Below are positions 1-43,532 of a stretch of 43,532 bases of DNA, one piece after another. Positions within the stretch are counted from its first letter, which is position 1. Every line of letters starts with the position of its first letter. This stretch comes from Macrostomum lignano (lineage: Eukaryota), in assembly GCA_002269645.1 (NCBI GenBank), contig NIVC01003758.1, positions 34,872-78,403 of the forward strand, given 5' to 3'. A model generated the notes under the pieces. That model did not search any database and had not been told where the DNA came from. It saw nothing but the letters and a program-made list of their open reading frames with translations. The translations under genes were made by a program, and so were the position numbers.

Positions 1-89
1 ATACATTCACACATGCTCAATGCAACGGGCTTGCATTCTCTGTAACGGCTGTAAGTTATTAGTTATTAGGCGGGCGCGTAAACAAATGC

Positions 90-695
90 TTAAAATTCAC
101 AGAGGCCCGAGTCCGAGTCAAAACTCGCCCGTCGAATAGGCGGACCAGGCATATTCTCTCTAACTAGTATGCGCAATGGACCATAAAGCGAAGGCTCTTC
201 GGCGATGATTACCCAATTCTCGCCGTTACTACGCACCCGTCCATGCCCGCGCCCATCAAGAGGGCGATGTCGGGCGTAGACGTGAGATGCGTGACGATGG
301 TTAAGAAATGGGTACCAGCGAGGATTGTCGCCGCTCATAGCGCCTTCGCTCCGGCTAGGTCCATCCCGTGACTGTCGACAAACACGAGCCTCGACGGAGC
401 CAATCTCACGATGGCTGCCGCCCCCCGCGACGCTCTCGCTTGGTCTAGAAGGCTCGCTTTCCAAGTCGGATTGCACAGCGCTTCCACCGCCCACGGCACC
501 CTCGCCCAGGACGGGAGACTCTAGCATCGCAGGGGCCGGTCGAACATTCTCGCCAGAATCACTTTGAAGGCTAGATTCAACATCGCTGTCTCCGCCCGCA
601 GCGCCATTACTCCACAGGGCCCTCGCCCACGTCCACGCACTCGACTCACGGTGCCCAGCGTCCATGATCACCCTGCGGTTCAGGACTGATGGCAT
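90..695 (-). CDS. Unknown Ser/acidic-rich accessory protein, probably last exon of a spliced gene
   Basis: 201-aa ORF with no recognisable domain. Candidate 80-nt GT-AG intron at 696-775 (GAGG|GTAAGT ... TTCCTCCGCAG|ATG on minus strand); upstream frame unresolved. Confidence 0.4.
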   Translation of the reverse strand: MPSVLNRRVIMDAGHRESSAWTWARALWSNGAAGGDSDVESSLQSDSGENVRPAPAMLESPVLGEGAVGGGSAVQSDLESEPSRPSESVAGGGSHREIGSVEARVCRQSRDGPSRSEGAMSGDNPRWYPFLNHRHASHVYARHRPLDGRGHGRVRSNGENWVIIAEEPSLYGPLRILVRENMPGPPIRRASFDSDSGLCEF

Positions 696-1421
696 CTGCG
701 GAGGAAAGTCGCAACACTAGATGTTTATTTCAATGAGGATAAATTAAAACATAACCAAGCAGGTACCAAACTTACCCTCTTCAGGGATCCGGCATAGTTC
801 ATTTAAGTAGTCGGCATCCGAAAACTCGTCAAACTCCGGAAATTGCGACGAACTATTAAAATATAAAGTATCTATATGGTGTCCATTTCGCGAACGCGAA
901 CGGCCCCTCTAGGGTCGTTAACAGCTTCAGCAGCGCGTCCGAAATGATGTAGATTCTCGCTCATAACTCAAACAAAATTTAAGAAGTTATATTGATACTG
1001 CTATACAATAGAGATTGCGCTTTTTAGAGTGTATCCTCTCGGATACAGCTCCCTTGCCGTCTAAGCTTATATCGAAAGTGAAGTTCTTTGTTTAGGATTG
1101 GCTATATTTACCGTCTTTATTCTTCACAACAGAGTTACACAACAGCTGACACAGTTCCCCTAGTGGCATTTTCAGCCTTGGCACCAACTGTTTCAGCTTT
1201 GACTACATTTATCATCCCCCTTTTCATTAGTAGGCCATTGCTATTTACAGGATTTAGAAGACCAACTGTCATTCGCCATCAAAATGAAAAAACTATCGTC
1301 TTGCTACTTGCATGCAAAACTTGAAAAAATCTGGGCGCGGGTTGTCCCTTTGACATTTTGGTAAAAGCATGCGGAATGTTGTTTTTTCATCCGGGCTACA
1401 GCTGCATGCCATTTGCTGAGG

Positions 1422-1431
1422 CTTATATAAG
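1422..1431. promoter_or_regulatory. Palindromic TATA element CTTATATAAG between divergent genes
   Basis: Perfect 10-bp palindrome; plus-strand TATAAG (1426-1431) ends 47 nt before ATG 1478. Confidence 0.55.
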
Positions 1432-1477
1432 GGACTAGTCCCACAGCCGCCTAGCAACAACGACCTGGCTGACCGAG

Positions 1478-2644
1478 ATGGCGTTCTTCCCTGAAGCTGC
1501 GATTGTCTCGAAGGAGGCCCTCGAATGCAAGGATGCCGCAATTATCTTCGGCAAGGCAGAAAAGTGGAACAAACACGAAAACGGACTGCGAACTCTGGCC
1601 TGGAGACCCAGTTCTACATGCCGGGAGCTGCTGCGCTCGTTTTTCAGACCACAAAGCCGGTAGAGGTCTTTCGCGGCATCACCCGAAATGAAGGCCACAG
1701 TCCGGACAGCGGCTCGGAGCTGTGGCGCCGAGAGGGCATGAGTGTCACATTCGCAACAAAAACGTTCTGTGAAACCACATTCGAATGCATCAGGTAATTA
1801 AAGTTATTTGTAATACGTAACTATCTTTTCCTTAATTTTTGAACCACTTTTTTCAATTTTGGAACTCTGTCGCTTGCTTTTCAGAACGGCCGAAAAAATG
1901 ATTGAGGCAATTTTAACGGCTCAGAGGGACACTCATGGACTCGTGCGCCAGGCAAAGATTCCGGAGGACGGAACAACAGCCCCGCCCAGCTGGCTCGGCC
2001 TGCGTGCAAATGTTGCCTGTGCGACATTCTTAGCGGATCTGACGCACAAGATTTACTACGAGGCTCAGCTGCCGGAGTTGTTCGATCGGTCGGGACTGTA
2101 TCATTTAACCTTCCAGGCAGCTTGCTTAATCCGCCCTCGTGCCAACGACAAGTGGAAGGTGTTATTCACCCTTCGCTCTGCCGCGCTGATGGAAGGCGTG
2201 CATGACATGCAGATGTTCCGCATAGTCTCCCGCCAAATGGAAGGTTTACGCCTGGCCAAGAGGGACAACAATGGCCCGCGAGCCGCAGTGCCCGAGTCCG
2301 CCAGCCGGGAGCCAAACAAGTCAAATGTATCGACTGCTGCTGCTGATGCGCCGAGGACGATGCCGCCGCCGAAGAAGTTGCCGCGGATTCGCAAGCGGAA
2401 GGCTGATGCTGCTGCCAGCTCGGACTCTAATATCGTTGAAGCGATTGCGCAGGACCTCATGGAGGCCTGCAAGCCGCCGGTAAAGCAACTTGTGAGTGGT
2501 CCGTCTGGGCGAAAAGCGCCCACAAAGCCAAGAATGCGACCTCCACAGAGCCCGGTTTCAGCTTCTTCTGACGACTCGGAGGAGCAAACTGATGACCTAG
2601 TGGAGGTCCGCGATTCGTCGCCGCCCTTTGGCGCTTTCACCTGA
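1478..2644 (+). CDS. Unknown two-exon viral protein (about 360 aa) with disordered basic/Ser-Pro C-terminus; one frameshift near 1578
   Basis: ATG 1478. A 1-nt shift in the AAAA run (~1577-1580) joins it to the 1525 frame. Intron 1794-1884 (CAG|GTAATT ... CTTTTCAG|A) is phase 2 at both ends and joins FECIR to TAEKMIEA in frame. AATAAA at 2814. Confidence 0.7.
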
Positions 2645-2833
2645 AAAAGCACCAGCTTAGAGCGGACGCTTTAGTGACTTCGTCAAACCCAAGAAAATTA
2701 ACTATTGTCATGGTCCTAGCTTGACCATTGATTTTTGCTTCGCTAGTTAGTCAGAAAAGCTATGCGCTAGCTAGCTAGTTTTTAACCAAAATTTGAAGTT
2801 GAAGTACAAGTTAAATAAACGTGTAACATCTCA

Positions 2834-3448
2834 TTGATTAAAAAGAAATTAAGAAATGTGTTTGTTTCTTGTTCCTTGTCTCTTCCAGAGACTGCTGCAA
2901 CATGTTGTGGGGCTCGACTAGTCATTCCACCAGGCGGGCAGCTGGATCTGTTAAAGTCTAAGCTAATTTCTACCGGACGGGAGGCGAAACTCTATCGTGG
3001 GCGTCCTTCGATGCTTAAAACCCGCTTTTGTGGCTGTTCTGTTCAGCTGTATCCCAAAGGGAAAGTAACAATTTTTGGTGCTAAATCTAAAATCCAAGCA
3101 GTAAGGTGCCTGTGCTTCATAAACGAGTTATGCATCGGTGGTTTAGACTATGAGTCTGTGTGTGTGCAGACAAGTACTTATGCGGGAAGCCTAGATTCAT
3201 CTGTCCGCACTCCGCTCCTGGAGTCCCTGTTTTCGGATACCACTACACTGAAGTTGGAGAGCGGCTATTGTTTAAGCATGGATAAGGAAAATTTCCCTAT
3301 GGCAATCTCCTGCAGGCTTCAATGCAACCCGAGGCTGTTCCTGAACCTGTTCTTTAGTCGGAAATTTATAGTCTGTGGTCCTCAAAATCTCGAGGAACTG
3401 AAGCAAGTGTTGGAGGTTTTTCAACATTTGCCCCAAGCAGCTGTCTAA
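2834..3448 (+). CDS. TATA-binding protein (TBP)-like, two-repeat core; true start unresolved (probable acceptor at 2890)
   Basis: Repeat 1: QLDL...VQLYPKGKVTIFGAKS (cf. TBP KLDL...ALIFSSGKMVCTGAKS). Repeat 2: VQTSTYAGSL...ENFPMAISCRLQCNPRLFLNLFFSRKFIVCGPQNLEELKQVL (cf. IQNMVGSCDV...[40 protein letters not shown]). Confidence 0.85.
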   Translation: MIKKKLRNVFVSCSLSLPETAATCCGARLVIPPGGQLDLLKSKLISTGREAKLYRGRPSMLKTRFCGCSVQLYPKGKVTIFGAKSKIQAVRCLCFINELCIGGLDYESVCVQTSTYAGSLDSSVRTPLLESLFSDTTTLKLESGYCLSMDKENFPMAISCRLQCNPRLFLNLFFSRKFIVCGPQNLEELKQVLEVFQHLPQAAV

Positions 3449-3464
3449 TTATTCACTTCAGCAA

Positions 3465-4085
3465 ATGGCCGCTCAAGTCCGTGCTCAGACTCGAACTTAC
3501 GTGATCGAAGGTCTAATCGGGGCCGGAAAATCTTCCCTTGTCCGCAATCTGGCTCTGATGGCTCGCCTGGAATGCTGGAGTGGAGGGTACGAGTTTGCTC
3601 GGGAGCCGGCGGAATACTACCGAAAGCACCGTTACACGGAGCAAAATCTGCTGCAGCAGTTTTACGATGGTGACGTGTCTGCTTTTGAATTTCAAGTCCA
3701 TGTGTCGCACGAGATGGCGAGACGCGACATGAAGCTCCGCAAAATCGCTACAAAAGGCACGCATCGGTTTATTGTGGCAGACCGACACCTGGGCAGCTGC
3801 TATGCATTTTTAACGCATCTAAAACATCAAGGGCGTTTGAATGGTACCCAGCAAGCAATTCTCGTTAATCAGCTGCAGGTCTTAGAAAAGAAGACAAAGA
3901 CAGTTACACCTCGAGAGGATTGCACCCTGGTGTACCTTGAAATCAACCCGGAGCTGGCACTGCAGCGCATTCGCCAACGAAATCGGCACGGATTCAGTGC
4001 CGCGTTTGCGGCAAACGATTCGGAACCTAGGCAGCACTGCATGCGCATTCGCACGGTGCTTGTTTTCACCCTCTGGAATCGTTGA
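3465..4085 (+). CDS. Deoxynucleoside kinase (dNK/dCK/TK2 family), C-terminus missing after LID
   Basis: P-loop IEGLIGAGKSS, FEFQVH, ADRHLGSCYAF, and LID VYLEINPELALQRIRQRNR. Similarity ends at ~3990. Confidence 0.85.
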   Translation: MAAQVRAQTRTYVIEGLIGAGKSSLVRNLALMARLECWSGGYEFAREPAEYYRKHRYTEQNLLQQFYDGDVSAFEFQVHVSHEMARRDMKLRKIATKGTHRFIVADRHLGSCYAFLTHLKHQGRLNGTQQAILVNQLQVLEKKTKTVTPREDCTLVYLEINPELALQRIRQRNRHGFSAAFAANDSEPRQHCMRIRTVLVFTLWNR

Positions 4086-4349
4086 TTCGCGAGCCAGTCA
4101 ACTCGTTGATTAGCGATCCGCCTAGTGGCTGGAATGCGGCTCTGGAAGAATCAGCGCTGCATGGAAGAGCTAATTTTCTAAAATTTATTCCCACTGCTGC
4201 ACTGGCAACAACAACACAACAACGGGATCTCTGAGGTGCTCGCTTCACTTCAACAGCCGATCTACAGACTTTTCAGCAGGTTACTGCAGCCAGATCTACT
4301 AATGCGAACTTGCATTCATTTAAAGTGTAAGCTAAGTCGTCTGATGCCA

Positions 4350-4382
<33 letters not shown>

Positions 4383-7300
4383 GACCAGCCACCGCTGCAA
4401 CAACAGGAGATTTCAGTTTATTTCAATACCAATATCGTTACGATAACAATTGACGAAGAGTCTGCTGCTGCTGCTGCTGCTGGAGCTCTTCTTTCGCCCG
4501 ACGCCTTTAACCAGTGGTTTTTGCGCGCTGTTGGTGATCTTGTCACTCGACTGGAAAATTTTCAAAAACAAGGCAGCAATTGGCATCTCGAGGCGGTGGA
4601 ACAGGTTGATTTTTTACTCGCCCTGTACAGACGCTCTCGTGCGAGAGCGTCTGTACAGCGCGGTGCAGGAGCTGGAGCACCCGCGGCGGCGGCGGCGGCG
4701 GCGGCGGCCACACCTTTCAAAATTCCGCTGTCACTGGCGAGAAAAGCTGGATCTGTGCTGCTTCTAAAACCAAACAATGCGAACCAGCAGGATTGTTTTT
4801 GCTATGCTGTAGTAGCAAGCGTCTTTCAAAAAGCTGTGCCCCGACCGGCTAGACGGGCCAGCTACAAGCGATGGTTGCAAGTTTTCGATTTCGGTCGAAA
4901 TCCATCCGGTCCTAAACGGCACAATGCACACAGCTACAACAAGTTTCTGAGAAAAAATCCCACTCTTGGCTTACGCATGTTTGTCTGGGATCACGAAAGC
5001 AAATCTGCTAGCTTGTTTTTTTCGAAAAAAACACCAGAAGCTATCTACACGGCAAATTGCCTGTTCATACCACCTTATTCAAGCTTTAAGTTTGGGCACT
5101 ATGTGCATCAAGAATTTGCAAAGCCTGCTAAGTTCTAACACGCGACGACGGCGTTTCTGTCCCGACTGTTTAGCGCCATTTAATCACACTGTGTCCTGGG
5201 ACTTCATCTTGAACGAGCACTGCTGTACTGGCACGTCCGTGCCTCCAACCGAGCCTGCAGCTCAACCAAGGGGCTGTGTATGGCAGTCTGAACCAGAGGG
5301 TCAGTTCCGCGAGATCCGCTTTGTTCCGCGTGAAGAAATGCCAGCTCAAGAGGAGGCTTTTGTGCGCTTCACAGCCGATGAGACGCGACTACCTGCTTTA
5401 TTTGTTATTTATTCAGATCTAGAAACGATTGCAATGAGTCCGGAACAGGCGGCTGCGGCCGGTCACCCGGTTCCCAAACTCGGTAGCGGCATTGTACGAG
5501 AAGTACTCGTACCACTCTGCCTGGGCTACAGATTGGTTACCCAGCCGCAAGACTTCAAAAGCAAGCTGCCTTCATATTGTGCTGGAAAGCCGTGTGAGGT
5601 GCTGTATTCTAGTCCGTGCTCGGTCGGGCCCAATTGCGTGAGCCAGTTTCTTCTAAAATTACGCCAACTAGCTTCGGAAATCATGCACTATGGACGGGTA
5701 GAACTCCACAAACCACTGATGAGAAAGTTTCTTCCCGCACGAAGACTAGTGCTGGAGGCAGCGACAAATTGCCAGTTGTGTCTGCGGGAGTTCGGACCCG
5801 GAGAAGAAGAAGATCAAGCTGTTTTGGACCACTGTCATTTGACAGGCCGTCCTCGTGCTGTTTTATGCCGCTCTTGCAATCGAAAACTAAGTTTACAACG
5901 CCGAAAAATAACAGTTTTTATGCATAACCTGAAAAATTTCGATTCGAAATTTATCATTCGAGAGATCTACGAGACTTTCTCGGGCACCAGCAAGGACATT
6001 CGGCTGAATGTCTTGCCGGAAAACCGTGAGCGGTTTAAGACATTTTCCATTAAGTTTCGACTGCAGGGAGGCAGCACCAGCACGGACGGCATTGACGAGG
6101 CGTGGTTTGAAATTTGTTTCAAAGACACATTTGCCTATTTACCGTCAAGCCTGGCGAGCCTGGCAGGACGTCTTCAACCAGATCAACTCATCTGTACAAA
6201 GGAGCTTCTAAAGTTCTATCCAGGCCTGAGCGAAACGACTCTGTTGCAAAAAGGAGTCTATCCGTACTCATTTGCGGATTCTTTTGAGAAAATGGATTCA
6301 GTTACGCGTCTCCCACCCAGAGAGGCGTTTTTTGACCACCTGAGAGAGGAGCCCTGCTCGCTCGAGGACTACGCCCGGGCCGAAAAAAGCTGGCAAGAAT
6401 TCGGTTGCCGCAGCCTGCGGGACTACACAACAGCATACCTGTCTTTGGACGTGCTGCTTCTGGCGGATGTGTTCGAGGCTTTCCGTAAAACCGGCCTGGA
6501 GGAATACAGCATTGACCCGGCCCACTATTTGGGCGCGCCAATGTACAGCCTCGCCAGCTGCCTACTAACTCTTCAGGAGCCTATTCAGTTAGTCACTGAT
6601 GCGGACATGTACCGTGGCGGCTTCAGTTTTGGTACACGGCACCTGACCACTGCAAACAATCCGCTTGTAGAACCTTTCCGCTGCCAGCTTGACGAGAAAG
6701 AACCGGAGTTTGTGCAGTTGCGGAAAAACGCTCCGGCAAACACTTTTCTTGTTTATCTGGATGCCAATTCACTCTATTCAGCATGCATGGTTCATCCCAT
6801 GCCTTGTGCTGATTTCAAGTGGATGACTTTGCAAGAAATCCGGTCCGTTCCGTGCGACAATGGACTGTCCGCCGATGAACTCGAGGATCCATCAGTGAGG
6901 AGCAAGCTGCTGGACTGGATTTGTAATTTCTGTTCGGCAGACCGGGGCGCCCTGTTCACGGTGGATCTCTACTATCCAAATTTTCTGCACGACTCCACTG
7001 CTGATTTGCCCTTGGCTTTAGGTCACGAAACTGTGACTGAGAGCCGGCTGACAAGAACTCAGCGACAAGACTGGCTACTACTACAGCGGCAGATGAATCC
7101 AAATCGCAGCGCTAACGCAACCTCATACGAGGAGGTCAGCCCATTCAAAAGCCCTACGAAAAAGCTAATCGCTTCGCTGGTGCACAAAAAAACTACGCGG
7201 TGCACTACAGAGCTCTGCGCCTCTATCTGGAGTTGGGACTGCGCGTGACACGAATTCGCCGAGTGCTTGTCTTCACCGAACGCTCGATCTTGCGCTCTTA

Positions 7301-8158
7301 CATCGAGCGCAACATTGAGAGGCGGAAAGCGGCCACGGGGGATTTCGAAAAAGATTTTTTTAAGTTACTCAACAATTCGCTCTTCGGGAAGTTTCTTCAG
7401 CGCGTGCGCGACCGGATGAACTTTCGAATGTGCTCCGACCCAGAGAAGCTGGAGACGCTGGTCAGTATGGAACGCTTCCAAGATGTTGTAATCTACTCTG
7501 AAAATCTCGCGGGAGTTAATCTCGCTCCAAGAAAAGTTACGCTAAACAAGCCGATCATCATTGGCGCCGCAATTCTCGATATTGCTAAGACAATTGTCTA
7601 TGACTTTTATTACAGTCATGTTCAGGCGCACAGCTCTCTGGAGTGCGCGCGCGTCCTCGCTGGCGATACCGACAGCCTGATGATGGCCCTGGTGATGCGC
7701 AAGTCGGGAGAAACCCCGTACGACACTATTTTTAAGGACTTTGTGCAGCAAGGCCTTTTGGACACCAGCAACTACCCGAAGACCCATCCTCTCTACTCTG
7801 ACAGACACAAGGGTCGGCTGATGGCGTGGAAGGATGAATTCGGCGGGCAGCTGGCTATCGAGCTGGCGTTTCTGCGGCCCAAGAACTACTCTTTTTTGAG
7901 GGCCAATGAAGTTGTGCAACAACTGTCGCGCTGCAAGGGGGTGACGAAGACGGTTGCCCGACAGATTAAGCATACTGAGTATGTAAGAACTGTTAACGAG
8001 AGAAGCCTCTACTACGTTCAGCAGCGACGCTTCAGTTCGCAAAACAAGTTGTCTTTTTGCTCGAGCATCGCAAGCTAGCCCTAAGCTCTTTCGACACGAA
8101 ACGTGCTTGGCTGGGCGCGCTCGCCTCTCTACCCTACGGCCACTGGCGGTTGAACTAA
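3989..8158 (+). pseudogene. polB: Protein-primed family B DNA polymerase (Maverick type) with N-terminal zinc finger, endonuclease VII-like insert and 3'-5' exonuclease; broken by frameshifts
   Basis: C2H2/C2HC finger CRVCGKRF..L..H (3998-4050, TAG at 4028), SALHG, GSNW, ExoI YSDLET, DHCHLTG...CRSCN, ExoII HNLKNFD, ExoIII YLSLD, motif A YLDANSLY, motif B KLLNNSLFGK, motif C GDTDS, KNY, C-terminal ALSSFDTKR...PYGH (stop 8156-8158). Frameshifts near 4230, 5105, 7190 and 8055. Confidence 0.93.
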
Positions 8159-8339
8159 TCTATCGCTTTGACTTTTTTAAACCAAGTGTTGATGAGTGTG
8201 CGCTATGCCGTGATTTGACTAAATATAGCGACAGCGAAAACTTGGTCTACTACTAATCTTGCTAAACTGTTAGAGGCCTAGTCAATTTGTTTTTCTACGG
8301 CAGATACGAGGAGGGAAGTAGCTTGGGTGGCTTTAGCAT

Positions 8340-8348
8340 TATAAGTAA
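8340..8348 (+). promoter_or_regulatory. TATAAGTAA motif upstream of dUTPase
   Basis: Same motif as before structural genes; hexamer ends 92 nt before ATG 8437. Confidence 0.5.
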
Positions 8349-8436
8349 AGCGAAAACGATATTTTAAACCTCTACAAGAAACTAACAAACACCTCACCCC
8401 AATCTCTGTTCCAGCTCTATCTGCACACTGCGCAAC

Positions 8437-9015
8437 ATGGACTCGACCGGCTGCTCTTCAGTGGACGAGGAGCTGCGAATCTTCTTGGAGGAAGCCGGAG
8501 CAAAGATTCCGCAACGGGCGACCGAGCGATCGGTTGGCTACGATCTAGCCAGCTTGGAGAAAAAAACCATTACTGCGCAAAGCTGGTGTGTACTCGATAC
8601 CGGAATAAGTATCGATCTGCCAGACGGCACGTATGGTCGAATTGCTTCTCGCTCAGGCCTGGCTGCGCGCTACGGAATCGTTGCCGGCGGCGGAGTTATC
8701 GACCCAGACTACATCGGACAGCTGCAAGTGATTCTTTTCAATCATTCGACTTGTGACTTCAAGGTCGAGCCTGGCGACCGCATCGCTCAATTGGTTTTGG
8801 AGCGTGTCGCTACACCATCTGTTGTTGTTAATCGTGCAGGCAGGCCTGGCAAAAAGGAAGGAGAAGAAGTGAAGACCAGGGCGCACGACGAGGGACTAGT
8901 CAACGACGATGACAAGACCATCCCTGTCCTCGTCGATGAAGAAGAGAACGAAGGACCTATCGAGCCGCCGAAGCGCATTCGCGGAACGGGCGGATTGGGC
9001 AGTACCGGAATTTGA
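8437..9015 (+). CDS. dut: Trimeric dUTPase with acidic insertion before motif 5
   Basis: SVGYDL, GRIASRSGLA, GGVIDPDYIG, GDRIAQLVL and RGTGGLGSTG motifs. Confidence 0.95.
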   Translation: MDSTGCSSVDEELRIFLEEAGAKIPQRATERSVGYDLASLEKKTITAQSWCVLDTGISIDLPDGTYGRIASRSGLAARYGIVAGGGVIDPDYIGQLQVILFNHSTCDFKVEPGDRIAQLVLERVATPSVVVNRAGRPGKKEGEEVKTRAHDEGLVNDDDKTIPVLVDEEENEGPIEPPKRIRGTGGLGSTGI

Positions 9016-9166
9016 ACGCTTTTGCGCGGCGTAATGGGACCTGATAATGATGACACTAACAAATCTAAACGTAGCTAGCACCGCAAACTCAAACTCTAAT
9101 ATTCTCTTGTTTTAAACAACTTCAAAATATACGCTACCACCAATCGACGTAATAGTCAACAGATTG

Positions 9167-9175
9167 TATAAGCAA
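9167..9175 (+). promoter_or_regulatory. TATAAGCAA motif upstream of PLA2/ATPase pair
   Basis: Hexamer ends 51 nt before ATG 9223. Confidence 0.65.
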
Positions 9176-9222
9176 AACAAATTTCCCTACGAGCTATGAC
9201 TTCAAAATATTACTAGCAGAAA

Positions 9223-9659
9223 ATGGTAAGAGACCAGAGCAGGCACTTGAAAAAGAGCGCAAGAAAAACTAAAAAAAATCTCGAACTACTACTACTAGTA
9301 GCCGTAGAGCAAAACGGAATCAGCGACTACAGAGAGGAAGTGGTATTGTAAATTTGGTTATTAACCATTTGCCGTTTGAACTACATCTTCCGGGCTACCA
9401 ATTCTGTGGACCGGGTACTAGGTTGAAAGAACGATTGGCCAAAGGCCAGACCGGGAAAAATAGGTTAGATAGGCTGTGTATGCTGCACGATAAGGCCTAC
9501 GAGAAGAACTCTGAAACGAAAGACCGTCTCGAAGCGGACCGCTTGCTGGAACAGGGCGCGCGAGAAATAGCCCACGATCCAAGCAGTGGTTTGGGTGAGA
9601 AACTAGCCGCCAAATTTGTAGCAAAAGTTATGCAAGTAAAGCAACAAGCGAGCGCCTGA
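9223..9659 (+). CDS. Parvovirus-type phospholipase A2 (PLA2X-like) virion protein with basic N-terminus; frameshift in A run ~9272-9279
   Basis: HLPGYQFCGPGT Ca-binding loop and CMLHDKAY catalytic HD. ATG 9223 joins the PLA2 frame (...RLQRGSGIVNLV) after a 1-nt correction in the A8 run. Confidence 0.85.
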
Positions 9660-9664
9660 GCTAC

Positions 9665-10369
9665 ATGGAGACAAAGCCGCCTATCTACGATTTGCGCCTC
9701 GCGCCTGATTCAACCATCATCGTGGCGGGGCCTTCGATATCTGGGAAGACAGAATGGGTTTTGCGTCTAATCAAAGAAAGAGTAGCCATGTTTAAGAAAC
9801 CACCACAACGGCTAGTCTGGTGTCACGGGACCGATCTTCATGACCAGGAACGCGGGAAAATTCGGGCTTGTTGGGGCAACTCCGAAGGAATACATTTTAT
9901 TCGGGGTTTTACGGGCGCATTGTTAGGGAGCTTACGATCGGGAGATCTTTTGGTTGTTGACGATCTGCAAAGTGAGATTGCTAAATCCGCCGACTTCACA
10001 GCTGTCTTCACCAAACACGCCCACCATTTCCCATTAAACTGCATATACCTATGCCAGAATCTGTTCAGCCGTTCAGACGCGGAGGCACGAACAAGAAGCT
10101 TATCTACAAGCTACATCTGTTTAACCCGCTCGGTACGAGATCGAACCGCAGTTTTGAATCTTGGGAAACAGATGTATCCAAAAAAAAGTAACTATCTCGT
10201 CCAAGTCTACGAAGACGCAACCGATGGAAAACCGTACTCATATCTACTTATCGACTTGCGTCAGGATACGCCAGATTTCTTGCGACTTCGAACAGGCGTG
10301 TTTGCGGGAGAGCTGATGATAGCCTATGGTGGGCCTGGCAACAGAGAACTAAAGGCGCCTGGATTATAA
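9665..10369 (+). CDS. A32/FtsK-like genome packaging ATPase
   Basis: Walker A GPSISGKT, Walker B LLVVDD, HH..N.IYLCQNLF motif. Confidence 0.92.
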   Translation: METKPPIYDLRLAPDSTIIVAGPSISGKTEWVLRLIKERVAMFKKPPQRLVWCHGTDLHDQERGKIRACWGNSEGIHFIRGFTGALLGSLRSGDLLVVDDLQSEIAKSADFTAVFTKHAHHFPLNCIYLCQNLFSRSDAEARTRSLSTSYICLTRSVRDRTAVLNLGKQMYPKKSNYLVQVYEDATDGKPYSYLLIDLRQDTPDFLRLRTGVFAGELMIAYGGPGNRELKAPGL

Positions 10370-10373
10370 GCAA
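10365..10373 (+). promoter_or_regulatory. TATAAGCAA motif upstream of penton, overlapping ATPase stop
   Basis: Hexamer ends 49 nt before ATG 10419. Confidence 0.65.
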
Positions 10374-10418
10374 GCCATGTTGTTTCAAGACTGAACCATC
10401 GCCACCAAGGAAACAAAC

Positions 10419-11429
10419 ATGAGCTTCTACGTTTTTCTTCCTTCAAACGACAAAAGCTACCCATCCAACACTCCAAACGAGTTTCGTGTGCGATTGAAAA
10501 ATCCTCTGAACCTTATCGGACGTTATGGGACCGCGAACGCGTACGAGGTCGCTTTAGTCGAGCTTTTGTGCAGAGGTGCTATAGGAAACATTGGTTATGC
10601 TGCCTCCGATAGGTCAGGGTTATTGCCCTATTCGGTTGATATTAGTCCACATCTTTCAGTGAAGCAGGCTGCTTTGACAAAAATTTGGCAGGGAGGCGAC
10701 CTGGAAGCCTATCTGCTTTGTCGCCCGGAAGAGCGGCAGTACCTGTGGTATCTCCGAAACGGTGGCGCGAGTCAATTAGCAATCCGTTTACCTTCACATT
10801 TCATGCGTGTCTATGGCTTCGATCAGTGGAAAATAGTGCGTGGGAAGGATAGTGATTTCCATAGCATTGAATCTCTTACTCGGAGTCCACTCATCGGTGA
10901 GGAAGGAAGCTATAAAAGCTATTACGAGAGAGCGAAAAGCTCAACTGAATACATAACCGATCCTGATTTCGATTTCCGTCTGAGACCAAGCGAAGCTTTA
11001 GCTCTAATTGGTAGTACAGAGGTGATAATGGGACAGGCGCCTGGGAAGAGCGAGGGGGACCGAGCGCTAGATAAGTATTGGCAGAAGAACAAGGCCTGGA
11101 TGATTAGAGCCATAGCGCTAACATCGCCCAGCGAAAAAATCGTTCGGGGAAAGACTGTCTACATGCACTGCTACACTGACATAATTGAATACCAAGCGGT
11201 TGGCAGTCACCTTGTGCCCCTTCTGCGGATTATGGCGTTGCACCCTCAAACAGGGGGCCAACTTCAGCCCCAAGACGGTATGATCACAAATCCCTACTAT
11301 TTGCCAACGAATCGGCAAAATATCGACGAAATCACCATTCGGTTAGGTGACGAACAGGGAAATCCTCTCACTTTCCAGCCGGATGCACATTGCGTAGTGG
11401 TGCTGCATTTCCGCCAAAAAACCGACTAA
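10419..11429 (+). CDS. Minor capsid protein (penton, single jelly roll)
   Basis: N-terminal FYVFLPSN...NEFRVRL..PL...YEVALVEL and C-terminal YTDIIEYQ.VG...PLLR...PYY.P.....IDEITIRL.DEQG.PL.F...VVLHFRQ, typical of Maverick pentons. Confidence 0.88.
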   Translation: MSFYVFLPSNDKSYPSNTPNEFRVRLKNPLNLIGRYGTANAYEVALVELLCRGAIGNIGYAASDRSGLLPYSVDISPHLSVKQAALTKIWQGGDLEAYLLCRPEERQYLWYLRNGGASQLAIRLPSHFMRVYGFDQWKIVRGKDSDFHSIESLTRSPLIGEEGSYKSYYERAKSSTEYITDPDFDFRLRPSEALALIGSTEVIMGQAPGKSEGDRALDKYWQKNKAWMIRAIALTSPSEKIVRGKTVYMHCYTDIIEYQAVGSHLVPLLRIMALHPQTGGQLQPQDGMITNPYYLPTNRQNIDEITIRLGDEQGNPLTFQPDAHCVVVLHFRQKTD

Positions 11430-11432
11430 ATT

Positions 11433-11441
11433 TATAAGCAA
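11433..11441 (+). promoter_or_regulatory. TATAAGCAA motif upstream of pX-like gene pair
   Basis: Hexamer ends 43 nt before ATG 11481. Confidence 0.65.
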
Positions 11442-11480
11442 ACAAGCACATCATTAAATATAGAGTGAGGAGAGTAGGAT

Positions 11481-11933
11481 ATGGCCGCACGACGATTAAC
11501 GCAAAAAGCGAGAAAGAGTGCATCTTCGATCACAAACTGCGCGGAAATTCTGCACATTGTTGCTCGACTGCGTGATAGAAAAACCAGACGAGATTTCCTT
11601 AAGACTCTCAGTCTAGCAGAAGTGCGTTGTATAGTCGAGTTCTTGATCAATATCGTGCGGCAGCGAGTGCCACTCCGCCACGCGGACCGGAAAAAATTAG
11701 AAAAACATTGTCGACCTATTCAGAAGCTCATTTCGGGTGGTCATTCTCTGACTGAGAAAAAAAGAATCATTGTACAACACGGAGGTTTTCTGCCTTTCCT
11801 CGCGCCGATTGTGGCCGCAGTAACGGCAGCATTACCATCCGTCACCACGGCTCTTGGAATCACCTCCGGCATTGCAGGTACAGCTGCGGGTACTGCTAGT
11901 CTCGTGCGCAGCATACAGAACAAACGAAACTGA
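11481..11933 (+). CDS. Basic core protein with adenovirus pX-like C-terminus (QHGG|FLPFLAPIV)
   Basis: K/R-rich N-terminus, then GG followed by a hydrophobic peptide resembling adenovirus pX RGG|ILPLLIPLIAAAIG. Confidence 0.7.
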   Translation: MAARRLTQKARKSASSITNCAEILHIVARLRDRKTRRDFLKTLSLAEVRCIVEFLINIVRQRVPLRHADRKKLEKHCRPIQKLISGGHSLTEKKRIIVQHGGFLPFLAPIVAAVTAALPSVTTALGITSGIAGTAAGTASLVRSIQNKRN

Positions 11934-11937
11934 AAAT

Positions 11938-12644
11938 ATGGGAACTCGCTCACACGAGGCACTGCAAAAGATGGTTGTTATTCCCATCTCAGAATATTCG
12001 CAGCTGGTCGCGCAAAACAAGTGCGCTGACGAACGAGCAAAGGTTTTGGAGATGCCAAATGACACGATGGGACAAGAACTCGTGCGGATGAAACAGAAAA
12101 TCGATGGGTTAGACGAGATTATTGCTACGGATCAATCTACCCCGAATTCGCCTGCTCGTCTGGCAAGAAACAGAATGGAAAGCAAGCTCCTACAAACACG
12201 CGAGCAGTTTTTGAAGCCAGATGATAACCCTCAAGCGAGTGAAGAGCCGTTAGTCAATAGCGCGGAGGAAGAGAGCGAAACAACACGCATTCCAAAAGCA
12301 CTTCAGGCACGTTGGCGACGTCTTAAAACTTTCATCGAAAATGAGAAAGCAAATCTAGCGGCAAACGGCACCGAACTAACCGAAACGGAGATGCGCGATC
12401 TGATGGACTACGTAGTTCGCGACAAACCCCTGAAGAGGCATGGGGGCGCCTGCCAGGCGGGTTGGAAAACTTTTTAAGTTACCTGCGTCAACGAAAAGCG
12501 GATCCTCAGCTTGTCGGAAAACAATTTCGAACGGAATTGTCAGCTGCAGCAGAGAAAGAGCTACCACCCGCCTTCACCGAGGAAAAAGAAACACGGGACG
12601 AAGAAATGGATTTCCTAGAAAATTACGAGACACTGACAAGCTAA
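11938..12644 (+). CDS. Conserved-type Maverick protein of unknown function; frameshift in T run 12471-12475
   Basis: ATG 4 nt after the pX stop; KMVVIP..EY..L N-terminus. Adding one T joins GWKTF to LSYLRQRKADPQLVG. Confidence 0.65.
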
Positions 12645-12669
12645 GTTTGTAGTTAAATATTGTAGCAGC

Positions 12670-12675
12670 TATAAG
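12670..12675 (+). promoter_or_regulatory. TATAAG motif upstream of 99-aa ORF/integrase
   Basis: Hexamer ends 48 nt before ATG 12723. Confidence 0.55.
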
Positions 12676-12722
12676 CTAACTGGTCGGACGCATCGCGGAT
12701 TGAGTATCAACACACTCTGATA

Positions 12723-13022
12723 ATGGAACTACGCGAAATTTTACGCTTTGTTTTTCATTTGGTTGTGAGACTTTTGCAAGGCTGCTTAGGCGGGGCGCTC
12801 CACCATAACGAGGACACTCCCGACGCGGGCGATATCACCATACAGAACATTAGGTGCTGCATGACGGTGACGCGCTCTGCATCAACTGATAACTTGCCAC
12901 AGAGCAGCGGTGCGGGAGGAATCACCGATACAAAAACCGATGGCAGCGAAAAAGAGACCTCCGATGCGAAAGGCGAAACACCAGAGCCGGCAGCTGTCCG
13001 AAAACGCAAAAGAACGGACTAG
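12723..13022 (+). CDS. Small protein, hydrophobic N-terminus, basic C-terminus (KRKR)
   Basis: 99-aa ORF preceded by the shared TATAAG at the usual spacing; overlaps the integrase start. Confidence 0.5.
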   Translation: MELREILRFVFHLVVRLLQGCLGGALHHNEDTPDAGDITIQNIRCCMTVTRSASTDNLPQSSGAGGITDTKTDGSEKETSDAKGETPEPAAVRKRKRTD

Positions 13023-14178
13023 TTTGAACAACTCGCTAGACGTCAAGAACTTCTTAGACAGACAATTTTACGATTTGGACCGCCCTACTGCTTTTGCGGG
13101 AAGTAAGCAACAGCTATTAAGACATGTTAAAACCCAGTTTCCGTCACTAGAATCAAAACGAGCGGCAGAAATCGTTGACGAATGGGCCCGGGATACCAAA
13201 GAATATAACCTGTTTCGCAAAACTAAACGAATATTCAAAACCCGCAGAATTGGTGTACCACATATCCCTGGTTTTCAATTCCAAATCGACCTGGCTGATC
13301 TCCCTCAATACAAGTCAGAAAACAAGGGATACCGCTACATCCTCGTTTTGATCGATTGTTTCACTCGCGAAGTACGTCTGCGACCTCTACGAACAAAAAC
13401 TGCTAAAGAGGTGGGCGCCGCACTTGAAAATCTGTTTCGTGAAGGCTTCCGACCTCTCTATCTTCAGGGTGACGCGGGAAAGGAGTTCCTAGGGCGTGAA
13501 ACTCAAGCTGTACTAAAACGGGCGGGTGTACGCTTTTTTGTTAGCCAAAGCAATTACAAGGCTGCGATCGCTGAAAGGTTAATCCGTACTCTGAACGAGC
13601 GGCTCAGCCGTTATTTTCGGGCTCGAAACCTAGAACGCTGGTATGACATTCTACCCCAAATGGAACGAAATTTGAACTCAAGCCCTCACCGGGCGCTGTT
13701 TGGTCAGAGTCCTCACAACACGGCGGTGGATCCGCGTCTACAAGGAATCATCGGGTCTGAGATTATAGAGCATGAAGCCTCGCAGCAGCCTCTATCAACA
13801 CTAAAGGTAGGAGACTGGGTAAGAATCGCACGACATCGGGGTGCCTTCGAGAAGGGCTATTCGACAGTGTGGAGCAACACCGTGTTTCGGATCCGTGCTA
13901 CGAATCCTCGCCGAGCAGCGTCGTATAAACTAGAGAATCCGGAAGACGGAAATAGCACACTAGAGGGTTACTTCAATGAGGGAGAACTACAGCGTGTAGC
14001 AAAAGAAAATACGGAGCCGTCAGTCATCGAGCGTGTAGACGCTTACGAACAAGACTCAGACGGTCAGCGGCGGTATTTAGTGAAATGGCAAGGAGTTGAG
14101 GCCTTTAGGAATCAGTGGTTGAAAGAAGGCGAGTTGGATGAGCGAACTCGACGGCTTTTTCGGCGCGTTTATAAGTAA
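12940..14178 (+). CDS. Retroviral-like DDE integrase (c-integrase) with C-terminal chromodomain
   Basis: FQIDLADL, ILVLIDCFTR, LQGDAGKEF, AIAERLIRTL; chromodomain RRYLVKWQG...NQWLKE. Confidence 0.95.
   Translation: MAAKKRPPMRKAKHQSRQLSENAKERTSLNNSLDVKNFLDRQFYDLDRPTAFAGSKQQLLRHVKTQFPSLESKRAAEIVDEWARDTKEYNLFRKTKRIFKTRRIGVPHIPGFQFQIDLADLPQYKSENKGYRYILVLIDCFTREVRLRPLRTKTAKEVGAALENLFREGFRPLYLQGDAGKEFLGRETQAVLKRAGVRFFVSQSNYKAAIAERLIRTLNERLSRYFRARNLERWYDILPQMERNLNSSPHRALFGQSPHNTAVDPRLQGIIGSEIIEHEASQQPLSTLKVGDWVRIARHRGAFEKGYSTVWSNTVFRIRATNPRRAASYKLENPEDGNSTLEGYFNEGELQRVAKENTEPSVIERVDAYEQDSDGQRRYLVKWQGVEAFRNQWLKEGELDERTRRLFRRVYK
14170..14178 (+). promoter_or_regulatory. TATAAGTAA motif upstream of core gene, overlapping integrase stop
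   Basis: Hexamer ends 41 nt before ATG 14216. Confidence 0.65.
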
Positions 14179-14215
14179 ACTGTGAAATTGGAACATAATA
14201 ACAATTAAAAATTTG

Positions 14216-14677
14216 ATGGATCCAATATACCGATTCTATTCTGGACCCACTCAAAGCGGGGGAGGATCCTCCGCCCGAGCGATTCCGATCTACGAAGGCT
14301 ATGGGTTCCTTTCCAACCTCTCTAATCGAGTGTTGATCCCGGTTATGCGGAGTGCGGGAAAGGATCTTTTGGCACGGGGCTTGGAATACCTATCAGGCAC
14401 TAGCAACGAGACAACAAACGTTAATCGCAAACGAAAGCACACGGGAAGCGGTTACAAGATGTCGAGCGCAGCTGTTCCCACAAAACGCAGCCGAAAAAAA
14501 CGTCCTCGGAAAACTATAAGCAAACGGGGTAAGAAAGCTCGCACTCGTGGAAAACCGGCAAAAACCCAGCGAGGAAAGGGTCTAACCAAGAAGAAGCGAC
14601 GAAGGGTGAAGAAAAAGCGGAATCGCAAGGCCGTTGCTGCTAAATCGCTGTTTAGTCTCCTGGAAAACCGAAAATGA
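14216..14677 (+). CDS. Highly basic core/DNA-condensing protein (pVII-like)
   Basis: SGG, GYG|FL and GSG candidate cleavage motifs; K/R-rich C-terminal half; ATGA overlap with MCP. Confidence 0.7.
   Translation: MDPIYRFYSGPTQSGGGSSARAIPIYEGYGFLSNLSNRVLIPVMRSAGKDLLARGLEYLSGTSNETTNVNRKRKHTGSGYKMSSAAVPTKRSRKKRPRKTISKRGKKARTRGKPAKTQRGKGLTKKKRRRVKKKRNRKAVAAKSLFSLLENRK
14515..14523 (+). promoter_or_regulatory. TATAAGCAA motif embedded in core ORF, upstream of MCP
   Basis: Exact 9-mer match; hexamer ends 154 nt before MCP ATG 14674. Confidence 0.45.
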
Positions 14678-16005
14678 ACCAGTTGCTTGGCCCTGACAGT
14701 GTAGTACTAAAAAGCGAATTGGCCCTTTTTGATGCAGCCGCTGTACAGTACAGTGTAGTGGACAGCCAGTATACCCACATTCAGCCGCAACACGGACTCT
14801 CAAAAGGTGCCCCAATCGAGTTCGAAGTCGTCTCCGCAGGGGATGCACTCTACCTGGATCTACAAGAGACGATTCTAAATCTGGCCATACGTGTACGAGA
14901 CTCGGACGGAGTAACCGCTGATGCGACGAAGAACAACGTAGCGCTGACTAATTTGCCTATCGCGAGCCTGTTCCGCGATGTACAACTAACTATTGGAGAC
15001 ACTGTAGTCGAAGGCGGAACCTTCATGTACCCCTACAAAGCCATGCTACTGACGCTTTTAGAATATGGTTCGGATGCTCAAACCTGTGGTCTAACGCCCT
15101 GGGGTTTCTACAAAGACACAGCTGGACAAATGCATTCAGCCGGCGACGCGAACGTTGGCGCTAAACGCCGACGCGCATTGATAGCAGGGGGTCGAGAGTG
15201 TCGCTTATCGGGGCCCTTGTTCTTGGACATGTGCCGCCAGCCGCGGTTTCTGTTGTCTAAAACTCCTGTACAAATAAAATTGATTCCGTCTTCCGCTGCC
15301 TTCGCCCTCATGGTCGGTGCGATAGGTGAAAACCCGCTAAAGAGCTACGAGATAGAGGTGCTAAAGGCCGAGCTCCGTGTACGCTACGTATCCCCCTCGC
15401 CGAGTGTACTCGCTGCGCACGCTGCGGGGTTGAAACAGCACAATGCCATCTATCCAATAAATCAGCTACAGATGAGCACGTTTACTGTTACGAGTGGTAC
15501 GTCTAGCTACACGCGTGAAAATCTCTTCCCAAGCGGCGTTCCGAAACTTCTACTTCTGGCCTTTGTGAGCAACAAAGCGTTCAATGGAAGTGTGGACACA
15601 AACCCGTTTAGATTCGAACATGCCAACCTGAGCAGTTTGGGGGTGTTTGTCAATGGGGAGCCGGTGCCAACAAGACCCCTCGAAACCGACTACAGCGATA
15701 GTGGGGACTGCGTTTTGGAGTACGGGTGGTTTTTGCAACAGCTGGGGTTGCATCTGCGTAACCGCGACTTGGGGTTCACGATGGCAGAGTACAAAGCCGG
15801 CTACACTATCTACGCCTTCGGTCTGGGTAGTGAGGTGGGTGTCGGAGCTGGCGCACAGGTATATAAAGAGGGCAATGTACGATTGGAACTACGCTTCGCG
15901 ACTGCCACGGACAAAGTCTACAACGTCATCGTGGGCGGACTATTCGACAAGCAGCTGCATTTGACGGAGTTCCGCGCCGTGGTACCTGGATCTGTATGGA
16001 AGTAG
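14674..16005 (+). CDS. Major capsid protein (double jelly roll, hexon-like)
   Basis: KSELALF, YLDLQET.L, PIASLF, YPYKAML..LL.Y, YKDTAG, LSGPL..D...Q..FL, NPFRF, GYTIYAF and GNVRLELRF motifs of the Maverick MCP; intact 443 aa. Confidence 0.93.
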   Translation: MNQLLGPDSVVLKSELALFDAAAVQYSVVDSQYTHIQPQHGLSKGAPIEFEVVSAGDALYLDLQETILNLAIRVRDSDGVTADATKNNVALTNLPIASLFRDVQLTIGDTVVEGGTFMYPYKAMLLTLLEYGSDAQTCGLTPWGFYKDTAGQMHSAGDANVGAKRRRALIAGGRECRLSGPLFLDMCRQPRFLLSKTPVQIKLIPSSAAFALMVGAIGENPLKSYEIEVLKAELRVRYVSPSPSVLAAHAAGLKQHNAIYPINQLQMSTFTVTSGTSSYTRENLFPSGVPKLLLLAFVSNKAFNGSVDTNPFRFEHANLSSLGVFVNGEPVPTRPLETDYSDSGDCVLEYGWFLQQLGLHLRNRDLGFTMAEYKAGYTIYAFGLGSEVGVGAGAQVYKEGNVRLELRFATATDKVYNVIVGGLFDKQLHLTEFRAVVPGSVWK

Positions 16006-16589
16006 ATAACACTACTATTCTATCTGGCGTAACTAATGTGTTTTTGCGCTCGGTCTGCCTAAAATTATTGCGTATTTATCCTGATGCAGTTTTTATGGGA
16101 GTTTACCCAAGCAATTCTCTACCAACGATCCCTACTCTAAACACGAGTCCGTACTTTCAAGACACGCGTAACTATTTTTTCATCGTAAACACGGACCCTA
16201 GCAATTTGCCCGGAAAACACTGGGTTGCTGTCTGGGTCTGTGCAGGCCCTATTGGCGCTGTTAGACGAGCTAGGATAGGTGAATACTTTGATCCGCTAGG
16301 TTTGCACCCGCTGCCTGAAATCTCCCAGTGGATGAGCCGAAATTTTGGAGATCCAAAAAACTGGCGTTACACGCGCTATGCGGTGCAGGATCCCCGTACC
16401 GCCCACTGTGGAGCCTGGATTCTGTTCTATCTGTTTTTTAAACTTGCTAGTGGAAAGGATCTAAATTCGTTCATCCACTGGGTGATGCGACAACATGGTC
16501 GGGCTCGCAGCAGCCCTTTCTCGCGCGCGTTTTCCTCTCTGAGCTTTTTTCTCAAGCATGTTCTTCAACCCCTACTGCGCCGCCGGTAA
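15996..16589 (+). CDS. Adenain/Ulp1-like (clan CE) cysteine maturation protease
   Basis: IVNTD...PGKHWVAV (His), EYFDPLG (Asp), VQ....HCGAWIL (Gln, Cys). Confidence 0.93.
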   Translation: MEVDNTTILSGVTNVFLRSVCLKLLRIYPDAVFMGVYPSNSLPTIPTLNTSPYFQDTRNYFFIVNTDPSNLPGKHWVAVWVCAGPIGAVRRARIGEYFDPLGLHPLPEISQWMSRNFGDPKNWRYTRYAVQDPRTAHCGAWILFYLFFKLASGKDLNSFIHWVMRQHGRARSSPFSRAFSSLSFFLKHVLQPLLRRR

Positions 16590-16882
16590 AGAGCGAGCGT
16601 TTCACTGTTTTAATGCAAGCTTGACCAGATAGTTTATTATCCAGACAAAAAATATAAAAGCTTTCATCAACAAACGAACTAATTCACAAAAGCATTGTGG
16701 CAATAGAGCGATGCGTGTGTATGTGCCTTTTTTATTTGGCTGTGACACAAACGGTCGCAGCATTGAACGACCACGTATGTAGAAGAAAGAGTGATGCTAG
16801 AAAGATCATGACGGGGACGAGATTTGGTAACGCGCCTGTGCAGGATGGAAATTCATCGTCTATAACCTAGAACTTTGTATTA

Positions 16883-16996
16883 GTTTTGCTATGCAAAAAC
16901 AGGCTATGCACGTATCCCCATTGAACTAGTGCTTGGAACTTCCTATTGATTTCGCCATGTAAAAACGAGCTATGGGCGTAAAAAACGCTTACTACT
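16883..16996 (+). repeat. Right terminal region of element 1 with subterminal direct repeats
   Basis: GTTTTGCTATGCAAAAACAGGCTATG (~16883) and GATTTCGCCATGTAAAAACGAGCTATG (~16948), then ...CGCTTACTACT terminus. Confidence 0.65.
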
Positions 16997-17194
16997 AACA
17001 TATCTGCTGTGTTCCAAACGCCCCAAATGAAAAATACAAAATAAAGGATGCACTTTACAACGTTGTGTATTTCTCGATATAGAGTTGGTAATAAGGAATA
17101 TTTAGTAATAAAGATAAAAAACTGCTCTATTTCGTTCGAAGTATACAACTACTAAGACAAAAACGAAGTTCAAATCAGTGATGTTAGAGTGGCG

Positions 17195-17295
17195 CTGATA
17201 AAAAGCCAGAGAGAAGAGGGGGGACAAGAGAGGAGAGAGGAGGGCAGAAGAAGAGGCGAGAGGATAGAAAAGAGAGAGTGAGCTGAGAAGAGACA
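17195..17295. repeat. GA-rich low-complexity tract
   Basis: Almost purely A/G sequence. Confidence 0.8.
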
Positions 17296-17609
17296 CCAAC
17301 CATGAGCGGATGGGATTGCGCTATTGAGAAATTTCGTAGGACCTGAGGTCCGGATAGAGAGGCATCTCGAGCCCGCATGTAGCCGGAGATGCCAAGGCTC
17401 GAGGGGTATTGCTAAAATTTAATTCTATGACTCTTGGGAAGTTGAGAGAAGTTACAAGCTACATATAGTTTACAAAATATTATTATAATTTTTGTTTGCT
17501 CCCCAAAAGGGGCGCTGATTTCTAGTGTATTGCTAAAAATCGAAATGTATCTTACTTGTCACATGGAATGTTGCTATGCTCTAAAAGAAACATAGGTTAG
17601 ACCTCGAGC

Positions 17610-18147
17610 GTGGACACGAACCCGTTTAGATTCGAACATGCCAACCTGAGCAGTTTGTGGGTGTTTGTCAACGGGGAGCCGGTGCCTCTCGAAACCGACT
17701 ACAGCGATAGTGGGGACTGCGTTTTGGAGTATGTGTGGTTTTTTCAACAGCTGGGGTTGCATTTGCGTAACCGCGACCTGGGGTTCACGATGGCAGAGTA
17801 CAAAGCCGGCTACACTATCTACGCTTTCGGACTGGGTAGTGAGGTGGGTGTCGGAGCTGGCGCACACGTACGAGTATATAAAGTAAAGAGGCCAATGTAC
17901 AATTGGAACTATATGCTTCGCGACTGCTACAGACAAAGGGCCAGTTCTATAAAGCCATCGTAACATAAGATCGATCTTAGCTCCTATCTTCGCAGTGCAA
18001 AAGTTCCGAAGTGCGATCGAACTTGCGCTACGACAGCTCTATAGTACGACCCCAAAGTCTACAACGTGATCATGGGTGGGCCATTTGACAAGCAGCTGCA
18101 TCTGACGGAGTTCCTCAACGTTGGTACCTGGATCTGTATGGAAGTAG
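17610..18147 (+). pseudogene. MCP C-terminal fragment, frameshifted, MITE-interrupted
   Basis: DTNPFRFEHANLSSL...GYTIYAFGLGSEVGVGAGA, near-identical to 15592-16005. Confidence 0.9.
17938..18053. mobile_element. 116-bp MITE, Harbinger-like GGG...CCC ends, AAA target duplication
   Basis: Absent from the intact MCP (GACAAAGTC). 18-bp imperfect TIR (13/18) GGGCCAGTTCTATAAAGC; AAA at 17935-37 and 18054-56. Confidence 0.65.
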
Positions 18148-18700
18148 ACAATACTACAATTTTATCTGGCGTAACTAATATGTTTTTGCACTCGGCCTGC
18201 CTAAAACTATTGTGTATATTTATCCCGATGCAGTTTTTATGGGCTTTACCCAAGCAATTCACTGCCAACGGTCCCTTAGTCTAAACACGAGTCCGTACTT
18301 TCAAGACACGCGTAACTATTTCTTAATCGTAAACACGGACCCGAGCTATTAGTCTGGAAAACACTGGGTTGCTCTCTGGATCTGTGCAGGGCCTATTGGC
18401 GCTGTTAGACGAGCTAGGATAGGCGAATATTTTAATCCGTTAGATTTGCACCCGCAGCCTGAAATTTCCCAGTGGATGAGCCGAAATTGTGGAGATCCAA
18501 AGAACTGGCGTAACACACGCTATGCGGTTCGGTGGGATCCCCGCACCGCTCGCTGTGGAGCCTGGATCCTGCATGTTCTATCTGTTCTCTATCGTTCGAT
18601 TGTTCATCCACTGGGTGATGCGACGCCATGGTCGGGCTCGCAGCAGTCCTTTCTCGCGCGCGTTTTCCTCTCTGAGGCTTTTTTTCCAAGCATGTTCTTG
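18138..18700 (+). pseudogene. Protease pseudogene
   Basis: MEVDNTTILSGVTN..., GKHWVA and CGAWIL remnants with stops and indels relative to 15996-16589. Confidence 0.9.
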
Positions 18701-19068
18701 TAAAGAGCGAGCGTCTTACTGTTTTAGTCCAAGCTGGGAGATGCCCTGATCGTTTTTTAACCAGACAAAAATATAAAAGTGATGAGGACGCACCTTTTTT
18801 CAATCTTAAAACCGCACATTTTGCTTCGATGCACCTTTTCCCCTACTGTCGGTAGGCTAGCTTAGGATTTTCTCTCCATTCTCTCGTCTAGTCTAAGTTC
18901 TATACGAACTTATGACATTACTATTAATTACGAGTGGAACTCCTCCTTCGGAGGAGAAAGGAAAAGAACTCCAATTACCGGAATTCCATTCCCTGAAATC
19001 CATCAGCTGAAACTCCATGACTTGAATCCCATCTTCCAAATCATCTCCAAATCCTCTGTAAAGCCTTT

Positions 19069-19560
19069 TTGCTCTCCTCTTTGCCCTCTCACCTCTACAG
19101 TGTAGTCTCTTATCTCTCCTCTCTCATCTGCTCTCTCATCTCTAGTCTATCATTTCTGCTCTCTCTTCTTTGCTATCTTATATCTAGTCTCTCCTTTTCC
19201 TCCTCTCATCTCTACTCCCTTATTTATCTCTTCTCCCTCGTCCTTCGTGTCTACTCTCTCCTGTCTCCTCTCTCCCCTCTTCTCTCCTCTCTCATGTACT
19301 CTCTCAACTCTCAAACTCTCTTATCTATCGTCTCTCCTCTACCCTCTCTCTCTTCTTTTTCTTTTTTTTCTCTGCTTTTATTTTTCATATCTCCTATACG
19401 CTCTCACCCTCTCCTTTCTTATATCCCATCTTTTTTCTCTCCTTTCTATCATCTCCTGTCTCCCTCTTCTCTCTTTTCTCTCCTCTCCATTCTCTCTTCT
19501 CTCCTCTCCTTTCTCCTCTCATCTTCTCCCCTCTCTTCTCTAAGCTCAATGTGCTTCTCT
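19069..19560. repeat. CT-rich low-complexity tract
   Basis: Nearly pure pyrimidine (CTCT) sequence. Confidence 0.85.
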
Positions 19561-19969
19561 TAGGATTCTAATTTTGGATTGTTTACGCATCTTTGAAGGT
19601 CAGGCTGTCTGGGTCTGAGGCGGATTGACCTCTAACAGTCTAGACAGGCGACACTAAGTCTGGGAGGAATGGTTTCAACCCCATTCTGATCCCCAGATTT
19701 GTGACTTTTTCACTGCTTCCAGTGACTTATGGCGGTCTAGCTGTCACTTTTGGCTCCAGCCTTTCTGGGTTAAAGAGGCCTTTCCAGCTTTCTCCCCACT
19801 CGCTCTGTTACTTTCTCCTTTGATTGATGGGCGTTTTGCTGTCACTTTTGGCGCCAGGATGTCTAGACAAGTGACTTTTATTATGTTTTGCACATGATTT
19901 ATGACCGAACCTGTCAGCTTCCCTGGGGTCCGAAGGCCACCTAGTGGGGTGGGTTTTGGGGTCTCGAGC

Positions 19970-20110
19970 TCAGCCAATCAGAGTCGACCTGACTGCCCCC
20001 GGCTCGACCAATCAGAAAATTCGGCGTCTATTTTAACAAAAGCTCTCAGCCAATCAGAAAATTCGTCTTGCGTTATAACAAATCGGCCGCGTGAAAGTTT
20101 TAAAAAGCGG
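19970..20110 (+). promoter_or_regulatory. Cluster of three CCAATCAG boxes followed by TTTAAAAAG (LTR/promoter-like)
   Basis: CCAATCAG at ~19974, ~20007 and ~20050, with a TATA-like run at ~20099-20108. Confidence 0.35.
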
Positions 20111-20769
20111 CAACTCGACCCGCGCTCGGAAAGGCCTGTTCGAGGTTCCCGGCATCCCCCTACCTTCTGGCACGCCCTGACCTTGGCCTTGGCCGGTCCT
20201 GCCAATCTAATCCCCTTCGGCTTCTGCTGCCTCTTCGGCCTCCGGTCCCTCTTCCCCCGGCAATTTCGGCTTCAACAGCTAAGTTCCCCTTGAGAGGCAT
20301 CACCGGTACCTCCGGCCGTGAACAAAGAGCTTCAACAGCAACCGGCAAGTGAAGAGTAACGGCGGCACTCGCCAGTTAAGATCGGCAGCAGCATCCCATC
20401 CGAGCGCTTCGGTCTCTGCGGATCTCTTGGCTACCGGCAGTTAGGTCCTCTGATTGGTCGGGTGAGAGGCTTTCTTGACCTGCTTAACTGGGTGCGCCCT
20501 TTGTCTGACCCCTTCCTAGGTAGTCTGATAGGATTTGTACTTTTGCTTACTTGCTTTTGTGTGTCAAACTCGAGGCAGAAGTGTCAGTTAATACTAAAAG
20601 TAGCCATTCGCTCCGACACAATTTAAGGTGTTTAGGATTGCGGATTAAGTGAGAAAGTTAAATCTGGAAGTTAAAGACTTAACGTTTTCTGTCTTTTTCG
20701 CAATGCCGGCTGAGATGAGTAGCTAAATCTAGAGGCAGGGGTCACGGTGGACCAGAAGCAGCACAGTTC

Positions 20770-20833
20770 CAGGGAAGCCTCTTTGTTCGCTTCGCTCACC
20801 GAGCGAAGCGAAGCGAACAAAGAGGCTTCCCTG
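20770..20833. mobile_element. 64-bp fold-back mini element (CAG...CTG) with 7-bp target duplication
   Basis: Perfect 27-bp inverted repeat (20770-20796 / 20807-20833), 10-nt spacer, ACAGTTC on both flanks (20763-69, 20834-40). Confidence 0.75.
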
Positions 20834-21088
20834 ACAGTTCCCGTCAATCAGTCGATTTAAGAAATCATGATAAGCATGATAAGCAGTGATTCATTTCTGA
20901 GTTCTGAGGCCCGAAGCTACAGGCTTAAAAAGGCCGAACCCATCAAAAACTTCGCCTACAAGCGAATTGATTCAAAAAACATTGTGGCAAATATGCGTGT
21001 GTGTGTGCGTCTTTTTTATTTGACTGCGACACAGACGGTCAAAGCATTGAACTACCAAACCAAAAAGTAGGAAGCAGGAAGAGTGCGG

Positions 21089-21942
21089 CACAGACCAATA
21101 AGTATAACTAGACTGGGCTCGTTTTTGACAAAATGACATAAGCAAAAAATGATCCTTCCTACCCCAGCCAAAAACGATCGATATCAGTGGCCTGGGGAAA
21201 ACTGGCCCTTCTTCAGCTGTCTGCACTCTGCCCTTTTTAAAATTAACATGTACATTAATGTGGCCTGAGGACGTGAAATAGAAAGTGAAGATAATGAAGA
21301 GAAATTGCTAATCGTTAATCCCAAAGTACTTTTAGGGGTAAAACGCATAGCTGTCAAAGCTGTCACACGCTTGAGTGAATCCGAACAATAGGCTCCGACA
21401 TCATAAATCTTGATGGCCTGTCAAAATGATGAGAAAAAAGCTACCGCCCGCATCCTCTCAGACCATCTGGCGCCCGCCTCAACACTGAGTGAGGCGCAGG
21501 TGGCTGTCAGACCAGCTTCGAAAGCGATGATTTATGACCCAAAAAGCTATGCCTATGTTATTATGACTACTAGTATGACCAGACATTATATCTAGTATAG
21601 ATTCTATGACTATTCGCAGAAAAAAGATAAAAATGCCCATTGCCCACTGTTAGTAGGCTGGTAAGTTTAGAGCCCATGTGCTAGCGCGGGGATTGGAAAA
21701 AGTGCGTCCTCATCAGTAACTCTGAATCAATAAGTTTTAAGCAATGATTGAGGGGTAAGGAAGCCAAGGAGACCTTGCTATCGATCGTGAGGGGTGGGAG
21801 CTGGGGTACCATTTTTCCAGGGACTTCTAGAGCTAGCAAAAATAGTGATGCTATTTTTAGGAGTCCCTGCATTTTTCCTACTTGGAAGAGGTACATATTG
21901 CTTGCCCCTCACGCGCAATCTAGTCATACTTATTGGTCTGTG
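21089..21942. mobile_element. 854-bp non-autonomous DNA transposon with 23-bp TIRs
   Basis: CACAGACCAATAAGTATAACTAG (21089-21111) matches the reverse complement of 21920-21942 at 22/23. It interrupts the degenerate Maverick end; only a degenerate possible TSD (GAGTGCGG/GAGTTGTG). Confidence 0.7.
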
Positions 21943-22459
21943 GAGTTGTGGCCGCGAGCCTAGAAAGAAAATGGAGGGGGCGAGATTTTGTAAACGCGTT
22001 TGGGCAGGACAGAATGCATCGATTAGTGGTTGGGACTTCCTATTGGTTTTGCCATGCAAAAACGAGCCATACGCGTAAAAACGCTTACTACCGAGGGTTG
22101 CCTAACAACGGCACAAGGGAGAAACTGCTTGGGCGCTAACCCTAACCCGGCTCAAGCTATTCATTGCTTTTGCATTGTGCCTGTGGGCTCTCATTGACTA
22201 AAAAGTACACTGCCTGGAATAATATTCCGTACGGCGGATGTGAGCCTCACACTCATAACAATGCCTTTAGGGGCCAGTGTATTTTAAAGTCTTTCTTCCT
22301 CTCTCTTCCTCTCTCGGTCACCCCCTTCCCTCATCTCTATATATGTGTATGCCAGTGCTGACGCACAGACGCACTGCCCTGCATTCTCGTTAATTTCACA
22401 ATATCGAAAACTATACTGAATTTTTGCATCTTTCAAAAGATCTTTTAGAGTCGACGAAA

Positions 22460-23111
22460 ATGCAGCCAGCTAAAGTGCTTCTAGTTTTGGCTCTTCTGGT
22501 TTCCATCCAACTTGGACCATGTTTTGCCTGCGACAAAAAACAGCAGGTCAAAGCTCGTGAGTCTATTTTTTATCTAATTTTTCTATTTTTTAACTAAGTT
22601 TTCTATTTTTTAACTAATTTTTCTATTTTTTAACTAATTCTTCTATTTGTTAACCAATTTTTCAATTTTTTAACTAATTTTTCGCACCTGTCTGCAACAA
22701 AGCCAGTTGCAGTCTCCTTACATGGCTTGACACATGGCATTCTGTATGGTCGTTCCTCACTCAGGTTACAATTACTGGAGAGTTGGAAAATGCATTGCTT
22801 TAGGAGGAGCAGCTGCTGCCGGATCCATTGTTGCTGCACCATGGGCTGTTGGTCTGCTTGGATTTAAAGCAGGTGGAATTGCTGCTGGCCCAATTGCACC
22901 CTGGATACAAGCTTTAGGAGCAGGAAGAACCCCATTTGTGGTGTCAGTTGGTCAGAGCATTGGAGCTGCTGGACTGTCAGGAACAGCGGCTGCTGGCACT
23001 GGAGCCGCCATTGCAGCATTCTGTGGCATCTACAATGTTGGAATCACAGAGCAGTGCCATAGTGGTGATAAATATGAAATTGTGTCAATCCCTAAAAGAC
23101 GTTTAAAGTGA
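22460..23111 (+). CDS. IFI6/IFI27 (ISG12)-family protein with signal peptide; exons 22460-22556, 22765-23111 (147 aa)
   Basis: MQPAKVLLVLALLVSIQLGPCFA leader; phase-1 GTGAGT...CAG intron keeps frame; LLGFKAGGIAAG...VGQSIGAAGLS matches IFI27 ALGFTGAGIAAS...LQSVGAAGLS. Confidence 0.75.
22563..22682. repeat. 20-bp tandem repeat (TTTTCTATTTTTTAACTAAT, ~6 copies) in IFI27-like intron
   Basis: Direct reading. Confidence 0.85.
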
Positions 23112-24869
23112 ACTTAATAAACTACCTGATTATTTTTTAATTTGTGGTGTTGTTTTCTTGTCTTTATATATCATAGCTATCAATAATTGTAATATTTAGA
23201 GAAGAAACTTTGGATGAAATATTTTTATTCAGATTTTTACTAGTCATTACTTTTATAGCTACCATTAAATGATTATTTGCCCACACAGTACGAAAGATGT
23301 TTTAAACGTTATTTTTTAACGTTAACCCCCTCCCCCCCCACTCCGAGTCTGTTTCACGTCCCAACCATTCCCTACAGTCACTTCCTTTTTCCCGCTGCTA
23401 TTTACATGTATACTCGATGATCACGCAACAGACCCGCTTATTAGTATTAGCACTATATTTCTTAGGATTAAATATACCAGTATATTGTTATTCTATCAGA
23501 CTTGTACTTGCTCCAAGTCAATTTCCGTCCTCGCCGTATATTAATACGTGAATAACTCTCGCAAAAATATAATAGTTAGTTCGGTAAAGTGAGGCCTTTG
23601 CTTTGTTCGCACTGCACAGTTACTGGTAGTAGCGTCCCTTCTTATACTTTACTTTAGCAATCATTTGCGTACATCCCCCTAGTTTCTCCGCCCCTCACCC
23701 ACCTGAATCTCTCGCAGTACTCGTATCGCATTCTCAAACTACCCTATTTTCCAACAACACAGTACATAGCGATCGATTGCACAAGTAGATTAAGAAAAAT
23801 CAATAGAAGATAAGCTTACAGTGCAGACACTTTCATTCCTTCATACATTAGTCGCGTGATTTGATGGCTGATTAGGCGGCAGTGTGAATGAGTGAAGAGT
23901 TGATTCGGGAGGTGATCAGTCTCCCGAAAAATCCCACTTCCAGACACTTAAGCCTGGGAACAAAATGTAGTGATCACTTACTGTTGCGGGCTCCTCTTCT
24001 TTGTCGCACGCGTCTGTAGAGCTCGTCTCCGTAGAGCTGTTCCTCCCGGGGTAGTCTTCTTGAAGTCTAGAGTCGGCCGAAAGTGAGAGCGTAACAAATA
24101 AATCGACGTCGCAGTATTTCTTCGGGTGCAGAATTCAATATATTCCTCGAGTGCAGAAATCAATATCAACGATGCGCCCTAATAACAAAATCAACTTCAA
24201 TACGAGGTCCTCCAGAAAGGGCGTCTTCTTCTAGAACTAACGGAATCGGAGTCGTGTGCTCCTATCGGTTAATCTAGGATAACCAAAATCAATCAAATCA
24301 ATAATCCTCTAAGGGTATCGGAATCGGTCCGCAGATCCTATCCAATCCCTTAGGAAAAGGGAGGCCTCAAACTCAATAGACTCAATAAAATCAACTGAAC
24401 AAAGGAATTGGAAATCGGGGATAATTGGGGAGAATCGAGAACAATAGAAAAGCAAACATTGGAGAAAAGGTGATAATTAGGTGCGAAAACGAGAACAATA
24501 GAAAGAGAAAATCGGAGAAAATGGGATAATTGGTGGGGGTAAAGAGAACAAAAGAATCAAAAACGAGAACAATAGAAGCGGAGGTGGGGTGGGTGTCGCA
24601 TGAGAAATTTGGGGAGGAGAACAATAGCATGAGAAAAGGTTGCGCAAGAGAGGGGGATGAGTCATCGAGGGGAAGAGTCTCGAGTCTCAACAGCTCTGTG
24701 CAGGGGGTGCACGGCAATAGGAGGCACTTTCGAAAAAGTTCCCCTCCCCTATCCCGCGACCAGAGCGTGGTTACATCACTAACCTTTTCTCAAATTACAA
24801 AATACATAATCTAGATTTCTTAGAAATTATTTTGAATCTTCAGATTTCTAGACACCAACTATTGAGCTC

Positions 24870-25525
24870 CAGTTTTCTGAGAAATTATTATTAAACACAG
24901 GTTTTCTAAGAAATTAATGAGCACTGGTTTTGTTAGAAACGATTAATGAGCACAGCTTTTCTTAGAAACTGTTAATGAGCACTGGTTTTCTTAGAAACGA
25001 TTAATGATCACTGATTTTCTTAGAAACGATTAATGAGCACTGATTTTCTTAGAAACGATTAATGAGCACTGGTTTTGTTAGAAACAGTTAATGAGCACTG
25101 GTTTTGTTAGAAACGATTAATAAGCACTGGTTTTCTTAGAAACGATTAATGAGCACTGGTTTTCTTAGAAACGATTAATGAGCACTGGCTTTGTTAGAAA
25201 CGATTAATGAGCACAGATTTTCTTAGAAACTGTTAATGAGCACTGGTGTTCTTAGAAACGATTAATGAGCACTGGTTTTCTTAGAAACGATTAATGAGCA
25301 CTGGTGTTCTTAGAAACTGTTAATGAGCACTGGCTTTGTTAGAAACGATTAATGAGCACAGATTTTCTTAGAAACGATTAATGAGCACTGGTGTTCTTAG
25401 AAACGATTAATGAGCACTGGTTTTCTTAGAAACGATTAATGAGCACTGGTTTTCTTAGAAACGATTAATGAGCACTGGTTTTCTTAGAAACGATTAATGA
25501 GCACTGGTTTTCTTAGAAATGTTAA
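24870..25525. repeat. 29-bp minisatellite (TTAATGAGCACTGGTTTTCTTAGAAACGA), ~22 copies
   Basis: Period 29 (ATGAGC at 25381 and 25410); degenerate units continue to ~25870. Confidence 0.95.
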
Positions 25526-26039
25526 TAAAAGACCTAGATTTTTTAAAACTGAATTTACAAGCTCCAGCTTTCCTAGAAACGATGACTTTGAAGTTCCAGA
25601 TTTCTAAGAAACAACGATCAAGCTCTTTTTTAGAAACGATTAAAATGACCTCTAAATTATTTGGCAATGTTTTCAAGATCCAGTTGTCTTCGAAACGTTT
25701 TACTACGCATTATGTTGCTTTTTGGAGAAGCGAATTACTGCGCCTTGGTTTTATTAAAATGTTGGTTTCTTAGAAATGATTTTTGTTACATATGCTTTTG
25801 AGTAGCTACATGTACAAGCGATGTATAATTTTGTCCAAAATTGAAAAGATTACAGATTTCTTAGAAAGATGGTTTGAAGCTCTGTGTTAGGATCCAAACC
25901 TTTTTATAACAGTATCTTGTGATTTCGCATAAAATACGCTTATAGATCAGAACACTTTATTTAAATTGGTACTCAGCAGTCTAGGAAATCAGCAAATAGA
26001 GATCGAACAACATAAATTAGCAAAGGTTTCACACGCGAA

Positions 26040-29000
26040 TCAAGAGTCTTCAGACACTCCAGCATCGTTCACGATTAAGCCTTCCACGTCATCCTCAACT
26101 ACAACAAAATTGCTAAATAACGGTGCACCCTGTGGTTGCGATGCAGTTGCCATGGCAAACAGTGCCGCGTCGTGAAGGCTGACAAAACAGGCTGAAGATG
26201 GTCCCGGATTCACCTCCAGTGTGAGACCCTGTTTAGCAAAGCTGGCTCTGATCGTATCTTGGCAGCCTGCCAGCAGGAGTCGCTGGCCTCGATCGGTCAG
26301 CTGACGATGTACCTGATGCAGGGGAAAAGTTGCTCTTTTGGAAACTTTCATTGCTTACTGCTTGGGGAAGTTCATAGCCATCGTGATGTTCTTGATAGGC
26401 GATTTAAAAGCTCATGAGATCTCTCTAGAAATCCATGGGAATCTCTTTGGAAATCCATGGGAATCTCTTTAGAAATTCATGGGAATCTCTCTAGAAATCA
26501 ATGGGAATCTCTTTAGAAACCATGGGAATCTCTTTAGAAATCCATTGGAATCTCTGTAGAAATACATTGGAATTTCTAGAAATCCATGGGAATCTCTTAA
26601 GAAATCCATTGGAATCTCTCTAGAAATCCATTGGAATCTCTTTTAGAAATCCATGGGAATCTCTTTAGAAATCCATGGGAATCTCTTTAGAAATCCATTG
26701 GAATCTTTAGAAATCCTTGGAAATCTCTTTGGAAATCCATTGCAATCGCTTTAGAAATCCATGGGAACCTCTTTTAAAAATCCATGGAAATCTCTTTAGA
26801 AATCCATGGGAATCTCTTTAGAAATCCATGGGAACCTCTTTTAGAAATCCATGGGAATCTCTTTAGAAATCCATGGAAATCTCTTTAGAAATCCATGGGA
26901 ATCTCTTTAGAAATCCATTGGAATCTCTTTGGAAATCCATTGGAATCTCTTTGGAAATCCATTGGAATCTCTTTAGAAATCCATTGGAATCTCTTTAGAA
27001 ATCCATTGGAATCTCTTTAGAAATCCATTGGAATCTCTAGAAATCCATTGGAATCTCTTTGGAAATCCATTGGAATCTCTTTAGAAATCCATTGGAATCT
27101 CTGTAGAAATCCATTGGAATCTCTTTAGAAATCCATGTGAATCTCTTTAGAAACCATGGGAATCTCTTAGGAAATCCATTGGAATCTCTTTAGAAATCCA
27201 TGTGAATCTCTTTAGAAACCATAGGAATCTCTTTAGAAATCCATTGGAATCTCTGTAGAAATCCATTGGAATTTCTAGAAATGCATGGGAATCTCTTTAG
27301 AAATACATTGGAATCTCTCTAGAAATCCATTGGAATCTCTTTTAGAAATCCATGGGAATCTCTTTAGAAATCCATTGGAATCTCTTTAGAAATCCATGGG
27401 AACCTCTTTTAGAAATCCATGGGAATCTCTTTAGAAATCCATGGGAATCTCTTTAGAAATCCATTGAAATCTCTTTAGAAATCCATGGGAACCTCTTTTA
27501 GAAATCCATGGGAACCTCTTTTAGAAATCCATGGGAATCTCTTTAGAAATTCATGGGAATCTCTTTAGAAATCCATCGGAACCTCTTTTAGAAATCCATG
27601 GGAATCTCTTTAGAAATCCATGGAAATCTCTTTAGAAATGCATGGGAATCTCTTTAGAAATCCATTGAAATCTCTTTAGAAATCCATTGCAATCGCTTTA
27701 AAAATCCATGGAAACCTCTTTTAGAAATCCATGGAAATCTCTTTAGAAATCCATGGGAATCTCTTTAGAAATCCATGGAAATCTCTTGGGAAATCCATGG
27801 GAATCTCTTTAGAAATCCATGGGAATCTCTTTAGAAATCCATGGGAACCTCTTTTAGAAATCCATGGGAATCTCTTTAGAAATCCATGGGAATCTCTTTT
27901 GAAATCCATGGGAATCTCTTTAGAAATCCATGGGAATCGCTTTAGAAATCCATGGGAATCTCTTTTGAAATCCATGGGAATCTCTTTAGAAATCCATGGG
28001 AATCTCTTTAGAAATCCATGGAAATCTCTTTAGAAATCCATGGGAATCTCTTTAGAAATCCATTGAAATCTCTTTAGAAATCCATTGCAATCGCTTTAAA
28101 AATCCATGGAAACCTCTTTTAGAAATCCATGGAAATCTCTTTAGAAATCCATGGGAATCTCTTTAGAAATCCATGGAAATCTCTTGGGAAATCCATGGGA
28201 ATCTCTTTAGAAATCCATGGGAATCTCTTTAGAAATCCATGGGAACCTCTTTTAGAAATCCATGGGAATCTCTTTAGAAATCCATGGAAATCTCTTTAGA
28301 AATCCATGGGAATCTCTTTAGAAATCCATTGGAATCTCTTTGGAAATCCATTGGAATCTCTTTGGAAATACATTGGAATCTCTTTAGAAATCCATTGGAA
28401 TCTCTTTAGAAATCCATTGGAATCTCTTTAGAAATCCATTGGAATCTCTTTAGAAATCCATTGGAATCTCTTTAGAAATCCATTGGAATCTCTTTAGAAA
28501 TCCATTGGAATCTCTGTAGAAATCCATTGGAATCTCTTTGGAAATCCATTGGAATCTCTTTGGAAATCCATTGGAATCTCTTTAGAAATCCATTGGAATC
28601 TCTTTAGAAATCCATTGGAATCTCTTTAGAAATCCATTGGAATCTCTAGAAATCCATTGGAATCTCTTTGGAAATCCATTGGAATCTCTTTAGAAATCCA
28701 TTGGAATCTCTGTAGAAATCCATTGGAATCTCTTTAGAAATCCATGTGAATCTCTTTAGAAACCATGGGAATCTCTTAGGAAATCCATTGGAATCTCTGT
28801 AGAAATCCATTGGAATTTCTAGAAATCCATGGGAATCTCTTTAGAAATCCATGGGAATCTCTTTAGAAATCCATGGGAATCCCTTTTGAAATCCATTGGA
28901 ATCGCTTTAGAAATCCATGGGAATCTCTTTAGAAATCCATTGGAATCTCTTTGGAAATCCATGGGAATCTCTTTGGAAATCTATTGGAATCTCTTTGGTA

Positions 29001-32000
29001 ATCCCTTGGAATCTCTTGGGAAATCCATTGGAATCTCTTTGGAAATCCATGGGAATCTCATTTCACTGACTAGGATGTCACTGACAGGGATGTCACTGGC
29101 TCACCTCCCGTAGAGTGCGCACCCCCACCATGTCGACGTAGCACCACGGCGAGCAGTCTAGTACGACGGTGTGAACCGGCTCCTCAGGCGGCGCTGCACC
29201 TTTAGCTGGTTGGCCCATCGTCTGGCCATCGCGTCCCAGTCGAATCACAAAGTCGCCGAACGCCTCGGCGTTGGCGAAATTCAGCGGCGCATTGAATCGC
29301 AGGATAGCCTGTCCTGGCAACGCCTTTGCCGATGGGCAGACCTGCAAATCCTCGTACAAGTCCGTGTCCTCGACTCGACCCAGCACAGCCGCCGAAGGCA
29401 GCTGAGTCCTGAGCACAACAGAGAACAAAGTGACAGCAAAACCGATCACTAAACCAAGTGTCACGTCCAGGACAAGGACTGCCAGGCCGGAGACAACGAA
29501 AACGGCGAAATCAACGCGGGAAACTCGAAAAATACGCGGCAATTCTTTCAGCGGTGACATGACGTTGATAAGCGACACGACTATGATGGAGCCCAGCACG
29601 CAGGTAGGGATGGTCTCGAAGAATGGCCCAATTGCTAGCAGCACTAACAGCATGCCTGAGCAGCTGATGAGGCTGGCGAGCTGGCTCTTCATGCCTACCT
29701 GGGCGGGTGGTTTGACAAAAACTCAACCATTTTGTTTATTTTCAAGCGATTTTATTAAAATATGAATAGGTTTGCAAAACGCTGTGCCTACTGCCAGGTA
29801 TACATATTTACTAAAGTTACGCCACCACCAGCCTCCCAGATCCTCAGTTGCTGGGCTACCAGCCTCCCAGATCCCCGGTTGCTGGGCCAGCCTCCCAGAT
29901 CCCCAGTTGCTGGGCCAGCCTGCCAGATCCCCAGTTGCTGGGCCAGCCTGCCAGATCCGCAGCTGCTGGGCCAGCCTCCCAGATCCCCAGCTGCTGGGCC
30001 AGCCTGCCAGATCCCCGGTTGCTGGGCCAGCCTCCCAGATCCCCGGTTGCTGGGCTAGCCTCCCAGCTCCCCAGCTGCTGGACCAGCCTCCCAGATCCCC
30101 TGCTGCTGGGTCAGCCTCCCAGATCCCCAGTTGCTGGGCCGCCGCAGGCTCACCGACACCACCACAGAGTTCCTGGCCAGAGCTCCGCAGGCGAAGAAGC
30201 ACTGGAAGAAGCTGGACACCAGACTGCTGACTCCCAGTATGGCGAAATCCTCATTGAAATCGTAGCTGTACTGAAACTCCAGGCAGTACATCTTGGCCAG
30301 GGACATTGTGACCACGCCGCCAACCAGCCCAACCGGGATGGCCGCTGGGAGCATCGCTGGCAGGAAGCCAAAATCCGGAACCAGCGGAGATGGCAGACCG
30401 CGTGGCACCTCGCCAACAATGGCCACTTGGAGTTTTTCGTTAAATTTGGCAAACTTTGAGACTAGCAGACTGATAACAATCATGATGAGTTCAATCGGTA
30501 GAGGCACTCTAATCTTCTTTTTAACTCGCGGATTAACGAACTCTTTCACGAGGTAGAGAATGATAATGGAGCCGATCGATATGCCCAGAGTGACGAAGTT
30601 GGTGGACTTGATCACTTTGAACTGGTTGATTAAGCTCTGAGGGTGGATTGGAAATGAGCGCATATTATGCTAATTTTTATTAATTGGACATCTATAGCAT
30701 CAGAACTCCGACATCCATAGAGTCAAATCGAACATCTATAGCGTCAGGAATTGGACATCTATAGCATCAGGAATCGGACATCTATAGCATCAGGAATCGG
30801 ACATCTAAAGCATCAGGAATCGGACATCTATAGCATCACGAACCGGACATCTATAGCATCACGAACCGGACATCTATAGCATCAGGAATCAGACATCTAT
30901 AGCATCAGGAATCGGACATCTATAGCATCAGGAATCAGACATCTATAGCATCAGGAATCGGACATCTATAGCATCAGGAATCGGACATCTATAGCATCAG
31001 GAATCGGACATCTATAGCATCAGGAATCGGATATCTATAGCATCAGGAATCGGACATCTATAGCATCAGGAATCGGATATCTATAGCATCAGGAATCGGA
31101 CATCTATAGCATCAGGAATCGGACATCTATAGCATCAGGAATCGGACATCTATAGCATCAGGAATCGGACATCTATAGCATCAGGAATCGGACATCTATA
31201 GAATCAGGAATCGGACATCTATAGCATCAAGAACCGGACATCTATAGCATCGAGATCGGACATCTATAGCATCAGGAATCGGACATCTATAGCATCAGGA
31301 ATCGGACATCTATAGCATCACGAACCGGACATCTATAGCATCATGAACCGGACATCTATAGCATCATGAACCGGACATCTATAGCATCGGAATCGGACAT
31401 CTATAGCATCAGGAATCGGATATCTATAGCATCAGGAATCGGACATCTATAGCATCAGGAATCGGACATCTATAGCATCAGGAATCGGACATCTATAGCA
31501 TCAGGAATCGGACATCTATAGCATCAAGAACCGGACATCTATAGCATCGAGATCGGACATCTATAGCATCAGGAATCGGACATCTATAGCATCAGGAATC
31601 GGACATCTATAGCATCAGAAACCGGACATCTATAGCATCACGAACCGGACATCTATAGTATCAGGAATCGGACATCTATAGCATCAGGAATCGGACATCC
31701 ATAGCATCAGGAATCGGACATCTATAGCATCACGAACCGGACATCTATAGCATCAGGAATCGGACATCTATAGCATCACGAACCGGACATCTATACCATC
31801 ACGAACCGGACATCTAAAGCATCAGGAATCGGACATCTATAGCATCAGGAATCGGATATCTATAGCATCAGGAATCGGACATCTATAGCATCATGAACCG
31901 GACATCTATAGTATCAGGAATCGGACATCTATAGCATCAGGAATCGGATATCTATAGCATCAGGAATCGGACATCTATAGCATCAGGAATCGGATATCTT

Positions 32001-33093
32001 TAGCATCAGGAATCGGACATCTATAGCATCAGGAATCGGATATCTATAGCATCAGGAATCGGATATCTATAGCATCAGGAATCGGACATCTATAGCATCA
32101 GGAATCGGATATCTATAGCATCAGGAATCGGACATCTATAGCATCAGGAATCGGATATCTATAGCATCAGGAATCGGACATCTATAGCATCAGGAATCGG
32201 ATATCTATAGCATCAGGAATCGGACATCTATAGCATCAGGAATCGGATATCTATAGCATCATGAACCGGACATCTATAGCATCGAAATCGGACATCTATA
32301 GCATCAGAAATAGGACATCTATAGAGTTGGAATTGGGACTTATATAGCAACTCACAGCTACAATCCTGAAGTGACTGTTGCTTCTCTCGGGCTGAATCCC
32401 GAGCAGCAGAGGCAGTTGGCTGACAACAACCTGAACAGCCGCCGCGGCGGTGAATCCCTTCAGCATGGCATCCGACATGTAGCGCATAAAGAATCCCAAG
32501 CGCAGAATCCCGACCGTCAGAATCATAACAGAGGCGGCAAAAGTGCCAACCACGGCAGTTTGCAGCTTGGCATATTCAGCCCCAGTGTAGTTCATCGGTG
32601 CACTAAAGTTACCCGGCATCCGACGTATATAAGCTTCGTAGTTCGCTTCGATCATGTCGGACAATAATAGAGCCATCAGAGAGAATGTACCAATAGACAG
32701 GTGCCTCGATCGGCCGAATATGCCGAATATGAATACGGGAAACAGAGACGTGTACAGACCGTTGATTGGTTTGAGGCTGGCTAGCAGTCCGTAAGCCAGG
32801 CCTTGGGGTATGTGAAACACGCAGGTAGTGAACCCCGCCACAACGTCGGAGAGCAGGTCGGTTCTGCTATACTGATTAAGTCGAAGCAGATTCACTAACG
32901 GCACCAAGTTGAGCAGACGGCTGACCCAGTGCCGACCGGTGCAGCCTCCGCACTGCTGTTTAGCTTCATCGCGAGCAACCTCTAGCAGGGATCGCTTTCG
33001 ACGGAATGTCTCTCGATATTTTGTAGCAAAAGTGCCATAGTCTAGGACTGGTCTGTGCACATGGTAGGTCAGGTCTTCGGTATTGTCCGCCAT
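26040..33093 (-). CDS. SLC26/SulP anion transporter with STAS domain; exons 33093-32356, 30636-30154, 29698-29105, 26312-26040 (695 aa)
   Basis: DVVAGFTTCVFHIPQGLAYGLLA, GLYTS, GFTAAAAVQVVVSQ, GMKSQLAS, and STAS (LRFNAPLNFANA, VVLDCS...VDMVGVRTL, FVSLHDA). All three introns are GTGAG...CAG, phase 0, and join in frame. Confidence 0.92.
26418..29060. repeat. 22-bp satellite (GAAATCCATGGGAATCTCTTTA), ~120 copies, inside SLC26 intron 3
   Basis: Period 22 (27967, 27989); intron 26313-29104. Confidence 0.97.
29826..30140. repeat. 28-bp GC-rich minisatellite (CCAGCCTCCCAGATCCCCAGTTGCTGGG), ~11 copies, inside SLC26 intron 2
   Basis: Direct reading; intron 29699-30153. Confidence 0.95.
30687..32325. 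repeat. 23-bp minisatellite (GGACATCTATAGCATCAGGAATC), ~70 copies, inside SLC26 intron 1
   Basis: Direct reading; intron 30637-32355. Confidence 0.97.
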
Positions 33094-33611
33094 CGGTTGT
33101 CTGAAAGGTATGGGTGCAACGGAGTCGGACGGAAAGTGGCATGAGTTGTTTAATAATGTACGAGTAATTAAATATATAGTACATTTGAAGCTGGATACGA
33201 CTCTGGAAGTCACGCGTCTTAAAGACGTAGATCGAAAACTAAGGACAAGCCGTGTCTTAAAGATGTTGTGTTCTCCGCTTCTTTATTGAATCGAGTTGAA
33301 GTCGTGAGACACAAACTACTGTGAGTTCGAAACTCAATATGAGCCTTGGCTCTCCTATGCGCTTGTGCAAGGAATTCTAAATCTAGCGACTGGAATGACA
33401 ACTGAAATATCAGTTATACAAAATGAGGCCAAGATTAGAGATCGCAAGCGTACGGAGTAAACACACAGAATATTCAAAAAGAAGGATCGTATTTCAAAGT
33501 ATATTTCCGAAACAACAAAAGCACAGAAATGAAACGCGACAAGAAGACGTTGAAATTATATCAATTTCTAGATGTAACACAAGTAGGCACAGGAGTATGT
33601 CAAGCAAGCGA

Positions 33612-34552
33612 AGCAGCCGGACTCACAGACAACAGAATATAAGAGAAAACGATCAACTCGGGTGAATAGCGTCGAGCATGCTTGTCCACATCAACCAGCT
33701 TGAGCTGCTCAGTAATAAAAGCCAGGCAAGACGGCGCACTGCCGTCTGACGGACAATTGTCCTGCTGGAGCAACTGAGACTATCTAGAGCACGTAGCCTC
33801 TTTGTGGTCAACGTGGAATGCATTGGATTCAGTTGCAGACTTCACAAAGCCCATTAAATTTACAAGCTGCGTGGCTGAACTCAGAGTTGAGGACACTGGA
33901 ATGATGTGGCTGTACTGTTTTGGCGATACTGCCCGGCTGCCATAAAAAACTAGGACTTCCAACTTACAATTCACGGCTATGCAACTCTTGAGCATGGGAG
34001 GTAGACCATTAGCTATAAGCATAATGCTGAGAGTGTCTGCTGGTTGATGCGCAGTAAATCCGGACGGCTTCAATTCTCTTTCGAAAACTTAGCGACCTTG
34101 AATTCTTTCACTGGCAAAATAATCCCTCACTTGTTGTTTCACTTGTGCGACATCGATCTCGTGACGCCGTTGCGACAAGATGCGTTTCCTGATCGCGAAG
34201 CTAGTGGAGTTTTTGTGAAATATGATGTCATGCTGGTCGTGCTGTATTGGGTGGGAACTGCATCTTCTCTTAATATTTTTTTTACAAGATTGGCACCTTC
34301 TACGTGTTGTTTCTTTTTCCGATATGCATTGCTGTCCTGATTCTCAGTAATAAAATCTGATTCCGTGCAGTAAAGAGAGCAAATTCGAGTGTGCTTCGAT
34401 GGCTTGAAAGTTGCTTTTCGGGAAATGCTCCTTAACCATTTTTCCAGCAGGTCGTCTCGATTCGGAAACTTGTGGAATGAAATCCTCGCTGACCGTGCCG
34501 TTGCCGACTCGCGGCTGGACTTGCAGCCAAAAACGGCGCATTTATTTGGCAT
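33612..34552 (-). pseudogene. THAP-domain P-element/THAP9-like transposase remnant
   Basis: THAP MPNKCAVFGC...SFHKFP...KWL...RICSLYCTESDF (zinc-binding His replaced by Tyr). At 33719-33612, FITEQLKLVDVDKHARRYSPELIVFSYILLSVSPAA resembles the P-transposase N-terminal HTH region. Confidence 0.75.
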
Positions 34553-34929
34553 GCAGAGGACGCAAAACTTCTGCAGAGGACGCAGAGACTTGGCTTCAGG
34601 AAAGTCAATCTGGCATATTAGTGCTTATAAGCAGACTAAGACAAAATAAGGCGAACGAAGATGATTCTTCTTAGTGGCAGTCTAAGTTGATGCGGCAAAA
34701 AAATCCTATGTCTGTGGCAATCGCAGTAAGCCTTATCTTGTATAAAAAAGTCCTCACCGCTGTTTCAGTTGTCATTCCAGTAGGATTTAGAATTCCCTGT
34801 CTTGTGTATTTTTAGATAGCGACCGCTGGCTTCAAGCTCATACCTGTAGAGCGTGAGTTCCAAAGCATGTCTATGGCTGAACAGAAAAACTTTGTATAAA
34901 GTACATGTAAAAGCACACACACACAACGA

Positions 34930-35630
34930 AAGACATCGATCGAATAGTAAGTCCAAGTCGTGTCTTGAAGACTTCGATCGAATAGTAAGGCCAAGTCGTG
35001 TCTTAAACATGTCGATCGAATAGTAAGGCCAAGTCATGTCTTAAACACTTCGATCGAATAGTAAGGCCAAGTCATGTCTTAAAGACGTAGATCGAAAACT
35101 AAGGACAAGTCGCGTCTTGAAGACGTCGATCGAATAGTAAGGTTAGGTCGCGTCTTGAAGACTTCGATCGAAAGTAAGGCCAAGTTGCGACTTGAAGACT
35201 TCGATCGAAAGTAAGGCCAAGTCGCGTCTGAAGACTTCGATCAAAAATAATGCCAAGTTGCGACTTGAAGACTTCGATCGAAAGTAAGGCCAAGTCGCGT
35301 CTTGAAGACTTCGATCGAAAACAATGCCAAGTCGCGTCTTGAAGACTTCGATCGAAAGTAAGGCCAAGTTGCGACTTGAAGACTTCGATCGAAAGTAAGG
35401 CCAAGTCGCGTCTGAAGACTTCGATCAAAAATAATGCCAAGTTGCGACTTGAAGACTTCGATCGAAAGTAAGGCCAAGTCGCGTCTGAAGACTTCGATCA
35501 AAAATAATGCCAAGTCGCGTCTTGAAGACTTCGATCGAAAGTAAGGCCAAGTCGCGTCTTGAAGACTTCGATCGAAAACAATGCCAAGTCGCGTCTTGAA
35601 GACTTCGATCGAAAGTAAGGCCAAGTCGCG
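34930..35630. repeat. 37-38-bp CpG-rich minisatellite (GAAGACTTCGATCGAAAGTAAGGCCAAGTCGCGTCTT), ~19 copies
   Basis: Head-to-tail units without spacers; internal palindromes TTCGATCGAA and GTCTT-G-AAGAC. Confidence 0.93.
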
Positions 35631-36323
35631 ATCAGCTTTAGTCGAGTAATTTCCAAACTAGAAGATCATTTTTTATGCGTTAGCGAGAACTAAAAGCACT
35701 TACACTGCATGCCGATGACCAAATACTCTTCGGAGTTTTTAGACGCGCTTCACTTTTTCAGCAAAGACCACGCAAGTGTTCTCGCTTTTCAGGTGCGGGA
35801 ATAGCCCAGGTGTTCGCTAAAAAGGTGTACATTAGTCTGGTCTCTCTAGCTACTGTTACATGCTGAAATAATAATCACTTTCCCTACCTATAGATAAGAC
35901 GACTTCTATAGTTGTACACTAAGTTACGATCATTCATTAAGTTACTTCAGTAAAAATAGTGAATACGTAGGTGCAATAAACTGAAAACCAGTTATACACC
36001 CACCGTACAGACAATTAACAACGGCTATTGGTGTCGTAGAAGACCGCTTTTTAGATTTTAAGAGACTAACGGCAGGCGCTCCCTCAACGTGCAATCAGAA
36101 ACCGCGCTCAAAATGCTCACATTGATAAGAAGATCAGTCTGGAATAGGCGTTGCAACCAGTTTGAATCTCATGGCTATCTCTCACTCTCCCCCTCTTCGC
36201 TTCTTTTCTTAAGCGTTTCGTTTGACCTATTTTAGCGTGAAAGGAGCTCCTTTTAATGCTCACAAAAAATTTTAGTCGCATTTTTAGCAAGGAATTTCGT
36301 CGGACAGGCTCCGCGGGGAGATC

Positions 36324-37872
36324 ATGACAACGGCAACTGAATCAGAGGCTGACCTGTTGGAGAGCACTCGATCGGAAACAGTTCCGTTGTTGTCGGACGA
36401 TTTGCACCATCTGTACGGATCTTCAACAACAAGACGGCGAGGCCTGCTTGGTAAGAAGCTGTTTCGCGGTCGCTGCAGTAATTGCTGCAACTCCTGCTGC
36501 AGCGAGCCAACGATGGTAGCGCTGAAGCACCGAGCCGGGAGTTTGTTCCTGCTGCTGTTTCCGTTCTATTCCTTGGTCACTGGCGGAAGCTACTCAAGCA
36601 AAGCTCTGGTGTCGGACCTGCTCGCCGGGTTAACAATGAGCGTCTTTCACATACCGCAAGGCCTAGCCTATGGCTTACTGGCCGGTCTAAGACCCATCAA
36701 CGGCCTGTACACTTCGCTGATACCCGTGGCTCTCTACTCTCTGCTAGGGAGGTCACGTCACTTATCGCTAGGCACTTTCTCGCTGACCTCGCTGCTGCTA
36801 GCGGACATGATCGGGACGACCTATCGTCAGTACATGGACCAGCTTCCAGGCTCTAACAGCACCATAATTAATTGCTCTTTATACTCAGAGGTTGATGAGA
36901 TCAATCTAAATGCCGACTGTTCGAGCGACTCCGATGAGTACTACGGAGGACTCACCGTGGAAGAATACGCTAGACTTCAAGTCGCCGTTTTAGGCAGTTT
37001 TGCGGCATCAGTAATCAACATGGCGCTTGGCACCTTGCAGCTCGGCTTTGTGATGAAGTACGTCTCCAACCCGATGCTTCGCGGCTTTACAACAGCCGCA
37101 GCTGTGCACATCTTCACCAGCCAGGTGCCGATGCTGCTGGGCGTTCAGCCAACTGGCGGCGACAACTTTGTTAAACTGATTGCCAGCTACACCGGAATAA
37201 TTAACGACATCGCGTCGACTAACTGGACAACCGTAATCACCTCCGTAGCGTGCATGGTGCCGCTCTACTTAATGAAAGAGTACCTGAATCCGCGCGTCAA
37301 AAAGTGCATCAAAGTTCCACTGCCAGTTGAACTGCTCATCATTTTATCGGCGCTGGTGGCGTCACACGCGTTGCAATTGCAGTCGCACTTCGGCGTTGAC
37401 GTAGTCGGAACCGTCCCGAGAGGCTTGCCGCTACCGCTAGTACCAGATTTCTCCTTCATGCCAAACGTCCTGCTCCCGTGCCTGCCTGTTAGTTTAGTCG
37501 GCGCGGCCATGTCCCTGTCTATCGGGAAAATGCACGCCCTGCAGTTTGACTATGAAGTTAATTACAATGGAGAGCTCTTTGTACTTGGAACGTCCAGTCT
37601 GTTTGGCAGCTTCTTCCAGTGCTTCTACGCTACTGGCGCGCTGGCTCGATGCGCTGTGGTGGTCGGAGCGGGCATGAAGTCGCAGGTGGCATCAGCAGTG
37701 AGCTGCCTCGTCTTGCTACTGGTTGTGCTAGCAGTTGGCCCGTTGTTCGAAGCCGTTCCCGAATGCGCTCTGGCCTCCGTCATCGTCGTGTCCTTAGTCG
37801 GGTTGTTCAAACAAGTGACCGATATTCCTAAACTGTGGCGCGAAGCCAAGTACCTGGACTTGAGCACATGGC
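36324..37872 (+). pseudogene. Intronless SLC26/SulP paralog, truncated before the last TMs and STAS by element 2
   Basis: DLLAGLTMSVFHIPQGLAYGLLAGL, GFTTAAAVHIFTSQ, GMKSQVAS. The ORF runs into AGTAGT at 37873 and stops at 37875-37877. Confidence 0.9.
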
Positions 37873-38137
37873 AGTAGTAGGTAAAACAACGCTTCTAGAC
37901 CCAGACCACTTTTTTAACAACCGTTTTGAGGGTCTAGAGGGGGGACACGGGGGGGAAATTAAAAAAACACATCTAAACACCCTCCAACACAAAAACACCC
38001 TCCAACACCCCCAAATAACAAAAATCAATAAAAATCATCCCCAACACTTCGAATTTTCCCCCTTGTGTCCCCCCTCTAGACCCTTAAAACGGCCATTAAA
38101 AAAGGGCTGATCTAGAAGCGTTGTTTTACCTACTACT
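37873..38137. repeat. 265-bp fold-back with Polinton termini at both ends
   Basis: AGTAGTAGGTAAAACAACGCTTCTAGA (37873-37899) is the perfect reverse complement of 38111-38137; imperfect arms extend to about 95 bp. Confidence 0.9.
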
Positions 38138-38208
38138 ACATACACCAACCCCTCGCACGCGCCGCAGGCGCGAAGGGTCTTTTTCTGTTACTAAAAATAG
38201 AACAAAAA

Positions 38209-38607
38209 ATGACACACGTTACACATATGCAAAATCTGAATGAATTGCAGGTAGGAGACCCAGTTGAATACCGAGGTGAGGGTCTTTTTGATGTGGTTGG
38301 AACAGCAGCAAACTTCGTTAAAGATAATATGGGTCTTATAGGGCAAGCAGGCTCCGCAGCAGGTTCTATAACAAATGCTGTAAAAGGAGGAATTGAAGCA
38401 GCTAGGGCAGCAGAAGAACTAAAGAAATTGAGAGAATTTAACGACACCCTCTCACAAATAAATGCAATAAAAGATTTAAAGCTGGCACAAGCCGCACAAC
38501 CAACAGAAACCCCCACGAAAAGCACGCCAATAAGTAATAAAGATATTCAGGATTTTAATAAAATGTTAACCACAATTAAAGGCGGAAAAGGATTAAAAAA
38601 ATTTTAA
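38209..38607 (+). CDS. Putative virion core/cement protein with RGEG|LFD and GGKG|L motifs
   Basis: 132 aa; G-x-G followed by an amphipathic LFDVVGTAANFVKDNMGLI segment. Confidence 0.6.
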   Translation: MTHVTHMQNLNELQVGDPVEYRGEGLFDVVGTAANFVKDNMGLIGQAGSAAGSITNAVKGGIEAARAAEELKKLREFNDTLSQINAIKDLKLAQAAQPTETPTKSTPISNKDIQDFNKMLTTIKGGKGLKKF

Positions 38608-38617
38608 CAATATAAAA

Positions 38618-39598
38618 ATGGACTCAGTTAATGACGAAAAACGGCTATATTTTATAGGAGAAATTGTAGACACTTTAGATTTGGATGATAACAAACATAG
38701 CCACACAATGTTAAAAAGATTGGATCGTTTAGGTAAAAAACTTGACTACGATATCGATACATTTAAACTTGCTGCAAAATTTGCACAAGAAGGAAGGCCA
38801 ATATCCTTTAAGAATCGCGGCAGAAATTATAGGCTGACAGACTCCGATGTAAAATTTTTATTGGAGACTCATACTAAAAAAGACGGTGGATTGTTACCTA
38901 TTTTACCAATTCTTTTAGGCCTCGGAGCAGCTGGAGCAGCCGGTTTAGCAGGTAAAAGAATTCATGATAACCGAAAACAGTTAGCAGAATTAAAAGCAAA
39001 ACAGGGAGGCATACTTCCACTTGCAACTTTGTTACCAATAATTTTTGCAGGAATAGGAGCAGCTGGTGGAATAGCAGGTGGCGCAGCTGGAATCACAAAA
39101 GCAGTAAATGATAAAAAAGCTGCGGATGAAAAAGCTAAACGAGATGCTGAATTTCAAAGACAGCAAATAACACAGGACGCACAATTCAAACAGAAACTCA
39201 TTGACACCATTAATAGTAGTTCAGCAACAGCAGAGCAAAAAAGAAATGCAGAAGCTAGGTTAGCAGCTGGAAAAGGTTTACTGTTAAATGGCAGCGGGTT
39301 GGTACTAAAAGGAACAACCCAAGAAAGTGGAGTTGTAGCAGATAAACTACAGGAATTTGGTCAAACTTTAGAAAAAACGGGTGAGAAAGCTAAAGGATTT
39401 TTTGATAATATTGGAGCTAATTTTAGGCCGGCAGTTCAGAAGATTTTTACTAAGTTAGGAAAAGATTTTAACATAATTGAAAAACACGATGGAAGCGGAT
39501 TATATCTCGAAATGCGACCAAAAGCAGGTTCAGGAATTTTCTTAAATTCAAACGTTATGGGCAATGGATTACTGTTACCAAAAGCAGATCTCGAATAG
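38618..39598 (+). CDS. Core polyprotein with two tandem pX-like modules and repeated GxG|hydrophobic motifs
   Basis: DGG|LLPILPILLGLG, QGG|ILPLATLLPIIFAGIG, GKG|LL, GSG|LV, GSG|LY, GSG|IF, GNG|LL. Confidence 0.7.
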   Translation: MDSVNDEKRLYFIGEIVDTLDLDDNKHSHTMLKRLDRLGKKLDYDIDTFKLAAKFAQEGRPISFKNRGRNYRLTDSDVKFLLETHTKKDGGLLPILPILLGLGAAGAAGLAGKRIHDNRKQLAELKAKQGGILPLATLLPIIFAGIGAAGGIAGGAAGITKAVNDKKAADEKAKRDAEFQRQQITQDAQFKQKLIDTINSSSATAEQKRNAEARLAAGKGLLLNGSGLVLKGTTQESGVVADKLQEFGQTLEKTGEKAKGFFDNIGANFRPAVQKIFTKLGKDFNIIEKHDGSGLYLEMRPKAGSGIFLNSNVMGNGLLLPKADLE

Positions 39599-39681
39599 GC
39601 TCCTGGGGGGTGGATCAGGACACCAAAAACGCAAATTAAAAAATAAATAATTCAAATACTATATAAATTTCATTCTATAAA

Positions 39682-42600
39682 ATGGAAGCAATTTTAGCTC
39701 AAATCGACAATCCTGAAATTGGAGCACAATTAATAGCTCAATTGGAATTAGAAAGAGCTAATATAGAAGCAAGAATTAGGGCAGAAAATGAGATACGTTT
39801 AGAAAGACAATTAAATGATATTGATAACCCGAACCACAAAGACAAAATGGAGCTGAAGTAATAGATATAGATATTGATATAAATACAAATTATAAAGAAT
39901 ATTTTAAAGAAATGAAAGATAAAGTAAAGACCATATTAAACAATTATACTATAAGACCAAATAACAAACGACAGCCAATTAAGTATAAAATAGAAGTTGA
40001 AACAGAATTTAAAAAACCAAATATACTTAATGCAAATTCAGAAATTGAAGTAATAAATAACTTTTCACAAGAATCATATAAGACATTACTATCAATGAGA
40101 AATTACGGTAATCAATTTAATCAAATAGAAGCTGAGTTTGATGAATGGATAGATAAGATGACAGAAAACGGATCTGGGTTTATATTTGTATCTTGTAATT
40201 CAGCAACAGTAAAGATTGCTCCTATTGAAATTCTTAAAGGTCGATCACATATGAAGCTTTACTTTAAATCACCAATGATCATAAATCCAGATAATAATGA
40301 TAATAAATGTTTATTATGGTGTTTATTAATTCATAAATATCATAAACAAGTATAATCACATGTTAATAAAATATATAATTATATTCAATATGAGGATGAA
40401 ATAATAATGAAAAACATATCATACCCAGTAGCAATAGATGATATATATAAGATTGAAAAAATGAATGGGTTAAATATTAATGTGTTTACAATTGAAGAAC
40501 CAAAAGAAGAAGAAATTCTAACCGATCGGACGGAGACCGCGACCCATCAGGTCGATAAAGAATGGTATAAGAAAAACTGTTATTTAGTAAAACCAGCAAC
40601 TGATATAACTGCACCAGATCAAATCGACCTTTTGTACATACAGCGCGAAAATAAAACACATTATATATACATAAAGGACATTAGTTCTTTTTTAAGAGAA
40701 AATGGAAATAGAAAGCCATTATGCAGAAACTGTTTCACATTTAAATATGATGAAACGGCTCTTAGAAACCACCAACGATTTTGTTTAGATCACAAATTTA
40801 CTAATGTTGTAATGCCAGATTATGAAGATGCAACCCTAAAGTTCCAACAACATTATATGGCAATTAAAAAACCAATAGTAATATATGCTGATTTTGAAGC
40901 AACAAATGTTCCTTAAAAGAATCACAGACAGTATCTGATGGCGAATGCACAAAAAAATTAGCACAACAGTTTCCGAATAGTTATTGTATATATGTACACT
41001 CCGTAGCTGATCATATATTTAAATCAAGGATGATTACTTACCACGGTAAGGACGCAGCAAAACACATGGCAGAATCATTAGTAAATGCATTTGAATATAT
41101 TCAAAATCAATATGATAAATTATCAAAAAATATTATTATGACAGATAAGGATAGAGACAATTATAAAATGCAACAAATTGTTTTATGTGCAAAAGATATT
41201 TAAGTGGGAAAAATAAGATACGAGAACATTGTCATCTAACGGGAATTTATCGTGGTGCAGCATGTAGATCATGTAACGCAAAAGAAGGAAAAGGATGTAA
41301 GGAAATACCAGTATTTTTTCATAATGGATCCGGATATGATTTTCATTTCTTAGTTCGAGAATTACTTCATTTAGATAGGGATGAATATGAATTAAATATA
41401 TTACCTAAAACATCAGAAAATTATATATCAATAACATATGGTAAGAAATACTCCCATCTAGTTTTTCTAGACTCCTTAAGATTCTTATCAACATCTTTAG
41501 CAAATGTTGTTTCATCATTAGTTCCAAAACCTTGGGATTTAGAAATAGTAAAGAAAAACTTTCCAATACTATTGAAACATTTCAAAAAGGAAAAACTATC
41601 CGAGGAAGAACTAATGCTATTAACGCGCAAGGGCATCTATCCATATGAATATGTAACATCTGAAAATGTATTTAATGATACTCAATTACCACCCATAGAG
41701 AAGTTTTATTCAACATTATCACAATCAAATATAAGTGAATCTGATTATGAACACGCGCAAAAAGTATGGAAATATTTTAATTGTAAAACATTTAAAGATT
41801 ATCATAATCTTTATCTTAAAGCAGATGTTCTCCTATTAGCTGATGCGTTTGAAAACTTTAGGAATCATACATATGAGAATTTTAAAATTGATCCCGCATA
41901 TTGTTTTAGTGCACCGGGATTAACATGGGCATGCGGTTTGAAATACACAGATGCTAAGATTGATTTACTAACTGATCATGATATGTTGTTAATGATTGAG
42001 AGAGGAATTCGCGGCGGATTCTCGGGGGTACTAGGAGATAGATATACTAAAGTAAATAATAAATATCTACCAAATTATAATAAAAAAGAAAAATCATCAT
42101 ATGTATTATATCTAGATGCAAACAATTTATACGGTGGTTGTATGAAACAAAAATTACCAATAGCTGATTTCCAATGGGAAGATGACCCCAATTATTACAA
42201 AAATATTCCCGAAGGAAGGGGCTGTATCTTAGAAGTGGATTTGCAATATACTCGGGAAGCAAAAGCAAAAACATATAAATATCCTTTAGCTCCAGAGCAT
42301 TGTTCAGTTAATGAAGATGATTTATCACAAACACAAAAAGAGTATCTTAAAGTAGATAATGCAAAACACCTAGCAACAAAAAAATTAATATTAAATTTAC
42401 ATGATAAGAAAAACTATGTAGTGCATTATAAGCTTCTACAATTTTATGAAAAGCAGGGATTAAAAGTGTCTAAAGTACATCGAACAATATCGTTTATTGA
42501 GGAAGATTGGTTAGCTAAATATATTGACTTTAATTCAAATCAGAGACAGATGTCAAAAACAAATTTTGAGAAAGATTATTGGAAATTAATGAATAATGCT

Positions 42601-43367
42601 TTTTATGGAAAAACGGTTGAAAATATTAGAGATAGAACCCAATTCCATTTAGAAAAGGATATTGATAAAGCAAAGAAATATTTCTCAAAACCTAACTTTA
42701 AAGATTTTATAAAATTTGATGATAACTTTATGGGTATTCATATGAGAAATAAAACAACAAAATTTCTTAAACCAATATTTATTGGAATGGTTGTTTTAGA
42801 TTATGCAAAGCTAGTAATGTATGAATACTATTATGATGTTATAAATAAAACCTGGCCAGATAACTATCCAATATATGCAGACACTGACAGTTTGGTATTT
42901 AAGGTTGAAACACCAGACGTTTATAAAGATATGGAAAAAATTAAGGATACATTGGATACCTCTGACTATCCGGATAACCATCCCTTAAAATCGAATCAAA
43001 ATAAGAAAGTTGTACTTAAAATGAAAGATGAATTAAATAGCAAAATCATAACCGAGTTTATAGCAATAAGATCAAAATGCTATGCATTTAAAGTTTTAGG
43101 AGAGGAGGGAGAGGTAAAAAAAATAAAAGGGGTATCAAGGGCAGCAGTTAAAAAGATAACATTTGATGATTATAAAAACGTACTTTTAGATTACCTTAAT
43201 ACAATTGAAAATTATCATGCTCCACAATATCGATTAAATTCAGATAAGCATCAGATGTTTGTCATCGAGACAGATAAAAAACATTAAGTCCATTTGATGA
43301 TAAAAGATATTTAGATGATAAAATTAAAACATATCCATATGGTTTAAAAGAAGAGATAAAAACATGA
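39682..43367 (+). pseudogene. polB: Protein-primed PolB of element 2, with stops and frameshifts
   Basis: GSGF, INPDNNDNKCLLWCL, YPV...INVF, CRNC, IYADFE, EHCHLTG.YRGAAC..CN, FHNGSGYD, YLDANNLYG, KLMNNAFYGK, YADTDS, KCY, LSPFDDKRY...YPYG. Breaks at ~39845, 40353, ~40405, 40914, ~41167 and ~43280. Confidence 0.92.
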
Positions 43368-43532
43368 TAAAAGATAAAAAACAAAAAGAAGATATAATAA
43401 GCAAATATGATGAATACAAAGAGGCAATAAATAATTATTATTACGATTGTGATTGCGAATCCGAATGTGAATGTGAATATAATACATATCTAGAATATGA
43501 AAAAGATGTAGATAATTATTATGCAACATTTC
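43364..43532 (+). CDS. Partial ORF (MIKDKKQKED...DCDCESECECEY...), open at window end
   Basis: ATGA overlap with the PolB stop; no stop before the sequence ends. Confidence 0.45.
   Translation, partial: MIKDKKQKEDIISKYDEYKEAINNYYYDCDCESECECEYNTYLEYEKDVDNYYATF

Follow-up and report, generated by a model that had tools for sequence, protein, structure and literature searches.

Members of the Nucleocytoviricota mostly bring their own RNA polymerase. In beta- and gamma-herpesviruses, viral mimics of the TATA-binding protein (TBP) act on TATT late boxes (excerpts of PMC4893493 and PMC12529657). For Mavericks, Polintons and adintoviruses (Starrett et al. 2021, PMC8502044), a figure label names a TBP in a related virus without giving its role, and the terms 'promoter' and 'splic' are absent from the main text; this label is the only mention of a TBP in such elements that we found in print. 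According to an excerpt of PMC8097293, no virions of Mavericks from animals have so far been seen. Here we analyse 43,532 nt of the Macrostomum lignano genome (contig NIVC01003758.1, positions 34,872 to 78,403, forward strand; hereafter the window). A sequence-only reading of this DNA had proposed an early TBP-like factor that redirects host RNA polymerase II (Pol II) to late promoters, which is plausible in light of the sequence comparisons below.

Identity and gene order of the element

Positions ~1–17000 of the window are, by sequence hallmarks, a Maverick/Polinton: terminal inverted repeats, a protein-primed DNA polymerase B (pPolB), an rve integrase (INT), an A32-like ATPase and a major capsid protein (MCP) were found. 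The left terminal inverted repeat is located upstream of the window; in the sister copy C1680, the two ends match each other as inverted repeats (98% over 185 nt). A joint from 16900 to 904 in run X1 was considered as a circle and dropped, given that the terminal repeat can produce the same joint. Downstream of the early unit, the element carries:

3465..4085, + strand, deoxynucleoside kinase (dNK; Pfam dNK, E 2e-15)
4302..8153, + strand, pPolB (Pfam DNA_pol_B_2, PF03175, E 1e-13), in several pieces in the window copy
8437..9015, + strand, dUTPase (Pfam, E 9e-34)
9223..9659, + strand, PLA2-like small virion-type gene with a parvovirus-like phospholipase A2 domain (Pfam Phospholip_A2_4, E 2e-9 on 9330–9656)
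9665..10369, + strand, A32-like packaging ATPase (Pfam Pox_A32, E 0.0019, under the cut-off; 42% to the ATPase of locus L044)
10419..11429, + strand, probable minor capsid protein, without a Pfam match, conserved in the expected slot
11481..11933, + strand, adenovirus pX/VI-like core protein (Pfam Adeno_PX, E 0.0029, under the cut-off)
11938..12477, + strand, orf179, conserved, with a frame break near 12441
12940..14178, + strand, rve integrase with chromodomain (Pfam rve, PF00665, E 1e-10; Chromo, E 0.002)
14216..14677, + strand, orf153, basic core-type protein by sequence
14674..16005, + strand, MCP (E 7e-65 at 30% identity with the capsid frame of L044)
15996..16589, + strand, probable adenain-like protease (PRO), without a Pfam match, conserved in the expected slot
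16813..17008, no strand, right terminal inverted repeat (16813–17002 matches both ends of C1680)

Gene 10419..11429 is presumably the minor capsid gene and 15996..16589 presumably the protease, to judge by their positions. A further gene, orf99, overlaps the integrase. The L044 capsid frame has 2855 relatives; in viral contigs searched with the window MCP or A4, no capsid relative was found, L044 being the sole find. The window copy carries frame breaks in gene 1, the TBP exon, pPolB, orf179 and the PLA2-like gene. In the last of these, the domain lies out of frame with the ATG at 9223, whose own frame is interrupted by a stop.

A probable TBP-like exon in the early unit

The left part of the element contains the following features ('early' and 'late' are labels assigned by gene content):

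1424..1431, + strand, canonical TATA box TATATAAG of the early unit by sequence, 54 nt upstream of the gene-1 ATG
1478..1793, + strand, gene 1 exon 1, with a frame break near 1633 in the window copy, also relative to public contigs
1794..1884, + strand, gene 1 intron 1 (91 nt, GT..AG), skipped in contigs of runs X1, X2 and X5
1885..2644, + strand, gene 1 exon 2 (folded part, low-complexity linker and acidic tail of the short form)
2492..2888, + strand, predicted intron 2, from a phase-0 donor inside exon 2 to a phase-0 acceptor, that would join gene 1 to the TBP exon
2814..2819, + strand, AATAAA, candidate polyadenylation signal for the short form of gene 1 (a weak hint comes from an X2 contig that stops at 2828)
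2889..3448, + strand, TBP-like exon with two repeats (profile and fold matches), with a frame break near 2908 in the window copy

Taken alone, the window TBP frame scored 20.8–21 bits against Pfam TBP (PF00352), below the gathering cut-off of 22.9, and its PDB matches were all TBPs (13/13) but with a best E of only 0.14. A profile from nine Maverick relatives, all of which (9/9) matched Pfam TBP, retrieved 35 TBPs among 36 PDB matches (E 8e-17 to 1.4e-13), and the gathering score was reached by the clade B copies and by L052, L053, L057, L061 and L070. Foldseek with the predicted model gave TBPs as top matches (prob 1.0), with a loose fit (TM ~0.4, rmsd ~8). The TBP is present in 9 of the 10 clade-A regions examined, with conserved synteny, and is common to further Mavericks rather than peculiar to the window element; dN/dS was 0.15–0.20 in four of six TBP pairs of relatives (the other two were saturated), indicating purifying selection. 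Judged by these profiles and models, the 2889–3448 frame is a real, divergent TBP. The sequence-only reading was thus right about a divergent two-repeat TBP but not about a free-standing gene starting at 2834: the coding part begins after the splice acceptor ending at 2888, and the open frame (2819–3445) has its first ATG only at 3011. A word-based homologue search with the window TBP yielded none among 51 candidates, no TBP relative was found in viral contigs searched with P0107, and a metagenome scan gave one 1.5-kb piece.

Residues of the Maverick TBPs are given in yeast numbering. In the alignment, E188, F190 and F207 are conserved in 12/12 Maverick TBPs and F99 in 0/12; of the four DNA-kinking phenylalanines, F190 and F207 are retained and F99 and F116 replaced (the F99 column shifted between alignments). 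Clade A TBPs carry F99→P, F116→Y, N69→L, L114→Q and N159→T/S, losing the central asparagine pair N69/N159. In the acidic TFIIB stirrup, E188 is retained and E186 is aligned with D. The window TBP retains 5 of 21 canonical contact positions, and in a quick tree the Maverick TBPs form a long branch separate from cellular TBPs.

The donor and acceptor of intron 2 are conserved in phase 0 in all seven copies examined, so the TBP frame is probably exon 3, encoding the C-terminal domain of a spliced gene-1/TBP fusion. The joint itself was not found among contigs of four runs whose RNA nature was guessed, and an X1 contig is unspliced across 2510–3032. Intron 1 skipping comes from two studies (runs likewise taken as RNA by guess), and X15 retains the intron; one X2 contig bridges the short gene-1 form as far as 2828, and one crosses the early TATA, starting upstream of 904. 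In C297 and C362, the TBP reads in frame into dNK. We also considered a spliced-leader start for the TBP exon—the published Macrostomum leader, present in 43 exact copies in the host genome, has ATG as its last letters and could therefore supply the Met to a phase-0 acceptor—and demoted it to unlikely after the conserved phase-0 cis donor was found; the leader letters were absent among the 24 loose contig ends listed (54 further ends lie beyond these). Gene 1 had no match in PDB, Pfam or PHROGs; its predicted model (pLDDT 44) gave empty fold searches and no match to T7 gp2.5, and its Atlas leads were all under 0.9 (Pox_I3 and DUF2738 clusters at 0.77, with shares of 12% and 10%). A T7 gp2.5/poxvirus I3-like single-strand binding protein was rejected, as every direct test failed.

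Non-canonical boxes before the structural genes

Seven TATAAG(C/T) boxes were located in the late block:

8340..8348, + strand, TATAAGTAA box, −97 from dUTPase; slot conserved in only 2/8 copies
9167..9175, + strand, TATAAGCAA box, −56 from the PLA2-like gene, which the ATPase follows
10365..10373, + strand, TATAAGCAA box that overlaps the stop of the ATPase gene, at −54 from the minor capsid gene; 8/8 copies, −43 to −54
11433..11441, + strand, TATAAGCAA box, −48 from the pX/VI-like gene; 7/8 copies
12670..12678, + strand, TATAAGCTA box, the seventh site, −53 from orf99
14170..14178, + strand, TATAAGTAA box, −46 from orf153, built from the last integrase codons; 6/8 copies
14515..14523, + strand, TATAAGCAA box inside orf153, −159 from MCP; 8/8 copies, −124 to −165

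TATAAGYAA occurs six times in the window, always on the + strand and within 8340–14523 (0.78 expected; 0/100 shuffles reached six), and TATAAG(C/T) occurs seven times sense and never antisense in the late block, with no sense occurrence in the early block. The motif had been said to precede nearly every late gene or gene pair at near-constant spacing. A box of its own precedes only six of the ten packaging-block genes—ATPase, orf179, INT and PRO have none, each lying closely behind a boxed gene—and the spacing to the next ATG holds at −46 to −56 for five of seven boxes, with dUTPase and MCP as outliers. A TATAAGG 134–140 nt before PRO was discarded as a by-product of the conserved YKEG codons of the capsid; the window reads TATAAAG there.

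The box slots are conserved across five subfamilies, with 37 sense versus 2 antisense boxes and C/T as the next letter in 34 of the 37. The box inside orf153 is written with one and the same pair of codons in 5/5 subfamilies, whereas neighbouring codons vary. The early promoter has a canonical TATA in 5/5 subfamily copies and the structural-gene boxes are non-canonical, consistent with the dedicated promoter class that had been claimed. Boxes of the YWTAAG type together with TBPs also occur in two further clades in the same genome; the TBP gene of clade C has the canonical TATAAAAG as its own box. YWTAAG outnumbers canonical boxes in 5/6 TBP-bearing versus 0/5 TBP-less elements (Fisher p 0.015), in a small sample of related elements with the YWTAAG class drawn post hoc and four of the five TBP-less controls being partial loci; the gene tally is 24:3 versus 3:10. 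Two further points weaken the association: the AT-richness of L053 and L061 and the palindromic nature of CTTAAG. The test of motif–TBP co-occurrence that the sequence-only reading called for tends in its favour, but the link is not strict: L044, which is complete between its terminal repeats and has no TBP match, has boxes at equivalent slots, and one of them is an exact TATAAGCAA. The motif is therefore not confined to TBP-bearing elements, and by sequence comparison the slots appear to predate the TBP.

Two proposed promoter classes and their possible readers

We favour, with moderate confidence, a Maverick that is transcribed in the nucleus by Pol II from promoters of two classes and in which the viral TBP would drive the structural genes. 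The canonical TATA of the early unit would be read by host TBP. Splicing of this unit (seen for intron 1) would yield a short gene-1 protein that ends in the acidic tail, and use of the internal donor, as the conserved splice sites suggest, a longer gene-1 protein ending in the TBP domain. In the alignment, the viral TBP retains the glutamate on the TFIIB side and both C-terminal phenylalanines, and its N-terminal half is rebuilt. The N-terminal half of TBP faces the 3′ half of the box; the rebuilt half would thus face the part in which TATAAG(C/T)A departs from TATAWAWR. The viral TBP would bind the structural-gene boxes more readily than host TBP does and recruit host TFIIB/Pol II, thereby switching on the capsid, packaging and integrase genes. 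The boxes may descend from ordinary Maverick TATA boxes that drifted to G at position 6 after the arrival of the viral TBP. The sequence data suggest an early-to-late switch of the herpesvirus type, here in a virus of very small size. In clades B and C, the TBP comes last in the structural block, with late-type boxes upstream of it in clade B; this layout fits poorly with a simple early factor.

Alternatively, the boxes could be weak TATA boxes read by host TBP/TFIID, with the viral TBP acting in another way, for example as a decoy for TBP partners, an early-promoter repressor or a damper of host transcription. We regard this as unlikely: it leaves unexplained both the contrast between canonical early and non-canonical structural boxes in all five subfamilies and the box split between TBP-bearing and TBP-less elements, and F190/F207 are invariant. 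Its best support comes from L044, with its shared slots and exact box, from the loss of N69, N159 and F99 in the window family, and from PDB entry titles (1qn5, 1qn3) that place wild-type, host-type TBP in crystals with boxes carrying one changed letter, G(−26) or C(−25), making host TBP a possible reader. Box sequences named for a comparison of Maverick with host TBP are TATAAGCA, TATAAAAG and CTTAAGAA.

It is improbable that the motif is an (A/T)TAAG late start site for the RNA polymerase of a large helper DNA virus, with a virophage-like Maverick and a TBP of early or helper-related function only. An (A/T)TAAG late motif is baculovirus/nudivirus-like and virophages use helper late promoters; TAAG is also the part common to all TBP-bearing elements, with variable preceding letters (TATAAG, CTTAAG, CATAAG and TTTAAG). 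Against this, TBP-less relatives have canonical TATA in equivalent slots at equal distance, pointing to a TATA ancestry of the boxes, and the element is spliced, which argues for Pol II transcription. More improbable still is a TBP domain that serves replication or genome-end binding within the gene-1 fusion, with unrelated boxes: the fusion layout, the dNK and pPolB neighbours (and the in-frame reading into dNK) and the Pox_I3 and DUF2738 leads would fit, but the single-strand-binding idea failed and other Mavericks carry a free-standing TBP, some beside a TFIIB-like gene (not found in G000 with the L061 query, which is no proof of absence).

Returning to the viral TBP as reader, the conserved division into early and late promoters, coupled with a TBP that the element itself encodes, provides a direct handle on capsid-gene timing, and the Maverick TBPs are natural TBP variants whose box preference is possibly shifted. 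A broader and rather doubtful reading is that, in a wide group of animal Mavericks, late transcription is under the control of the element's own TBP (joined in some by TFIIB), which has co-evolved with a private variant of the TATA box. The flatworm switch would then work by alternative splicing that swaps the acidic tail of the gene-1 product, possibly a DNA-binding replication protein, for the TBP domain and so ties capsid expression to replication. If true, this would be regulatory evidence of a lytic programme in these 'transposons'; no smaller viral basal kit would be known, and the orthogonal TBP–promoter pairs would form a natural library.

Comparison with known systems

With Mavericks, Polintons and adintoviruses, the element shares terminal inverted repeats, pPolB, rve integrase, ATPase, capsid, pX/VI-like and PLA2 genes (PMC8502044). 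Cellular TBP/TRF proteins (PF00352) have the same two-repeat saddle with E188, F190 and F207; unlike them, clade A has F99, F116, N69, L114 and N159 replaced and the window score lies below the Pfam cut-off. Nucleocytoviricota TBPs (African swine fever virus B263R homologue, mimivirus and phycodnavirus) are likewise divergent viral TBP folds and give the best BFVD matches (E 5e-5 to 9e-4), although their identity to the window TBP is 10–20%.

The closest working analogue, by analogy of layout, is herpesvirus ORF24/BcRF1 with its TATT box. As excerpts on the herpesvirus viral pre-initiation complex describe it (KSHV/MHV68 ORF24, EBV BcRF1 and HCMV UL87), both systems have a virus-coded TBP fold within a larger protein (probably so in the Maverick), a one-letter TATA variant before structural genes with canonical TATA on early genes (here by sequence) and use of host Pol II. 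A Pfam scan of the window suggested no homologue of ORF18/24/30/31/34/66, the herpesvirus six-factor complex. The Maverick TBP retains the TFIIB-side glutamate, whereas a heading of PMC12529657 calls the ORF24 model TFIIB-incompatible; the Maverick box is altered at position 6 (G) and the herpesvirus box at position 4 (T), and the Maverick is a 17-kb integrating element. If the viral TBP does drive the structural genes, the herpesvirus TBP-mimic strategy would have been invented independently in a double-jelly-roll virus ten times smaller.

Layout and condition of the element

A single Maverick/Polinton fills the window from 1 to ~17000, with all genes on the + strand.

Features of the window element (window positions)
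Gene order (+): gene 1, TBP-like frame, dNK, pPolB, dUTPase, PLA2-like, ATPase, minor capsid, pX/VI-like, orf179, orf99, integrase, orf153, major capsid, protease
16813-17008: right terminal repeat; the left terminal repeat lies upstream of the window
Near 1633, 2908, 5106, 6612, 7185, 8040 and 12441: frame breaks in the window copy, where contigs from public runs differ

The names minor capsid and protease are presumed from position. The frame breaks may be lesions of this copy or assembly errors. Just beyond the right terminal repeat, the end of MCP and PRO recur in a second, degenerate copy (17568-18779, 82-88% identity). The window also holds two host transporter genes (29093-33093, -; 36324-37877, +), which we take to be SLC26/prestin-like and one of which has introns filled with 22-, 23- and 28-nt tandem arrays, a THAP-like frame (34139-34552, -) and a second AT-rich Maverick-type element (37873-43532) that begins AGTAGT with a hairpin-like terminal repeat. 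This second element has a different start motif (TATAAA immediately 5' of the ATG in several genes: 38611, 39676, 41162) and gave no TBP match within its in-window part.

A divergent TBP under selection

The window protein is a real TBP, albeit weak when taken alone: the frame scored 20.8 bits against a Pfam cut-off of 22.9, and all 13 PDB matches were TBPs (best E 0.14). It had 76 matches in the 764-Mb host assembly (82/82 candidates scored). Ten long regions of its family, clade A, were fetched; all were Mavericks with identical gene order and nine carried the TBP, contig C4948 being the sole exception. A profile built from nine Maverick TBPs, each matching PF00352, retrieved TBPs in 35 of 36 PDB matches (E 8e-17 to 1.4e-13), and the predicted structure of the window protein (pLDDT 71.8, pTM 0.50) returned TBPs as top Foldseek matches (probability 1.0; TM ~0.4, rmsd ~8), bearing out the sequence-only reading of a divergent TBP. 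TBP dN/dS was 0.15-0.20 in four of six pairs, the other two being saturated.

In yeast TBP numbering, E188, F190 and F207 are kept in 12/12 aligned Maverick TBPs and F99 in 0/12; clade-A TBPs have P99, Q114, Y116, L69 and T/S159. Of 21 canonical contact positions, the window protein retains five (two precede the aligned piece). The C-terminal repeat thus resembles a working half of a TBP, and its N-terminal counterpart is rebuilt. Nine environmental TBP-like proteins with the F99-to-P signature (P0077, P0103, P0107, P0115, P0157, P0158, P0074, P0133 and P0037) cluster with clade A in a quick tree (support 88). A clade-B TBP from the host assembly matches the N-terminal part of a UniRef protein named Macrostomum lignano; together with 43 exact copies of the published Macrostomum spliced leader in that assembly, this identifies the host as this flatworm.

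The TBP frame as a probable exon of gene 1

The frame had been read as coding from 2834 to 3448; the domain stands, the free-standing start does not, as there is no ATG before 3011 and, as in all clade-A copies examined, the frame begins at a pyrimidine tract plus AG (2888 in the window). A donor is predicted at 2492, inside gene-1 exon 2, on a short conserved peptide within a low-complexity linker; the two splice sites share phase 0 in 7/7 copies from five subfamilies. The unspliced clade-B TBP starts MSPPATALRVSNLV and the joint in clade-A locus L029 reads PPAKAL/RLVLLIF, so the predicted splice would restore the homologous start of the domain. The frame is thus probably an exon, cis-spliced to gene 1, rather than a gene. 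The host spliced leader, which ends in ATG, was our first reading for the TBP methionine; it was demoted once the conserved phase-0 donor was found, and is now an unlikely source.

Among contigs of four public runs, whose RNA nature is a guess, intron 1 (1794-1884) is skipped in X1, X2 and X5 (two studies) and not in X15, and none lists the 2491/2889 joint; an X2 contig bears a short gene-1 form up to 2828, just past AATAAA, and 2510-3032 is left unspliced in a contig of X1. Acceptor-like pyrimidine tracts plus AG also stand right before dNK (3450-3464) and dUTPase (8400-8416), so the early block may be further alternatively spliced. At L034:4440-5846 and L039:4872-6290 the TBP frame continues stop-free into dNK (469 and 473 aa).

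Two classes of TATA-type box

TATAAGYAA occurs six times in the window against 0.78 expected (0/100 shuffles reach six). TATAAG(C/T) is found seven times sense and never antisense in 8200-16600, never sense in 1400-8200, and three times on each strand in 20.7 kb of flanking DNA. The non-canonical box proposed before late genes is enriched, and sense-only within 8200-16600; its near-constant spacing holds in part, with 5/7 boxes 46-56 nt upstream of an ATG and MCP boxes farther away.

Box slots occupied in eight clade-A copies
mCP: 8
pX: 7
orf153: 6
MCP: 8 (-124 to -165)
dUTPase: 2

Across five subfamilies, TATAAG occurs 37 times sense versus twice antisense, followed by C or T in 34/37. The box within orf153 uses identical Ile and Ser codons in 5/5 subfamilies amid varying neighbours, suggesting selection at the DNA level. 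Upstream of gene 1 the box is canonical TATAWAWR in 5/5.

The very abundant C593-type subfamily (L023/L024) lacks dNK and most of pPolB, retains gene 1, TBP, the whole structural block and all boxes, and is likely a non-autonomous form. Between L029/L030 and L032/L031, early modules differ at dS 1.2-2.0 and late modules are near-identical (0.06-0.09), a contrast that we read as a module swap by recombination.

Box type and TBP presence across Mavericks

Besides clade A, the host assembly contains two other clades with a TBP: clade B has CTTAAGAA boxes and clade C C(T/A)TAAGA boxes, the clade-C TBP gene itself having canonical TATAAAAG. A fourth host clade, D (52 ATPase matches), has canonical TATAAATA boxes in 9 kb of one copy, and no TBP match lay near it in host-assembly searches, two of which scored 150/330 and 150/201 candidates. 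Thirty of 41 outside loci had a TBP match; 29 of these belong to a single assembly bin and the remaining one, L052, to a second bin. In the first bin, structural boxes are TTTAAGAA and the TBP adjoins a TFIIB-like gene (Zn_Ribbon_TF matches in 4/4 scanned, one above cut-off). In L053, L057, L061 and L070 (~6300-9900), from another host, these adjacent genes lie head-to-head with a capsid gene, the TFIIB-like gene having a TATAA box 61-72 nt upstream; capsid genes are paired in tandem in L053-L057. The 39 capsid loci L046-L084 come from five bacterial genome bins and are probably eukaryotic DNA binned with bacteria.

In 11 elements picked as representatives, with hand-listed gene starts and a YWTAAG class set after data inspection, YWTAAG outnumbered canonical boxes in 5/6 TBP-bearing versus 0/5 TBP-less elements (p 0.015, kin counted as independent). 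By gene, YWTAAG:canonical was 24:3 with TBP (40 genes) versus 3:10 without (32 genes), the remainder being neither. This suggestive association favours the expected co-occurrence of motif and TBP; against it, L044, the single complete element of the five TBP-less ones (inverted repeats at both ends, no TBP match), has exact TATAAGCAA 36 nt upstream of its orf153 counterpart. It also has TATATAAAC, TATAAAAC and TATATAAGAG 5' of ATPase, INT and mCP, respectively; the slots are therefore ancestral, and the motif can stand in an element that lacks a TBP. PC4-like genes occur at L042:1702-2388 (clade C) and L044:11373-11885 (Pfam PC4 E 3e-5 and 3e-3, under cut-off).

A candidate early-to-late switch

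Beyond what is demonstrated, namely a TBP fold kept by selection, splicing of the early gene and two classes of box, we lean slightly towards a switch, judged from sequence. Host TBP would fire the early unit, and the long splice form of gene 1 would deliver the viral TBP. The N-terminal repeat of TBP faces the 3' half of the TATA box; the viral protein would bind TATAAG(C/T)A with the deviant 3' half opposite its rebuilt N-terminal repeat, recruit host TFIIB and Pol II, and turn on the structural block. The switch proposed earlier gains from canonical early versus non-canonical structural boxes in 5/5 subfamilies and loses from the position of the TBP in clades B and C, where it closes the structural block, an arrangement more suggestive of feedback than of a strictly early factor.

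Host TBP might instead read the boxes, with the viral protein a decoy or repressor; entries 1qn5 and 1qn3 hold wild-type TBP on boxes with one changed position, G(-26) and C(-25) respectively, and we consider this possible, if rather improbable. A helper-virus polymerase initiating in TAAG is quite unlikely, and a replication role for the gene-1/TBP fusion slightly more so.

Relation to known systems

In PMC8502044, TBP appears as a figure label for a Maverick-like virus, and nothing further on such a TBP was found in the open-access literature searched; one supplement of that paper has no TBP, TATA, TFIIB or Macrostomum. PMC10675990 mentions TATA-binding proteins in mirusvirus-like elements. 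The probable gene-1/TBP fusion exon, the early/late box contrast over subfamilies and the TBP-less controls are new here. In vitro, BcRF1 binds TATA and TATT alike, according to PMC4893493, a caution for reading binding assays of a viral TBP. The scheme proposed for the window element would operate in the manner of the herpesvirus system of ORF24/BcRF1 and the TATT box (PMC4893493, PMC12529657), although the element is not a member of that system.

Follow-up and report, generated by a model that had tools for sequence, protein, structure and literature searches.

Judging from sequence comparisons, four Maverick lineages in the genome of the flatworm Macrostomum lignano have in common a conserved gene for a divergent TBP-like protein, which is therefore not a lone passenger of one insertion. 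The gene was identified in a 43,532-nt stretch of contig NIVC01003758.1 (hereafter the window), in an element of the type denoted lineage A below.

The TBP fold and the element that carries it

Positions 1-16996 of the window are a Maverick that encodes, according to Pfam, a protein-primed family B polymerase (pPolB), a deoxynucleoside kinase (dNK), a dUTPase, an integrase with a chromodomain and, weakly, an A32-like ATPase; both pPolB and the retroviral-type integrase, a combination expected of Mavericks, are thus represented. The preliminary description placed the gene among viral genes of a Maverick/Polinton, 16 nt upstream of dNK, and both statements are borne out, the former by these Pfam matches together with the right terminal repeat and the latter by the TBP stop codon at 3446-3448 and the dNK ATG at 3465. 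The features downstream of the TBP-like gene are as follows.

3465..4085, + strand, deoxynucleoside kinase (dNK), Pfam match; 3' part disturbed near 3987 in the window copy
4182..8078, + strand, protein-primed family B polymerase (pPolB), Pfam match; three overlapping frames in the window copy
8386..9015, + strand, dUTPase, Pfam match
9599..10369, + strand, A32-like packaging ATPase (Pox_A32, E 0.0025, below the cut-off)
12871..14178, + strand, integrase with a C-terminal chromodomain, Pfam match
14656..16005, + strand, candidate major capsid protein, no Pfam match
15867..16589, + strand, candidate cysteine protease, no Pfam match
16813..16996, no strand, right terminal inverted repeat (about 185 bp) with a short AGT-type repeat at its end

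We take 14656..16005 to be the major capsid protein from its motifs and position, and 15867..16589 to be an adenain-like cysteine protease from its motifs. The left end of the element is lost in a scaffold gap directly before the window, and a sister insertion (L067/L068) has both 185-bp terminal repeats (98%); a matching 6-bp target-site duplication was not seen at the single sister copy inspected. No RNA polymerase gene is seen in the window element.

Several other features of the window were noticed. A small conserved gene at 9273-9659 (+ strand), 68-73% identical between families, contains an H-D-x-x-Y motif that presumably resembles parvoviral phospholipase A2. Behind the element lies a decayed partial duplicate of its capsid-protease end with pieces of the terminal repeat (17585-18700 and 20960-21060), followed by long minisatellite arrays with units of 22, 23, 28 and 29 nt (24769-32100) and two intronless sulfate-permease (SLC26-like) frames in opposite orientation (36288-37877, + strand; 32296-33282, - strand). 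The first part of a second, AT-rich Maverick-like element occupies 37873-43532; inverted repeats resembling a hairpin lie at 37873-38137, and there are Adeno_PX-like and endonuclease VII-like matches and a 706-aa frame at 41167.

The TBP fold of the window gene is, on profile matches and a predicted structure, almost certainly genuine. The Pfam TBP family (PF00352) matches the window protein (P0001) with E 2.5e-4 and 21.3 bits, slightly below the curated cut-off of 22.9, which is passed by six of the nine lineage A proteins, by both proteins of lineages B and C and by none of the three lineage D frames. All 13 matches of P0001 among PDB sequences are TBPs, each weak (E 0.15-0.55), and TBP clusters account for all 30 matches in an Atlas search with language-model features (best 0.95, 210/256 features). 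With 15 Maverick-type sequences used as a profile, 35 of 36 PDB sequences are matched at E<1e-14 (34 are named TBP). The structure model was built for the sister copy L002 from the splice acceptor on (99% identical to the window protein from residue 24 on), using an alignment of 15 Maverick-type rows from which cellular TBPs were left out. The modelled TBP exon (pLDDT 88.9, pTM 0.79) forms a single saddle from two tandem TBP repeats, with 16-22% structural identity to TBPs. Foldseek returns TBP entries in all rows among the matches listed to rank 44 (best E 4e-10), with full-length matches to solved TBPs at TM 0.61-0.72, and a wide structure search yields TBP with Z 15.1 (rmsd 3.4 A, 167 aligned) and the next unrelated fold with 8.8. 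The two-repeat TBP-like gene proposed initially, both quoted motifs of which are present in the window frame, is thus upheld by the Pfam match just under the cut-off, by Atlas, by the profile and by the agreement of the model with the TBP saddle (TM about 0.7 over the full length). Among the viral structures of BFVD, the best Foldseek matches are giant-virus TBP-like proteins with 9-22% identity; a Heterosigma akashiwo virus TBP and an asfa-like B263R homologue are included.

A single-sequence homologue search retained none of 146 candidates. Scans of IMG/VR with alignments A2, A4, A5 and the host TBP, and of JGI metagenomes with alignment A3, found no relatives; these scans are pattern-limited and do not imply absence.

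Four Maverick lineages with the gene

TBP-like genes occupy fixed positions in four divergent Maverick lineages (A-D) of the host genome, with tens of copies per lineage. Searches of this genome gave 80 matches with P0001, 150 scored matches of 330 candidates with PF00352, 151 with a lineage C query (a large number belonging to lineage B) and 92 with a lineage D query (the first 17 identical), all of which count matches, not copy numbers. In each of the 20 stretches fetched around such matches, one or more of the Maverick polymerase, capsid, ATPase and integrase is matched, and a TBP-like match occurs in 19. Conversely, when six capsid loci with 31-36% identity to the window capsid were taken as the starting point, a TBP-like frame was found nearby in five by profile and in the sixth through the lineage D query search. 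Among seven further single stretches, two of lineage A type (L098 and L099) carry pPolB and gave no match to TBP in the 2.3-3.9 kb checked upstream, one starts at a contig end beyond the expected site, and four are without element genes.

In lineage A, the genes follow the order upstream gene, TBP exon, dNK, pPolB, and the arrangement upstream gene - TBP exon - (dNK) - pPolB is fixed across families that are 30-45% alike. In lineages B and C, a free-standing TBP gene with its own ATG lies behind a conserved gene that overlaps the TBP start, and in lineage D there is no Met ahead of the TBP fold. Insertions of the L041 family have differing flanks and right ends that are 98-99% alike. The dN/dS ratios (Nei-Gojobori) are 0.14 in lineage A (the only unsaturated pair of four), 0.07 in lineage D, 0.20-0.41 in lineage B (0.10-0.36 in the non-overlapped half) and 0.83 and 0.98 in lineage C. 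From these sequence comparisons, we consider it very likely that this is a functional Maverick gene under selection. Outside the host genome, four singleton relatives were found for lineage A and a handful for B and C, all without genomic context; the lineage B proteins have near-identical relatives that are recorded as hypothetical proteins of Macrostomum lignano. Together with the flatworm leader motif present in the host genome, these relatives identify the host as a macrostomid flatworm.

The individual lineages show several peculiarities. In one lineage A family (L048:3772-5151, - strand; also L141), the TBP exon runs in frame into dNK, a predicted three-part fusion, with TBP-dNK frames of 469-473 aa open in three matches. 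In L004 and L005, close relatives of the window copy, the upstream gene contains an LTR-retrotransposon-like insertion. In lineages B and C (L053:4482-5655, L088:2631-3720), the upstream frame overlaps the TBP gene by about 100-130 codons in another frame, and the public gene model P0010 joins the two genes of this layout; in L060, a TATA box immediately precedes the TBP ATG. Lineage D elements (L093/L094, L134/L135) are about 10.5 kb long with 650-bp terminal repeats and encode an integrase, capsid, protease, ATPase, a Fic-domain protein (Pfam E 7e-14) and the predicted TBP fusion, with no pPolB match seen; this lineage seems to have spread recently, as its TBP copies include at least 17 that are identical.

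Gene structure and predicted splicing

From the layout of the locus, the TBP fold probably forms the final exon of a fusion that arises by alternative splicing in cis with the gene directly upstream. The corresponding features of the window are the following.

1424..1431, + strand, canonical TATA-like box preceding exon 1; all 9 loci examined have a similar one
1478..1793, + strand, upstream gene exon 1, about 105 codons, with a frame break near 1633 in the window assembly
1794..1884, + strand, upstream gene intron 1, 91 nt, GT...AG; skipped in the X1, X2 and X4 contigs, kept in X7
1885..2644, + strand, upstream gene exon 2: conserved domain and low-complexity linker, with P-P-x-K-x-L ending at 2491 in the fusion form
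2492..2888, + strand, predicted alternative intron 2, 397 nt, GT...AG, phase 0, with conserved donor and acceptor
2814..2819, + strand, polyadenylation signal AATAAA of the short form, shortly before the end of one RNA contig at 2828
2889..3448, + strand, TBP-fold exon with two repeats; 186 codons in the sister copy

In the short form, exon 2 is read on to the stop codon at 2642-2644 and ends in an acidic tail, so that intron 2 contains the tail, stop and polyadenylation signal of this form. The gene had been delimited as 2834..3448, of which 2889..3448 stands as the TBP exon, whereas 2834-2888 belongs to the predicted intron and is not coding; likewise, the polypyrimidine-CAG acceptor exists, but its CAG ends at 2888, not 2890. 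As described before, no in-frame ATG precedes the fold in the window, the first being at 3011, and an in-frame Met before the fold is missing in five of the six lineage A families. The exception is the window's own family, in which L002 has an in-frame ATG 33 nt before the acceptor (window 2856); in L041, there is an in-frame stop at the acceptor. The spliced first exon that had been postulated is supported by the conserved donor and acceptor, and would be the neighbouring gene itself, with its donor at 2492.

In particular, 126-150 nt before its stop the upstream ORF contains a strong donor that is in frame with it (2492 in the window), and the predicted intron 2 is 259-619 nt long elsewhere. 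This donor follows P/T/S-x-x-K-x-L in all 16 loci with the acceptor pattern (19 examined), and where 10 loci were examined for the frame, all 9 with the pattern have the donor in that of the upstream ORF; by way of control, the 3582 nt just upstream contain one GT[AG]AG motif. A pyrimidine-rich YAG directly ahead of the first strand, in phase 0, is present in six of six lineage A families, and the donor is conserved in all six as well as in lineage D, where the same layout recurs in five of five loci with P-x-K-I-K, the lysine being invariant in 8 of 8. The pre-donor peptide can be read as taking the place of the residues that precede the first strand in the host TBP and in lineage B with its own ATG. 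The predicted fusion product would have about 490 aa, by arithmetic from the exon lengths.

The frame 2819-3448 is open in the window sequence, and comparison with the sister copies L002/L003 places a frame break in the TBP exon at about 2905-2912. Near 1633 and 2908, where the window frames are broken, contigs from each of the four runs read as the sister copies do; hence the break at 2905-2912 is probably an assembly error. The run records do not label any run as RNA, and X1, X2 and X4 were treated as RNA because the GT-AG intron 1 is skipped there and kept in X7. The RNA junction sought at the acceptor was not seen: there are contigs over the TBP exon, but those of X1 and X2 that reach the acceptor continue through it without splicing, and none of the three RNA-type contig sets has the 2491-2889 joint or, among the ends listed, a leader end. 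As rare forms are lost from contigs, this neither shows nor excludes the fusion.

Other ways to start the protein were considered and rejected. A separate first exon between the upstream stop and the acceptor lacks a strong donor in five of six families (a weak site exists in L041) and any ATG in three of six; direct splicing of exon 1 to 2889 mismatches the phases in the window's family; the ATG at 2856 is carried by this family only and is no general start; and a ribosomal frameshift in lineage D is inconsistent, by eye, with frames and sequence across two subfamilies.

Spliced-leader trans-splicing, by which the short form would be cleaved near 2830 and an AUG-ending leader joined to the phase-0 acceptor to yield a minimal free TBP, appears rather unlikely as the explanation, and could coexist with the fusion. 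Flatworm leaders end in an ATG usable as a start, as excerpts of PMC12582326 state, and operon spacing is near 100 bp in excerpts of PMC8629364. The host genome contains the leader motif ending in ATG 63 times (control 0), followed by a GTAAG donor in two of five loci looked at, and the three families without ATG between the upstream stop and the acceptor fit this route. However, it leaves the conserved in-frame donor and the P-P-x-K peptide unexplained, no loose end at 2888 occurs among those listed, and two of the lineage D loci have the acceptor within the reading frame of the upstream gene. An 11-kb tandem unit (L077, L078) was observed to contain spliced-leader RNA genes, in which the leader is followed by GTAAG; leader matches without this donor, in L061-L063, resemble retrocopied trans-spliced messages.

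Possible role, origin and known systems

Equivalent residues were derived from an alignment to yeast and host TBP, with yeast numbering and residue roles that are in part our presumption. Equivalents of E188 and F190 are present in at least 90% of 29 aligned rows, which preserves the acidic C-terminal stirrup for TFIIB at the sequence level; F207 is kept in lineages A, B and most of C and missing in D. In lineage A, E188, F190, P191 and F207 are retained in the C-terminal half; the positions of F99 and F116 are occupied by Pro and Tyr, and N69, T124, N159 and T215 are all substituted. Tyr-Pro-x-Gly is invariant in 15 of 15 rows. With two of the four phenylalanines and the central Asn/Thr replaced, the protein departs from the residue set of a canonical TATA binder, and binding of DNA by the fold is only putative. 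In the passages available from PMC12529657, E188 is a TFIIB contact and the four phenylalanines form the DNA wedge.

Given that no RNA polymerase gene is seen in the element, the most likely role is that of an element-specific initiation factor that would direct host polymerase II to the element's own promoters, to which, by analogy with viral TBP mimics, we assign about an even chance. The host TBP would drive the gene from the canonical TATA box, yielding an early transcript. The usual transcript would retain intron 2, stop at 2644 and be polyadenylated near 2830, giving a protein without TBP, a step partly shown by the RNA contigs. When the donor at 2492 is used, as its conservation suggests, the N-terminal domain and linker would be joined to the TBP fold. 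By the same analogy, the fold might bend DNA with one phenylalanine pair, use the retained stirrup of its C-terminal half to recruit host TFIIB and polymerase II, and read a non-TATA promoter motif, switching on the later genes of the element. This suggests that the elements might steer the host transcription machinery much like large DNA viruses do.

A decoy that does not bind TATA and sequesters host TFIIB or TBP regulators (NC2, Mot1, TAF1), damping host or defence transcription, would also fit the kept stirrup and the change of half of the DNA-binding face, and seems improbable: the changed residues are themselves conserved (Tyr-Pro-x-Gly, as above) and one phenylalanine pair is kept, which favours a retuned DNA-binding face over a dead one.

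A doubtful alternative is a role of the fusion in replication or replication-coupled transcription, with the N-terminal domain as an ssDNA-binding protein and the TBP fold binding displaced strands or bending a terminal-repeat origin. The exon motifs and acidic tail resemble, as we presume, T7 gp2.5-type SSBs; the gene adjoins dNK and pPolB, and in the L048 family the TBP exon is fused to dNK. The preference of a divergent Giardia TBP for single-stranded DNA, according to portions of PMC12209930, also counts for this role. Against it, the N-terminal domain (model pLDDT 38) has no match in Pfam, PHROG or PDB and Atlas matches under 0.9, the TBP gene is free-standing in lineages B and C, and lineage D has the predicted fusion, with no pPolB seen. 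The N-terminal domains of lineages A and D are connected by a weak profile link (E 0.0017, probability 16%; E 0.015).

As to origin, the Maverick protein is 21-27% identical to the host TBP (27% local), whereas the host TBP is 43% identical to an archaeal TBP; a canonical TBP and a second paralogue, which we take to be TLF-like, are located elsewhere in the genome at three loci each. The early view that the gene is too divergent to be the host's TBP therefore stands, and the high identity expected of a recent capture of host TBP/TRF is not found. That it is a captured host TBP, now a decaying passenger, is highly improbable and largely refuted by splice-site conservation and dN/dS: several genes are broken in the window copy and lineage C evolves near-neutrally (0.83, 0.98), but identity to the host TBP is low, frames are open in many near-identical copies, three lineages are under purifying selection and the splice sites are conserved.

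More tentatively, the fold may be an old core gene of a Maverick branch, inherited with capsid and polymerase and not captured from the flatworm, and in two lineages a splice switch might fuse it to a replication ssDNA-binding protein, tying late transcription to replication. If so, these would be integrating viruses of 10-20 kb with a transcription programme of their own, possibly linked to giant-virus TBPs. No transcription factor is known to belong to the usual Maverick gene set, nor is one named in the two surveys cited below, and the findings bear on how Mavericks time their genes and pass from silent insertion to the making of capsids. In a single host, which belongs to an animal group with laboratory models, the TBP-fold gene is retained by four lineages; near-identical copies of it are numerous, the exons that flank it are expressed, and the splice switch predicted for it is precise.

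The window element shares pPolB, integrase and terminal inverted repeats with animal Mavericks/Polintons, and probably also the A32 ATPase, capsid and protease. TBP and TATA occur 0 times in the main texts of a nematode Polinton survey (PMC10748475) and of a 2026 preprint on a Polinton-like virus framework (10.64898/2026.06.19.733378). The one direct precedent that emerged, compared here by figure legend only, is a gene labelled 'TBP' in the legend to Figure 5 of Starrett et al. 2021 (PMC8502044), in the map of a MELD virus, a virus or element of midsize whose polymerase is adintovirus-like; section 3.4 of that paper contains no TBP analysis, and one of its supplements gave 0 matches. Thus, TBP in such viruses is not without precedent, and a description of it as a conserved, selected, alternatively spliced animal Maverick gene was not found.

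Cellular TBP/TRF proteins (PF00352) have the two-repeat saddle and the C-terminal E-x-F-P stirrup in common with the Maverick protein, which differs from them by the replaced N-terminal phenylalanine pair and central Asn/Thr, by its location on a mobile element and by the predicted N-terminal fusion through alternative splicing. Giant viruses mostly carry their own RNA polymerase, in contrast to these Mavericks, with genomes of 10-20 kb and no polymerase of this kind seen. The giant-virus TBPs, asfarvirus B263R and ORF24/UL87 of beta- and gamma-herpesviruses are likewise divergent virus-borne TBP folds, with only 9-22% identity between viral TBP-like factors and the Maverick protein. ORF24, as stated in passages of PMC12529657, redirects host polymerase II to viral late promoters and has all four phenylalanines without the TFIIB glutamates. 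The Maverick protein has the opposite residue pattern: from its sequence, it appears to be a natural TBP in which half of the DNA face has changed and the TFIIB face is retained, inverse to the situation in the herpesvirus mimic.
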